Source of the DNA: a virus | Lineage: Duplodnaviria > Heunggongvirae > Uroviricota > Caudoviricetes | Virus record (IMG/VR): IMGVR_UViG_2537561991_000020 | Length of the DNA: 16,195 bases | Direction: 5' to 3' (one strand) | Part shown: positions 1-16,195 of the stretch, piece after piece | How positions within the stretch are numbered: the stretch's first letter is position 1 | Layout: each line of letters begins with the position of its first letter | Notes under the pieces: model-generated | The model's input: the letters and a program-made list of their open reading frames with translations, nothing else | Database searches by the model: none | Told to the model about the DNA's origin: nothing | Made by a program: the position numbers and the translations under genes

Positions 1-276
1 GTGGCTTCTGTTTCTATCAGCTGTCCCTCCTGTTCAGCTACTGACGGGGTGGTGCGTAACGGCAAAAGCACCGCCGGACATCAGCGCTATCTCTGCTCTC
101 ACTGCCGTAAAACATGGCAACTGCAGTTCACTTACACCGCTTCTCAACCCGGTACGCACCAGAAAATCATTGATATGGCCATGAATGGCGTTGGATGCCG
201 GGCAACTGCCCGCATTATGGGCGTTGGCCTCAACACGATTTTACGTCACTTAAAAAACTCAGGCCGCAGTCGGTAA
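1..276 (+). CDS. insA: IS1 InsA (transposition regulator; N-terminal part of the InsAB' transposase)
   Basis: 91-aa ORF starting with GTG at 1; sequence [39 protein letters not shown]... with a Cys-rich zinc finger, matching IS1 InsA as I recall it. Confidence 0.9.
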
Positions 277-698
277 CCTCGCGCATACAGCCGGGCAGTG
301 ACGTCATCGTCTGCGCGGAAATGGACGAACAGTGGGGCTATGTCGGGGCTAAATCGCGCCAGCGCTGGCTGTTTTACGCGTATGACAGTCTCCGGAAGAC
401 GGTTGTTGCGCACGTATTCGGTGAACGCACTATGGCGACGCTGGGGCGTCTTATGAGCCTGCTGTCACCCTTTGACGTGGTGATATGGATGACGGATGGC
501 TGGCCGCTGTATGAATCCCGCCTGAAGGGAAAGCTGCACGTAATCAGCAAGCGATATACGCAGCGAATTGAGCGGCATAACCTGAATCTGAGGCAGCACC
601 TGGCACGGCTGGGACGGAAGTCGCTGTCGTTCTCAAAATCGGTGGAGCTGCATGACAAAGTCATCGGGCATTATCTGAACATAAAACACTATCAATAA
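195..698 (+). CDS. insB: IS1 InsB (transposase catalytic part, expressed via -1 frameshift from insA)
   Basis: 167-aa ORF overlapping the insA 3' end in the -1 frame; A6C frameshift motif at 253-259; sequence matches IS1 InsB as I recall it. Confidence 0.9.
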
Positions 699-846
699 GT
701 TGGAGTCATTACCAGCAGCATAATGATAATGCGTAAGGGCACCCAGAAGTTTTACCCATCTTTACGCATTTGATCTGGAACAGGTTTAACAGCGGATTAT
801 CAGGTCATTAAGCAAATATAACGCCCTGAGAATTTCGACAGGCAAA

Positions 847-876
847 AGAAAAAGGGGTTAGCATTTAGCTAACCCC
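847..876 (-). terminator. Rho-independent terminator downstream of the tRNA-Ser segment (minus-strand sense)
   Basis: Perfect 9-bp stem ggggttagc / gctaacccc (854-862 and 868-876) with a 5-nt loop, followed on the minus strand by a U-run (plus-strand A-run 847-853). Confidence 0.5.
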
Positions 877-886
877 TTATCTTATC

Positions 887-946
887 TGGCGGAAGCGCAG
901 AGATTCGAACTCTGGAACCCTTTCGGGTCGCCGGTTTTCAAGACCG
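887..946 (-). other. Partial tRNA-Ser (anticodon UGA, serT-like) 3' segment from anticodon stem to CCA; probable prophage att junction
   Basis: The reverse complement reads cggtcttgaaaaccggcgacccgaaagggttccagagttcgaatctctgcgcttccgcca, i.e. anticodon stem-loop (UGA), long variable arm, T-arm, acceptor 3' strand and CCA. No matching 5' half lies upstream on that strand. It sits next to the integrase gene. Confidence 0.6.
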
Positions 947-1087
947 AAGAAAAACAAATAAAAATCAGTGTAATACGTGAAATTGCTGAAAAGTTAATCA
1001 AATTTAACACCAAGAAAAATCAAGGTATTAGGAAGTTGCTCATAGCTAGTATACCAAGTCTTTTTGCCAGAAATTTTTCTGGATTGT

Positions 1088-2107
1088 CTACTTGCTAACC
1101 ACGAGCGGCAAATCCAGTGTTGGTGTGATTTTTGTTTTACGATCGTAAATCAACACCTGATTTTCTGTTTTATGCCCGCTGAAAATTTGTTTGTCGCGAC
1201 TGCTGCCTTCGTAATCTGAGATCCCCTTGGCTTTTATGTCGTGAAAATTACACCCGAACGGAACGCCAACTTTTTGCTCGGCTGCGCGTTTAGCCTGATT
1301 CCACCAGTTATTCAGCGTTTTAGCTATGACTTTCCCGCCTTTGGTTGTATTGATCACATATTCGCATGTACAGGAAGATACATTTCGGGCTAACTGGATC
1401 GCTGTACGTAATCGCGGTGACCATTCCTTGATTTGTTTGGTGCCGGTTTTGTTTTGCTCAATGTAGATCCCTTTATCCATAATATCCTGCCATTTCAACT
1501 CAAGCACATCACCGAGTCTTGCCGCACAGAGATAGGAAATCTCCATTGCAATGCGTAACTGTGGAATTGCTTCCGCATATATCGCCGCATACTGTTCATC
1601 GGTGATGTAAACAGTGCGGGCTTTAAGAGAGAATTTTCTGACTCCTTTGCATGGGTTATTCTTCACATACCCACGCTCATATCCCCACCCGTATACTCGA
1701 CTCAGGCTTGCCAGTTCATGATTTGCCTGGGTCTTGCTCTCAAGCCCTCGTTTATCCATGAAAATTCTTACCTGCTCAGTTTTGACATTATCAGCAAGCA
1801 CTTTTCCGAATACCATCAGCAACGCCTTCTGATGTTGTCGATAATCTTTTTGGGTTCGGGGGGCCAGTTCTGTAAATGCAGGGGAGTCCATAAACATGTG
1901 CCATAATTTAGCTACGGTCATTATGTTGTGGAGTTTTGCTTTTTCCAGTTCATAATTTTGCCAGACTTTAGCTACGCTGGTTTTCCGCACTCTTCCTAGC
2001 CCTATACTTCTTGTACTTCCTTCGGGTTTCCACACGTAACTGTAACCATTCGATCTAACCCGCGGTGGCAGTACATTATCTTTTTTATTTTTTCTTGGTC
2101 TTCCCAT
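1088..2107 (-). CDS. int: Lambda-family tyrosine integrase
   Basis: 339-aa ORF. The N-terminus MGRPRKNKKDNVLPPRVRSNGYSYVWKPEG resembles the lambda Int arm-binding N-terminus; the C-terminus FHDIKAKG...SGHKTENQVLIYDRK fits the His/Tyr catalytic region of tyrosine recombinases. It is adjacent to the tRNA fragment. Confidence 0.85.
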   Translation of the reverse strand: MGRPRKNKKDNVLPPRVRSNGYSYVWKPEGSTRSIGLGRVRKTSVAKVWQNYELEKAKLHNIMTVAKLWHMFMDSPAFTELAPRTQKDYRQHQKALLMVFGKVLADNVKTEQVRIFMDKRGLESKTQANHELASLSRVYGWGYERGYVKNNPCKGVRKFSLKARTVYITDEQYAAIYAEAIPQLRIAMEISYLCAARLGDVLELKWQDIMDKGIYIEQNKTGTKQIKEWSPRLRTAIQLARNVSSCTCEYVINTTKGGKVIAKTLNNWWNQAKRAAEQKVGVPFGCNFHDIKAKGISDYEGSSRDKQIFSGHKTENQVLIYDRKTKITPTLDLPLVVSK

Positions 2108-2327
2108 TGTTCAGCGCCTCAAAATCGGGTTCAGCAGAAACCAGTTCAGATGTTTTTGGCATCGTTGTCAGACCGTGTGGAATATCCCTGCGGAGAACTA
2201 TGGGTTCGTTTTTAGGGCCGATTACAAATGGGATGCCGTGCAGTCTTAACTGGTGTTGCTGTTTTGTGTATCGCTCGTATTTCGTGATCTCTTTAATCTC
2301 TGCTGGAGATAGAGTTAATTCGTACAT
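2085..2327 (-). CDS. xis: Putative excisionase (80 aa), start chosen at the internal ATG at 2327
   Basis: Small ORF (MYELTLSPAEIKEITKYERY...) immediately upstream of int and overlapping its start by 23 nt, as xis/int do in lambda. The first residues resemble lambda Xis (MYLTLQEW...). Assignment is by position and size only. Confidence 0.45.
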   Translation of the reverse strand: MYELTLSPAEIKEITKYERYTKQQHQLRLHGIPFVIGPKNEPIVLRRDIPHGLTTMPKTSELVSAEPDFEALNNGKTKKK

Positions 2328-2394
2328 GTGGTCACGTGCCTTTACAGCATGACCGCCGCCACTATAGCTGGTGGGCGGCGATATGGGTTGAACA

Positions 2395-4866
2395 TTAAAA
2401 ATCAGCCTGACTCGGGAGCAGTTTTTGCCAGATGGCTGAAACGTATTTCGCCTGGTAACGTGCATCGTTCAGAGCGTTATGGCGTTCACCTTCGAATGGA
2501 ATAGTCGTTCTTGCGTCGAAATCCATCACCAGTCCCAGAGCAACCATCGTTCTTACATCGCGATCATTGGTGTAACGCCACGGGCAGGGGATCCCCTGCC
2601 GTTCATATGAACGGCGTAAAATCACGTTGTCGAAAGTTGCACCGTTACCCCAGACCTGAACAAAAAATTCACCGGAGTTTTCGTCGATAAATTCCCGCAA
2701 TTGTAACAGTGCATCATCTAACGGGATTTCATCGGTCATAATGGCAGATTGCGCTTCGCGTGATTGCTTAAGCCACCATTTAATGGTGTCCCGATCAATG
2801 ACTCCGCCAGCAGTTTCCAGATCAATAGTCTTACTAAATTCCGGTCCCATATCTCCGGTTTGCGGATCGAAAAATATTGCACCTATTGAGATAATCGGGG
2901 CATCAGGATTTTTTCCCATGGTTTCAAGGTCGATCATTAGATGGTCACACGTCCTGCTGGTGGATGTGATAACGTGATGACCGTTCACCGTAATTAAGGG
3001 ATCTGCCGTCTCGCCAGTTTCACTATCGCTGGCGTGATCCTGAGCGCTACCAGCATTCTCCTTGTGTGGATGTTCAGCGCCTTCCATTTCCTCCGGATCA
3101 TTTTCCTGAACTTCAACCTGATTCTCTTCATCGAATGTTTCCTGGTATGTTGCGTCACCCATCACCGCGCCACAATCATGGCAGTTGCCACCACCGCTTT
3201 GACCGCAGGCGGTGCAGACTTTTTCCGGTTCCTGTTGCGCTACTGGCTCAGGTTGTTTCGTTTCTGGCTCGTTTTGTTGCGTATTTGGGCTGTTTTGTTC
3301 CGCTTTCTGGTCGTTCTGTTCCGATTCTTGCTGGTTCTGGTTTACAGAATCGCGGGTTTCCATCCCCTTTACCCATTTCGGATCATTCGGGTCGCTAATC
3401 CCTGCAACAAATTCTCCGCGAGAGGCAGCAAGCAACTTATCGGCGTCAGGCTGGCTGATATTGGCTGCCTGCATAATTTTGTTTACTTCGTCAGCGGTAA
3501 CTTTTACCGGCTCTGGTTGTGCGGTCGTGTCAGATGCACCAGTATTTTGTTGTGAACCTGAGTATGTACTGTTTTTGCGGGCGAAATATTCTTCTTTCGT
3601 GATTTCAGTAGCCCCGGCAGCCAGTGCCTTATCCAGACCAGAAAGTTTGTTTGCGCGACCGTATTTTTCGCCATCCTTGTCGGTGAAGAGGAAGTAGAAC
3701 GGCCCCTCACGCTCTACAGATGGTTCGACTTCCACTTTGCATTCGGTTTTTTCGTTGTCCGGAATTGCCGTTTCCACTGCATCAGTTTCTGGTACTGACG
3801 ACGAGAGAGTATCAGTTGCGCTCTGATTTGTTCCTTCATCTTCAAACACGCCCTTTGTAGTCAGGTATTCAGTAATGTATTTGTTCAGTGCCACAGGGTC
3901 TTTGTGAATGTCGATCGGACGTTCACGGACAAGGCCAAAAATAGTCTGGCGGTCGTAGCGAAGGGCATCAGGCTGTTTGCGCATTGATGTCGAGATACGC
4001 TTCCAGTCTTCGCGGTCGTTGTCGATAACTTCATTTTTTGCCCAGCGATGGATGCTGCCGTCAATGTTTCCGGCATCCACATCACCAGGCCAGAGAGCGT
4101 AGGCCAGTTCGTCATCCAGTGTTTTCCATGTCTGCTTGTATTCGCGATGAATGGCAGCAATGACCAGGCTGATTTTTCCTGTTGAATTTTCAGTGTGCTG
4201 TTGATTGACTCTGGCGCGGGCGAGATCAACAACAGACGTGTATTTTCCGGTTTCCTTGCGTTCACCTTCGCGACGTTTTTTCCAGATGCGCATCTCTGCC
4301 TGAATTTCGGGCCATTTGGCACCAGGCTTACATTTATGCTTAACCCACCCGATGGCATGCAGCTTAAGCTCCGGATACATGGCGTTAACTTCTGGCATTT
4401 TCATCAACGCTTCAACGATATGTCCGTCGAATGTTGCCATGTCTTCCTGCAACAATTCCTGTGCGCTAATAACCATATCAACGGTGATGTTTTCACATGT
4501 GTCGAACTTAACCATGACAGCGTTCTGTACTTCAGGGGCCAGCTTGTCAAAAGTGACGTTCATCGGATCGGATTCAGTCTCAACCGGGACAAAGGAAGCA
4601 GACTCCTCATCCCAGCGGTTTTCCTGCATATATTCAGCATCCCAGGAATCGAGGGCAGGGCGGGGTATGCCGGGTTTATCCTCACAGACAATAAATTTAT
4701 AAGCGCAGTCCTGAGCTGCAGGGAATTGCTCCAGAAATTGCCAATGAAATTTTGCGCGTGCGCGACGCTCATCACCAGCTTCAATGGCAGTGGCCACCGC
4801 AACAGCGCTATCTTCTTTTATGGCCTGTTCATCAGGAATAGCAGCGCAAATAAAGACTTTACTCAT
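2395..4866 (-). CDS. Phage exonuclease-family protein (exodeoxyribonuclease VIII-like) with a C-terminal DnaQ-like DEDDh 3'-5' exonuclease domain
   Basis: 823-aa ORF with a GAGGT ribosome-binding site. The C-terminal region has the motifs MIDLETMG (Exo I, D/E) and [13 protein letters not shown] (Exo III, H...D). A central Q/E/N-rich low-complexity segment and a CxxC-x7-CxxC zinc ribbon ([16 protein letters not shown]) are present. It occupies the exo position between xis and the dicB operon. Confidence 0.75.
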
Positions 4867-4958
4867 TTTGTTTTACCTCATTACAGATTTAAGGGTGAAC
4901 AAATCCCTGCCATTGCTGGCATATAAGAATGAAACCGGATGTTTATTACGGAACTGTT

Positions 4959-5150
4959 TTAAAGACCTGCCGGGATTTCGTTATTATCCTGGTGAATAAC
5001 TTTATCGACCGGGTAACAGTTACCGGGAATTTTCTGTTCGGTTGCTGCAGTCACACACTCCTGCATTGTCCTGTGAACACTGACTGCAATATCAACTGGC
5101 TCTCCGGAAACAAGAAAAACTGTCAGAACAAGTGCAAATGCTGTATTCAT
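4959..5150 (-). CDS. ydfD: YdfD-like small lysis protein (63 aa)
   Basis: The internal-start product MNTAFALVLTVFLVSGEPVDIAVSVHRTMQECVTAATEQKIPGNCYPVDKVIHQDNNEIPAGL closely matches K-12 Qin YdfD as I recall it. Its ATG overlaps the dicB stop (ATGA). Confidence 0.7.
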   Translation of the reverse strand: MNTAFALVLTVFLVSGEPVDIAVSVHRTMQECVTAATEQKIPGNCYPVDKVIHQDNNEIPAGL

Positions 5151-5335
5151 TGCCAGCATCCTTTTTGTATCGGACGTAAACGGGCCAGCATTGAAAGAAT
5201 GCATATTTTATTTAATAGCTCCCGTTCGTGTTTTCTCTTGTTAATGGCATCTTCAGTAAATACAGGGTTACTGATAGTGACACCAATTTCAAAACAACCT
5301 TCAGACGTATTAACGTTTGGTAATAACGTTTCCAT
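5147..5335 (-). CDS. dicB: Cell division inhibitor DicB (62 aa)
   Basis: METLLPNVNTSEGCFEIGVTISNPVFTEDAINKRKHERELLNKICILSMLARLRPIQKGCWQ is near-identical to K-12 DicB as I recall it. ATG at 5335 (plus-strand cat 5333-5335) with a GAGGA ribosome-binding site; the longer track ORF (to 5440) is rejected. Confidence 0.85.
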   Translation of the reverse strand: METLLPNVNTSEGCFEIGVTISNPVFTEDAINKRKHERELLNKICILSMLARLRPIQKGCWQ

Positions 5336-5504
5336 TATCGCGTCCTCAACAATGAATTTTGTGATGTGGTGCCTGGTGCCTCCAGGTGACGTTAACCAGT
5401 TAACAATTAACGCCGGATACAGAGAATCCACCCATAACACTGTTTTTGGTTTTAACTGTTCCGCGTGCGCTCAGCCGCATTCACCGCATCACAAAATTCA
5501 CTTT

Positions 5505-5562
5505 AAAAACGGCGGCAGAGCAGTCACGGAGTAAAACTGATACCGCCAAACGTCACCAGAAA
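5505..5562 (-). ncRNA. dicF: DicF small regulatory RNA (ftsZ-targeting antisense sRNA)
   Basis: The minus strand reads tttctggtgacgtttggcggtatcagttttactccgtgactgctctgccgcc followed by a U-run, essentially the DicF sequence as I recall it. It lies between ydfC and dicB as in the K-12 dicB operon. Confidence 0.75.
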
Positions 5563-5902
5563 ATTGATAACAGAGGGCGTTGCAGCGGGGTTGTCGCTTA
5601 AGCGTATGGTCAACCTGACAACCCGGTGTCCTCAACGGGGAAGGAATAACCCCGCCATACTTACCGCCGCGCCATTTCGCGGAGTGCCACAACCGGAAGC
5701 GCACGGTCGACGAAAATTTAACGACAGGCTATCTATGAACCAGCTACCTCGCCGTGCGCTTTCGCGTTATGGTCTGACTTTTCATGGAAATATCCTTTCA
5801 GTAAACTGTCAGTGCCGGATGCTCACCCATGTCCGGCGCACGCACTCCACCTCACCCGTGGAGAACTCCTTAATTACCAACCTTAGCTTCGTTGGTTAGC
5901 TA

Positions 5903-6121
5903 TTAACGCGGGTATGTAATCATTCTGGCAATGCTTAATGCCGCTGCTTTTTCCAGCCTGGTGATATCCTGCTCCAGAGCGGACAGATTTTCAGCCTGCT
6001 TAGCCCTGGCTTCATTGGCCCATTTCAGATCCTGCGCTGCATTAATTTTCTGGCGCATCCACTCATAAAGTTCATCATCGGTATAGTCTGGCGAGATGAT
6101 GACGGGTTCTCGTTTCTGCAT
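5903..6121 (-). CDS. ydfC: YdfC-like prophage protein (72 aa)
   Basis: 72-aa ORF (MQKREPVIISPDYTDDELYEWMRQKINAAQDLKWANEARAKQ...) in the ydfA-ydfB-ydfC-dicF-dicB order. Size and synteny match K-12 ydfC; I cannot recall its sequence with confidence. Confidence 0.6.
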   Translation of the reverse strand: MQKREPVIISPDYTDDELYEWMRQKINAAQDLKWANEARAKQAENLSALEQDITRLEKAAALSIARMITYPR

Positions 6122-6150
6122 ACTGATTCCTCGCGGTGCTGCTTCGCTTA

Positions 6151-6279
6151 TCAGCCGTTAGATTTTGCCGAGCTGGAAAGCGCCTGTTTAAACTCACTGA
6201 AGCTGAGAGCTTCTTCGCCTTCGGCAAGGCCTTCGAAGTATTCTTCGTAAGCCTTTTCCATGATTGTGTCGAAATCCAT
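6151..6279 (-). CDS. ydfB: YdfB-like small protein (42 aa); not in the ORF track because it is under 60 aa
   Basis: Hand-translated minus-strand ORF: ATG at 6279 (plus-strand cat 6277-6279), product MDFDTIMEKAYEEYFEGLAEGEEALSFSEFKQALSSSQKSNG, stop at 6151-6153. A GGTGA ribosome-binding site precedes it. It sits between ydfA and ydfC. Confidence 0.6.
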   Translation of the reverse strand: MDFDTIMEKAYEEYFEGLAEGEEALSFSEFKQALSSSAKSNG

Positions 6280-6280
6280 A

Positions 6281-6436
6281 TCACTCACCTGAGTTTCTTT
6301 CCAGCCAGCGACGGGCACCATTTTCGGTTTTAAACGTTTTGCTTCTGGTATACGTCATCGCGGTAAACGTGCCGTCCTGGTTGGGAAACACGCCGCATAC
6401 CAGAGATTCGTTGTTGCCAAGATCGATAGTATTCAT
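6281..6436 (-). CDS. ydfA: YdfA-like small protein (51 aa)
   Basis: Internal-start product MNTIDLGNNESLVCGVFPNQDGTFTAMTYTRSKTFKTENGARRWLERNSGE. First gene of the dicB operon downstream of the operator/promoter region, consistent with K-12 ydfA. Confidence 0.65.
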   Translation of the reverse strand: MNTIDLGNNESLVCGVFPNQDGTFTAMTYTRSKTFKTENGARRWLERNSGE

Positions 6437-6511
6437 GCTGACCTCATTTCCCCTTAACGCCGGGGTAGCGGAACTGTTTGCTGAGAACACCGTGCGGTGT
6501 CTTGGTGGAGA

Positions 6512-6542
6512 TTAATTTAGAATAACCTAACAAATGTAGCAA
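6512..6542 (-). promoter_or_regulatory. Candidate sigma70 promoter of the ydfABC-dicF-dicB-ydfD operon (dicBp-like)
   Basis: On the minus strand: -35 TTGCTA (plus 6537-6542), 17-nt spacer, -10 TAAATT (plus 6512-6517). The spacer overlaps an operator-like half palindrome. Confidence 0.4.
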
Positions 6543-6567
6543 GTATTTTTGTTAGATTGGTCTAACA
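6515..6567. promoter_or_regulatory. Operator pair between dicA and ydfA: two 18-bp TGTTAG-N6-CTAACA-type palindromes
   Basis: Perfect inverted repeat tgttagattggtctaaca at 6550-6567. Imperfect copy tttagaataacctaaca at 6516-6532 overlaps the candidate promoter. The same motif recurs in the dicA-dicC intergenic region. Confidence 0.5.
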
Positions 6568-6603
6568 AAAAGAGTGAGGGAATCTAAGTATCTGAAAGGA
6601 GTG

Positions 6604-7011
6604 TTATTTTATTGATTTGTTTTTACGTGCTTTAAGCATTTCTTCGAAGAGTTTATTGAAATTCTCTACTCTTGCGCGCATTTCAGACAGTAAGGCTTCC
6701 TGCTCGGAGGAGGGAAGAGCATCGAATAATTCGATCAATTCTTTGTGGCTGGGAGTTAACTCGGTTTCCACATGAAGTTCTTGTGCTGGCACTGGTGCCT
6801 TGTCTTCGTCACCAAACATTAGCCATGTAGGCGAGCACTTCAGCGCATCAGCTAAAGCAAATAACCGCTTCCCGACCGGTTGGGTTTCGTCTCTTTCCCA
6901 TTGTGAAATTGTGACGTGAGCTACCCCAGCGAGGCGTGCAGCTTCTCGTTGTGTTAGGCGTAATTCTTTTCGTCGTGCCAGAACTCGCTGGCCTAGGGTT
7001 CTTGTATCCAT
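6604..7011 (-). CDS. dicA: DicA-like HTH repressor (cI-like, XRE family)
   Basis: 135-aa ORF. HTH region LTQREAARLAGVAHVTISQWERDETQP and C-terminus ...EMRARVENFNKLFEEMLKARKNK closely resemble K-12 DicA as I recall it. Divergent from dicC. Confidence 0.85.
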   Translation of the reverse strand: MDTRTLGQRVLARRKELRLTQREAARLAGVAHVTISQWERDETQPVGKRLFALADALKCSPTWLMFGDEDKAPVPAQELHVETELTPSHKELIELFDALPSSEQEALLSEMRARVENFNKLFEEMLKARKNKSIK

Positions 7012-7078
7012 AGTTAGGTAATTCTAATTTTTCTTGACTTAGGTATCCCGTGCACATTACTGTTAGGAATATCTAACA
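7012..7078. promoter_or_regulatory. dicA-dicC divergent control region with two TGTTAG-N6-CTAACA-type operators and a candidate dicC -35
   Basis: Perfect palindrome tgttaggaatatctaaca at 7061-7078; imperfect agttaggtaattctaatt at 7012-7029; TTGACT at 7035-7040 as a candidate -35 for dicC with no convincing -10. Confidence 0.5.
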
Positions 7079-7091
7079 AGAGGGGGCTTTG

Positions 7092-7319
7092 ATGCTTAAA
7101 GTTGACGCAATTACTTTTTTTGGCAGCAAAACAAAACTTGCCAATGCCGCAGGAGTGAAACTGGCAAGTGTTGCTGCATGGGGGGAACTGGTTCCTGAAG
7201 GTCGCGCGATGCGCCTGCAAGAGGCATCCGGCGGGGAACTTCAGTACGACCCCAAAGTTTATGACGAATATCGTAAGGCAAAGCGGGCGGGGCGGTTGAA
7301 CAATGAAAATCACCCCTGA
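7092..7319 (+). CDS. dicC: DicC-like Cro-type regulator (75 aa)
   Basis: MLKVDAITFFGSKTKLANAAGVKLASVAAWGELVPEGRAMRLQEASGGELQYDPKVYDEYRKAKRAGRLNNENHP matches K-12 DicC as I recall it. ATG at 7092 is preferred over the TTG at 7089 because the AGGGGG ribosome-binding site (7081-7086) is better spaced. Confidence 0.8.
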   Translation: MLKVDAITFFGSKTKLANAAGVKLASVAAWGELVPEGRAMRLQEASGGELQYDPKVYDEYRKAKRAGRLNNENHP

Positions 7320-7824
7320 ACAGGTTTGTGAGGCTCTGGATGCCTGGGTATGCCGACCAGGAATGACACAGGAGCAGGCGACGATATTAATCACGGAAGC
7401 ATTCTGGGCTCTGAAAGAACGCCCGAACATCGATGTTCAACGCGTCACGTTTAATGATGGCGAGGTTGATCAACGGGCGTTGGGCGTTAACCGGGTGAAG
7501 ATATTCGAACGCTGGAAAGCTATCGACACCAGGGATAAGCGGGAAAAATTCACGGCGCTGATTCCGGCAATTATGGAGGCTATCCGGATCAGCGATTTCA
7601 GGTTGTATTGTGAAATTACTGACGGAAAAAGCATTACGTACATGATCGCCGGGTTAAACAAAGAATATGGTGATGTGGTGGAGTCCGGGCTGCTTTTTGC
7701 GGATCCATCTGTTGTGGAACGTGAGACTGACGAGCTTATAGAAAAAGCTATTGCTTTCAAGCATGCGTATCGTCAGCAATACCAACAAAAAGCTGGATGG
7801 AATTATGAGCCTTCTTTTTGCTGA
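7303..7824 (+). CDS. YdaT-like protein in the cII position
   Basis: 173-aa ORF directly downstream of the cro-like gene with a 17-nt overlap. Weak motif resemblance to Rac YdaT (MKI...; REKFTALIPAIMEAI versus REKIQKLIPAILAIL). Confidence 0.5.
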   Translation: MKITPEQVCEALDAWVCRPGMTQEQATILITEAFWALKERPNIDVQRVTFNDGEVDQRALGVNRVKIFERWKAIDTRDKREKFTALIPAIMEAIRISDFRLYCEITDGKSITYMIAGLNKEYGDVVESGLLFADPSVVERETDELIEKAIAFKHAYRQQYQQKAGWNYEPSFC

Positions 7825-8770
7825 ACGCCCACTGGTTATAAACACACAGCTTGCGATGAAGATTGGCTTAAATGAAGCCATTGTGTTGCAGCAGTTGCAT
7901 TACTGGTTGAGAGATACCAGTTCCGGTATGGAATGTGACGGGGTTCGCTGGATTTATAACACAACAGAACAATGGCTGGAACAGTTCCCGTTCTGGTCAG
8001 AGTCAACGTTAAAACGCGCATTTGCAAGTCTGAAAACGCTGGGGCTTTTGCGTTGCGAAAAGCTCAACAAATCAAAGCGTGATATGACTAATTTTTACAC
8101 GATTAATTACGAGAGTGAGCTTTTAGATGGTGGCAAAGTGAGCGAATCCATCAGGTCAAAATGCGCCGCTCCATCGGGTCAAAATGACACGATGGAAGAG
8201 GTCAAAATGGCACGCTCCATTGGTTCAAAACGACCCAATGTCATCGGGTCAAAATGGCCTGATGATCTTACAGAGAATACAACAGAGATTACTACAGAGA
8301 ATAAAAACACTTCTCGTCCGGAAGCTTCGCAACCGGACCCGCAGACGGCTGAACAGGATTTTTTAACCCGACACCCTGACGCGGTTGTGTTCAGTGCGAA
8401 AAAACGCCAGTGGGGAAGTCAGGAAGATTTGGCGTGCGCACAGTGGATCTGGGGACGAATCGTGAGTCTTTACGAGCAGGCTGCCAGCGATGATGGCGAG
8501 ATCACGCGACCGAAAGAACCAAACTGGACCGCATGGGCCAATGACGTGCGCACAATGCGGATGCTGGATGGCAGAAGCCACAGACAAATTTGCGAAATGT
8601 TTGGTCGGGTACAGCGAGATCCATTCTGGGTAAAAAACATCATGAGCCCGTCAAAGCTTCGCGAAAAATGGGACGACCTGGTCATCCGCCTGGGGCGTTC
8701 ACCTGTACAGTGTTGTGTGAATCATATTTCTGAACCGGATACCGAAATTCCGCCTGGTTTCAGGGGATAA
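7805..8770 (+). CDS. Putative phage replication initiator (O-like), with internal iterons
   Basis: Long ORF after the cro/cII-like genes. The N-terminal region (ERPLVINTQLAMKIGLNEAIVLQQLHYWL) looks like a helix-turn-helix replisome-organizer domain. The gene contains direct repeats (iterons) as lambda O contains ori. Start is uncertain: ATG 7805 preferred, 7751 and 7763 possible. Confidence 0.6.
   Translation: MSLLFAERPLVINTQLAMKIGLNEAIVLQQLHYWLRDTSSGMECDGVRWIYNTTEQWLEQFPFWSESTLKRAFASLKTLGLLRCEKLNKSKRDMTNFYTINYESELLDGGKVSESIRSKCAAPSGQNDTMEEVKMARSIGSKRPNVIGSKWPDDLTENTTEITTENKNTSRPEASQPDPQTAEQDFLTRHPDAVVFSAKKRQWGSQEDLACAQWIWGRIVSLYEQAASDDGEITRPKEPNWTAWANDVRTMRMLDGRSHRQICEMFGRVQRDPFWVKNIMSPSKLREKWDDLVIRLGRSPVQCCVNHISEPDTEIPPGFRG
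8154..8256. repeat. Iteron array (candidate origin of replication): five ggtcaaaatg-type repeats at about 23-bp spacing
   Basis: ggtcaaaatg at 8154-8163, 8177-8186, 8200-8209 and 8247-8256, plus variant ggttcaaaacg at 8222-8232. Spacings are 23, 23, 22 and 25 bp. An AT-rich tract with three acagaga repeats follows (about 8257-8310). Confidence 0.55.
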
Positions 8771-8810
8771 GTGGTGATTTTAGGGCATAAAGTAATGTTC
8801 AGGAGGACTT

Positions 8811-9218
8811 ATGGCAAAAGTATTTACACAGGAAGAGCGGGAAAAAATTAAAGGACAGGTGGTGGAACTCGTGCGCCAGAGCGGTCGTGAGACGTTACGG
8901 CAACTGGAAGCTAAAACAGGTGCGACAAGATATCTGATGAGCGTTCTTGCCAGAGAGCTGGTTGCCAGTGGTGATGTATATCACTCTGGCTATGGGGTGT
9001 TCCCGTCAGAACGGGCTCGTAAGGACTGGCAAAACGCCCGCAAAAAACTCTCGAGGGCAAAGGTGAAGAAACCTGTTGTGGTTGATCCGGGCCTTATCTG
9101 GACATTACCCGACGGAGAAATACGCCGCTACGACAGGCGTATGAACATAATCTGTCGCGAGTGCCGGAAGAGCGAAGTTATGCAGCGTGTATTGGCGTTC
9201 TATCAGGGATATGCCTAG
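8811..9218 (+). CDS. Hypothetical protein (135 aa), possible HTH-containing
   Basis: ORF with a good ribosome-binding site (caggagga, then ATG at 8811). No confident homology recalled. Confidence 0.55.
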   Translation: MAKVFTQEEREKIKGQVVELVRQSGRETLRQLEAKTGATRYLMSVLARELVASGDVYHSGYGVFPSERARKDWQNARKKLSRAKVKKPVVVDPGLIWTLPDGEIRRYDRRMNIICRECRKSEVMQRVLAFYQGYA

Positions 9219-9264
9219 AATTGTCACAGGTAATGAAATTAAAGAGTATTGGTTCGGATATGAA

Positions 9265-9294
9265 TTGACATTTTCGCGGCACAGAGCTAAAAAT
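9265..9294 (+). promoter_or_regulatory. Candidate sigma70 promoter in the AT-rich leader upstream of the SIR2-like gene
   Basis: TTGACA at 9265-9270, 17-nt spacer, taaaaat at 9288-9294. It would give a roughly 290-nt leader to the ATG at 9587. Confidence 0.3.
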
Positions 9295-9586
9295 AGCCTA
9301 CTTGTTGGTTTTGTGTGAAAAGCAGACATTTTGAGGCTCAGGATTTGTTATCAAATAAGACCAATACTTATCTATATTAATACACATTAAATACTGTGCA
9401 ATACATTATTGCATTTTATTAGATAAGCGATATTTAGGGAAAAGAAAAGTCATAGAAAACAGGCCGCTATTTGTTGTTGGATTTTATAGGCTATATCTAG
9501 ATTATCTTGCCACTGCGGTCTCTGTTTACCTAACAGCTTGGGCTTCTTTGCATGCAAGTTTGTAATAACAAGAGTAATCAAACGGA

Positions 9587-10618
9587 ATGTCTATTAATCC
9601 TAAACTTAAGCGTATCGCGCGACGCTATCCAGCGTTATTCCAATATGAGTCCCCCTATATGGCAAGAAAATTAATAATATTCGGCAACGGTCTCGGTATG
9701 GCTTTAGATCCTGCTCACTTCTCCTTAGACAGAGCGTTGGAAGAAATTTGGCATCGCCCCAATTTTTTAAAAGATATCCACAAGCAACTTATCGAGCGTT
9801 GTCTTCAGCGGCAAGGTCCACCAGAAGGAGAACATGAGTTGGATACCCTTCACCAGGCTGTCACATATTGTAAAGCTCTTGCTCAAATTGGAGAGGGGAA
9901 CGTGCATTGGCTTACTGAAGATGGACTAAACTTCCCCAAAATTACCGCCACTTATATTCACAAAGTTGCAACCAGGTTGCATAATTACGATAAAGGTTTG
10001 CCACAAAGATTCGAAAATGCGCTTGTGGAGTTTGTAAAGAACACACACTCACATATCGCGACATTAAACTATGACAAATTATTATACAATTCATTCATAG
10101 ATAATGATATATTCAACGGGTATGATGGGGTTTTAGTTGATGGGATGCTAAGCCACGGATTTTCCTCTGCAGCGCTCGAACGGAAATACAATCGTAGGTT
10201 TGGTTATTATTTGCACTTGCATGGTTCACCACTATTTATTAATCAGCATGAAAATGTTTTAAAACTTTCACGCTCACAACTTACTCTTGACATAGATGAA
10301 CCTAGTGAGCATATAGTGTTAACTCATATAAAAAGAAAACCGTCAGTTATAGCAGCATCTAATGTTCTTTCTACGTACTGGGATTATTTGCAGTTTGCAT
10401 TATTTGAATCAGAAGAAATAATATTGTTTGGTTACTCTGGTCTCGATATTCACCTTAACCTGCTTATTCGACCTTACCTAACCTCTAAGCCTTTAAGAGT
10501 AATTGAGTGGAGCGGTGCTGGTGAACAAAACGCTCGTGAGATATATTGGAAAAACCAGTTGAGACGGGAAGTTACTGTAATTAGGTTGGATAACATCACT
10601 GATTTTATTGATTGGTAG
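9587..10618 (+). CDS. Standalone SIR2-like (SIR2_2-type) putative NAD+-hydrolase; candidate anti-phage defence cargo gene
   Basis: 343-aa ORF in a visibly AT-rich block. Four ordered motifs parallel Thoeris ThsA-type SIR2 domains: IIFGNGLGMALD (Gly-rich loop), TLNYDKLL (conserved Asn), YYLHLHGSP (catalytic His), IILFGYSGLD. Start codon is uncertain because the ribosome-binding site at 9587 is weak. Confidence 0.6.
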   Translation: MSINPKLKRIARRYPALFQYESPYMARKLIIFGNGLGMALDPAHFSLDRALEEIWHRPNFLKDIHKQLIERCLQRQGPPEGEHELDTLHQAVTYCKALAQIGEGNVHWLTEDGLNFPKITATYIHKVATRLHNYDKGLPQRFENALVEFVKNTHSHIATLNYDKLLYNSFIDNDIFNGYDGVLVDGMLSHGFSSAALERKYNRRFGYYLHLHGSPLFINQHENVLKLSRSQLTLDIDEPSEHIVLTHIKRKPSVIAASNVLSTYWDYLQFALFESEEIILFGYSGLDIHLNLLIRPYLTSKPLRVIEWSGAGEQNAREIYWKNQLRREVTVIRLDNITDFIDW

Positions 10619-10688
10619 CGCAATGCGAAGTTAAAGAGGCAGCCTCATATTTATCAGAGCTGGTGTACGTCCAATACAGGAGGTTATC

Positions 10689-10778
10689 GTGCTGGTTCTC
10701 AAATGCGCGCTGGCTATTGCGGCTGTAGTGGCAATTTATTGTCTTGCTATTGTTCTTATGGATCGCCTTTCTGATTGA
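10689..10778 (+). CDS. Putative 29-aa hydrophobic membrane peptide
   Basis: GTG at 10689 preceded by a consensus AGGAGG (10678-10683) with 5-nt spacing. Product VLVLKCALAIAAVVAIYCLAIVLMDRLSD is one predicted transmembrane helix; stop TGA at 10776-10778. Not in the ORF track because it is under 60 aa. Confidence 0.35.
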   Translation: MLVLKCALAIAAVVAIYCLAIVLMDRLSD

Positions 10779-10989
10779 TTTTATATTGGCGAGGTGACGG
10801 GAGTTAAGTAGAATTGCTGCGGGTGCTTGAGGCTGTCTGCCTCGGGCATGCCACCGTAAGGCAGACAGAGAAAAGCCCCAGTTAACATTACGCGTCCTGC
10901 AAGACGCTTAACATTAATCTGAGGCCCAATCTATGCTTCACAAACGTAGGTTAGCCTCTTACGCGCCGAAAGGCAAGGAGAAGCAGGCT

Positions 10990-11145
10990 ATGAAGCAGCA
11001 AAAGGCGATGTTAATCGCCCTGATCGTCATCTGTTTAACCGTCATAGTGACGGCACTGGTAACGAGGAAAGACCTCTGCGAGGTACGAATCCGAACCGGC
11101 CAGACGGAGGTCGCTGTCTTCACAGCTTACGAACCTGAGGAGTAA
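10990..11145 (+). CDS. hokD: Hok-family type I toxin HokD/RelF (51 aa)
   Basis: MKQQKAMLIALIVICLTVIVTALVTRKDLCEVRIRTGQTEVAVFTAYEPEE matches K-12 HokD as I recall it. Internal ATG at 10990; stem-loops typical of hok mRNA leaders lie upstream (10833-10868, 10882-10916). Confidence 0.85.
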   Translation: MKQQKAMLIALIVICLTVIVTALVTRKDLCEVRIRTGQTEVAVFTAYEPEE

Positions 11146-11213
11146 GAGACCAGGCGGGGGAGAAATCCCTCGCCACCGCTGATGTGTCAGGCATCCTCAA
11201 CGCACCCGCACTT

Positions 11214-11245
11214 AACCCGCTTCGGCGGGTTTTTGTTTTTATTTT
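11214..11245 (+). terminator. Rho-independent terminator after hokD
   Basis: Stem cccgc (11216-11220), loop ttcg, stem gcggg (11225-11229), followed by tttttgtttttatttt. Confidence 0.6.
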
Positions 11246-11361
11246 CAACGCATTTGAAGTTCTGGACGGTGTCGGAATAGAATCAAAAATACTTAAGTAG
11301 CGCGCAGGGATAAGAGGGATGGTCCCTTAAAGGGGAGAGCTAATTATCCGGAAGGATTCTG

Positions 11362-11613
11362 ATGATGAACATCGAAGAACTGCGTAAAATTTTTTGTGAA
11401 GATGGCCTCTATGCTGTGTGCGTTGAAAATGGAAATATTGTTAGTCATTACCGCATTGTGTGTTTGCGAAAGAATGGGGCTGCGTTAATTAATTTTGTGG
11501 ATGGTCGAGTGACAGACGGATTTATCTTGCGCGAAGGTGAGTTTGTCACTTCATTACAGGCACTGAAAGAGATCGGAATAAAAGCTGGCTTTTCTGCTTT
11601 TTCAGAAGAATAA
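11362..11613 (+). CDS. Hypothetical prophage protein (83 aa; Rem-like by size and position)
   Basis: ORF with ribosome-binding site ggaagga. Follows hokD as rem does in K-12 Qin, and K-12 Rem is also 83 aa as I recall; the sequence itself was not verified. Confidence 0.5.
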   Translation: MMNIEELRKIFCEDGLYAVCVENGNIVSHYRIVCLRKNGAALINFVDGRVTDGFILREGEFVTSLQALKEIGIKAGFSAFSEE

Positions 11614-11679
11614 ACTCATCTACAATCTTGCGCGGGGCTGAACTCCCGCTGAGTAACACCGTGCCGCCGGAGGAAACCG

Positions 11680-11958
11680 ATGGCACGCAACGCAAAATAT
11701 TACAATCATGATAATTCGACCGTTCTTGCCCACACGCACGAGCGGTATTCTCACGCATTTAAGTCAGACTGGTACCAGCATCCCCCATGCACTGAAGAAC
11801 AGGCCGAATGGCTCATTCAGTGTTACCGCAGGCGCGGATGCGAGGTTAAAAAAGCCCTTAGCCTCGACTACCGTCACTGGATAATCTCCGTCGGGCTTCC
11901 TTACTCCGAACGCCCACCGCGTCTGTCCCGCACATTCCAGCAACGCATCTGGAGGTAA
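11680..11958 (+). CDS. Hypothetical protein (92 aa)
   Basis: ORF whose stop abuts the GTG start of the following gene, suggesting translational coupling. No homology recalled. Confidence 0.5.
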   Translation: MARNAKYYNHDNSTVLAHTHERYSHAFKSDWYQHPPCTEEQAEWLIQCYRRRGCEVKKALSLDYRHWIISVGLPYSERPPRLSRTFQQRIWR

Positions 11959-11959
11959 C

Positions 11960-13009
11960 GTGCGGGTATTACTTCGACCTGTTCTGGTACCGGAACTCGG
12001 GCTGGTGGTCCTTAAGCCCGGTCGCGAATCACTGCCGGTTTTTCATTGCGGCAGGGTGCTGGTGGAGCCGGAACCGAAAAGCATGCGCGGTCTGCCGTCC
12101 GGAGTCGTCCCTGCCGTTCGCCAGCCGCTGGCGGAGGATAAATCATTACTGCCATTTTTCAGCGATGAGCGTGTGATTCGTGCTGCTGGCGGCGCTGGCG
12201 CACTGTCTGACTGGCTCCTGCGTCATGTCAAATCCTGCCAGTGGCCTCATGGTGACTACCATCACAGTGAAACCGTCATACATCGTTATGGTACCGGCGC
12301 AATGGTGTTGTGCTGGCACTGCGACAACCAGCTGCGCGACCAGACCTCCGAATCACTCGGGCAACTTGCTCACCAAAACCTGTCTGCATGGATGATTGAC
12401 GTCATACGCCATGCAATGAATGGCTCGCAGGAACGGGAATTATCGCTGGCTGAATTATCCTGGTGGGCGATCCGCAATCAGGTGGCGGACGCGCTACCGG
12501 AAGCGGTATTACGTCGTTCGCTGGGGTTGCGTGCGGAAAAAATCCGCTCAATGTACCGTGAAAGCGACATCGTACCGGGAGAGCAGACCGCCACCAGCAT
12601 ACTGAAACAGCGCACAAAAAATCTTGCGCCGCTGCCTCACGCCCACCAGCAACAGAACCCGCCACAGGAAAAGACGGTGGTCAGCATTGCTGTTGATCCG
12701 GAGTCTCCGGAATCTTTAATGAAGCGACCTAAACGTCGCCGTTGGGTAAATGAGAAATATACGCGCTGGGTAAAGACACAGCCGTGTGCGTGTTGTGGTA
12801 AGCCAGCCGACGATCCCCATCACCTGATTGGTCATGGTCAGGGCGGAATAGGGACAAAAGCCCACGATATTTTCACGCTACCGTTGTGCCGGGAGCATCA
12901 CAACGAACTTCATGCTGATCCGCTGGCATTTGAAGAAAAGCATGGTTCCCAGATTGATTTAATTTTTCGTTTTCTTGATCGCGCCTTTGCAACCGGCGTG
13001 CTCGGGTAA
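11960..13009 (+). CDS. DUF968-family protein (YdfU-like) with a C-terminal Cys/His-rich putative HNH-like motif
   Basis: 349-aa ORF with GTG start and a GGAGG ribosome-binding site (11951-11955). C-terminus CACCGKPADDPHHLIGHGQGGIGTKAHDIFTLPLCREHHNELH. Position between the rem-like gene and rusA matches ydfU in K-12 Qin. Confidence 0.65.
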   Translation: MRVLLRPVLVPELGLVVLKPGRESLPVFHCGRVLVEPEPKSMRGLPSGVVPAVRQPLAEDKSLLPFFSDERVIRAAGGAGALSDWLLRHVKSCQWPHGDYHHSETVIHRYGTGAMVLCWHCDNQLRDQTSESLGQLAHQNLSAWMIDVIRHAMNGSQERELSLAELSWWAIRNQVADALPEAVLRRSLGLRAEKIRSMYRESDIVPGEQTATSILKQRTKNLAPLPHAHQQQNPPQEKTVVSIAVDPESPESLMKRPKRRRWVNEKYTRWVKTQPCACCGKPADDPHHLIGHGQGGIGTKAHDIFTLPLCREHHNELHADPLAFEEKHGSQIDLIFRFLDRAFATGVLG

Positions 13010-13021
13010 AAGAGGTTACTG

Positions 13022-13381
13022 ATGCGTATAGAGTTTGTTTTGCCTTACCCGCCGACGGTGAACACCTACTGGCGACGTCGTGGCAGCACATATTTTGTGT
13101 CAAAAGCCGGTGAGCGTTATCGCCGGGATGTGGCACTTATTGTTCGCCAGCAGCGGCTGAAATTAAACCTGTCCGGAAGGCTGGCGATAAAGATTATTGC
13201 AGAGCCACCGGATAAGCGCCGCCGCGACCTGGACAATATCCTGAAGGCACCACTGGATGCGCTTACGCATGCCGGACTACTTATAGACGACGAGCAGTTT
13301 GATGAAATCAATATTGTGCGCGGTCAGCTCGTTTCTGGTGGGCGGCTGGGCGTGAAGATTTACAAAATTGAAAGTGAGTGA
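13022..13381 (+). CDS. rusA: RusA-family Holliday junction resolvase
   Basis: 119-aa ORF. YPPTVNTYWRRRG...AEPPDKRRRDLDNILKAPLDALTHAGLLIDDEQ parallels DLP12 RusA (...[23 protein letters not shown]...). Typical ninR-region location upstream of Q. Confidence 0.8.
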   Translation: MRIEFVLPYPPTVNTYWRRRGSTYFVSKAGERYRRDVALIVRQQRLKLNLSGRLAIKIIAEPPDKRRRDLDNILKAPLDALTHAGLLIDDEQFDEINIVRGQLVSGGRLGVKIYKIESE

Positions 13382-13944
13382 GCATAAATATGATATACCC
13401 GGAAATTACAGGCAAAAGCGGTGAGCATTTACGCCTGAAAACGCTGGAAAGTGTCTGGATCCAGGGGAAACTGCGTATGTGGGGGCGTTGGTCGTATATT
13501 GGCGACGGTAAGACGGGAAATATGTTCAACCAATTACTGACCTCTAAAAAGCTGACAAAAACGGCAATTAACGAGGCGCTCCGGAGGATGAAAAAAGCGG
13601 GTCTGGACAAACCTGAACTTGAGGCTTTTTTGCGGGATATGATCAACGGCAATCAAAAAAGCTGGCTGGCACATTGTACCGATTCAGAGGCGTTAATAAT
13701 CGACAGGGTTATTGGTGAAGTACTGGCAGGTTATCCCGGGCTGCTCAATGTTCTGAGTCAGCGTTATGTGGGGCGGGGGATGACTAAGCGCAAAATGGCT
13801 GAACTGCTGAATGATGCACATCCGGAATGGAGTTTAAGAACCTGTGAAAGACGCATTGAGCATTGGCTAAAGGTGGCAGAATTTATTTTGTACAAACCAA
13901 TGGTTATGGCTTTTGGTATAGAGAAAAAAGTTATTGCTTTTTGA
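13378..13944 (+). CDS. Putative late-gene antiterminator Q (QuuD-like family)
   Basis: Positioned after rusA and directly before a strong intrinsic terminator. Scattered motif similarity to QuuD-type Q proteins as I recall them (LESVW..W, LLTSKK, RRMKKAG, HCTDSEA). Start is ambiguous between GTG 13378 and ATG 13390. Confidence 0.55.
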   Translation: MSINMIYPEITGKSGEHLRLKTLESVWIQGKLRMWGRWSYIGDGKTGNMFNQLLTSKKLTKTAINEALRRMKKAGLDKPELEAFLRDMINGNQKSWLAHCTDSEALIIDRVIGEVLAGYPGLLNVLSQRYVGRGMTKRKMAELLNDAHPEWSLRTCERRIEHWLKVAEFILYKPMVMAFGIEKKVIAF

Positions 13945-14021
13945 CGTAAAAACTGCTTTAATTCCGGTAAGCTTCGCAAAGCTGTACCGCGAGGCGAATA
14001 GCAGACATGGACATTTGAAAG

Positions 14022-14046
14022 AGCCCGCTTTTTGCGGGTTTTTTTA
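14022..14046 (+). terminator. Rho-independent terminator about 80 nt downstream of Q (tR'-like)
   Basis: Stem cccgc (14024-14028), loop ttttt, stem gcggg (14034-14038), then a 7-T run. Confidence 0.6.
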
Positions 14047-14366
14047 TGACTGAAAAACGGCACGGGGCGTTAAACGCGCTGGTGGTTGCTAATACCGGTC
14101 TTTCAACTTGCTGGCTTTTTCGACAAGAGTTATTGGTATGTCACGTTAACCGGAAAATGGAAAAAGGCATGCTAAAACAGCAGGATATGACCGAAACCGC
14201 CAGAGTGGTGTTTAATGAATTAAGCGTCACCGAACCGGCGACCGCCGGGGAAATTGCGCAGAACACTTATCTTTCACGCGAACGCTGCCAGTTAATACTG
14301 ACCCAGCTTGTTATGGCGGGTCTGGCAGATTATCAGTTCGGTTGTTACAGACGCCTTCCTCAGTGA
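14046..14366 (+). CDS. Hypothetical small protein, possibly winged-helix-like; start uncertain
   Basis: 106-aa ORF whose first ATG overlaps the terminator T-run. Internal ATGs around 14157-14172 are alternative starts. Its stop lies within a terminator hairpin. Confidence 0.35.
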   Translation: MTEKRHGALNALVVANTGLSTCWLFRQELLVCHVNRKMEKGMLKQQDMTETARVVFNELSVTEPATAGEIAQNTYLSRERCQLILTQLVMAGLADYQFGCYRRLPQ

Positions 14367-14380
14367 AGGCTTTTTTATTT
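14353..14380 (+). terminator. Rho-independent terminator
   Basis: Stem gccttc (14353-14358), loop ctcagt, stem gaaggc (14365-14370), followed by ttttttattt. Confidence 0.45.
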
Positions 14381-14516
14381 GTGGTAATGGGCGGCTGGTG
14401 GGTGTTAGCGGCACCTGCCAGCCATCTGCTCATGCGTTGGGGTCACAAGCAAACCTCAGGCCCATCTGCTTTGCGCAAAAGCGGTATGAGCCTATCAGAG
14501 AAGTGCTTATTGATCT

Positions 14517-15575
14517 ATGGCTAATACTGTAAAAATATCCAGTTGTGAGTTAATCAACGCTGATTGCCTGGAATTTATCCAGACCTTACCGGAAAACTCT
14601 GTCGATCTGATAGTCACAGACCCGCCATACTTTAAAGTGAAGCCCGAGGGCTGGGATAACCAGTGGAAGGGCGACGATGATTACCTGAAGTGGCTGGACC
14701 AGTGTCTGGCGCAGTTCTGGCGGGTGCTGAAACCTGCCGGAAGTCTTTACCTGTTCTGTGGTCATCGCCTGGCATCTGATATCGAAATCATGATGCGTGA
14801 ACGCTTCAGTGTGCTGAACCATATTATCTGGGCGAAGCCGTCCGGACGCTGGAACGGATGCAACAAGGAAAGCCTGCGGGCGTATTTCCCCGCCACAGAG
14901 CGCATTCTGTTCGCGGAACATTATCAGGGGCCGTATCGTCCGAAAGATGCCGGGTATGCGGCGAAGGGCAGTGCACTGAAACAGCATGTGATGGCCCCGC
15001 TGATTTCTTACTTTCGTGATGCGCGCGCGGCCCTGGGGATAACGGCAAAACAGATTGCAGATGCCACAGGAAAGAAAAACATGGTGTCGCACTGGTTCAG
15101 TGCCAGTCAGTGGCAGCTACCGAACGAAAGCGATTATCTGAAATTACAGTCGCTGTTTGCCCGGGTGGCAGAAGAGAAACATCAGCGGGGAGAACTGGAA
15201 AAGTCCCATTACCAACTGGTCAGCACATACAGTGAGCTGAACCGGCAGTATATGGAACTGCTGAGTGAATATAAGCATCTGCGGCGGTATTTTGGCGTGA
15301 CGGTGCAGGTGCCGTATACCGATGTGTGGACGCATAAACCGGTGCAGTTCTATCCCGGGAAACATCCGTGCGAAAAACCGGCAGAAATGCTGCAGCAGAT
15401 AATCAGCGCTAGCAGTCGTCCGGGTGACCTGATTGCAGATTTTTTCATGGGGTCGGGTTCGACAGTGAAAGCGGCACTGGCGCTCGGGCGTCGTGCAATT
15501 GGCGTTGAGCTGGAGACTGAACGTTTTGAGCAGACGGTTCGGGAAGTACAGGATTTAGTCAGCCAGAACGGATGA
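14517..15575 (+). CDS. Orphan DNA methyltransferase (N6-adenine/N4-cytosine type; DPPY motif before the FxGxG AdoMet motif)
   Basis: 352-aa ORF with DPPY catalytic motif (VTDPPYF) near the N-terminus and AdoMet-binding motif DFFMGSGST near the C-terminus. No adjacent restriction endonuclease gene. Confidence 0.8.
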   Translation: MANTVKISSCELINADCLEFIQTLPENSVDLIVTDPPYFKVKPEGWDNQWKGDDDYLKWLDQCLAQFWRVLKPAGSLYLFCGHRLASDIEIMMRERFSVLNHIIWAKPSGRWNGCNKESLRAYFPATERILFAEHYQGPYRPKDAGYAAKGSALKQHVMAPLISYFRDARAALGITAKQIADATGKKNMVSHWFSASQWQLPNESDYLKLQSLFARVAEEKHQRGELEKSHYQLVSTYSELNRQYMELLSEYKHLRRYFGVTVQVPYTDVWTHKPVQFYPGKHPCEKPAEMLQQIISASSRPGDLIADFFMGSGSTVKAALALGRRAIGVELETERFEQTVREVQDLVSQNG

Positions 15576-15615
15576 TATTGAAGAATTAATTACGCGTCGT
15601 TATTATGCGGCTCCC

Positions 15616-15691
15616 GGCCCTTTAGCTCAGTGGTGAGAGCGAGCGACTCATAATCGCCAGGTCGCTGGTTCAAATCCAGCAAGGGCCACCA
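15616..15691 (+). tRNA. tRNA with CAU anticodon (tRNA-Ile2, ileZ-like, or tRNA-Met)
   Basis: Cloverleaf folded by hand: acceptor ggccctt/aagggcc, anticodon loop ctCATaa, T-loop ggttcaaatcc, discriminator A and encoded CCA. Confidence 0.85.
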
Positions 15692-15698
15692 TCACATA

Positions 15699-15775
15699 CC
15701 GCTATTAGCTCATCAGGAAAGAGCGCCAGCCTTCGAAGCTGGCTGCGCGGGGTTCAAGTCCCCGATGGCGGTCCA
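15699..15775 (+). tRNA. tRNA-Arg (anticodon UCG), argN-like
   Basis: Acceptor ccgctat/atggcgg (one G-U pair), anticodon stem ccagc/gctgg with loop cTTCGaa (U33, anticodon UCG), T-arm cgggg-ttcaagt-ccccg, encoded CCA. Confidence 0.75.
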
Positions 15776-15788
15776 TTATCTGCATCAT

Positions 15789-15865
15789 GCGTTGTTAGCT
15801 CAGCCGGACAGAGCAATTGCCTTCTAAGCAATCGGTCACTGGTTCGAATCCAGTACAACGCGCCA
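15789..15865 (+). tRNA. tRNA-Arg (anticodon UCU), argO-like
   Basis: Acceptor gcgttgt/acaacgc, anticodon loop cTTCTaa (anticodon UCU), T-loop ggttcgaatcc, encoded CCA. Confidence 0.85.
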
Positions 15866-15880
15866 CACTTATTTTCCCTG

Positions 15881-15904
15881 GCTCGCTTTTGCGGGCTTTT
15901 TTTT
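15881..15904 (+). terminator. Rho-independent terminator after the tRNA cluster
   Basis: Stem gctcgc/gcgggc (one G-U pair), loop tttt, followed by an 8-T run. Confidence 0.45.
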
Positions 15905-15992
15905 AAATGTCTCACAATTCAGACGGTTGACAGTTGTCTGTTTTGCGGGGAGTTTGTTAAAAGAAACTGGCATGGTGAATCCCCCTGTGCGG

Positions 15993-16195
15993 CTGTCTCT
16001 TGATCAGATCTCCTGATCAAGAGACTTCATCACCAGGTAACCCTCAACCATATCCTGAAGTCTGAACCAGCCATCCCACATGACTACCCAACCGGGGCGA
16101 CCGGTGCGTTTGCTGTCATGCCATCGCCCCAGTTTCGCCAGTTTCAGACAGGCCCATTTCAGTGTCGGCATCTGTGACGGAAGCGGTTTTCCTTC
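15993..16195 (-). mobile_element. End of an IS4-family (IS50/Tn5-like) insertion sequence; the element continues beyond the window
   Basis: The 19-mer ctgtctcttgatcagatct (15993-16011) matches the IS50 inside end as I recall it, including two GATC sites. The adjacent minus-strand ORF encodes a C-terminus homologous to Tn5 transposase. Confidence 0.6.
16004..16195 (-). CDS. IS4-family (Tn5 Tnp-like) transposase, C-terminal 63 codons; 5' part outside the window
   Basis: Hand translation of the minus strand gives ...LKWACLKLAKLGRWHDSKRTGRPGWVVMWDGWFRLQDMVEGYLVMKSLDQEI*, which parallels the Tn5 Tnp C-terminus (...LQWAYMAIARLGGFMDSKRTGIASWGALWEGWEALQSKLDGF...). The stop codon lies inside the terminal repeat, as in IS50. 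Confidence 0.6.
   Translation of the reverse strand, partial: EGKPLPSQMPTLKWACLKLAKLGRWHDSKRTGRPGWVVMWDGWFRLQDMVEGYLVMKSLDQEI

Follow-up and report, generated by a model that had tools for sequence, protein, structure and literature searches.

Gene content of the window

The window is the whole 16,195-nucleotide stretch of DNA analysed here, and its features are collected in Table 1. Positions 4959 to 6436 carry, on the minus strand, the elements ydfA, ydfB, ydfC, DicF, dicB, and ydfD, all six in that order from 6436 down to 4959. The complete dicB operon claimed in the first-pass annotation was therefore recovered with every named element in place. Downstream of it lie an exonuclease gene, an excisionase-like gene, an integrase gene, and an attachment core, and upstream of it an immunity region and a replication region are followed by the hok/sok, rem, rusA, and Q-like genes. 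No lysis or structural genes were found within the window.

Table 1. Features of the window, with coordinates, strand, and supporting evidence
Feature	Position	Strand	Evidence
IS1, partial, runs off the left end	1-713	+	97-99% identical to IS1A copies; terminal inverted repeat TATCAATAAGTTGGAGTCATTACC ends at 713
attL core, 65-bp copy of the tRNA-Ser (serT) 3' part	882-946		63/65 identical to the 3' part of the complete serT at the other prophage end, strain 12A
Tyrosine integrase (int), 339 aa	1088-2107	-	Pfam Phage_integrase; 339/339 identical to Sakai Sp4 ECs1055
xis-like DUF4224 protein, 80 aa	2085-2327	-	Pfam DUF4224; 80/80 identical to Sakai Sp4 ECs1056, annotated "phage excisionase"
Exonuclease, full-length, 823 aa, C-terminal DEDD-type (Rv2179c-like) 3'-5' exonuclease domain	2395-4866	-	Pfam PF16473; PHROG 2082
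ydfD-like (lysis protein family, DUF1482), 63 aa	4959-5150	-	59/63 identical to K-12 YdfD; Pfam DUF1482, 88 bits
dicB, 62 aa	5147-5335	-	Pfam DicB PF05358, 127.4 bits (cut-off 27), profile 1-62 of 62; 55/62 identical to K-12 DicB
DicF small RNA, 3' end a stem-loop then a T run	5510-5561	-	Rfam RF00039, 72.5 bits (gathering 48), E 1.2e-14, full model 1-52
ydfC, 72 aa	5903-6121	-	70/72 identical to K-12 YdfC; PHROG 1744
ydfB, 42 aa	6151-6279	-	42/42 identical to K-12 YdfB
ydfA, 51 aa (DUF1391)	6281-6436	-	48/51 identical to K-12 YdfA; Pfam DUF1391
Inferred dicBp (PL-like) promoter region	6514-6567	-	-35 TTGCTA 6542-6537; -10 TAAATT 6519-6514
DicA-type repressor, 135 aa, HTH domain only	6604-7011	-	Pfam HTH_3; 75/135 identical to K-12 DicA
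Divergent control region	7012-7078		Perfect operator palindrome TGTTAGGAATATCTAACA at 7061-7078 and degenerate palindrome at 7012-7029 (palindrome search)
DicC/Cro-type regulator, 75 aa	7092-7319	+	Pfam P22_Cro; 62/76 identical to K-12 DicC
CII-like/YdaT gene	7303-7824	+	PHROG 163; Pfam YdaT_toxin
O-like replication initiator	7805-8770	+	PHROG 391, E 7.5e-95
DUF977/Ren-like gene	8811-9218	+	PHROG 142; Pfam DUF977
sok RNA	10821-10995	+	Rfam sok, 116 bits
hokD	10990-11145	+	51/51 identical to K-12 HokD
rem	11362-11613	+	79/83 identical to K-12 Rem
DUF968 gene	11960-13009	+	Pfam
RusA gene	13022-13381	+	Pfam
Q-like DUF1133 gene	13390-13944	+	Pfam
DNA methyltransferase gene	14517-15575	+	Pfam
Three tRNA genes	15616-15865	+	ARAGORN; Rfam; annotation of identical record
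ISEc13 (IS4 family) end, runs off the right end	15993-16195		100% identical to ISEc13 copies of E2348/69

The operon aligns with that of K-12 Qin at ∼97% DNA identity over a stretch that begins ∼65 nt ahead of ydfA and ends with the stop codon of ydfD, a match that, as judged by alignment, is one of homology and not of chance. DicF differs from its K-12 counterpart solely at the last base compared. In DicB, the 7 of 62 residues that are unlike K-12 lie mainly close to the C terminus.

The replication module consists of the O-like initiator without a separate P or DnaC-type loader, and in Escherichia phage Tritos, too, a DUF977-like gene comes after the O-like gene. A PADLOC search gave no matches for DicB or the DUF968 protein and weak matches only for a SIR2-like protein.

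Control region and candidate promoter

The DicA-type and DicC/Cro-type regulators are adjacent and divergent, with operator palindromes at the promoter, and the repressor is of the noncleavable HTH type, as the Pfam search found no peptidase S24 domain in it. Two perfect 18-bp TGTTAG-N6-CTAACA palindromes, one in each control region (6550-6567 and 7061-7078), are predicted operators; the former overlaps the putative dicBp, as does a second palindrome with 2 mismatches at 6515-6532, both found by palindrome search. Judged by the repressor and operator sequences, the immunity type is different from that of K-12.

We infer dicBp solely from the alignment with K-12, in which the candidate hexamers fall column for column on TTGACC and TAATCT. 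A generic promoter and terminator scan of positions 4800 to 7400 returned no more sites than shuffled sequences and did not call the dicBp position, because the site there scores 8 of 12 and the threshold of the scan was 9 of 12.

In K-12, Rem acts as an antirepressor of DicA (PMC10448788). A search for LexA boxes (CTGT-N8-ACAG with at most 1 mismatch) found 9 sites against 5.1 expected, all of them imperfect and all located away from the immunity region and from the stretch upstream of rem, and so gave no evidence of direct SOS control.

Exonuclease, integration genes, and flanking insertion sequences

The full-length 823-aa exonuclease, xis, and int that had been proposed to follow the operon are all there as intact open reading frames, and attL lies beyond them, with attR falling outside the window. 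The exonuclease matches PHROG 2082 over the full profile (1-823 of 823). The DEDD-type Rv2179c-like domain at residues 642 to 813 (PF16473, E 1.3e-65) is the only nuclease domain that Pfam finds in it, with no RecE-type domain, so that a RecE identity is unsupported by Pfam. Since, in addition, its match to PHROG 412, "exonuclease VIII", is weak and confined to residues 453 to 587, the "exonuclease VIII" labels carried by phage records appear doubtful.

Insertion sequences bound the window on both sides. The IS1 sits in host DNA outside the prophage; in strain 12A its insertion point corresponds to a position 33 bp ahead of the start codon of yccA, and collinearity with 12A begins at position 714. 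Destruction of attL by this IS1 was considered and ruled out, as mapping of the att core places the IS1 169 bp outside, in host DNA. On the right, ISEc13, with its IS4-type terminal repeat CTGTCTCTTGATCAGATC visible, is an insertion within the prophage that separates the tRNA genes from the late genes, and collinearity with strains 12A, FDAARGOS_1059, and 602687 ends at 15992. Late transcription antiterminated by Q could, however, tolerate an IS placed in an intergenic leader. The two IS junctions occur together in no complete RefSeq Escherichia coli genome, where the best coverage is 94%, over 714-15992.

Proposed working of the operon

The region is very probably an early-left (PL-like) operon, and its working is extended here from K-12 work on near-identical sequences (PMC5069750, PMC10448788, bioRxiv 10.1101/708461). 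The DicA-type repressor would bind the TGTTAG-N6-CTAACA palindromes and hold dicBp off, as in K-12, and one leftward transcript would be switched on either by the antirepressor Rem or when the DicA/DicC switch flips spontaneously. This transcript probably runs on into the exonuclease, xis, and int genes. DicF would be cut from this transcript by RNase III and RNase E and would base-pair to repress ftsZ and other mRNAs, while DicB together with MinC would block Z-ring formation and inhibit ManYZ, leading to exclusion of phages that inject through ManYZ, and YdfD could lyse cells. Within a phage, the operon may serve as a transient module for host takeover and exclusion at the position of lambda kil. 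Regulation by Rem, by urea, or by heat as in K-12 would be an extrapolation, because the repressor is only 56% identical to K-12 DicA.

How common the arrangement is

Of 5426 complete E. coli genomes, 3176 have a full-length exonuclease together with the complete operon, as do 17 phage records, and the operon often occurs in several copies, with a median of 2 places per genome. Phage genomes that carry the module include Escherichia phage Tritos (OV696610), PhiR42_1, HannyBb, 204576, and mEp460_ev081. A 2016 paper (PMC5069750) described dicBF from many strains and from the large lambdoid prophages CP-933M/O/P, and a description of DicB-mediated phage exclusion dates from 2019 (bioRxiv 10.1101/708461). 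A dicBF module beside full-length exonuclease, xis, and int is therefore an already known and usual state in E. coli, and the suggestion that the window offers a natural context for DicF and DicB is not new. The truncated K-12 Qin is the exception, so the apparent contrast stems from the use of K-12 as the reference. The arrangement is common, present in phage genomes, and in the literature since 2016, and it carries little weight as a discovery. For work on DicF and DicB in a natural lytic context, the deposited Tritos or PhiR42_1 would be a better start than the IS-flanked copy described here.

Identity and fate of the prophage

In strains 12A and 602687 the gene order is yccA-int...serT-hyaA, and Sakai Sp4 starts directly after ECs1054, the gene at the yccA position, so that the site is the same. 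Int and Xis match those of prophage Sp4/CP-933M of O157:H7 (Sakai/EDL933) at 100% identity, and this prophage inserts on the same yccA side of serT and shares the 823-aa exonuclease family (86% identical), the order exonuclease-ydfD-dicB...ydfB-ydfA, the ileZ-argN-argO tRNA trio, and the DUF977 gene (88%). At the far prophage end, which lies outside the window, the siblings 12A and 602687 carry EspF-repeat and EspV genes, which we read as corresponding to tccP2, located on Sp4 (PMC2884950). The window thus very probably covers the early region of a lambdoid prophage that is mosaic and of O157 Sp4/CP-933M type, inserted in the serT 3' end beside yccA and carrying a K-12-type dicBF.

The alignment with K-12 shows the early region undegraded here and confirms the state of Qin given in the first-pass annotation, with its exonuclease fragment and insD interruption. 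K-12 aligns only to window positions 4100 to 7582 and 10976 to 13009 and has no counterpart of the attL-int-xis segment, of the rest of the exonuclease gene, or of the O-like replication gene and those leading up to hok. Its ydfE is a pseudogene that keeps the first 255 codons of the 823-aa exonuclease (244 identical) before it is cut by IS2E/insD7, and the pseudogene intQ follows. The 88 to 97% DNA identity from dicC to the ydfE fragment and across hokD-rem-ydfU could suggest that we are looking at the same element as Qin, merely less deleted, but mosaic lambdoid phages commonly share modules in this way. Qin is flanked by ydfJ and rspB and has the pseudogenised integrase intQ, whereas the element here is at serT with the Sp4 integrase; the repressor (75/135, 56%) and operator sequences differ, and the Q gene is ydfT in Qin and a DUF1133 gene here. 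Site and integrase refute identity with Qin, the immunity type differs too, and we give this reading next to no chance. For the same reasons the element, which the first-pass annotation had suggested may be an inducible relative of Qin, is not a close relative of it as an element; only modules are common to the two.

That annotation had also described an apparently intact lambdoid backbone, which holds only for the ∼15 kb of the early region and cannot be claimed for the whole prophage, interrupted by ISEc13 from 15993 just upstream of the late genes. The late genes were checked on the siblings, with a divided outcome. In 602687 they are nearly intact, the terminase, capsid, tail, and lysis genes being uninterrupted and the portal gene annotated as frameshifted. 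The closest complete genome, O111:H2 12A (3 mismatches in 15,279 nt), has four insertions in its packaging and tail genes, namely ISEc22 in the large terminase gene, IS679 in the C40-peptidase tail gene, and ISCro1 and IS2 in the tail-fibre region. The element probably is able to excise, and it is probably not autonomous, because an IS precedes the late genes and the morphogenesis genes of close siblings are hit by IS elements or frameshifted.

The reading as an "intact Qin", a temperate phage still fully functional and inducible, in whose own lytic growth DicF and DicB act, would fit the presence of attL, int, and xis, the identity of Int and Xis to those of the excision-capable Sp4, the open immunity, O-like replication, Q-like, rusA, and hok/sok genes, the uninterrupted late genes of 602687 other than the portal gene, and the existence of complete phage genomes with the same module. 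The element is, however, not Qin, its late genes lie beyond an IS and outside the window, and both siblings have damage in morphogenesis genes. Classical mitomycin C induction would not be expected to act directly, because no LexA box was found and the repressor has no cleavage domain. Sakai Sp4, whose excision and packaging were tested in 2009, was shown to excise and circularise, and its circularisation came about only through regional replication driven by Sp5 (PMC2669165). We therefore consider a fully functional phage unlikely, and it is very unlikely that the prophage is still self-sufficient and inducible in the source strain despite ISEc13. If it were, it would provide a natural K-12-type DicF/DicB system with non-SOS, Rem-type induction for lytic-cycle tests, although even then Tritos and similar deposited phages already offer the same module. 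The other course, a decaying remnant in which, as has been suggested for K-12 Qin, the dic module is kept for host benefit (phage exclusion, and control of division and metabolism), is possible but doubtful. It would agree with IS elements at both window ends and more in the late genes of the siblings while every early open reading frame is still open, with retention of the operon in most E. coli genomes, often in multiple copies, and with the host-benefit argument in the literature (PMC5069750; bioRxiv 10.1101/708461). Against it, the IS insertions look recent, as siblings no more than 3 mismatches apart carry different IS sets, leaving too little time to reveal selective retention, and the same module in complete phage genomes means that a phage function suffices as explanation.

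Comparison with known systems

With Qin, the Sp4-type prophage described here shares the gene order and spacing of dicBF and the control layout, a divergent repressor/cro pair with promoter hexamers at aligned positions, whereas Qin has no replication genes. Sp4 itself, so similar in site and integration genes, has divergent DicB (35/62) and YdfD (42/63) and no ydfC segment; its repressor (22%) and O-like protein (23%) are distant, it has in addition a DnaC-type loader, and its IS set is another one (ISEc8 in nu1, and IS629).

The dicBp promoter has been likened to lambda PL (PMC10448788), and as an analogy only the operon resembles kil of the lambda PL operon, since both provide small division-inhibiting functions, transcribed leftward from an early promoter under repressor control and encoded ahead of the recombination and int-xis genes. 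Unlike kil, DicB would act through MinC and DicF is an RNA, and we claim no sequence relationship.

Among phage genomes, Tritos differs in its integrase (19%), xis (14%), repressor (27%), and O-like protein (20%), has another cargo gene between the replication genes and hok, and shows no IS elements in its deposited annotation. Its order, in contrast, is int-xis-exonuclease (2472 nt)-ydfD-dicB-DicF-ydfC-ydfB-ydfA-CI-Cro with DicF annotated, and it is 93.6% identical across the 4042-nt exonuclease and operon stretch of the window, with DicB identical at 55 of 62 residues, YdfD at 60 of 63, and DicF throughout its first 50 nt.

A K-12-type dic operon ahead of a full-length exonuclease gene

The first-pass annotation had placed a complete dicB operon at 4959-6436. 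This observation was confirmed, with all six elements lying on the minus strand at exact coordinates and with Rfam, Pfam, and the identities to the K-12 proteins in agreement (see the table). DicF scored 72.5 bits against RF00039 (gathering score, 48) and differs from its K-12 counterpart solely in the last base compared. DNA alignment showed ∼97% identity to Qin, the defective prophage of Escherichia coli K-12, over a stretch starting ∼65 nt before ydfA and ending at the ydfD stop codon, with similarity being lost only in the operator/promoter region.

Features of the window, with strand where assigned and the match that defines each
Feature	Position	Strand	Evidence or remark
IS1	1-713		Terminal repeat ends at 713
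attL core	882-946		65 bp duplicating the 3' part of tRNA-Ser (serT)
Tyrosine integrase	1088-2107		
xis-like gene, 80 aa	2085-2327		DUF4224
Exonuclease, 823 aa	2395-4866	-	PHROG 2082 covered, residues 1-823
ydfD-like gene	4959-5150	-	59/63 identical to K-12 YdfD
dicB	5147-5335	-	Pfam PF05358 end to end; 55/62 identical to K-12 DicB
DicF	5510-5561	-	Rfam RF00039, full model
ydfC	5903-6121	-	70/72 identical to K-12 YdfC
ydfB	6151-6279	-	42/42 identical to K-12 YdfB
ydfA	6281-6436	-	48/51 identical to K-12 YdfA
Palindrome	6550-6567		Just upstream of ydfA
Repressor, 135 aa, HTH-only	6604-7011		75/135 identical to DicA
Palindrome	7061-7078		Between repressor and cro-like genes
Cro/DicC-type gene	7092-7319		
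Replication module	7805-9218	+	
SIR2-like gene, stand-alone, 319 aa	9659-10618	+	Pfam SIR2_2, E 8.6e-06
sok/hokD	10821-11145	+	Complete type I toxin-antitoxin locus; sok, 116 bits (Rfam); HokD same as in K-12 (51/51)
Three phage tRNA genes	15616-15865	+	Anticodons CAT, TCG, TCT
ISEc13 end, IS4 family	15993-16195		100% identical to E2348/69 copies

The first-pass statement that K-12 has only an exonuclease fragment and an insD interruption was also accurate. The order in MG1655 is ydfD, the pseudogene ydfE, IS2E/insD7, and the pseudogene intQ, and the ydfE fragment matches the 823-aa exonuclease over its first 255 codons, 244 of them identical. K-12 aligned with the window at 4100-7582 and 10976-13009 only; missing from it are thus the remainder of the exonuclease gene, the xis-int-attL segment of the window, and the O-like replication segment. 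Pfam assigned a DEDD-type Rv2179c-like 3'-5' exoribonuclease domain to the C terminus of the exonuclease and no RecE domain, and neither a RecT nor a Bet-type partner gene adjoins its gene. Phage records often name this protein exonuclease VIII/RecE, although the Rv2179c-like domain is the only one that Pfam sees.

Identity of the prophage

The element had been proposed as a relative of Qin. The contrast with K-12 is real, but the two are not the same prophage. Qin lies between ydfJ and rspB, its integrase differs, and the two repressors share only 56% identity. What they have in common is modules, as is usual for mosaic lambdoid phages.

The nearest complete genomes are those of E. coli O111:H2 12A and FDAARGOS_1059, ∼100% identical from 714 to 15992 (comparison with 12A gave 3 mismatches in 15,279 nt), with strain 602687 at 99.9%. 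The prophage of 12A and 602687 spans the interval between yccA-int and serT-hyaA, with genes for EspF-repeat and EspV effectors at its distal end. Sp4 of the O157 strain Sakai shares this site and gene order and has Int and Xis 100% identical to those of the window (exonuclease, 86%), which identifies the window as an Sp4/CP-933M-type prophage with a K-12-type dic module. Comparison of the Sp4 dic locus (10171-12179) with window positions 4959-6436 gave 94 to 98% identity for ydfA and ydfB, whereas DicB (35/62) and YdfD (42/63) are divergent and a different 390-nt ORF fills the interval in place of the ydfC segment. The Sp4 repressor and replication genes have at most a distant relationship to those of the window. 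The Sp4 dic module is a mosaic, with recombination breakpoints evidently inside the operon.

Insertion sequences and intactness

IS1 lies in host DNA, 169 bp outside the att core and 33 bp upstream of the position of the yccA start codon in 12A, and the prophage is therefore untouched by it. The three closest complete genomes lack IS1 at this position, where it could alter yccA expression. The insertion inside the window's prophage, ISEc13, separates the phage tRNA genes from the late genes and is absent from this position in 12A, FDAARGOS_1059, and 602687.

The backbone had been described as apparently intact. This fits the ∼15 kb of early region visible in the window but not ISEc13 ahead of the late genes or the insertions in 12A, where ISEc22 cuts the large terminase gene in two, IS679 lies within the C40-peptidase tail gene, and ISCro1 and IS2 lie in the tail-fibre region. 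The remainder of the prophage, checked in the siblings, gave a divided answer, since in 602687 (locus 6884-27307) the terminase, capsid, tail, lysis, and tail-fibre genes are uninterrupted and the only IS is in the effector cargo region, but the portal gene is annotated as frameshifted, the sole structural defect (lom is frameshifted too). If the portal frameshift is an assembly error, 602687 may carry a fully intact copy. From these late-region states we conclude that the lineage was complete until very recently and that separate strains gained separate IS insertions. The intactness of the window's prophage itself is unproven and in part contradicted.

Immunity switch and proposed mechanism

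Two perfect 18-bp palindromes (TGTTAG-N6-CTAACA), each adjoined by a degenerate copy, flank the repressor gene, and hexamers TTGCTA and TAAATT with a spacing of 17 nt align with TTGACC and TAATCT of K-12. This is the layout expected of a DicA/DicC-type switch controlling a putative PL-like promoter, which we infer rather than call because a generic promoter scan fell below its threshold at the dicBp hexamer position. The window contains no perfect LexA box and Pfam detected no cleavage domain in the repressor, from which direct SOS induction would not be expected.

The anatomy of the window, read in the light of studies of near-identical K-12 sequences, suggests that the repressor, which has only an HTH domain, would keep dicBp off through the palindromic operators and that Rem, or else spontaneous switching to the Cro-like state, would turn a leftward transcript on. 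DicF would be processed from this transcript and repress ftsZ and other targets, DicB with MinC would block division and also ManYZ-dependent phage DNA entry, and YdfD may be able to lyse cells. The transcript probably reads on into the genes for the exonuclease, Xis, and Int.

Replication, cargo, and tRNA genes

The cro-like gene is followed by CII-like/YdaT, O-like initiator, and DUF977/Ren-like genes, then by SIR2-like, sok/hokD, rem (79/83 identical to K-12), DUF968, rusA, and Q-like DUF1133 genes, and lastly by a DNA methyltransferase gene and the three tRNA genes. The tRNA trio matches ileZ-argN-argO of Sakai Sp4; the first (CAT) is Met according to ARAGORN and Ile in the RefSeq annotation. 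In the replication module, the O-like protein (PHROG 391, E 7.5e-95) also matches DnaD-like helicase-loader profiles. The DUF977/Ren-like gene comes directly after it, and the module has no separate loader of the P or DnaC type.

The SIR2-like gene, in a low-GC stretch (0.39-0.42), has weak PADLOC matches to Aga_SIR2 and the candidate system PDC-S21 and no PHROG match. Related prophages hold SMEK-domain, ImmA/IrrE, or cytosine methyltransferase genes in this slot and K-12 holds relBE; the slot, between the replication genes and hok/sok, looks like a variable site for defence-type genes.

Distribution and relation to known phages

Of 5426 complete E. coli genomes, 3176 carry the full-length exonuclease gene with the complete operon (2395-6436) at ≥80% coverage, and 17 phage records have it as well; the dic region has a median of 2 matching places per genome. 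It was reported before that dicBF is kept in many strains and in the 45- to 80-kb lambdoid prophages CP-933M, O, and P (PMC5069750), that DicB excludes phages using ManYZ (bioRxiv 10.1101/708461), that the DicA/DicC pair acts as a bistable switch, with Rem as antirepressor (PMC10448788), and that mitomycin C leads to circularisation of Sp4, the DNA of which is packaged with help from other prophages (PMC2669165). The ideas first attached to the operon are thus already covered in the literature; as an interpretation they are partly supported, in that the contrast with K-12 is real.

The Escherichia phage Tritos (OV696610), a 46-kb genome deposited as complete, has the order int-xis-exonuclease-ydfD-dicB-DicF-ydfC-ydfB-ydfA-CI-Cro, with DicF annotated, and is 93.6% identical to the window over 4042 nt of exonuclease and operon. 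Its replication layout is also that of the window. A similar module is found in PhiR42_1 (recorded host, ECOR13), HannyBb, 204576, and mEp460_ev081.

Follow-up and report, generated by a model that had tools for sequence, protein, structure and literature searches.

The best described relative of the locus reported here is the dicA-dicC-dicBp region of the Qin (Kim) prophage of Escherichia coli K-12 (Bejar et al. 1986/1988; Yun et al. 2012; Ragunathan et al. 2023). In that prophage DicA represses both dicC and the promoter of the dicB operon, dicBp; deletion of dicA derepresses dicBp 22-fold, expression of Rem, the antirepressor that relieves DicA repression, derepresses it 165-fold, and deletion of dicC is without effect on it (Ragunathan et al. 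2023, PMC10448788). Binding to the operator Oc (TTGTTAGTCATAACTAACAA) depends on dicA in vivo and is abolished by a single base change, and a shift was obtained with crude extract; the sites Om and Oa, when taken alone, showed no DicA binding in vivo (Yun et al. 2012, PMC3441716). The DicA site is annotated at -8 to +12 of dicCp and a plasmid-borne copy of it is costly for the cell by titration of DicA, a protein present at about 20-25 copies per cell. As cited in PMC10448788, Bejar 1988 described operator triplets in both intergenic regions, and in 2020 the binding location of DicA at dicB was listed as unknown, with low evidence. ChIP-seq of K-12 DicC (2024 preprint) located two binding regions, one to either side of dicA, and a palindromic motif TT(A/C/T)G...C(G/A/T)AA.

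More distant systems share the general plan. The immC region of phage P22 encodes the c2 repressor, whose N-domain is homologous to that of the repressor studied here, and a Cro of the P22_Cro family, and has 18-bp two-fold symmetric operators at PR-like and PL-like promoters, as found in our locus. The consensus of the P22 operators is ANTNAAG-N4-CTTNANT; the TGTTAG/CTAACA arms described below do not fit it, sharing only the TTA at positions 3-5, and two sites per side were recognisable here, not three as in P22. In E. coli O157:H7, prophage CP-933P (PaaR2/YdaS/YdaT) is likewise lambdoid in layout: its repressor gene is leaderless, a Cro-like gene is followed by YdaT, operators are present at the PR/PRM and PL regions, and the system is bistable (PMC8630535); it differs from our locus in the repressor family, in the operators and in the toxin-antitoxin pair inserted after the repressor.

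A Qin-like prophage carrying a DicA relative

The DNA under analysis, a stretch of 16,195 bp hereafter called the window, is a Qin-like lambdoid prophage of E. coli, more complete than K-12 Qin and adjoining yccA. A 1.3-kb query taken from it (window 6100-7400) was 99.9% identical to a prophage located beside yccA in E. coli FDAARGOS_1059, and the gene annotation was partly taken from a RefSeq record showing 99.9% identity over the same positions. Gene order and strands are those of K-12 Qin. The repressor gene (6604..7011, minus strand) encodes a 135-aa protein of the same architecture as in K-12 and is flanked on the right, in divergent orientation, by dicC (7092..7319, plus strand), which codes for a Cro-like protein of the P22_Cro family (Pfam, E=1.9e-13) that is 83% identical to K-12 DicC. 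Downstream of dicC lies a ydaT-like gene (7303..7824, plus strand; Pfam YdaT_toxin match), YdaT being a CII analogue in related prophages (PMC8630535).

On the other side of the repressor gene an early-left operon extends over 2395..6436 on the minus strand, as delimited from ORFs, Rfam, the RefSeq record and a Pfam DUF1391 match. It comprises ydfA (6281-6436), ydfB (6151-6279), ydfC (5903-6121), the DicF sRNA (5510-5561; Rfam, 72.5 bits), dicB (5147-5335), a ydfD-like gene of the DUF1482 family (4959-5150) and a large exonuclease gene (2395-4866), all of them on the minus strand; the ydfABC-dicF-dicB-ydfD succession is thus common to both prophages. So is rem, whose homologue lies at 11362..11613 (plus strand) and is annotated as rem in the near-identical record.

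Upstream of this rem homologue there are a terminator-like hairpin (about 11205-11245) and a plausible promoter (about 11254-11283). When this upstream region was inspected by eye, neither a TGTTAG-type site nor a LexA-box-like sequence was seen. Other features of the window include a 343-aa SIR2-family ORF (9587-10618, plus strand) placed between the replication genes and hok/sok, with weak PADLOC matches to Aga_SIR2 and PDC-S21 (E about 1e-5 to 1e-6), which may be a prophage-borne defence gene. The late region contains a sok antitoxin RNA (10821-10995; Rfam, 116 bits), with hokD annotated close by, and three clustered tRNA genes (Met-CAT, Arg-TCG and Arg-TCT) at 15616-15865.

The original prediction, which was made from the DNA alone, had placed the repressor, dicC and the genes of the left operon correctly and called the first of these dicA. 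The name is right in kind, but the product is 57% identical to K-12 DicA over 132 aa; judged by its sequence, it is a DicA relative, encoded by a second allele of the Qin-type module and not by the K-12 gene (we keep the name dicA for its position). The N-domain matches that of P22 C2 (E=1e-18), and Pfam returned HTH_3 and other HTH-type matches together with a weak MqsA_antitoxin match below the cut-off. No peptidase S24 domain was found by Pfam in the repressor, which differs from P22 c2 in having a short two-helix C-domain instead of the LexA-like cleavable one. The C-terminal motif ELxELFxALPxSEQ...RARVxNF was invariant in 35 homologues. An AlphaFold model calculated on 35 homologues (mean pLDDT 85.5) could be superposed, with an rmsd of 0.7 A, on the complex of P22 c2 with its operator, and in it the C-domain is modelled as one short and one long helix, for which no solved homologue was found. 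Yun et al. suggested that the C-domain of DicA resembles the winged helix of RovA/SlyA (PMC3441716); we did not retain this likeness, as no MarR/SlyA-type protein appeared among the 50 Foldseek matches listed and only two helices are modelled.

Two strong and two weak sites flank the repressor gene

When the whole window was searched for TGTTAG-N6-CTAACA without mismatches, only two sites were obtained, at 6550-6567 and 7061-7078. Dinucleotide shuffles of the window contained a mean of 0.01 such sites, none of 200 shuffles reaching two, and an analytic estimate from the base composition gave an expectation of 0.0011. The two sites had been described beforehand as perfect 18-bp palindromes; their positions proved exact, but palindromy is confined to the 6-bp arms, the 6-bp centres (ATTGGT and GAATAT) not being palindromic. 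At 6550-6567 the perfect arms extend outwards to 10 bp (TTTTTGTTAG / CTAACAAAAA), spanning 6546-6571. Two imperfect copies had also been foreseen and were found, ATTTAGAATAACCTAACA at 6515-6532 with 2 mismatches (it begins at 6515 and not, as had been proposed, at 6516) and a second one at 7012-7029 with 3 mismatches, so that the repressor gene is indeed bracketed by sites on both sides.

The statistical standing of the imperfect copies depends on the range considered. Over the whole window there were 10 matches with up to 3 mismatches against 5.4 expected, a number reached by 8 of 200 shuffles, and the imperfect copies alone are not above chance at this scale; within 60 bp of a perfect site only 0.0025 matches are expected if 2 mismatches are tolerated, and 0.026 if 3 are. 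At that last threshold no third operator was found on either side. The four sites are not equivalent, two of them being strong and two weak.

We give practically no credit to the view that these repeats arose by chance, or that the segment 6546-6571 is an RNA hairpin acting as the terminator of dicA. The 3' region of dicA does contain an 11-bp stem (-9.4 kcal/mol, z = -2.4), but this stem is A/U-rich and without a U-tract, and a terminator scan found nothing there, so that we rejected the terminator reading; moreover, in K-12 the corresponding site is imperfect and no such hairpin is expected from it, and the arms are found again in each of the three remaining sites. Chance is excluded by the two perfect sites against 0.01 expected.

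A consensus promoter scan of 6350-7250 found no promoter, so we relied on homology to K-12 and on conservation to assign them. For dicC, a -35 hexamer TTGACT (7034..7039, plus strand) is homologous to the -35 of K-12 dicCp and invariant in the alignment (as AGTCAA), the -10 being ambiguous in this allele. The start of dicC would lie near 7068 if the K-12 annotation of the operator at -8 to +12 is carried over. The strong right site TGTTAGGAATATCTAACA (7061..7078; 7060-7079 as a 20-mer) is a perfect Oc-type operator that begins 20 bp after this -35 (21 bp in K-12) and would overlap the -10/+1 region of the PR-like promoter. An ACTTAG half-site overlapping the dicC -35 was considered as a further operator and discarded, since it is not conserved in K-12.

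The weak right site AGTTAGGTAATTCTAATT (7012..7029) abuts the ATG of dicA, so that one pair of sites lies within the dicA-dicC divergent region, as had been stated. It probably corresponds to K-12 Oa, a correspondence that we infer from the names. Nine nucleotides before the ATG there is a -10-like hexamer TAGAAT (7021..7026, minus strand) that presumably belongs to the dicA promoter; dicA has no Shine-Dalgarno sequence, and the K-12 dicA mRNA is leaderless by dRNA-seq (PMC4681348). As the weak site overlaps both this hexamer and the leaderless start, it would act on dicA itself, in the manner of OR3 on PRM, and not on dicC. Since the presumed promoters of dicA and dicC overlap, the activation of dicA reported for DicA at Oc could reflect release of dicA from competition with the strong dicC promoter.

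The other pair had been placed over the promoter of the ydfABC-dicF-dicB operon, and this also agrees with what we found. The candidate PL-like promoter (6514..6542, minus strand) consists of a -35 TTGCTA (6542..6537), a 17-bp spacer and a -10 TAAATT (6519..6514); within the -35, CTTG is invariant among the aligned loci, the K-12 counterpart TTGACC-17-TAATCT stands in the same register, and the 8 of 12 consensus matches of the candidate are below the scan threshold. A back-count from the RNase III cleavage position given in the literature (813/814) puts position 1 near 6512, a rough figure given that the origin of the numbering was assumed. The distal left operator TGTTAGATTGGTCTAACA (6550..6567, perfect match) ends 7 bp upstream of the -35, and the proximal left operator (6515..6532; TGTTAGGTTATTCTAAAT when read on the minus strand) covers the spacer and five of the six -10 bases, the pair thus flanking the -35 and covering the -10.

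Close to the presumed 5' end of the dicB-operon mRNA the minus-strand transcript contains an inverted repeat, AACACCGTGCGGTGTC (6486-6501), which could give a small hairpin; the repeat is identical in K-12-type loci and is replaced by a different inverted repeat at the same place in Citrobacter. Folding of the dicB-operon leader was no better than that of shuffled sequence (z = -0.18).

Comparison with the published K-12 operator data, which the original prediction had proposed, showed that the half-site is the same as that of Oc (PMC3441716). At the K-12 locus Oc reads TTGTTAGTTATGACTAACAA, with arms as in the window, a 3-mismatch copy abuts the dicA ATG and two 2-mismatch copies lie downstream of dicA; the four positions are shared, with centre spacings of 50 and 35 bp in K-12 and 49 and 35 bp in the window, and in both of them Oc and the distal left site are 511 bp apart. 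The two alleles differ in the spacers and in the left sites, the distal one being perfect with 10-bp arms in the window whereas both K-12 left sites have 2 mismatches each; a counterpart of K-12 Om was not seen in the window at up to 3 mismatches. The locus thus has the features of a Qin/DicA-type module: the repressor, the divergent dicC, the Oc site and, directly downstream of dicA, a candidate promoter flanked by operator-like repeats.

The arrangement also follows a logic like that of lambda, in which repressor and Cro would share operators, a weak site would lie over the promoter of the (here leaderless) repressor mRNA, and a second set of operators would govern a leftward early operon, which carries a cell-division inhibitor. 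It departs from lambda in three respects: beyond the HTH the repressor fold is unrelated, the presumed starts of dicA and dicC are about 57 bp apart with overlapping promoters, and induction would proceed through an antirepressor.

Fixed positions and changing half-sites among immunity groups

A scan with one genome per species yielded 21 loci encoding relatives of the repressor. All four sites were present at fixed offsets in 8 loci, found in E. coli, E. albertii, E. ruysiae, Citrobacter and Rahnella; offsets were compared among loci of E. albertii, E. ruysiae, Citrobacter (two), the K-12 type (two) and Rahnella. On the right, measured from the repressor ATG, the Oc-type site stands at -67/-68 (9 loci) and the Oa-type site at -18 (all TGTTAG-type loci); on the left, measured after the repressor stop codon, the distal site stands at +36..+42 and the proximal one at +71..+77. 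Sites with 0-1 mismatches occurred at those offsets only in all 9 TGTTAG-type loci scanned. The two left sites are 35-36 bp apart, centre to centre, in each of the 8 four-site loci, with an invariant GTTAG arm in the proximal one. When the two intergenic regions were aligned, 38 of the 48 columns in the arms were invariant, compared with 5 of 24 in the spacers and 28 of 106 in the flanks.

The module also occurs in a phage. PhiR42_1 (PV340562, a complete genome record from E. coli ECOR13; locus L024) carries a K-12-type module with the same four sites and a cI identical to K-12 DicA, which argues that we are dealing with a normal phage immunity region and not with a relic specific to K-12.

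Where the recognition helix of the repressor differs, different palindromes occupy the corresponding positions, both upstream of the gene and downstream of it. In the group of phage mEp460 (helix VSGSSISLWES) the site is ATTGAG-N4-CTCAAT; loci of C. braakii and Superficieibacter (L010 and L015; helices ISHATISLWES and VSYASISLWES) have TTGTTGAG..., and loci with the helix SSVSVFKWE have arms of the AACTT type. The weak sites next to the ATG change with the group as well, ATTAAGATATCTAAAT going along with ATTGAG-N4-CTCAAT and ATTTAG..CTAACT with the TGTTAG operators. This covariation of protein and site, observed here along with the sequence, position and conservation of the sites, is on sequence grounds the strongest non-experimental argument for their being repressor operators; it rests on the groups with clear sites, the automated search for upstream palindromes having failed in four divergent loci.

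Across the immunity groups of the DicA family (L010, L012-L015, L017-L020 and L025) we further observed that the half-sites vary, with the positions and the TTGAC of the dicC -35 remaining fixed.

These data bear on a narrower reading, according to which only the two perfect palindromes are real operators and the imperfect copies are conserved as promoter or start elements of dicA (its -10 and leaderless start) and of dicBp (spacer and -10) that stay unoccupied at physiological DicA levels. We regard it as doubtful, though it has several points in its favour: the failure of K-12 Oa and Om to bind DicA on their own in vivo (PMC3441716), the chance-level number of matches with up to 3 mismatches over the window, and the low number of DicA molecules in the cell. 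A -10-like hexamer stands at the TAGAAT position in every immunity group, moreover, and this -10, along with the translation start, could partly explain the conservation of the 3-mismatch site. Nevertheless, the weak sites change with the immunity group just as the strong ones do, and the proximal left site keeps its invariant arm and its fixed distance from the distal site. Weak sites may need cooperative help that single-site tests would miss, and dicBp of K-12 is repressed 22-fold although neither of its left sites is perfect.

Repression, possible looping and the part of DicC

Taking these lines together, we consider the four sites to be operators of a Qin/P22-like immunity switch in the lambdoid prophage beside yccA, with a probability of about 85%. 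A dimer of the DicA-family repressor would read the 6-bp TGTTAG/CTAACA arms of the 18-bp sites through its P22-c2-like HTH. By analogy with K-12, where binding of DicA to Oc, repression of dicC and dicBp, and binding of DicC on both sides of dicA come from experiments, occupation of the strong site at 7061-7078 on the -10/+1 region of the dicC promoter would keep dicC, ydaT and the replication genes off. The weak site at 7012-7029 would, if occupied, mediate negative autoregulation of dicA as well as its repression by the Cro-like DicC. On the left, the strong site just upstream of the dicB-operon -35 and the weaker one over the spacer and -10 would jointly exclude RNA polymerase and silence ydfABC, DicF, DicB and YdfD, the promoters of this allele being those presumed above. 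Since the repressor has no peptidase domain, derepression would take place through the Rem antirepressor and not through RecA cleavage. The original prediction that one repressor controls both dicC and the division-inhibitor operon is in keeping with K-12, where DicA does both (PMC10448788), but the four sites are not equivalent, and the weak right site would rather act on dicA.

The same sites could be thought of as targets mainly of the Cro-like DicC and not of DicA, which seems to us quite improbable. It is true that in K-12 the strongest ChIP-seq signal of DicC is found here, with one region to the left and one to the right of dicA and a palindromic motif that fits the sites. The deletion phenotypes, however, point to DicA, for loss of dicC leaves dicBp unaffected and loss of dicA derepresses it (PMC10448788), and Oc binding depends on dicA (PMC3441716). 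Sharing of operators between repressor and Cro is in any case the norm in lambdoid switches, so that DicC binding would be an addition to repression by the DicA-family protein and not an alternative to it.

It had also been suggested that the repressor loops the DNA across the gene of roughly 500 bp, a claim for which we found no support. In this proposal DicA bound at the right and left pairs interacts to enclose dicA in a loop of about 510 bp, giving tighter repression in the way of lambda CI at OL and OR; we judge it unlikely. There are strong sites on both sides, 511 bp apart, a distance that is the same in the 57%-identical K-12-type allele, and with so low a repressor copy number cooperativity would help. 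The protein has an HTH followed by a helical C-domain, and the model could be aligned with SinR, albeit loosely (rmsd about 10 A), SinR being a protein that forms tetramers. Against this, the two sets of operators are separated by 511 bp in five loci, by 518 bp in two (Citrobacter) and by 502 bp in one (Rahnella), values that are not helically phased, although at a separation of about 500 bp phase has little influence. The agreement of the two E. coli alleles at 511 bp may be due to nothing more than genes of equal length, and in the model the C-domain comprises just two helices.

A more specific extension, which must be taken as speculative, is that a tetramer of DicA bridges the two perfect palindromes 511 bp apart and that, relatedly, co-resident Qin-like prophages may cross-repress their division-inhibitor operons. 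The latter is conceivable because alleles only 57% identical share the TGTTAG half-site. If true, such a tetramer loop would explain how dicB and dicF are tightly silenced with some 20 repressor molecules per cell.

Setting looping aside, the reading of the four sites as operators of a Qin/P22-like switch is not new as a regulatory scheme: it is the published Qin model, and the layout has been described for K-12 since 1988. The sites govern dicB, DicF and ydfD, whose expression stops division or lyses the cell, and they thus serve as a safety catch for a prophage module that is very common in E. coli: of 5,426 complete genomes, 3,888 contain matches to parts of the 1.3-kb query. With the established model unchanged, the operators of a second allele and the helix-linked half-sites across Enterobacterales allow prophages to be sorted simply into immunity groups, and these half-site groups make it possible to predict cross-repression between co-resident prophages.

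Follow-up and report, generated by a model that had tools for sequence, protein, structure and literature searches.

The replication origin of phage lambda (ori-lambda) is situated midway in its initiator gene, O, where the N-terminal and the C-terminal domain meet, and the same holds for the Stx phages, whose origins have been cloned into an R6K-gamma (pir-dependent) vector (PMC7466680). The probable origin described here shares this position, and it also shares the lambda type of iteron: four to six copies with dyad symmetry and an A-tract centre, spaced at 20-24 nt (PMC7466680). The O protein of lambda also binds AT-rich single-stranded DNA (PMC7466680). For Staphylococcus phage 80alpha it has been found that a deletion of ORF20 is not complemented in trans, which suggests that its origin lies within the gene (PMC5499656). 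A rep_origin feature is present in the GenBank record of 80alpha. The genes of two replisome organisers, ORF20 of this phage and G38P (with oriL) of Bacillus phage SPP1, contain iterons and, after them, a repeated stretch that is rich in AT. In the plasmid initiators of the RepA_N family the iterons are likewise said to lie inside the rep gene. Sequence-specific contacts with single strands are reported to be made by the Rep proteins TrfA and RepE of iteron plasmids on the 13-mers of the DNA-unwinding element (DUE), and by DnaA at the DnaA-trios.

The locus was found in a window of 16,195 nt, by which we mean the whole stretch of DNA that was analysed. We consider it probable (roughly 0.8) that a lambdoid prophage has its vegetative origin of replication in the repeats found where the initiator gene encodes its linker, and that this origin resembles ori-lambda. 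The initiator gene (7805..8770, + strand; 321 amino acids, from the ORF and its translation) directly follows a cro-like and a cII-like gene and is itself followed by a DUF977/Ren-like gene. The protein matches PHROG 391 ('replication initiation O-like') with an E-value of 7.5e-95, residues 17-321 aligning to positions 11-298 of the 298 in the profile. No family for the whole initiator or for either of its domains was found in Pfam or NCBIfam, even at E<=1, and in RefSeq the gene is labelled either 'hypothetical protein' or 'replication protein O', with no origin marked.

The original prediction had called the gene an O-like ORF. This description fits the C-terminal half of the protein, but the N-terminal domain belongs to a different family. 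The C-terminal domain (amino acids about 183-295; 8351..8689, + strand) is homologous to that of lambda O, the P-binding domain, with 34% identity over 148 amino acids in a pairwise BLASTP comparison (E 3e-27) and 39% identity in a tblastn search against phages (E 1e-17); in the AF2 model it is helical (pLDDT 60-79). The N-terminal domain (amino acids 1-105; 7805..8120, + strand) is predicted to be a winged-helix DNA-binding domain with a recognition helix at amino acids 66-78 and Ser67 as the specificity residue. It did not match PF04492 (Phage_rep_O) even at E<=1. Neither the N-terminus of lambda O (residues 1-140) nor ORF20 of 80alpha showed a relationship to it in hhalign (probabilities of 0.1% and 0.4%, respectively), and we have therefore filed it under neither family. 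It has a large family of its own: at E<=1e-3 there are 10,317 members, each standing for one 50%-identity cluster. The AF2 model, for which the alignment was shallow, is of moderate-to-low confidence (mean pLDDT 53.8) and has a disordered linker; the order of elements in the N-terminal domain is H-H-E-E-H-H-E-E, with a pLDDT of about 60-75. The best Foldseek matches of this domain in the PDB, 4pql_B and 5kbj_H (entries of Rep-DNA complexes), are weak (E 0.05-0.09) and are followed by wHTH regulators. The winged-helix fold is only loosely supported, since the confidence of the model is moderate and no Foldseek match falls below E 0.05.

The iterons, the 12-mers and the inverted repeat all lie in the part of the gene that encodes the disordered linker. 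Six 23-nt units cover 8126-8264, four with the exact core, one with a variant core and one degenerate. Iterons R1-R5 (8149..8264, no strand assigned; core GGTCAAAATG) were placed by the repeat search at 8149-8171, 8172-8194, 8195-8217, 8218-8240 and 8242-8264, with start-to-start steps of 23, 23, 23 and 24 nt, and TRF gave a period of 23 with 5.3 copies over 8134-8256. The exact 10-mer GGTCAAAATG starts at 8154, 8177, 8200 and 8247 and is absent elsewhere on both strands of the window, in which one given 10-mer would by our own estimate occur about 0.03 times by chance; the variant core GTTCAAAACG, starting at 8223, makes up the fifth copy. When two mismatches were allowed, 17 matches were found in the window against 20 expected, so that the exact copies alone are informative. 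R0 (8126..8148, no strand assigned) is in register with R1-R5 and degenerate in the window (GGTGGCAAAGTGAG); a good copy (GAGGTCAAAGTGAC) is present in the Klebsiella, Citrobacter, Enterobacter and mEp460_4F5 relatives. R2, R4 and R5 are near-palindromes of the type CATCGGGTCA-AAA-TGACCCGATG, the arms of R2 being 12 nt long and 92% complementary, and the right arms are poor in R1 and R3. Five repeats of about 10 bp had been predicted between 8150 and 8310, and their presence there is confirmed. The "two-helical-turn spacing" attributed to them is only an approximation, since 23 nt correspond to about 2.2 helical turns.

An AT-rich segment with three repeats, likewise expected to follow the iterons, was located at 8269-8304 (GC 0.30). 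It is made up of three 12-mers on the + strand, identified by repeat search, TRF and stability and proposed as the DNA-unwinding element: TACAGAGAATAC (8269-8280), AACAGAGATTAC (8281-8292) and TACAGAGAATAA (8293-8304). The block 8265-8308 has a GC content of 0.30, against 0.48 for the window, and its top strand is 52% A and 66% purine. The gene's least stable 40-mer falls in this block; its nearest-neighbour dG is -44.3, whereas the 40-mers of the window average -54.6 (sd 4.2), and about 1% of the 40-mers elsewhere in the window are more easily melted. Downstream of the 12-mers lies the inverted repeat GTCCGGAAGC-TTC-GCAACCGGAC (8316..8338, no strand assigned), with 6 perfect and 2 further pairs, which is imperfect in the window because of two A-A mismatches. 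Among 14 Enterobacterales versions of this repeat 87% of the cells are paired, against at most 36% when the partners are slid, and compensatory changes are found in Providencia and Pantoea. Rfam gave no RNA family for 8100-8350.

One could ascribe the repetition simply to the protein, which would need a flexible and repetitive linker rich in Ser, Lys, Thr and Glu, the DNA having no function of its own. Indeed, the linker encoded there is predicted to be disordered (pLDDT 23-43), and in the window the 12-mers are in frame (TENT/TEIT/TENK). With a period of 23 nt, however, which is not a multiple of 3, the iterons encode no repeated peptide: the single core is read in all three frames and yields RSKC, GQND, EVKM, GSKR and GSKW. 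Third-codon positions are invariant far more often than in the folded N-terminal domain (8/105), namely at 26/48 positions in the iteron array (8121-8264, R0 included) and at 12/14 in the 12-mers. Moreover, in three distant lineages (L107, L109 and L122) the first 12-mer stands in a shifted reading frame and encodes (D/T)RD(Y/F) instead of TETT/PETS, with the DNA motif intact. The selection on iterons and 12-mers is at the level of the DNA and not of the peptide, and the explanation from the linker, which we hold to be scarcely credible, is already contradicted by the reading frames, the third-codon data and the frame-shifted 12-mers. The reading frames also overturn the claim of the original prediction that the iterons encode a repetitive linker, since one core gives three frames and different peptides. 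Nor does it hold for the iterons that constraints on DNA and protein coincide: the encoded peptide is non-repetitive, and it is the DNA that is constrained.

Natural exchanges of domains connect the repeats to the N-terminal domain. In Kp4886-3 the same N-terminal domain, iterons and 12-mers are combined with a different C-terminal domain (Phg_2220_C). Conversely, VIT_AJPSC and Kp4876-4 have the same C-terminal domain with another N-terminal domain (HTH_36) and iterons TCAAAATCTGAC at a 15-nt period; CAGAGA 12-mers are absent from these two. Judged from these swaps, the iteron type follows the N-terminal domain. Within the predicted recognition helix, residue 67 co-varies with one base of the iteron, although with few independent switches: all 14 lineages with Ser have T (14/14) and all 5 with Asp have G (5/5), the Lys/Arg cases being mixed. 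One switch of residue and base occurs within Pantoea, and a tandem-domain protein is accompanied by asymmetric iterons. Together these observations support the predicted arrangement of the ori-lambda type inside the initiator gene: dyad iterons, an A-rich meltable block and an inverted repeat are present as in lambda, the repeats lie at the junction of the N-terminal domain and the lambda-O-like C-terminal domain with their synonymous positions conserved, the repeat type follows the N-terminal domain in swaps, and one base co-varies with residue 67.

The repeats might also be binding sites through which the initiator mainly exerts control (autoregulation, titration, handcuffing or the exclusion of related phages), the origin being located elsewhere. 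One role need not exclude the other. All the evidence for binding of the initiator, that is the swaps, the synonymous conservation and the co-variation with residue 67, would serve this explanation equally, and the prophage context and the existence of natural variants without R1-R4 agree with it. It is further favoured by the dual origin and control roles of plasmid iterons (reviewed in PMC4980987). A similar argument comes from lambda, the origin fragments of which can inhibit related phages (PMC3349717). Nevertheless, we regard a mainly controlling role as unlikely, since the sites always stand at a fixed distance from an easily melted repeated block, which is the anatomy of an origin and not of an operator; in Enterobacterales the inverted repeat is coupled to the sites as well, and TRF found no second iteron-like array in the window.

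The combination of initiator and origin extends well beyond the window. The origin segment is present in 1887/5426 complete E. coli genomes, and the initiator gene is the only replication gene both in the isolated plaque-forming phages mEp460, HannyBb and PhiR42_1 and in records of 43.7-kb circular episomes, which is circumstantial evidence for the proposed origin. A scan of viral contigs returned only matches that are 97-100% identical and was used for copy-number counts only. Together with homologues of the N-terminal domain the cassette occurs in Enterobacterales, Bacillus, Staphylococcus, Selenomonas, Campylobacterales and Deferribacterales, with WACAGAGANTAC as the consensus 12-mer, a consensus that is partly imposed by the search pattern (CAGAGA and T10). 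In at least 16 lineages the 12-mer stands after a homologue of the N-terminal domain, in two to four copies with a period of 12 nt, or 11 in some copies. Pairs of CAGAGA at 11-13 nt were found within 260 nt after the N-terminal domain in 23/33 loci, and further downstream in 3 more; their density after this domain is 5.1 per kb, and in the rest of the loci it is 0.029 per kb. A description of the initiator-origin cassette (for instance of the string ACAGAGAATAC) was not found in a body of literature in which subscription journals were scarcely covered, so that an earlier one is possible; nor were experiments on origin firing or on initiator binding in this family found there. The unit of initiator and origin, whose 12-base repeat hardly changes among phages from many bacterial phyla, appears to be undescribed.

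This distribution bears on the function of the 12-mers. They and their flanks stand exactly at the point where N-terminal and C-terminal modules are exchanged, and the DNA there is nearly identical between otherwise diverged relatives, as would be expected of recombination joints for the shuffling of domains among phages. Such joints, however, need identity only among phages that meet, whereas the motif is conserved all the way from Escherichia to Bacillus, Selenomonas and Deferribacterales, the flanks there being without DNA identity. Its repetition, two to four times at a period of 11-12 nt, and its absence from initiators of the HTH_36 type, which recombine with the same C-terminal module, likewise speak against a role as joints in place of an unwinding element, and we regard this role as very improbable. 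A site for a host factor, for example primase, was considered for the 12-mers and rejected: lambda, the HTH_36 type and the present type differ in their A/T-rich block in the same hosts, and the motif is kept with the N-terminal domain across phyla.

For initiation at the proposed origin we envisage that dimers of the N-terminal winged-helix domain would bind the five or six dyad 23-bp iterons (half-site NNTCA, A-tract centre) and so build a nucleoprotein complex resembling the O-some. Strain from this complex would open the adjacent block of 12-mers (WACAGAGANTAC; GC 0.30, purine-rich top strand). Since the 12-mers are tied to the N-domain family and not to the host, they would be contacted by the initiator in a sequence-specific way, and probably in single-stranded form. 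The downstream inverted repeat would be a third element of the origin, as in lambda, and rightward transcription from a promoter on the cro side would cross the origin, also as in lambda.

The loading of the helicase may differ. No homologues of P, DnaC or DnaB were found among the 14 ORFs of the window that were scanned, whereas in a relative with a lambda-O-like C-terminus (L097) a Phage_lambda_P gene comes next. The C-terminal tail of the initiator, CVNHISEPDTEIPPGFRG (8714..8767, + strand), resembles the C-terminal 18 residues of DnaT from E. coli: a phmmer search against the PDB gave short matches to 2ru8, 6aep and 9zbt_D at residues 162-179 (E 0.08-0.2), and the match sits at the very C-terminus of both proteins. 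Apart from this match, phmmer of the initiator against PDB sequences found nothing. The presence of the tail correlates with the absence of a loader gene. Two papers on the structure of DnaT name no ligand for residues 162-179; the affinity for single-stranded DNA is reported to be roughly halved in DnaT without residues 154-179. The lambda-O-like C-terminal domain and the DnaT-like tail might together bring in the host helicase machinery directly.

Taking all this further, we tentatively suggest, with somewhat more doubt than confidence, that a very large, unannotated initiator-origin cassette exists in at least six phyla, in which the initiator would read two types of DNA: palindromic iterons, specified by a simple code at residue 67, where the recognition helix starts (Ser67-T, Asp67-G, Lys/Arg67-A), and the near-universal 12-mer WACAGAGANTAC, serving as a sequence-specific element for unwinding or loading; the Enterobacterales members, without a phage loader, would reach the host primosome through the C-terminal motif shared with DnaT. 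If this is true, palindromic iterons plus WACAGAGANTAC repeats would be a signature by which origins can be annotated in thousands of temperate phages of Gram-negative and Gram-positive hosts, and Ser, Asp and Lys at one helix position against one base would constitute a natural and directly testable series of switches in initiator/iteron specificity. The motif of the unwinding element would then track the initiator family and not the host, which bears on how initiators of the iteron type open DNA, and there would be a lead on the recruitment of DnaB by 'initiator-only' phages and on the role of the conserved last 18 residues of DnaT.

Among the known systems, the HTH_36 initiators of Shigella phage VIT_AJPSC and Klebsiella phage Kp4876-4 share with the window the C-terminal domain, the DnaT-like tail, the inverted repeat and the position of the origin, and differ in the N-terminal domain (PF13730), in the 15-nt period iterons TCAAAATCTGAC and in the lack of CAGAGA 12-mers. 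The system of 80alpha, in which a GTCGGG..CCCGAC inverted repeat comes after the AT-rich stretch, is analogous but not homologous to the window initiator; 80alpha and SPP1 have other iteron and AT-rich sequences, a gene for a DnaC-type loader follows, and the N-terminal domain is without detectable homology. The RepA_N initiators (PDB 4pql and 5kbj), which belong to plasmids and not to phages, are the best structural match of the predicted N-terminal domain, a weak one (E 0.05-0.09, TM 0.5) obtained with a model of moderate confidence, and no sequence-family match of this domain to them was found in Pfam. With the DUE 13-mers and the DnaA-trios there is an analogy only: short strand-asymmetric repeats stand beside the double-strand sites of the initiator and are conserved in step with it, but the motif in the window is WACAGAGANTAC, with a period of 12 nt (11 in some copies).

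Finally, the comparison with lambda is the closest. The gene order cro, cII-like, initiator and ren-like is common to both, and the same tools reveal the same order of elements in the origin, namely iterons, an A-rich strand-asymmetric block and an inverted repeat. The inverted repeat of lambda, GTCAGAGAATTC/GAATCCTCTGAC, is found at the same relative place, both repeats starting with GTC.G and ending with C.GAC. The iteron is ATCCCTCAAAACGAGGGA in lambda and CATCGGGTCAAAATGACCCGATG in the window, and the C-terminal domains are homologous whereas the N-terminal DNA-binding domains are not detectably related. In contrast to lambda, the window has no P gene, the block to be melted consists of three well-defined 12-mers, and a DnaT-like tail takes the place of the C-terminus that lambda O itself has.

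A lambda-type origin of replication embedded in the initiator gene is the reading of the repeats that is supported by the sequence. The repeat search identified five iteron units of 23 nt (R1-R5) at 8149-8264, spaced by 23, 23, 23 and 24 nt, and TRF gave 5.3 copies with a period of 23 for the array. The five repeats of the original prediction were recovered, four of them with the exact core GGTCAAAATG, which is absent from the rest of the window on both strands; the fifth core copy reads GTTCAAAACG. A sixth unit (R0, 8126-8148) is intact in relatives and degenerate in the window. The units R2, R4 and R5 have the near-palindromic form CATCGGGTCA-AAA-TGACCCGATG, and the two 12-nt arms of R2 are 92% complementary. 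The AT-rich segment with three repeats that had been predicted to follow the iterons was found as well, in the form of three 12-mers directly after the array (8269-8304). The block holding the 12-mers has a GC content of 0.30, its top strand consists of 52% A and 66% purine, and it is the least stable 40-mer of the initiator gene. Twelve bases beyond the 12-mers lies an inverted repeat (8316-8338) of ten paired bases, a 3-nt loop and ten paired bases. In 14 distinct Enterobacterales versions of this inverted repeat 87% of the cells are paired, versus at most 36% when the partners are slid as a control. Two-sided, compensatory changes at three pairs are found in Providencia (GGCTCA/TGAGCC) and Pantoea allii; the inverted repeat of the window itself has an A-A mismatch at two of the ten pairs. 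We infer that the segment would fire as an origin, be bound by the initiator and be opened.

The original prediction also held that the repeats encode a repetitive linker, but the peptide is not what is conserved. Since the period of 23 nt is not a multiple of three, the single iteron DNA core is read as RSKC, GQND, EVKM, GSKR and GSKW. A comparison of ten Enterobacterial homologues at third-codon positions showed that only 8 of the 105 positions are invariant in the folded N-domain (mean majority fraction 0.69), against 26 of 48 in the iteron array (0.87) and 12 of 14 in the 12-mers (0.99). Residues 86-177, which span all of the repeat-encoded sequence, are predicted to be disordered (AF2 model, pLDDT 23-43). 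That a disordered linker has frozen synonymous sites points to selection acting on the repeat DNA.

The N-domain of the initiator (residues 1-105) is predicted from its secondary structure to be a winged helix, with residues 66-78 as the recognition helix. The top fold matches of its model were weak: Rep-DNA complexes (4pql and 5kbj, E 0.05-0.09) came first and numerous wHTH regulators next. Base X of the iteron half-site NNXCA varies in step with residue 67 (in W64-S65-x-X67-T68), one of the first residues of the predicted recognition helix. Ser67 occurs with T in 14 of 14 lineages and Asp67 with G in 5 of 5, and Lys or Arg67 mostly with A, though not uniformly. Within Pantoea, GGACA predominates where the protein has Glu-Lys (P. 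allii, Pantoea sp.), and G(G/T)GCA is found where it has Pro-Asp or Ser-Asp (P. dispersa, P. brenneri), the helices being otherwise near-identical. A Deferribacterales protein (L119) contains tandem N-domains with Lys and Asp at position 67, and its iterons are asymmetric (left GTGCA, right GGTCA). Two tandem N-domains are also present in L120 and L124 (the three loci stem from Deferribacterales and Proteobacteria MAGs), and many family matches comprise two matched stretches. The co-variation involves few independent switches and its counts are uncorrected for phylogeny; it amounts to an apparent one-residue, one-base specificity code, and no other computational result points as directly to a reading of the iterons by the N-domain.

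Module swaps bear on the same question. Klebsiella phage Kp4886-3 shares the N-domain (62% identity), the 12-mers and the GGTCAAA(A/T)TG iterons with their 23-nt period, and carries a different C-domain (Phg_2220_C, PF09524). Conversely, the lambda-O-like C-domain and the inverted repeat are shared by Shigella phage VIT_AJPSC and Klebsiella phage Kp4876-4; their N-domain is a different one, HTH_36 (PF13730), their iterons read TCAAAATCTGAC at a 15-nt period, and the CAGAGA 12-mers are absent from both. Judging by these swaps, the iterons and 12-mers travel with the N-domain, as would be expected if the N-domain reads them. The inverted repeat accompanies either type of N-domain and either type of C-domain. 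Its form GTC.GG...CC.GAC follows an A/T-rich block in the N-domain family and in HTH_36-type sister modules.

A cross-species search with the N-domain alignment, using one genome per species, yielded 37 loci. The array directly after the N-domain consists of three to eight palindromic units (xxxCA-AAW-TGxxx) with a period of 21-23 nt, immediately followed by two to four 12-mers. Among the carriers of this arrangement are Citrobacter, Raoultella, Enterobacter, Izhakiella, Trabulsiella, Pantoea, Providencia, Pseudomonas, Gilliamella, a Campylobacterales MAG, Bacillus, Geobacillus, Selenomonadaceae, Deferribacterales and a Sericytochromatia MAG, as well as the phages StauST398-3 of Staphylococcus and BMBtp2 of Bacillus. 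In 23 of 33 loci, CAGAGA pairs (11-13 nt apart) lie in the first 260 nt that follow the N-domain, and in three more they lie further downstream, where longer linkers or a second N-domain intervene; their density is 5.1 per kb after the N-domain versus 0.029 per kb in the remainder of these loci. The 12-mer consensus is W-A-C-A-G-A-G-A-N-T-A-C (48 copies, 16 lineages), of which the search pattern partly dictated CAGAGA and T10, though neither A11 nor C12. The first 12-mer precedes the second by 11 nt in the loci of Campylobacterales, Bacillus and Sericytochromatia, where this frame-shifted copy encodes (D/T)RD(Y/F) instead of TETT or PETS, its DNA motif being intact. Since the iteron arms differ among lineages (GGTCA, GGGCA, GTGCA, GGACA, GTTCA) whereas the 12-mer is near-constant, and the A/T-rich blocks of other N-domain types in the same hosts differ, we infer that the 12-mer is matched to the N-domain initiator family and not to a host factor. 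This family comprises 10,317 cluster representatives (E<=1e-3) and has no family model.

No homologue of P, DnaC or DnaB was found among the 14 scanned ORFs of the window. The initiator ends in 18 residues, CVNHISEPDTEIPPGFRG (8714-8767), that are almost the same as the final 18 of E. coli DnaT, DVNTVSEPDSQIPPGFRG; the match is so short that its E-value is only 0.08-0.2, yet both proteins end with it. Initiators ending in ..P.GFR(G/S/T) (tail ..EPDTEIPPGFRG) are found in 14 loci (the window, L002, L004, L005, L008, L093-L096, L098, L100-L102 and L105), and in none of the 14 does the next gene encode a loader or helicase. Of the loci without the tail, L097, with an initiator that ends like lambda O, has Phage_lambda_P (E 1e-56) as its next gene; in L104, L108 and L109 the next gene is an IstB/DnaC-like ATPase, and in L107, L118, L121 and L127 a DnaB-like helicase. 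Neither pattern fits Providencia, L007, L111/L112, L117, L122 and L128. DnaT lacking residues 154-179 has about half the affinity for ssDNA, according to the DnaT structural papers, which do not state a binding partner for residues 162-179. As a hypothesis, the tail could connect the initiator with the primosome of the host or with DnaB-DnaC.

Of 5426 complete E. coli genomes, 1887 contain the origin segment at a coverage of at least 80%, with a maximum of four copies in one genome; its annotation is 'hypothetical protein' or 'phage replication protein O'. In 56 of 85 near-identical prophage loci the pattern-matching iteron cores number five and the 12-mers three, and a few loci have four 12-mers. 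A 290-aa variant in several E. coli records (proteins P0018-P0023) has an in-frame deletion of 93 nt (31 codons) relative to 8149-8241, which removes R1-R4 with R1 joined to R5, as expected for recombination between iterons. Two circular 43.7-kb E. coli 'plasmid' records (NZ_CP081704.1 and NZ_CP081794.1) also match the initiator; the former is a phage genome resembling mEp460_4F5, without an assigned replicon type, in which the initiator is the only recognisable replication gene. Other 'plasmids' of about 40 kb with N-domain homologues were seen in Klebsiella, Enterobacter, Bacillus and Staphylococcus.

The window represents the early part of a lambdoid prophage, with mEp460_ev081, HannyBb and PhiR42_1 (91-92% nucleotide identity) and mEp460_4F5 (80%) as the nearest isolated phages. 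The minus strand carries an integrase (1088-2107), a RecE-like exonuclease (2395-4866), the DicF sRNA (5510-5561; Rfam, 72.5 bits) and an HTH repressor (6604-7011). Inside the exonuclease gene TRF found tandem repeats of 21 nt (3233-3339; 2-4 copies, 74-77% matches), probably a peptide repeat since the period is a multiple of three. A cro-like gene (7089-7319) and a cII-like/YdaT gene (7303-7824) precede the initiator gene (7805-8770), which matches PHROG 391 ('replication initiation O-like', E 7.5e-95), has no family in Pfam or NCBIfam, and whose close homologues are labelled 'hypothetical protein' by NCBI. Downstream of a DUF977/Ren-like gene (8811-9218) lies a SIR2-like gene (9587-10618; Pfam SIR2_2, E 1e-5; weak PADLOC matches to Aga_SIR2 and PDC-S21), a possible defence moron; the part between the ren-like gene and the nin-like region that it occupies is the most AT-rich of the window. 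It is followed by an HNH endonuclease, RusA, Q and a DNA methyltransferase. A sok antitoxin RNA (10821-10995, plus strand; Rfam, 116 bits) adjoins a hok/mok-type ORF, annotated as MokW in related phages. Three tRNA genes (Met-CAT, Arg-TCG and Arg-TCT; 15616-15865) lie downstream of Q and the methyltransferase, a position common to many Stx-type and lambdoid prophages.

The likeness to ori-lambda proposed in the original prediction is borne out by the same order of elements in lambda and by the C-domain (residues ~183-295), which is homologous to that of lambda O (39% identity, E 1e-17, tblastn; 34% over 148 aa, E 3e-27, pairwise). No relation of the N-domain to the N-terminus of lambda O was detected (hhalign probability 0.1%). 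With the same tools lambda showed four palindromic iterons (spacing 20, 24 and 23), an A-rich block and an inverted repeat (GTCAGAGAATTC/GAATCCTCTGAC), consistent with the described location of its origin in the middle of gene O (PMC7466680). The inverted repeat resembles that of lambda at its outer ends (GTCAGAG...CTCTGAC, 1167-1194 of lambda locus L126), and a similar one, GTCGGGCAACCCGAC, is visible at the annotated origin of 80alpha (about 3383-3400 of locus L130). The pairwise alignment with lambda O extends into the linker, so that the 12-mer block aligns with the A-rich block of lambda (L126 1126-1178), in which, by eye only, degenerate relatives of the 12-mer are seen at a spacing of 12-15 nt (ACAAAAGAC, ACAAAAGAA, GAAAAGATTAT and TCAGAGAATTC). 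This hints that the 12-mer element is older than the N-domain swap.

In the searchable literature we found no description of the N-domain family, the cross-phyla 12-mer, the residue-67 code or the loader-less DnaT-like tail. An origin within the initiator gene is itself already known from lambda, 80alpha (ORF20) and SPP1 (G38P). The present system differs from these in that its N-domain belongs to a distinct and very large family without a model, in a well-defined 12-mer repeat kept across phyla, in the apparent one-residue, one-base code and, in the Enterobacterales, in a loader-less arrangement with a DnaT-like tail.

Follow-up and report, generated by a model that had tools for sequence, protein, structure and literature searches.

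A single-gene, low-GC insert in a lambda-like prophage of Escherichia coli encodes a compact SIR2-like protein, a candidate antiphage defence enzyme

A lambda-like prophage of E. coli (IMG/VR record IMGVR_UViG_2537561991_000020; the window is the whole stretch of 16,195 nucleotides that was analysed) carries a small SIR2-like gene as the only gene of an AT-rich insert. We consider it somewhat probable that the gene encodes a self-contained, NAD-degrading defence enzyme, which makes up a one-gene accessory module of the prophage. SIR2 NADases are established defence effectors, and to our knowledge every characterised one is wired to a sensor or partner, i.e., to ThsB or a SLOG domain, HerA, pAgo, a STAND module, the large DSR C-terminus or KomAB. 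A role in defence is preferred here because the predicted fold is nearest to defence SIR2s, because unrelated prophages repeatedly carry relatives of the gene at accessory positions, and because some homologues have defence genes as neighbours.

The insert stands out by its base composition. The GC content of positions 9219-10618 is 37.8%, against 48% for the window overall and 49-52% for the flanks, in agreement with the low-GC cargo insert proposed in a preliminary description of this DNA. The GC3 value of the SIR2-like reading frame is 34%, and the upstream DNA (9219-9586) has a GC content of 34%. Homology of the left flank to other prophages stops between 9194 and 9330, and homology of the right flank restarts at 10636-10802, depending on the prophage with which the window is compared. 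The DNA specific to the SIR2-like cargo extends at most from 9331 to 10635, is 38% GC, and contains a single gene (Table 1).

The same description placed the gene between the replication module and hokD, which is where it lies: replication genes and a DUF977 gene are found to the left and hokD to the right, and E. coli O111:H2 strain 12A has the same annotation around the SIR2 gene. The proposal that relBE occupies this position in Qin was also borne out by the gene order relB-relE-hokD-rem-ydfU in MG1655, although DNA homology to the window restarts there only at 10976, within the mok frame and shortly before hokD begins. Directly upstream of hokD, relBE is another alternative cargo of the slot; it is a two-gene toxin-antitoxin pair of unrelated proteins, whereas the SIR2-like cargo is a single enzyme gene. 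Other prophages have QueH, an alpha/beta hydrolase, a DUF5677 protein or small ORFs between DUF977 and hokD. The DUF5677, hydrolase and QueH cargos have no match among the PADLOC models, and the slot is therefore described as an accessory-gene hotspot; the idea of a defence hotspot is not supported in that form. That these other cargos are not recognised defence genes is counted against the defence reading.

The signals that regulate the gene are presumably contained in the cargo-specific DNA upstream of it (9331-9586), in which neither a noteworthy ORF nor an Rfam match was found; the insert as a whole lacks any Rfam RNA element. A promoter-like site lies further upstream, in flank DNA common to the prophages that carry QueH and DUF5677, so placed that it could drive any cargo in the slot, but a match to the consensus does not show that it works. 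A small hydrophobic ORF (10689-10778) follows closely after the SIR2 gene. It was discarded as a possible partner, because it belongs to a flank module shared with a DUF5677-bearing prophage that has no SIR2 gene and with phages Tritos and mEp460.

Table 1. Positions of the SIR2-like gene, its motifs and the surrounding features in the window
Feature	Position	Strand	Remark
DUF977 gene	8811-9218	+	conserved left border of the variable slot
Promoter-like site (TTGACA, 18 nt, AAAAAT)	9265-9294	+	consensus scan only, 10/12 positions
Cargo-specific upstream non-coding DNA, AT-rich	9331-9586	.	left limit from flank homology
SIR2-like gene	9587-10618	+	343 aa from ATG at 9587
N-terminal extension, 24 codons, MSINPKLKRIARRYPALFQYESPY	9587-9658	+	most homologues lack it
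Gly-rich NAD-binding loop FGNGLGM	aa 32-38, nt 9680-9700	+	after the first beta strand
LNYD	aa 160-163, nt 10064-10075	+	catalytic-type Asn and Asp
LHLHGS	aa 209-214, nt 10211-10228	+	second His invariant
FGYSGLD	aa 281-287, nt 10427-10447	+	G258, G261 and D263 (319-aa numbering) invariant
hok/sok type I toxin-antitoxin locus	10821-11145	+	conserved right border of the slot
sok	10821-10995		Rfam match, 116 bits
mok	10933-11145		part of hok/sok
hokD	10990-11145		part of hok/sok

The 343-codon reading frame that had been assigned to 9219-10618 exists on the plus strand, but it fills only the part from 9587, the remainder (9219-9586) being non-coding upstream DNA. Its length needs a similar qualification: the frame is open from 9587, but RefSeq (WP_000101550.1, which PGAP names just 'SIR2 family protein') and most homologues instead start at the position corresponding to 9659, which gives a 319-aa form. 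The 24 additional codons are probably translated in an enterobacterial subclade, as judged from their conservation: the motif LRYPxLF and the exact length of the extension are retained in 11 diverged homologues with 71-88% identity, and in a 76%-identical copy the homology starts exactly at ATG 9587. The dN/dS ratio of the extension is 0.34-0.50, calculated from few sites, and its model consists of two short helices (pLDDT 75-84).

The ordered SIR2 motifs noticed at the outset were all recovered, in the order FGNGLGM, LNYD, LHLHGS and FGYSGLD. The Asn of LNYD is N161 in the 343-aa form and N137 in the 319-aa form, the second His of LHLHGS is H212 and H188, respectively, and both are invariant throughout the family. 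Together with the Gly motifs, N137, D139 and H188 are unchanged in 118 family representatives, and these three positions are, by motif, the probable equivalents of catalytic residues in ThsA or DSR2. Both computational checks that had been suggested, a profile search and a structure prediction, point to the SIR2 superfamily. Pfam SIR2_2 (PF13289) matches aa 156-302 with 26.1 bits (E 1e-5), a small margin above the curated cut-off of 24.5 bits, and precomputed PF13289 hits are found on many homologues as well. The AlphaFold model (pLDDT 88.5) has a SIR2-type Rossmann fold in one domain, with the active-site residues intact, and its best structural matches are defence SIR2s, not sirtuins. The protein belongs to the immune-type branch of SIR2s (SIR2_2, 'SIRim'), in which the known antiphage SIR2s sit (bioRxiv 10.1101/2024.09.18.613514).

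Sequence similarity to proteins of known structure is very low. When all PDB chains were searched with the protein and with a 30-sequence family profile, no SIR2 was matched, and the sole hit, a spurious one, was HmuT (E 0.27). Since the profile misses all solved SIR2s, the link to known SIR2s consists of the fold level and the marginal Pfam match. Further searches gave no match in NCBIfam, a single meaningless match in PHROGs (E 0.3) and no structural relative at E<=1e-3 in the viral fold database BFVD.

To place the protein among known systems, consider the domains and genes with which their SIR2 parts are combined. As had been stated from the sequence, the protein has no SLOG, HerA or pAgo domain and no large C-terminal domain; a STAND domain is absent as well. 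Nor does the prophage encode any of these in the surroundings of the gene, and its annotation contains no ATPase, pAgo or TIR gene. The best structural match is the SIR2 subunit of SIR2-HerA (Nezha; PDB 8w9l, 8j4u, 8sub, 8wld), which has an identity of only 14-18% and is invisible to the family profile. SIR2-HerA needs an adjacent HerA ATPase gene, whereas the neighbours here are the DUF977 gene and hok/sok and no HerA gene occurs anywhere in the prophage; the PADLOC model SIR2 (PDLC04093) scores only 20 bits (E 6e-5). Thoeris ThsA combines a SLOG or Macro domain with a ThsB (TIR) gene, both of which are missing here, and no ThsA model matches. DSR1 and DSR2 have about 1000 aa or more, with a C-terminal domain above 700 aa, in contrast to the 343 aa of the present protein, which no Dsr model matches. 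SPARSA consists of SIR2-APAZ with an adjacent pAgo gene, absent here, and the PADLOC match to Aga_SIR2 is weak (24 bits, E 3.8e-6) and confined to the SIR2 core, aa 144-306. In Avs5, SIR2 is fused to a STAND NTPase, as opposed to a single domain, and Kongming KomC works with KomA and KomB, as opposed to an insert of one gene.

Three further groups of proteins serve for comparison. The PADLOC candidate PDC-S21 (336-position model) is also a single-gene, SIR2-like protein of about the same length. Its match is weak (23.5 and 23.2 bits, E 8e-6) and covers aa 26-233 and model positions 18-213 of 336, i.e., about 60% of the model, so that the match, to the N-terminal two-thirds of the protein, suggests remote homology rather than membership. 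The DUF4917 (PF16263) proteins are likewise small, stand-alone and SIR2-like; precomputed DUF4917 hits occur beside SIR2_2 on many homologues, but the protein itself has none at E<=1. SliP, a DUF4917 protein of Campylobacter jejuni, shares its operon with the gene of a type I restriction subunit. It differs in being described as a secreted deacetylase that acts on host histones (PMC10421069), and nothing here suggests such a role. Classical sirtuins (CobB/Sir2) have a zinc Cys4 module and match PF02146. The SIR2-like protein has only two Cys, and therefore no zinc module, and no match to PF02146 at E<=1.

The view that the protein is an undescribed SIR2 holds against everything searched, with no solved structure found by the family profile, only weak and partial PADLOC matches, and nothing found by full-text searches. 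No description of the family was found there under its accession, PDC-S21, DUF4917, stand-alone or prophage SIR2, or lambdoid hotspots, nor was any paper found on PDC-S21. An E. coli functional screen mentions a Sir2 homologue, and nothing was found that links it to this protein. The PADLOC PD-* models do not match, and a domain-centric screen from 2026 explicitly left out single-gene systems. That the defence-model matches are weak and partial is counted against the defence reading.

The family is small, with 353 clusters at 50% identity among 1.84 billion representatives. Nearly all of the best 150 of the 353 cluster representatives are single-domain proteins of 310-370 aa, typically about 320 aa. 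The dN/dS ratio of the gene is 0.08-0.17, which means strong purifying selection and therefore a functional protein, and in an alignment of 30 homologues, drawn from a range of Proteobacteria and from metagenomes, the columns are on average 66% identical. Receptors for phage proteins that evolve fast are seldom so conserved, and this degree of conservation is counted against defence. A large and highly conserved helical insertion, GEHELD...HWLT..G..FP.ITA.YIHKVAT.LHNY, is found across the family, which is spread through the Proteobacteria, mainly in environmental and marine bacteria and with no pathogen specificity.

Within E. coli, the gene is present in 46 of 5426 genomes (0.85%), every time in the same slot, among them the pathogenic lineages O55:H7 and O111:H2 and porcine ETEC; with this frequency and the low GC of its insert it is not a conserved core gene of uniform composition. 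Family members were found on 21 IMG/VR viral contigs, some of which are unrelated prophages. In these, homologues with 41-53% identity are found in the vicinity of portal and terminase genes, behind a tail fibre gene, or ahead of HNH and terminase genes, which means that the family has been captured repeatedly at accessory sites. A tblastn search of 50,697 sequenced phage genomes did not find the gene, and its absence from these genomes and from BFVD is counted against the defence reading. The plasmid search gave a single copy, in Marinobacter, with 37% identity.

Clustering of four genes on each side at 79 genome loci showed no conserved neighbour for the close relatives. Defence genes stand beside homologues at about 12-15 of the 79 loci, as a raw frequency. 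A separate Dsr1 gene of 1277 aa adjoins the homologue at locus L032; a type I restriction R subunit (L036), an SNF2/PLD helicase (L043) and PDC-S49 (L029) are neighbours elsewhere, a Serratia homologue has SoFic and a PDC-M36A-like gene beside it, and further matches are GajA-like, PARIS-like, dGTPase and type IV restriction genes. Integrases, resolvases and MvaT-type silencers are also among the neighbours. Some distant homologues have ordinary chromosomal surroundings, which is counted against the defence reading: a Klebsiella copy lies between LysR regulator and luciferase-like genes, and in Rhodobacteraceae the gene shares synteny with the nicotinate phosphoribosyltransferase gene pncB at 4 loci and with enolase at 5. 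An upstream gene of about 200 aa in Alphaproteobacteria and an N-terminal extension in Vibrio were weighed as overlooked partners of the gene in E. coli and rejected, because they are mutually unrelated by BLAST, absent from the window, and without Pfam or PADLOC matches.

As a defence enzyme, the protein would most likely be made by the lysogen at a low level and in an inactive form, and would be turned on upon infection by another phage. Sensing of the trigger would fall to the SIR2 domain, probably by way of the large helical insertion or of an altered oligomeric state, and the activated enzyme would cleave NAD+ at the conserved Asn/His site. The cleavage would halt the infected cell together with the incoming phage, as abortive infection or superinfection exclusion. 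The scheme does not account for the way in which a protein without sensor domain or partner would keep its activity off, and this is counted against it. A more specific version is tentative and doubtful: that the SIR2 domain, about 320 aa long, suffices by itself for immunity and would be the smallest NAD-depleting defence protein known, in which the helical insertion binds a conserved infection cue and thereby induces oligomerisation and NAD+ cleavage. The cue could be a small molecule derived from a nucleotide, or else a conserved factor of the phage or of the host. Sensing built into the SIR2 domain would explain how the gene hops alone between prophages, islands and genera.

The same mobility makes it unlikely that the protein is the orphan NAD+-consuming effector of a defence system completed by a factor encoded elsewhere, such as a HerA-like ATPase or a signal-making enzyme (cf. 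KomC of Kongming and ThsA of Thoeris). The single-gene insert moves without companions, so that the trans partner would be required in all hosts; in the window there is no homologue of either the alphaproteobacterial partner or the Vibrio extension, and the protein lacks a SLOG, Macro or SAVED-type ligand-binding domain. An NAD-dependent protein-modifying enzyme, i.e., a deacylase or ADP-ribosyltransferase that would serve the prophage in lysogenic conversion or in manipulating its host, as reported for SliP, is improbable in view of the missing Cys4 module and of the lack of PF02146 and DUF4917 matches, all described above. The structure is clearly nearer to defence SIR2s than to sirtuins, the family is mostly environmental and marine and not pathogen-specific, and the restriction subunit in the operon of SliP itself argues in the same direction.

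Of comparably low probability is a gene that benefits the phage, either as a toxin-like module for stabilisation or competition or as a counter-defence acting on NAD-derived immune signals during the prophage's own lytic growth. The gene does sit where the relBE pair sits and adjoins hok/sok, and it has the same strand as the early-right genes and could therefore be transcribed during lytic growth; QueH, in view of queuosine-type DNA modification, suggests by its presence in the slot elsewhere that phage-benefit genes may be found there. However, the insert contains no antitoxin candidate, the family is widespread outside prophages, including beside other defence genes, and its absence from the sequenced phage genomes and BFVD would be unexpected for a lytic-cycle or counter-defence gene. 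Least probable, and very unlikely, is a housekeeping-type NAD-metabolising enzyme that the prophage acquired by chance and that has no part in phage-bacteria conflict. The synteny with pncB or enolase, the metabolic neighbours in Klebsiella and the strong purifying selection would fit such an enzyme, but not its patchy spread, in E. coli as in the protein databases, the foreign composition of the insert, the repeated capture by unrelated prophages, the neighbouring integrases, resolvases, silencers and defence genes, or the pseudogenised copies in several genomes.

A strongly conserved family that consists of SIR2 only and travels as one gene raises the question of how a potentially lethal NADase is kept off, and then turned on, when there is no separate sensor. 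Should the gene defend its host, it would offer a minimal system for studies of SIR2 activation, and it would add a system that current annotation tools overlook, since PADLOC 2.0 gives weak hits only and the PGAP name says no more than its SIR2 family. In that case, the DUF977-hokD slot of lambdoid prophages would also be a place to seek more accessory functions. If the gene has no role in defence, it still represents an uncharacterised family of NAD-dependent enzymes, found across the Proteobacteria and in pathogenic lineages of E. coli.

The preliminary description had placed a 343-aa SIR2-like gene at 9219-10618. An ORF of that length lies on the plus strand at 9587-10618, while the first 368 bases of the interval (9219-9586) are non-coding, and the four SIR2 motifs ascribed to it are all present in the order stated. 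The match to Pfam SIR2_2, the family named for the check, scores 26.1 bits and is narrowly above the curated threshold of 24.5, and NCBIfam contains no model for the protein. The suggested structure prediction, made with 30 homologues as input, gave a confident AlphaFold model (pLDDT 88.5, pTM 0.88). Since neither the single sequence nor the family profile detects any solved structure, the family is isolated at the sequence level. In an alignment of 118 full-length representatives (29-66% identity) the invariant residues include T135, N137, Y138 and D139 of the NYD motif, L187, H188 and G189 of HLHGS, and G258, G261 and D263 of GYSxxD, in the numbering of the 319-aa form. The protein has two cysteines, and therefore lacks the zinc module of classical sirtuins. 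Taken jointly, the Pfam match, the model, the invariant motifs and the two cysteines place it in the immune-type SIR2_2 ("SIRim") branch rather than in the deacylase branch of the two-branch SIR2 division (bioRxiv 10.1101/2024.09.18.613514).

RefSeq places the start at 9659, which gives a product of 319 aa, and the majority of homologues have a similar length (319-323 aa). The additional 24 codons (9587-9658) are kept at exactly this length, with a conserved LRYPxLF motif, in 11 homologues of 71-88% identity, and nucleotide similarity to a 76%-identical copy, whose host has a higher GC content, starts exactly at the upstream ATG. The extension is predicted to form two short helices (pLDDT 75-84), and its dN/dS, calculated from few sites, is 0.34-0.50. 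The enterobacterial subclade may thus plausibly make the 343-aa form.

The window covers the left part of a lambda-like prophage that has integrated beside yccA. Over the SIR2 region compared (9219-11145), its sequence matches E. coli O111:H2 strain 12A with 100% identity. The gene order is integrase, exonuclease, dicB, DicF RNA, ydfC/B, repressor and Cro, ydaT, replication gene, DUF977 gene, SIR2-like gene, hok/sok, rem, DUF968, rusA, DNA methyltransferase and three tRNAs with anticodons CAT, TCG and TCT (ARAGORN), the first of which is tRNA-Ile in RefSeq. In strain 12A, ISEc22 (IS66-family) truncates the large terminase gene outside the window (24351-25582 in L001, the locus of that strain), so that this prophage copy is probably defective.

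The SIR2-like gene is cargo in a variable slot between the DUF977 gene and hok/sok. It does lie in the AT-rich block that had been claimed: its GC content is 38.9% and its GC3 34%, compared with 48-55% and 45-60% in the neighbouring genes. The gene is found in only 46 of 5426 complete E. coli genomes, and in all 46 it lies between the same flanks. Homology of the left flank to other prophages stops between 9194 and 9330, and homology of the right flank restarts between 10636 and 10802. From these limits it follows that the SIR2-specific DNA is at most 9331-10635, i.e., one gene and about 255 bp upstream of it. Elsewhere the slot holds a DUF5677 protein, several small ORFs, QueH, sometimes together with a methyltransferase, or, in Sakai Sp4, an alpha/beta hydrolase on the opposite strand; in K-12 Qin it is filled by relB-relE directly upstream of hokD, as the preliminary description had stated. 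Two SIR2 alleles (100% and 89% protein identity), with a dN/dS of 0.165 between them, share the slot in different prophages. The Sakai Sp4 record (L088, E. coli O157:H7) labels the DUF977 homologue (301-714) "phage exclusion protein" and the mok/hok ORF "phage maintenance protein".

A promoter-like site in the shared left flank (9265-9294, by consensus match alone) might drive whichever cargo fills the slot. Between the SIR2 stop codon and sok, inside a 165-bp module (10636-10800) that is common to a DUF5677-carrying prophage and phages Tritos and mEp460 and absent from Sp4 and the QueH prophages, there is a small hydrophobic ORF (see table), which could encode a small membrane peptide or be a piece of the hok/sok upstream region. 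A second variable slot lies just downstream of hokD, at about 11215-11235 in the window, where several related prophages (L092, L093, L095, L096 and L098) have about 1.8 kb of DNA more than the window.

Features in the window (coordinates) and among genome loci with homologues of the SIR2-like gene (L-numbers)
Feature	Coordinates or loci	Strand	Remarks
Unannotated hydrophobic ORF, 29 aa	10689-10778	+	MLVLKCALAIAAVVAIYCLAIVLMDRLSD; GTG start, AGGAGG 5 nt upstream
DicF small RNA	5510-5561	-	
Complete sok antitoxin RNA	10821-10995	+	
Cluster of three tRNA genes	15616-15865	+	Downstream of DNA methyltransferase gene
Dsr1	L032		Direct neighbour of homologue
Type I restriction R subunit	L036		Direct neighbour of homologue
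SNF2/PLD helicase	L043		Direct neighbour of homologue
PDC-S49	L029		Direct neighbour of homologue
Alphaproteobacterial two-gene loci	L041, L049, L051, L054, L058, L069, L071		Homologues 38-44% identical; partner about 600 bp upstream
Rhodobacteraceae synteny loci	L053, L059, L060, L080 and L066, L074, L075, L077, L078		

The family is small and for the most part stand-alone. Searched exhaustively with the profile, 1.84 billion representatives yielded only 353 clusters, and nearly all of the best 150 of the 353 representatives have 310-370 aa and match from end to end. ORFs were called at 79 genome loci, and clustering of the four flanking genes to the left and to the right showed no recurrent neighbour cluster beside close relatives (about 45% identity or more). 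In the prophage annotation, ATPase, pAgo and TIR genes are all missing. In a distant alphaproteobacterial branch (32-44% identity), seven loci have a gene of about 200 aa immediately upstream, with a stop codon that overlaps or directly adjoins the SIR2 start. Pfam and PADLOC give no match for this partner, and its family, an unannotated orphan, is tiny at 16 clusters. Two Vibrio homologues of 67-68% identity, P0042 (506 aa) and P0044 (541 aa), have N-terminal extensions of 187-222 aa, which are 30% identical to each other and, for P0044, without PADLOC match, and which might represent either a sensor or regulator in fusion or a gene call that extends too far. In Rhodobacteraceae a distant homologue lies directly downstream of enolase or of pncB, encoding the NAD-salvage enzyme nicotinate phosphoribosyltransferase. 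This synteny looks like vertical inheritance, and the connection with NAD salvage could be either meaningful or accidental. The partner gene, the pncB and enolase neighbours and the Vibrio extension are all absent from the window. Four copies (L056, L068, L080 and L081) appear to be pseudogenes, since the homologue is broken into two ORFs.

In working mode the protein would be closest to the NADase effectors of SIR2-based defence systems, and yet the defining architectural feature of each is missing here: HerA of SIR2-HerA, the SLOG or Macro domain and ThsB of Thoeris, the large C-terminus of DSR, APAZ and pAgo of the SIR2-APAZ systems, the STAND NTPase of Avs5, and KomA/KomB of Kongming. The nearest catalogued idea is PDC-S21, a putative single-gene candidate of PADLOC, with a weak and partial match of 23 bits. 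A search that covered at most a minority of subscription journals found no literature on this protein, PDC-S21 or stand-alone SIR2 defence, and one recent domain-centric screen explicitly left out single-gene systems.

ThsA, SIR2-HerA, Avs5, KomC and FAM118B are all known to become active by forming oligomers, as PDB entry titles also indicate. The reading that we favour, at somewhat better than even chances for the model as a whole, is a defence module that consists of a single gene and is carried by the prophage. In this model the lysogen would produce the protein in an inactive state, an infection cue would switch it on, and the active enzyme would cleave NAD+ through the N161/H212 site (343-aa numbering), so that the infection is aborted. 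As there is no separate sensor, sensing would have to be located in the SIR2 domain itself or in the oligomeric state. A candidate ligand- or partner-binding surface is the long helical stretch inserted between strands one and two, where the blocks GEHELDxLH and HWLTxxGxxFPxITAxYIHKVATxLHNY are nearly invariant in close relatives. Family members occur in 21 prophage-like IMG/VR contigs. Some of these contigs are from unrelated phages, and there the homologues (41-53% identity) are found close to portal and terminase genes, behind a tail-fibre gene or ahead of HNH and terminase genes, all of them positions typical of accessory genes. Direct defence neighbours of homologues are listed in the table; in Serratia plymuthica the gene is flanked by a PDC-M36A-like gene and SoFic, and matches to GajA, PARIS, dGTPase, type IV restriction and additional candidate models come from further neighbours. 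Integrases, resolvases and MvaT-type silencers are also present among the neighbours. A defence-type gene is at most two genes away in 12-15 of the 79 loci, a raw estimate not set against a background rate.

Other observations speak against reading the gene simply as a defence gene. PADLOC matches none of the remaining cargos of the E. coli slot, and nothing resembling the protein is found in sequenced phage genomes or BFVD structures. The Klebsiella pneumoniae copy (L083-L085, 73% identity) is surrounded by ordinary genes; 318 bp after it comes a 183-aa P-loop kinase-like gene (9278-9829 in L083) with weak AAA_28, AAA_18 and shikimate/cytidylate-kinase matches. The family is also very conserved, since mean column identity is 66% over 30 homologues taken from metagenomes and from diverse Proteobacteria, a pattern that differs from that of receptors tracking fast-evolving phage proteins. 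Among the alternatives, an orphan effector dependent on a factor encoded elsewhere ranks marginally highest, though it is unlikely. By analogy with the DUF4917 protein SliP (PMC10421069), the gene product might instead be a protein deacylase or ADP-ribosyltransferase for lysogenic conversion, which is improbable, and so, to the same degree, is a toxin-like or counter-defence role to the benefit of the phage. A housekeeping NAD enzyme acquired by chance is the least probable of all.

The SIR2-fold gene is genuine, intact and selectively maintained. The proposal of a compact, partnerless SIR2 cargo agrees with what was found, a SIR2-fold gene in a single-gene, low-GC insert in a variable prophage slot, and computation, as far as it can reach, supports the interpretation, defence and NAD+ depletion being what we infer. 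A specialist will not find this surprising, since SIR2 effectors are familiar and so are the accessory slots of prophages; the gene is a good and easily tested candidate.

Follow-up and report, generated by a model that had tools for sequence, protein, structure and literature searches.

A probable 29-codon gene for a predicted single-helix membrane peptide, under purifying selection at the edge of a defence-rich cargo slot in lambdoid prophages of Escherichia and Shigella

Searches for short open reading frames (sORFs) have identified a class of small single-pass inner-membrane proteins in Escherichia coli that includes YohP, AcrZ and MgtS, and an overlooked small hydrophobic prophage protein is a well-known kind of object. 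HK97 gp15 is an example of a prophage moron gene. Toxins of the TisB, ZorO, Ibs and DinQ type are similar in size and composition to the peptide described here (29 aa, one hydrophobic helix and a polar, charged tail). In the hok mRNAs, tac/fbi pairing defines the ends of the transcript, as in plasmid R1 hok/sok. Holins are typically at least 60 aa long and are encoded in the lysis cassette, beside the endolysin and spanin genes and downstream of Q. Conserved flanks of prophage defence hot spots have been described for P2/P4 (PMC9122126).

Here we analysed a small ORF carried by lambdoid prophages of the Qin/mEp460-like type in Escherichia and Shigella, where it sits in the early-right region (replication to nin/Q). 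The window is the whole stretch of viral DNA that was studied, 16,195 nucleotides from IMG/VR record IMGVR_UViG_2537561991_000020 (Caudoviricetes), and its features are collected in Table 1. The ORF is probably a genuine, independently maintained small gene for a single-helix membrane peptide. The analysis shows the signals to be in place, the protein to be under selection and the ORF to be independent of both the SIR2-family gene on its left and the hok locus on its right.

Table 1. Features of the window around the small ORF
Feature	Position	Strand	Description and basis
SIR2-family cargo gene	9587..10618	+	PGAP "SIR2 family protein"; immediately upstream of the small ORF
Cargo junction	10623..10636	+	Homology to other loci from about 10636, between the two promoter hexamers
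CATATT, putative -10 hexamer of the small ORF's own sigma-70 promoter	10646..10651	+	Conservation
Shine-Dalgarno AGGAGG of the small ORF	10678..10683	+	5-nt spacer TTATC, then GTG at 10689
29-codon small ORF	10689..10778	+	GTG start, TGA stop at 10776-10778; sequence reading and ORF list
hok promoter TTGGCG-17-TAGAAT	10786..10814	+	Promoter scan; position fits the hok mRNA 5' end at 10821
hok mRNA leader (tac element, Sok target, mok start)	10821..10995	+	RF01794
mok frame, 70 aa	10933..11145	+	Overlaps hokD; annotated MokW in homologous records
hokD toxin gene, 51 aa	10981..11136	+	PGAP: type I toxin-antitoxin system toxin HokD
Intrinsic terminator of the hok transcript	11214..11231	+	First terminator downstream of the small ORF

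Like the E. coli small membrane proteins, the peptide is shorter than 50 aa, has one helix, is preceded by a strong Shine-Dalgarno (SD) sequence, was missed by annotation and occurs in close relatives only; unlike the named members of that class, it has no match in NCBIfam, Pfam or PHROGs. It resembles a moron in that it seems to carry its own predicted promoter within a prophage operon and varies in presence, being full-length in 88 of 130 loci that were located through the hok promoter, shortened in the other 42 and absent from 933W-type phages. Unlike a full moron, its architecture is incomplete, as no terminator-like site lies between the small-ORF stop and the hok terminator. With type I toxins (Hok/Gef, TisB, ZorO, Ibs, Ldr, ShoB and DinQ) it shares a short hydrophobic peptide with a polar end and a position beside a prophage hok/sok locus, and its 29 aa with a predicted transmembrane helix fall within the range of small (<60 aa) hydrophobic peptides to which such toxins belong. 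In contrast to those toxins, we found no antisense RNA gene, no long structured leader and no Hok homology for it. Compared with hok/mok/sok of plasmid R1 and hokW of 933W, the ORF is contiguous with a complete hok locus, yet lies outside the hok transcript. Finally, as at the P2/P4 hot spots (PMC9122126), a conserved block borders a slot of diverse and often defence-related cargo (PD-T7-1, PDC-S39 and a ThsA-like SIR2). The present slot differs from those in that it belongs to the lambdoid group and that the flank, instead of being just a core structural or replication gene, encodes a peptide on which selection acts.

The product of the small ORF, MLVLKCALAIAAVVAIYCLAIVLMDRLSD, had a GRAVY of 1.90 and a best 19-residue Kyte-Doolittle window of 2.84, at residues 6-24. 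This hydropathy fits one transmembrane helix, and the peptide as a whole consists of one hydrophobic helix followed by a short acidic C-terminal tail. An earlier note on this DNA, made from the sequence alone, had drawn attention to the AGGAGG, the 5-nt spacer, the GTG at 10689, the 29 codons and the single-helix peptide, all of which were borne out by the sequence and the ORF list; the start lies 70 nt beyond the end of the SIR2-like ORF (9587-10618). The same note had called the translation start near-ideal. The SD, spacer and GTG are indeed as it described them, but motifs of the form AGGAGG-N4-8-DTG (D = A, G or T) are not in excess: two occur in the window, the second ahead of the DUF977 gene, versus 1.25 expected by chance from shuffled sequences. 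The SD-plus-start motif alone is not statistically unusual, and the case beyond chance is a comparative one.

The distribution of the ORF was evaluated using the 165-bp block at 10636-10800. This block was present in 2,510 of 5,426 complete E. coli genomes, with a match over at least 80% of the query in 1,847 of the 5,426, and most copies were 90-96% identical. It was also present in phages Tritos, Evi, mEp460 and HannyBb, none of which carries a plus-strand annotation over the ORF. Similarly, PGAP called the ORF in none of the complete E. coli genomes that contain the block. The description of the ORF as unannotated therefore holds for RefSeq/PGAP and for the phage records, but not for GenBank as a whole: some entries named "hypothetical protein" or "membrane protein" are the exact peptide or close alleles (REL606 ACT39199.1 and BL21(DE3) ACT43394.1), and further deposits of the peptide or its close alleles come from E. 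albertii and Shigella. In a scan of species-representative genomes, the ORF occurred in Escherichia and Shigella only, apart from a few MAG contigs. These contigs stand under other genus names and are presumed to be mis-binned. A tblastn search located an ATG-initiated allele, MLVLKGTLAIAAVMTIYCLIVVLMERFSD, on 135 pINV-type plasmids, whose hosts were S. flexneri, S. sonnei, S. boydii, S. dysenteriae and EIEC.

More distant relatives were sought using a degenerate protein-level pattern that was built to leave out the common alleles and was run on IMG/VR and metagenomes. The IMG/VR scan returned one further divergent allele, the metagenome scan returned the same allele again together with 84 chance matches, and neither yielded a distant homologue. 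The peptide had no match in PHROGs, and comparison with NCBIfam, Pfam and PADLOC gave nothing meaningful, the sub-threshold matches to ATP synthase subunit c and CoxIIa being compositional. Searches of the literature by exact peptide and by topic found no mention of the ORF. The family thus appears to be undescribed in the searchable literature and absent from curated family libraries.

To evaluate coding potential, two samples were drawn from IMG/VR, one with a pattern inside the ORF, which fixes 21 ORF positions and is biased, and one with a pattern in the hok promoter. The latter anchor lies outside the ORF, so that the sample is unbiased for the ORF, and the statistics rest on this hok-anchored sample. 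Among 146 copies located by BLAST, which represent 38 nucleotide alleles and 26 peptide alleles, 144 were intact at exactly 29 codons and had no indels. Of the two exceptions, one had lost its stop codon and was extended by 2 aa, and the other is probably a locus-edge artefact. The intact copies include all 88 full-length ORFs in the hok-anchored loci (n = 130), each of them free of indels. Close to the ORF, the SD-to-start spacer alone carried an indel.

Substitutions in the ORF were concentrated at third codon positions: parsimony on a neighbour-joining tree gave 15, 11 and 34 steps at positions 1, 2 and 3, respectively (chi-square p = 5e-4), counts that are inflated by recombination. The pooled variable sites comprised 17 synonymous and 20 non-synonymous changes and no stops. 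With approximately 11 synonymous changes expected out of 37, the excess is modest. Values of dN/dS were calculated using NG86. The diversity of the ORF is shallow, with about five deep alleles, all from Escherichia and Shigella, and each pairwise value is based on 13-20 substitutions; within this range, omega was 0.10 for the pINV and L195-type alleles (13 synonymous and 7 non-synonymous changes, dS 1.19, dN 0.12, binomial p = 2.8e-4), 0.12 for the consensus and L195 alleles (9 and 4 changes, dS 0.57, dN 0.07, p = 1.7e-3), and 0.20 for the consensus and pINV alleles (9 and 7 changes, dS 0.62, dN 0.12, p = 8e-3). The other two frames of the same deep pairs gave omega values of approximately 1-6. 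Among closely related alleles omega was near 0.5-1.8, and the dS of the deep alleles (0.5-1.2) was comparable to the divergence of the flanks. Amino-acid replacements were conservative (A/T/V, I/V, D/E/N, R/H and M/T), and the helix stays hydrophobic throughout. Conservation across homologous loci, which the earlier note had proposed as a check, was thus found in the form of a frame-specific synonymous excess in the deep alleles, with omega at 0.10-0.20. Based on the omega of the deep alleles, its frame specificity and the invariance of the signals, we conclude that the peptide sequence is under purifying selection. Frame-specific selection and conserved translation signals together support the view that the ORF is likely a real gene for a small membrane peptide.

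The start and stop codons each showed 0 parsimony steps, and the SD showed 0.33 steps per site versus 2.0-2.2 in the adjacent 5'UTR and spacer. Every copy keeps a purine-rich SD, whether AGGAGG, AGGAGA, GGGAGG or GGGGGT. Further upstream, CATATT showed 0 steps in 66 unique sequences, its flanks showing about 1.8 per site, and it lies 43 (±2) nt ahead of the start codon in 45 of 46 unique upstream sequences. In 38 of 45 sequences, a TTGAnn hexamer (TTGA(A/G/T)N) is found exactly 17 nt upstream of CATATT, and the 17-nt spacer between the two varies freely among alleles. Conserved hexamers around a variable spacer are the pattern expected of a sigma-70 promoter. The pair TTGAAT-17-CATATT matches 8 of 12 consensus positions and falls below the threshold of the scanning tool. 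Transcription is predicted to start near 10658, which would give a 5'UTR of approximately 31 nt. At most loci, then, the ORF would have its own weak sigma-70-type promoter followed by this short 5'UTR, a strong SD and a GTG codon as a weak start. Such a moron-like layout would permit constitutive expression at a low level in the lysogen.

The window departs from this arrangement. Its -35 position reads ATGCGA (10623-10628), which derives from the tail of the SIR2 cargo and stands in place of the usual TTGAAT. Because the cargo replaced the -35 hexamer, the peptide is probably produced here by read-through from the SIR2 gene and/or from a weakened promoter. The terminator scan detected no terminator-like site between the SIR2 gene and the small ORF, which makes such read-through likely; the two genes are likely co-transcribed in the window. 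The promoter is lost in BL21, where a truncated DUF977 gene has been joined by a deletion to the sequence immediately ahead of the SD. An anti-SD pairing of ACAGCCTC with GAGGTTGT, present in the common allele, was discarded as it is not kept in the HannyBb, BL21 and H2 alleles.

Neither strand gave a folding signal over the small ORF (z-scores of -0.12 and -0.24), the alignment contained essentially no covariation (covariation term -0.17), and the Rfam scan matched the hok leader only, with no match overlapping the ORF. Thus, RNA structure offers no alternative account of the conservation. The consensus fold did contain one invariant 5-bp pairing, without covariation, between the predicted 5' end of the mRNA (AUCAG) and codons 2-3 (CUGGU), which encloses the SD and the start codon. 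On the minus strand, the sole promoter-like site was TTAACT-18-TAAAAT at 10807-10778. It was rejected as an antisense-RNA promoter: its -10 becomes TGAAAT in the consensus of the other loci, and the site is specific to the window.

Replication genes flank the gene on one side and nin-like genes on the other, and rem, ydfU, rusA and the DUF1133 gene, which we take to encode a Q-like antiterminator, all lie downstream of it. A holin-like role, as suggested earlier, is unlikely for a 29-aa single helix encoded far from the lysis cassette, as it agrees with neither the size nor the position.

We also investigated the DNA to the left of the ORF. PADLOC gave weak matches of the SIR2 gene to Aga_SIR2 and PDC-S21 (E of approximately 1e-5 to 1e-6). 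Across 128 loci, the 1.3 kb upstream of the conserved block fell into 49 unrelated clusters, and the SIR2 type of the window preceded the small ORF in four. Elsewhere the upstream position was occupied by an MFS transporter on the opposite strand, a restriction endonuclease, QueH or a methyltransferase, as well as by a ThsA-like SIR2, PD-T7-1 and PDC-S39. Cargo junctions fell inside or next to the ORF, at 10636 in the window and, elsewhere, at nt 47 and nt 67 of the ORF. Since the homology block starts at 10636, past the SIR2 stop codon, the SIR2 gene is inserted, interchangeable cargo. Based on the 49 unrelated upstream contexts, defence genes among them, the slot left of the small ORF is a cargo hot spot rich in defence genes, of which the ORF is the constant right-hand flank.

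To the right, the sense strand matched the full Rfam "sok" model (RF01794) with 116.2 bits and E = 3.7e-27. As read from the sequence, GGGTGCTTGAGG at 10821 is complementary to CCTCAACGCACCC in the fbi element at 11195-11207. From the stop codon of the small ORF it is 8 nt to the hok -35 and 42 nt to the 5' end of the hok mRNA, both of which lie downstream. The ORF is therefore not part of the hok leader, as it ends before both the hok promoter and the start of the hok mRNA. Moreover, each occurs without the other. The ORF is intact without hok in five loci (L008 and L194-197), where a convergent DUF1971 gene and a terminator follow it, and on pINV (135 plasmids) hok has decayed and the ORF has been kept. 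Conversely, hok is kept without the full ORF in 42 of the 130 hok-anchored loci: in 39, queH cargo has cut the ORF to its last 6 codons, the queH stop codon abutting 'TTTTATGGATCAC...', and in 3 the ORF is cut near nt 47. About a third of the hok-linked loci have thus lost the full ORF to cargo replacement, and the gene is dispensable. In 933W-type phages, homology to the window begins only at 10801 and the ORF is absent; the K-12 hokD and plasmid R1 hok loci presumably lack it as well. Because the intact ORF is retained where hok is gone, it is not an element of the hok promoter. The ORF and hok are independent modules. A duplication of Hok was likewise ruled out as the origin of the ORF: BLASTP found no alignment between the peptide and the adjacent HokD at E ≤ 100, and the peptide had no match to Hok/Gef (PF01848) in Pfam.

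These data bear on two roles that the earlier note had offered for the peptide. Were it a partner or effector at the membrane for the SIR2-like defence protein, it would be encoded where one might look for it, next to the SIR2 gene on the same strand, across a 70-nt gap and with no terminator between them in the window. Yet this SIR2 gene is found upstream in only 4 of 128 loci, the genes that replace it are unrelated and in some cases on the opposite strand, and the homology block that contains the ORF begins downstream of the SIR2 stop codon. A conserved two-gene system with SIR2 is already refuted, and a partnership with it is very improbable. The other role, that of a leader peptide or uORF controlling hokD/mok on read-through transcripts, draws on the same strand, on the 42 nt that separate the ORF from the hok leader and on the lack of an intervening terminator, such that transcripts run into hok. 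Against it, the ORF is upstream of the hok promoter and outside the mRNA whose 5' end pairs with fbi at 11195-11207, and the two modules are found apart, the hokW locus of 933W being one that lacks the ORF. The leader reading is very improbable and is already largely refuted by the distribution data.

Two further explanations concern the nature of the ORF itself. A membrane-damaging toxin, either of type I with an unrecognised antitoxin RNA or a stand-alone depolarising effector that acts in infection or induction, would suit a peptide whose gene adjoins a type I toxin locus and borders a defence hot spot. The weak GTG start, kept in 144 of 146 copies, could reflect a requirement that expression stay low, and the AUCAG/CUGGU pairing of the consensus fold encloses the SD and the start codon. 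We nevertheless consider a toxin unlikely. No conserved antisense promoter was found, the lone minus-strand site being lost in other loci; neither strand has significant RNA structure or covariation; the predicted 5'UTR of approximately 31 nt is short, whereas type I toxin mRNAs have long leaders that are processed; and the peptide neither resembles Hok nor matches any PADLOC, Pfam or NCBIfam model. In addition, many small hydrophobic bacterial proteins are non-toxic. Alternatively, the ORF might be non-functional, a chance open frame in a conserved non-coding block (a mosaic-boundary linker for the homologous exchange of cargo, or upstream sequence that the hok promoter requires) whose copies are young. 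Such an origin is consistent with the low divergence of most copies (90-96% identity), with the position of the block beside a recombination hot spot with 49 upstream contexts and cargo junctions in or next to the ORF (10636; nt 47 and nt 67), with the modest synonymous excess at the pooled sites (17 versus approximately 11 expected of 37) and with the fact that PGAP never calls the ORF. However, selection in the deep alleles is frame-specific (omega 0.10-0.20, p down to 2.8e-4), the SD, start and stop stay fixed as the intervening sequence changes, indels occur just upstream of the ORF and not within it, and the ORF is intact in contexts that lack hok. A chance frame is accordingly quite improbable.

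A genuine, independently maintained gene is the reading that we prefer. Its product would be a single-pass inner-membrane protein, essentially one transmembrane helix, with a topology that the positive-inside rule predicts to be N-in/C-out. Among possible roles, an accessory function of the moron type, exerted in the membrane, ranks as the most likely; a toxin-like one, of which the earlier note had suggested a type I form, is possible but lacks the hallmarks looked for here, and the roles of hok leader and SIR2 partner are contradicted by the distribution. Our best guess is that the peptide works at the membrane, as a modulator or as an accessory factor of the exclusion type, and does not regulate hok.

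If it is expressed, the peptide extends the Escherichia/Shigella pangenome by a small membrane protein that is widespread (approximately 1,847 of 5,426 E. coli genomes and 135 Shigella/EIEC plasmids). The ORF also marks the right-hand boundary of a lambdoid defence slot and is useful for mining that hot spot. For the window itself, the SIR2 gene is left without a membrane partner and hokD without a leader peptide, which removes a tempting reading of the locus. A bolder proposal, to which we assign a low probability, is that the peptide is an unrecognised membrane-active effector, be it an enterobacterial small toxin of a new kind or a peptide for superinfection exclusion or abortive infection, held constant beside a swappable defence slot. 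On this proposal, every Shigella lineage would have kept the peptide on its virulence plasmid independently. If it were true, a functional membrane peptide that is unannotated would be carried by all pINV plasmids and by about a third of E. coli genomes. The pINV copy of the ORF lies approximately 280 nt upstream of icsP and adjoins a mere remnant of the hok promoter and leader.

The cargo slot that separates the small ORF from the DUF977 gene is hyper-variable: among 128 loci, 49 unrelated contents were found. The cargo includes PD-T7-1, PDC-S39, a ThsA-like SIR2 protein, a restriction endonuclease, QueH and an MFS transporter, together with many unannotated proteins. The slot is a candidate defence hot spot of lambdoid prophages, and the small ORF and hok could serve as a right-hand anchor for mining it. 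In the window, the SIR2-family gene is seen as single-gene cargo without an obvious partner. Against the SIR2 models of PADLOC its product scored only weakly, matching Aga_SIR2 and PDC-S21 at E-values of about 1e-5 to 1e-6. The start annotated by PGAP lies 72 nt 3' of that of the longest ORF, yielding a CDS of 960 nt.

Coordinates of the cargo slot and of annotated genes in the window
Feature	Window position	Equivalent elsewhere	Basis
Cargo slot	~9220-10636	Comparison loci L001-L012 and IMG/VR loci	Content comparison
SIR2-family protein gene	9587-10618		Longest ORF
Three prophage tRNA genes	15616-15865		ARAGORN/RefSeq

Two types of junction were seen between the small ORF and a queH cargo, which encodes an epoxyqueuosine reductase (DUF208). 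In one type, exemplified by an IMG/VR locus (L139 8911-9622) and found in 38 similar IMG/VR loci, the queH stop codon lies 4 nt 5' of an ATG corresponding to codon 24 of the small ORF, leaving a 6-codon remnant (MDHLSD) immediately after AAGGAG. In the second type, represented by locus L010 and phage HannyBb, the small ORF is wholly intact. The left edge of homology in the common locus type is marked by an inverted repeat, GTCCGCT-N10-AGCGGAC (L002 2351-2375, with equivalents in L004-L009), with which the conserved block holding the small ORF begins. This repeat lies approximately 200 nt 5' of the small ORF, is not followed by a T-run, and is missing from the window.

In E. coli B, a deletion joins a shortened DUF977 gene to a site just 5' of the small-ORF Shine-Dalgarno sequence (BL21 Star(DE3), L012 1204-1563). 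As a result, the first ~40 nt of the small ORF are also covered, in a different frame, by the annotated DUF977 CDS, and the small ORF's own promoter is absent. In many porcine ETEC genomes, the SIR2-small ORF-hok locus is split by an IS481-family transposase near the start codon of hokD: the matches (H12-H30, from porcine ETEC and O139/O141 strains) stop at the equivalent of window position 10981. The interruption thus inactivates the reading frame of the hok toxin but spares the small ORF. The record of phage HannyBb carries two minus-strand 'hypothetical proteins' that cover the small ORF together with the hok leader (L001 2454-2743). These are probably mis-calls, since neither frame is open in the window: their counterparts on that strand are ORFs of 23 and 35 aa.

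An intact copy of the small ORF, starting with ATG, occurs in the ospZ-icsP intergenic region of the virulence plasmid pINV (EIEC, L011 1380-1960), and likewise on 135 Shigella/EIEC plasmids. The copy lies ~280 nt 5' of icsP, and downstream of it only part of the hok region is left, namely a promoter remnant (TTGGCG...TAGAAT) and ~60 nt of the leader. This segment looks like a fossil of lambdoid prophage DNA. The pINV region around the copy is itself well studied and is regulated by VirB/H-NS.

Two further features of the window were noted. An Rfam isrK match at 11154-11235 was sub-threshold (24.9 bits, E = 0.011; the gathering score is 50) and spans the 3' end of the hok mRNA and its terminator; it probably reflects mere terminator similarity. 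Finally, the tRNA trio lies 3' of a DNA methyltransferase gene and carries the anticodons CAT, TCG (Arg) and TCT (Arg), the first being assigned to Met by ARAGORN but annotated as tRNA-Ile in RefSeq.

Follow-up and report, generated by a model that had tools for sequence, protein, structure and literature searches.

Downstream of its late antiterminator gene, the lambdoid prophage analysed here carries three tRNA genes, followed by an insertion sequence. In Stx2a, Stx2c and Stx2d phages the gene layout at the corresponding place is q, three tRNAs, stx and nanS-p (PMC7366253). The first-pass annotation of this 16,195-bp stretch of DNA (the window) raised the possibility that the insertion sequence had displaced or truncated toxin genes or other virulence cargo once located behind the tRNAs. 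Is this a disrupted toxin locus? We consider it very probable that the trio is the standard ileZ-argN-argO operon known from lambdoid prophages of E. coli, that the prophage carrying it here, beside yccA, is free of toxin genes, that the neighbouring ISEc13 lies in spacer DNA and has replaced no cargo, and that the tRNAs act by codon supplementation. The features on which this reading is based are listed in Table 1.

Table 1. Features from the Q gene to the end of the window (window coordinates; a dot marks a feature without strand).
Feature	Position	Strand	Evidence
Q-type late antiterminator gene, 184 aa	13390-13944	+	Pfam DUF1133 349 bits; Phage_antitermQ 33.2 bits (cutoff 26)
tR'-like intrinsic terminator hairpin, ~80 nt after Q	14016-14050	+	-18.0 kcal/mol, z = -6.7, then T-run
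Small ORF, 65 aa	14169-14366	+	Hypothetical protein in relatives; Pfam TrmB 18.8 bits, below cutoff (weak TrmB-like HTH)
Terminator-like hairpin after small ORF	14353-14378	+	Terminator scan and fold
N6/N4 DNA methyltransferase (methylase) gene	14517-15575	+	Pfam N6_N4_Mtase 150 bits
Element resembling a sigma-70 promoter, TTGAAG-N17-TATTAT, with its end 9 nt upstream of ileZ	15578-15606	+	Sequence match
ileZ, tRNA-Ile2, anticodon CAU	15616-15691	+	ARAGORN; Rfam RF00005 72.5 bits, E 1.6e-14
argN, tRNA-Arg, anticodon UCG	15699-15775	+	ARAGORN; Rfam RF00005 55.8 bits, E 6.6e-10
argO, tRNA-Arg, anticodon UCU	15789-15865	+	ARAGORN; Rfam RF00005 70.1 bits, E 7.6e-14
Intrinsic terminator ending the tRNA unit	15880-15904	+	7 pairs + T8 (terminator scan); -11.4 kcal/mol
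stx2AB insertion point of Stx2a phages, unoccupied here	15904-15907	.	Alignment of Stx2_EH2201 to IS-free allele
Conserved non-coding spacer; last 8 bp (15985-15992), CTGTGCGG, are the ISEc13 target	15905-15992	+	Empty site in twin
Left end of ISEc13 (IS4 family), transposase 3' end	15993-16195	-	Identity to E2348/69 ISEc13; stops at window end

Over the full length of the window, ARAGORN reported three tRNA genes and no more, all on the plus strand, and the Rfam matches, each above the gathering score of 29 for RF00005, agree with these calls. The three anticodons and their coordinates, as read in the first-pass annotation, are thus confirmed. All three genes encode the 3' CCA, and the full cloverleaf is the minimum-free-energy fold for the UCG tRNA (argN) only. 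The CAU tRNA had been assigned as a probable tRNA-Ile2 reading AUA, and this assignment is well supported: the gene is 89.5% identical to K-12 ileX, while its identity to the elongator genes metT and metU is 67.5% and to the initiator gene metZ 59.7%. Three base pairs (C4-G69, C5-G68, C29-G41) together with the discriminator base A73 distinguish tRNA-Ile2 from tRNA-Met for TilS and IleRS. At all of them the CAU tRNA is the same as ileX, whereas metT has U4-A69, A5-U68 and U29-A41. In most of the genomes listed, PGAP also labels the gene as tRNA-Ile. Judged by its sequence, the CAU tRNA is of the Ile2 type and not a tRNA-Met. The argO gene is 100% identical to its copy in the Stx2a phage Stx2_EH2201 and 72.7% identical to K-12 argU. 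Two details of the tRNAs should be mentioned. In ileZ, an A27-C43 mismatch atop the anticodon stem is flagged in the Rfam alignment, and the discriminator base of argN is U, while argQ and argU of K-12 have A and G, respectively.

As noted in the first-pass annotation, the trio is located downstream of Q and a methylase gene, and both of these are recognized by Pfam (Table 1). In the prophage that is 100% identical to the window, the RefSeq name of the Q protein is DUF1133 family protein. The same methylase gene is found between Q and the tRNAs in Stx2a phages and in phiP27. We considered whether the methylase corresponds to the rRNA methyltransferase of phage PA8 (PMC10810198), but rejected this candidate, since the PA8 enzyme is an MT-A70 protein and is encoded elsewhere in that phage.

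The window as a whole represents a lambdoid prophage integrated beside yccA, with the integrase gene at 1088-2107. From position 9000 to 15992 it is 100% identical to the prophages of E. coli O111:H2 12A, FDAARGOS_1059 and strain 602687, which are also located at yccA and agree with it in gene order from the integrase gene up to and including the trio. These three prophages lack ISEc13 and their target site is empty, in contrast to the window prophage, which harbours the element; below they are referred to as IS-free twins. Several other genes of the window deserve mention. In the early-right region there is a gene for a SIR2-family protein of 343 aa (9587-10618), possibly an accessory gene of the defence type. 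The sok antitoxin RNA (Rfam 116 bits; 10821-10995, plus strand) lies beside a hokD toxin ORF, and the sRNA DicF (Rfam 72.5 bits; 5510-5561, minus strand) beside dicB. Both combinations are typical of Qin/Rac-type prophages.

The relation to the Stx phages is close, but it is limited to a module. The segment 14034-15903, which comprises the small ORF, the methylase gene, the trio and its terminator, is 92-94% identical to many Stx2a and Stx2d phages and about 89% identical to phiP27. The identity is 93.8% to AP012536 and AP012537, where the genes carry the names ileZ, argN and argO. Together with the identical argO of Stx2_EH2201, this supports the equation of the trio with the cluster of that name. 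In Stx2a_1447, Stx2_EH2201 and phiP27, the cluster has the same anticodons in the same order and the same position between Q and the lysis genes, and there, too, it is preceded by the methylase gene and the small ORF and followed by the terminator. For the window prophage, the position between Q and the lysis cassette was established with lysis genes read from the IS-free twins. The Q genes are of different type: the Q protein of Stx2_EH2201 has 126 aa, while that of the window is the DUF1133 protein listed in Table 1. The other difference concerns the toxin genes, which follow the tRNA terminator in Stx2a phages, whereas their insertion point in the window is empty.

The trio was found in 2578 of the 5426 complete E. 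coli genomes (coverage of at least 80%), in up to 13 places per genome, and is thus no marker of a toxin phage. Many genomes contain two of the three tRNAs only. Among 33 further phage loci carrying an ileZ of this type, none has stx downstream of ileZ. Among the papers searched, none treated ileZ, argN and argO together or 933W in connection with rare codons. The trio is an already known, textbook feature of lambdoid prophages, present in about half of the complete E. coli genomes, and its occurrence here has little weight as a discovery. The value of the analysis lies in a correction: a toxin locus cannot be deduced from a tRNA trio arranged like that of Stx phages, and the stx site in this prophage is empty and intact.

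We then turn to the insertion sequence. It starts at position 15993 with CTGTCTCTTGATCAGATC, 88 bp past the stx point and the tRNA terminator, and all 203 bp contained in the window are identical to ISEc13 of strain E2348/69 (203/203). Thus, the first-pass statement that the next element is an IS4-family insertion proved correct. Its terminal repeat is that of ISEc13, the element in the window beginning with the CTGTCTCTTGATCAG end; there is a weak Pfam match to Dimer_Tnp_Tn5, and the RefSeq name is IS4-like element ISEc13 family transposase. The complete ISEc13 with its 8-bp target duplication was observed in E2348/69 and in other copies, while the window covers the first 203 bp. In the IS-free twin L001 the empty site reads tcccc-CTGTGCGG-agggg, and at the E2348/69 junction CTGTGCGG is present on both sides of ISEc13.

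In the E2348/69 prophage (NC_011601.1, about 1.4427-1.4445 Mb), ISEc13 is inserted at the same nucleotide and in the same orientation as in the window. To its right follow the same spacer, an esterase gene of the NanS-p type (DUF1737/SASA/DUF6645) and the genes for holin, lysozyme and Rz. The spacer and the IS end are 100% identical to the window, but the tRNA region is only about 94-96% identical, and the E2348/69 prophage lacks the methylase gene, its Q differs from that of the window, and its middle tRNA gene appears decayed. The gene in question is argN (L002 9098-9172), whose anticodon loop reads cuuuaag; in this prophage PGAP calls tRNA-Ile and a single tRNA-Arg. Among the complete E. 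coli genomes, none contained the 100%-identical prophage together with the IS, and all ten of the assemblies shown that encode exactly this methylase have the empty site. Queries containing the ISEc13 end matched 27-31 places per chromosome of the E2348/69 lineage. The end of the window at 16195 is probably an assembly break inside the repeated IS and not a biological boundary.

Based on the IS-free twins and E2348/69, the right-hand junction in the source strain can be predicted. ISEc13 probably transposed by cut-and-paste into the 8 bp CTGTGCGG within the motif CCCCY-N8-RGGGG, past the tRNA terminator and the stx point. The right end of the IS would abut CTGTGCGGAGGGGCAATC; in all, about 1.55 kb of ISEc13 would precede CTGTGCGGAGGGGCAATCAGCGAG, behind which the NanS-p-type esterase and lysis genes are expected. 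Alternatively, ISEc13 and its flank could have been acquired by homologous recombination with a prophage of the E2348/69 type, without a fresh insertion. The combination of 100% identity in the spacer (15905-15992) and in the 203 bp of the IS with about 94-96% identity in the tRNA region upstream is the pattern expected of a recombination breakpoint. However, the IS-free twins share this spacer at 100% identity too, so that an imported flank is not needed, and the site is a demonstrated preferred target of ISEc13 that was hit independently next to diverged flanks (L152, UTI89) and in the opposite orientation (L170). Recombination is therefore a possible origin of the IS, which we rate as doubtful in comparison to transposition into the site.

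The target preference of ISEc13 was deduced from six independent copies on plasmids and chromosomes and 20 copies on viral contigs, which gave 32 distinct half-sites (loci L002, L025-L030 and L151-L170). At positions -13 to -10 from the IS end, C was found in 72-78% and a pyrimidine in 91-100% of the half-sites, and at position -9 there was C or T in 94%. The resulting consensus is CCCCY-N8-RGGGG with a duplication of 8 bp, and the phage spacer holds a good match to it. ISEc13 sits in this 8-bp target in the window and likewise in E2348/69, L152, UTI89 and L170. In L152 (position 11253) the prophage is 89% identical to the window; in UTI89 (L004 5091) the flank is 78% identical and the IS end about 97%; and in L170 (about 6476, minus strand) the element has the opposite orientation. 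We also considered a single ancestral insertion inherited by all carriers. It was rejected, because in UTI89 the IS end is far less diverged than the flank and because the orientation is reversed in L170. Diverged flanks and opposite orientation at the same 8 bp point to repeated independent hits on a preferred target. The ISEc13 copies of UTI89 and pMAR2 have no duplication and are involved in rearrangements.

ISEc13 resembles IS50/Tn5, IS10 and IS231A: its ends are IS50-like (CTGTCTCTTGATCAG... and CTGTCTCTTATACAC...), the transposase C-terminus is of the Tn5 type, and the target is symmetric. It differs from Tn5 and IS10 in that the 8-bp duplication and CCCCY-N8-RGGGG do not correspond to the Tn5 or IS10 consensus. 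The target preference GGG(N)5CCC of IS231A is a precedent for symmetric targets. No paper with ISEc13 in its title or abstract was found, and the eight papers which name the element do so once each. We tentatively propose that this preference of ISEc13 is strong and under-appreciated, and that the motif in the phage spacer is a landing pad used again and again: independent insertions, some in one orientation and some in the other, would have occurred in at least three to five diverged prophage lineages. As the late promoter is on one side of this site and the lysis and structural genes are on the other, insertions here might dampen late-gene expression and might thus help to ground lambdoid prophages. 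This proposal as a whole is a speculative one. In practice, the consensus and the reuse of the phage site provide a small reusable aid for annotation, namely for explaining assembly breaks at this place and for predicting where the IS lands.

What may be the use of the tRNAs themselves? Codon usage was compared with a baseline of 14,353 codons from neighbouring host genes in 50 kb of host DNA of strain 602687; the early genes were taken from window positions 1088-15575 and the late genes from L022 16168-41806. In the early genes, ATA was found at 12.0 per 1000 codons vs 3.1 in the host (OR 3.9, p = 3.5e-10), AGA at 8.5 vs 1.7 (OR 4.9) and AGG at 5.3 vs 0.7 (OR 7.6). The late genes are enriched in AGA (OR 2.8), AGG (OR 7.8) and CGG (OR 2.5), while the enrichment of ATA in them is not significant (OR 1.5, p = 0.09). 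For CGA, which is the codon cognate to argN, the enrichment is marginal in the early genes (OR 1.65, p = 0.04) and absent from the late genes (OR 0.94). For comparison, stx2AB contains 36.8 ATA and 14.7 AGA codons per 1000. Thus, the case for supplementation is strong only for AGA and AGG and for ATA in early genes. In terms of the tRNAs, there is good support for supplementation by ileZ and argO and weak support in the case of argN, with a presumed benefit to translation. The weak support for argN fits its decay in E2348/69 and the frequent versions with two tRNAs, which suggest that selection on at least one member of the trio is weak. Some further features of codon usage were observed. ATA, AGA and CGA are enriched more in early than in late genes, although the tRNAs sit in the late transcription unit, while the enrichment of AGG is about equal in both sets. 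The integrase gene and the SIR2-family gene are especially rich in rare codons, the latter with 11 ATA in 319 codons.

The trio may also have a promoter of its own. The element upstream of ileZ (Table 1) is the only promoter-like match in window positions 13300-16195. Of 33 phage loci, 29 retain the pattern TTGNNN-N17-TATTAT-N9, and the other four have TTGATT-N17-TATTAT-N10. The DNA preceding the element belongs to at least five unrelated contexts, among them the 3' end of the methylase gene, a terminator and DNA close to Q. Conservation in spite of such differences upstream speaks for a promoter dedicated to the trio, alongside transcripts that extend from the late promoter, and we predict sigma-70-dependent activity for it. 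According to our model, the tRNAs would be transcribed from this promoter and, after induction, additionally by Q-modified polymerase that has started at the late promoter and reads through, and would be matured by host enzymes. C34 of the ileZ product would be converted to lysidine by host TilS, enabling it to read AUA; the argO tRNA (UCU) would read AGA and AGG, and the argN tRNA (UCG) CGA and CGG. In this way, the trio would add capacity for host-rare codons that are over-used in phage genes and in phage-borne cargo.

However, the trio could also be a hitch-hiking remnant, moved along with the methylase-tRNA module by lambdoid recombination and of no measurable benefit in this prophage. The homology to the Stx2a and Stx2d phages and to phiP27 begins at 14034 and ends at 15903, exactly on terminators, as is expected for a shuffled cassette. 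The apparent decay of argN in E2348/69, the common two-tRNA versions and the lack of CGA over-use in the prophage point in the same direction. On the other hand, ileZ and argO are highly conserved, argO being 100% identical even between phages with about 93% identity elsewhere; the promoter-like element is kept in every upstream context examined; and prophage genes use AGA, AGG and ATA significantly more often than host genes do. We therefore regard mere hitch-hiking as unlikely and prefer codon supplementation. As an aside, both module boundaries fall inside intrinsic-terminator hairpins or their T-runs, which points to terminators as the joints at which phage modules recombine.

Another function of phage tRNAs should be considered. 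Some of them rescue translation when defence systems or colicins deplete host tRNAs, as colicin D does with tRNA-Arg. The trio could accordingly consist mainly of replacements or decoys against nucleases of the host or of competitors that cut anticodon loops. Two of the three tRNAs are indeed Arg isoacceptors, and to our knowledge the anticodon UCG of argN is absent from E. coli K-12. The match of the anticodons to the over-used codons ATA, AGA and AGG is, however, explained more simply by supplementation, so that we see little room for a decoy function as the main one.

Finally, we return to the question of lost cargo. Stx2_EH2201 aligns to the IS-free allele in two blocks, one over the window-equivalent positions 15616-15903 and the other starting at 15908; stx2AB occupies the interval, and the spacer block equivalent to 15908-16127 is also kept by Stx phages, downstream of stx2B. 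The insertion point of the toxin genes is thus defined to a few nucleotides, and in the window it is intact. In the IS-free twins and the assemblies (three complete genomes and ten assemblies, some overlapping), the trio is followed by the spacer, the NanS-p-type esterase gene and the genes for holin, lysozyme and Rz, and none of them contains cargo between the trio and the esterase gene. The IS-free prophages that are 100% identical to the window have no stx, and stxA and stxB are not present directly after the tRNA terminator of the window. We predict that the window prophage is toxin-free.

That the IS replaced or truncated toxin genes or other cargo is hardly credible, even though the region after the trio varies among phages (stx2AB in Stx phages, ORFs resembling IraM, lipoproteins or methyltransferases elsewhere), the right side of the IS falls beyond the window end, and a decayed ISEc13-like copy in UTI89, at the same site and without duplication, abuts unrelated island DNA and indicates that rearrangements are possible: the stx point lies upstream of the IS and is intact, the window up to the IS is 100% identical to prophages with neither IS nor cargo, and in E2348/69, where the junction is identical, a perfect duplication of 8 bp is followed by the same spacer, esterase and lysis genes. 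The first-pass suggestion of displaced cargo was not borne out. What lies beyond the site, read by proxy from the IS-free twins and E2348/69, is an ordinary lysis cassette with no disrupted cargo, the outcome that had been named beforehand as contradicting it. The description of the locus as a hotspot for virulence cargo is correct insofar as the stretch after the trio varies among relatives; in this prophage, the stx point is intact and empty. Altogether, the locus probably represents ordinary, known biology, and the IS a benign insertion into spacer DNA.

Some minor observations concern the region around the stx point and the ISEc13 target. In IS-free genomes, PGAP annotates an incomplete 42-codon pseudogene of a hypothetical protein which spans the ISEc13 target on the minus strand (L001 9461-9586, equivalent to window positions 15960 to about 16085), and its translation (VPLHGAGCLPVNSV...) has no evident identity. 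Relatives among the IMG/VR loci (L118-L150) carry differing small inserts at the stx position, 290-1700 nt after ileZ, with an IraM-like ORF of 111 aa on the minus strand, a lipoprotein-like ORF of 142 aa and a methyltransferase-like ORF of 311 aa. In UTI89 (L004, NC_007946.1, about 1.1205-1.1222 Mb), a phage tRNA remnant, consisting of an argN-like tRNA with a UCU anticodon and a second tRNA-like sequence, is present together with the ISEc13-like copy, which is frameshifted. The remnant is located in an island between iroBC and a gene for a TonB-dependent receptor, and this junction is common to about 120 other genomes.

Follow-up and report, generated by a model that had tools for sequence, protein, structure and literature searches.

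The window, by which we mean the whole stretch of DNA analysed here (16,195 nucleotides), covers the left arm of a lambdoid prophage. It carries genes for an integrase and an exonuclease, dicB, cI/cro-like genes, a SIR2-family gene, hokD, rem and RusA, as well as genes for a DUF1133 protein and a DNA methyltransferase and three tRNA genes. The tRNA trio is the ileZ-argN-argO arrangement that lies upstream of stx in Stx phages. A copy of an insertion sequence starts 127 bp downstream of this Met(CAT)/Arg/Arg cluster, with its transposase gene antisense to the phage late genes. The position, in the late-gene leader, is the one where Stx phages carry stx. The features around the insertion are collected in Table 1.

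Two observations concern the rest of the prophage. Positions 1–713 of the window are not contiguous with the prophage in three genomes that are 99.9–100% identical to it elsewhere; in one of these, Escherichia coli FDAARGOS_1059, the prophage adjoins yccA. The source genome probably carries it at another integration site. The SIR2-family gene (9659–10618, plus strand) owes its name to the annotation 'SIR2 family protein' in FDAARGOS_1059, which is identical in this region, and may be anti-phage defence cargo.

Table 1. Features around the insertion (window positions) and loci of solo palindromes.
Feature	Position	Strand	Remarks
Three tRNA genes (anticodons CAT, TCG, TCT)	15616-15865		first annotated tRNA-Ile in related genomes
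Terminator-like hairpin and T-run after the tRNAs	15880-15905
C-run CCCC	15981-15984	+	first half of the target palindrome CCCC-N8-(A)GGGG; right half outside the window, past the element
8-bp phage target CTGTGCGG	15985-15992	+	repeated on the far side where this insertion is found complete
19-bp terminal repeat CTGTCTCTTGATCAGATCT	15993-16011	+	identical to the IS50 inside end (IE)
ISEc13 copy, inside-end-proximal 203 bp	15993-16195	-	100% identical to E2348/69 ISEc13 copies; runs past the window end
Perfect 13-bp inverted repeat	15995-16025	.	arms 15995-16007 GTCTCTTGATCAG and 16013-16025 CTGATCAAGAGAC; spacer ATCTC 16008-16012
Three GATC (Dam) sites	16002-16005, 16007-16010, 16015-16018	.	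read from the sequence; third site in the inner arm
Transposase gene 3' end, 63 codons and stop	16004-16195	-	putative C-terminal dimerisation region; from translation
Solo palindromes	L009, L049, L059, L082, L085, L091, L103, L108, L122, L151-L175		loci outside the window

On the plus strand the junction between phage and element, at 15992/15993, reads ...ggtgaatccccctgtgcgg|CTGTCTCTTGATCAGATCTCCTGATCAAGAGACTTCATCACC.... The element begins with a 19-mer that has no second match in the window even if up to three mismatches are allowed (chance expectation 0). An earlier, sequence-only reading of this DNA had identified the 19-mer as the inside end (IE) of Tn5/IS50, complete with its two Dam sites. 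The 19-mer was not found in the literature searched, and for this reason its identity was settled by comparison with DNA copies of IS50. The exact 19-mer occurs in at least 120 stretches in a scan of one genome per species. A 1534-bp IS50 copy (L066) carries it at one end and the canonical outside end (OE), CTGACTCTTATACACAAGT, at the other; the open reading frame in between (MITSALHR...AKDLMAQGIKI) is the Tn5 transposase sequence. Plasmid features annotated as 'IS4-like element IS50R family transposase' match a copy similar to L066 from the first base. Hence, the 19-mer of the window is the IS50 IE at 19 of 19 positions, both Dam sites included. Dam methylation inhibits the use of the inside end in IS50, and by analogy Dam could control the inside end of the element studied here.

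Phage and genome sequences that match the upstream region stop matching precisely at 15992. From 714 to 15992 the window has 100% identity with two E. coli genomes, those of FDAARGOS_1059 and O111:H2 strain 12A. In FDAARGOS_1059 and in phage PhiR49_2 the site is empty and uninterrupted (...aatccccCTGTGCGGaggggcaatc...), with the continuation ...aatccccctgtgcggaggggcaatcagcgag.... The element boundary is exactly the first base of the 19-mer. That the 19-mer should sit at a true boundary had been named beforehand as one of two points on which the interpretation depends, the other being a match to the IS4 family. The empty site in prophages that are otherwise 100% identical bears out the first, and the identity of the element, given below, bears out the second. 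The exact prophage backbone together with the insertion is found in no complete E. coli genome of the collection; the backbones that are 100% identical are empty.

Which element is it? From 15960 to 16195 (236 bases, 33 of which are flank) the window matches E. coli O127:H6 E2348/69 with 100% identity, and NCBI lists the feature in that genome as an 'IS4-like element ISEc13 family transposase' (e.g., WP_000244363.1). The name ISEc13 rests on this NCBI annotation of identical copies, and the compared portion is 203 of 1550 bp (13%) of the element. Under the ISfinder convention, isoforms share about 95% DNA identity; here the identity is 100% over that portion. E2348/69 and IMG/VR contigs also share the junction and the phage flank with the window. 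The backbone of the E2348/69 prophage differs from the window upstream of about 15900, and no other difference between the two is detectable.

The complete copy at the same junction in E2348/69 (L001 4034–5583) is 1550 bp long, contains a single open reading frame of 457 amino acids and ends in ...ATTTGTGTATAAGAGACAG. The other, outside-type end of complete ISEc13 copies is CTGTCTCTTATACACAAAT, and both ends start with CTGTCTCTT. Ends with 5'-CT are found in the IS10, IS50 and ISPepr1 subgroups of the IS4 family (PMC2266710), and the ends of ISEc13 conform to this pattern as expected of a member of the IS50 subgroup. We are therefore almost certain that positions 15993–16195 are the inside-end portion of a copy of ISEc13, a known 1550-bp element of the IS4 family, IS50 subgroup, in a lambdoid prophage.

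ISEc13 is already named and widespread, and so it is not a new IS50 relative. In the enteropathogenic strain E2348/69 alone the stretch matches the chromosome at 30 places, and matches to it are present in 3516 of the 5426 complete E. coli genomes. The name is in use in several genome papers. It does not occur in the text and searched supplements of the IS4 family review (PMC2266710), according to which the cataloguing of natural relatives of IS50 goes back at least to 2004–2008. The sequence-only reading thus flagged a mobile element correctly, and its description as a natural IS50 relative with a conserved end fits, but this insertion sequence already has a name and is very common in E. coli.

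The window ends inside the element. Assemblies usually break within insertion sequences that are present in many copies, and several IMG/VR contigs break at the same place. A simple and complete insertion would continue for another 1347 bp of ISEc13, with CTGTGCGGaggggcaatc behind it. An older, frameshifted ISEc13-like copy (L004; UTI89 1120779–1122350) has the same left junction and a different right flank and is about 92% identical; it is found in about 1245 genomes and is common in B2-type, UTI89-like strains. Either the insertion at this site of the prophage is old, or it has happened repeatedly.

On the minus strand, an open run of 63 codons ends with ...GYLVMKSLDQEI (...MKSLDQEI), followed by the stop codon TGA (16004–16006) inside the left arm of the palindrome and hence inside the IE, as is also the case in IS50. 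The full ISEc13 transposase, taken from L001, matches the Tn5 transposase structures (PDB 1MUH, 1MUS, 4DM0) over its whole length (E = 7e-83), and the two proteins are 39% identical. Over 49 residues, the tail encoded in the window shares 45% identity with that of IS50. It had been described as only partly similar to Tn5 transposase, which is accurate, and as having diverged, which is not: its conservation is slightly above that of the full transposase.

In profile searches the full L001 protein scores 70.1 for Pfam Tnp_DNA_bind (cut-off 24), 32.1 for DDE_Tnp_1 (cut-off 23) and 511.6 bits for NCBIfam NF033590 (cut-off 160); the C-terminus of the last family also matches the window tail (E = 5.6e-20). 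Pfam Dimer_Tnp_Tn5 stays below its cut-off of 26.7 with both the full protein (24.1 bits) and the window tail (19.1 bits); even so, the alignment of this region to the sequences of the Tn5 structures reaches residue 469. The IS4 family is defined by a DDE transposase encoded in a single open reading frame and containing a Y(2)R(3)E(6)K motif (PMC2266710). Both are present in the identical full copy: D93, D193 and E323 align with the catalytic residues D97, D188 and E326 of Tn5, and Y316, R319, E323 and K330 align with Y319, R322, E326 and K333.

ISEc13 and IS50/Tn5 each encode a single transposase with what appears to be the same three-domain layout, but their lengths differ (1550 versus 1534 bp), and ISEc13 lacks the start of the inhibitor protein Inh. 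Where Tn5 has M56, ISEc13 has Q52, and the next methionine is M127 (ATG starts considered). A sigma-70 consensus promoter for the transposase gene was not found at the stringency of our scan. By homology to Tn5, the single DDE transposase would bind the two 19-bp ends and form a dimeric synaptic complex; ISEc13 would then be excised via hairpins at its ends and pasted into its target.

Could the end instead belong to IS50 or Tn5 itself, or to a laboratory mini-Tn5 inserted during transposon mutagenesis? Such an origin would explain a 19-bp end identical to the IS50 IE, and laboratory mini-Tn5 ends with an SfiI linker are present in public genomes (L023, L027 and L053). However, the bases after the 19-mer are CCTGATCAAGAGACTTCATC in the window, TGATCCCCTGCGCC in IS50 and GGCCGCCTAGGCC in the mini-Tn5 linker, the encoded tail is far from the nearly 100% identity to Tn5 transposase that this origin demands, and the stretch is 100% identical to ISEc13. 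IS50 proper is also rejected on its 39% protein identity, the unrelated DNA after the 19-mer, the mostly 8-bp target duplication and the missing M56 start. The sequence has already refuted an IS50 or mini-Tn5 origin, to which we attach hardly any probability. Even less probable, and already refuted by the empty sites, is that the 19-mer and its palindrome belong to the phage itself, perhaps as a regulatory hairpin with no more than a likeness to the IS50 end. The site is non-coding and lies downstream of the tRNA terminator, where hairpins are common; yet prophages that are 100% identical up to 15992 have nothing of what follows from 15993 on and continue with different sequence, and copies of the 203 bp are found on chromosomes and plasmids at dozens of sites that are unrelated to each other.

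A more serious contender is that the window contains only a remnant, either a truncated ISEc13 fragment or a solo end palindrome, and no functional copy. The window stops 203 bp into ISEc13, degenerate and frameshifted copies occupy the same junction in UTI89-like strains, and solo 35-bp palindromes (described below) exist at other loci. Against this, the 203 bp are 100% identical to the intact E2348/69 copies, whereas old remnants are about 92% identical, and the reading frame is open across all 63 codons. The inner arm of the window ends in GAGAC-TT like that of full elements, whereas solo palindromes end in GAGAC-AG. The early stop of the window is, as noted above, what assembly usually produces in a multi-copy insertion sequence. 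We consider a remnant unlikely, and the reading we prefer remains that of an ISEc13 copy cut by the end of the contig.

As a side observation, the IE is followed by GGCCGCCTAGGCCGAATTC in Bradyrhizobium sp. SSBR45G (L023), Paraburkholderia terricola LMG 20594 (L027) and Herbaspirillum frisingense GSF30 (L053). We take this to be an SfiI-type linker like those of laboratory mini-Tn5 vectors, which suggests that these are transposon-tagged strains or that the assemblies contain vector sequence.

For the far end of the element the sequence-only reading predicted a target duplication of 9 bp, the length found in IS50. This turned out to be wrong. At the same insertion, E2348/69 (L001) and the IMG/VR contig L141 read CTGTGCGG|IS|CTGTGCGGaggggca, a duplication of 8 bp. 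The duplication is 8 bp long at six distinct ISEc13 sites (the window's included) and 9 bp at two; one related element has an apparent duplication of 10 bp.

The flanks of the element show where ISEc13 and its relatives insert. We derived the target rule from 40 distinct left and 31 distinct right flanks of elements with the inner arm CCTGATCAAGAGAC. The left flanks are nearly all pyrimidine at −13 to −11 and have R-G at their end. CCCC, CCCT, CCTCT or CTCT occurs between −15 and −8 in 37 of the 40, compared with none of 36 Parashewanella-type elements and none of 11 IS50 copies, all of which have the same IE. On the right, AGGG, GGGG or GAGAGG starts at +9/+10 in 29 of the 31 flanks. Together the two patterns describe a target CCCYT-N8-ARGGG of which the N8 is duplicated. 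The preference of the ISEc13 clade for such palindromes is strong. The target in the window, CCCC-CTGTGCGG-AGGGG (15981–15992 plus the far flank), fits the rule; other loci at which CCCYT-N8-ARGGG is seen include L126–L130, L134, L145, L148 and L183–L195, next to L001.

Some targets appear to have been hit more than once. The phage site of the window is occupied in the opposite orientation, at the same 8 bp, in L150, and a second prophage site is occupied in both orientations at the same 8 bp (L145 and L186). Two orientations at the same 8 bp point to repeated independent insertion and not to a single ancestry.

Many of the targets in Serratia, Phytobacter, Chania and Scandinavium have the form CCCTCACCC..CCCTCTCCC-N4-GGGAGAGGG, which is the BoxC/PIT/TMECO repeat, described as CCCTCTCCC-N3-5-GGGAGAGGG (PMC4666352). 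A survey from 2015 reports neither transposase remnants near these repeats nor a link between them and any transposase (PMC4666352). Our results suggest that ISEc13-clade elements may insert in either orientation, with an 8-bp duplication, at the centre of CCCYT-N8-ARGGG palindromes, among them the tips of BoxC/PIT/TMECO hairpins.

Other clades with the same IE behave differently. They have loose, Tn5-like targets: the flanks of Parashewanella-type elements follow the pattern G..Y.R..C, which is the published target preference of Tn5. An IS50-like clade in Serratia nevei, again with the same IE, is found after AAAAA-GGGGC-N8/9 (L013, L017, L021, L036, L068, L104 and L114) and appears to hit terminator-like hairpins, a second and different target rule. 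Palindrome tips are also the targets of IS1397 and ISKpn1, which belong to the IS3 family and insert into the loops of REP/BIME palindromes. ISEc13 resembles these elements in aiming at the tip of short chromosomal palindromic repeats; unlike them, it has a transposase of an unrelated family, and its targets are not REP sequences but BoxC/PIT/TMECO-type repeats and small CCCC...GGGG palindromes.

The inside end of ISEc13 is itself part of a palindrome. The sequence-only reading had noticed a perfect 13-bp repeat that overlaps the stop codon of the transposase gene, and we find it as described, with the TGA in the left arm; IS50 has a different sequence there. The folding energy of the palindrome is −29.4 kcal/mol as RNA (z = −4.85) and −14.9 kcal/mol as DNA (z = −5.0). 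It would form a stable hairpin at the 3' end of the transposase mRNA, for which a regulatory role is conceivable. We also considered a classical intrinsic terminator, which is rejected: neither strand has a T-run after the palindrome, and the terminator scan did not pick it up.

The inner arm of the palindrome is coding sequence: its codons TCT CTT GAT CAG specify S-L-D-Q in the transposase tail. A perfect 13-bp repeat is far beyond chance, and for this reason we take it to be a historical inverted copy of the end that has turned coding; an inverted end copy that now encodes S-L-D-Q is the most likely origin. ISEc13-like elements retain the palindrome in Escherichia, Scandinavium, Phytobacter, Pantoea and Budvicia; those of Pseudocitrobacter do so too, apart from a single synonymous change. 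It decays, along with changes in the amino acids, in the clades of Serratia nevei and Photorhabdus/Xenorhabdus. A comparison of nucleotide invariance gave no significant sign of DNA-level selection on the inner arm: three of the four arm codons are nucleotide-invariant, compared with 40% of amino-acid-invariant codons (P ~0.18).

The palindrome of the inside end also occurs, though rarely, without a transposase gene. The solo palindrome CTGTCTCTTGATCAG-ATCTC-CTGATCAAGAGACAG is found at at least nine loci of the genome scan, a count that includes two close one-base variants (L049 and L122), and at about five distinct metagenome sites. This 35-mer consists of the IE and an inverted copy of its first 15 nucleotides and has CAG at both tips. 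One could imagine a proliferating miniature transposon, but we rejected this candidate: the 25 metagenome stretches represent only about five distinct sites, and there are no direct duplications. The flanks that adjoin the 35-mer are inverted copies of one another in L082, L167, L009 and L175. Such inverted flanks would fit a template switch at the palindrome that deleted the element.

In the lldD-trmL spacer of E. coli M8 (L176) the 35-mer stands in place of a segment of about 95 bp that, in other strains, separates the tips of a pair of inverted BoxC hairpins. The same replacement is seen in many gut-metagenome contigs; L177–L180 are the comparison strains. The spacer has at least five length variants among E. 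coli genomes. A broader proposal would combine these findings: the ISEc13 clade follows a palindrome-centre target rule that is undescribed for Tn5, and its IE palindrome seeds rare 35-bp remnants by template switching, which could contribute to the variability of BoxC loci. We put this forward tentatively, as somewhat more likely to be wrong than right. Only the target rule and the solo palindromes may be new. If palindrome-directed targeting is true, it would be a natural example of retargeting within the Tn5 family and would link BoxC repeats to a mobile element.

The ends of ISEc13 have a practical side. While the IE is identical to that of IS50, the outside-type end agrees with the IS50 OE in 17 of its 19 bases; position 4 is a T, as it is in the IE and the engineered mosaic end (ME), CTGTCTCTTATACACATCT (PMC4248319). 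Because ISEc13 has ends that equal or closely resemble the IE, OE and mosaic end of Tn5, EPEC E2348/69 and other strains with ISEc13 may re-mobilise Tn5 or mini-Tn5 insertions. In turn, the Tn5 transposase may act on ISEc13.

The insertion may also matter to the prophage. In a scan of L001 3900–5700 we found six terminator-like sites where 1.6 are expected. One is the tRNA terminator outside the element. The other five, two of which overlap, are hairpins with T-runs inside ISEc13 (L001 4498–4671 and 4903–4915, plus strand), on the strand opposite the transposase gene. Since they face phage late transcription in this prophage, the expression of the late genes may be affected. A further hairpin, ACAAATCCCC-ACCC-GGGGATTTGT (L001 5553–5580), overlaps the inner part of the outside 19-bp end, so that ISEc13 has subterminal palindromes at both of its ends.
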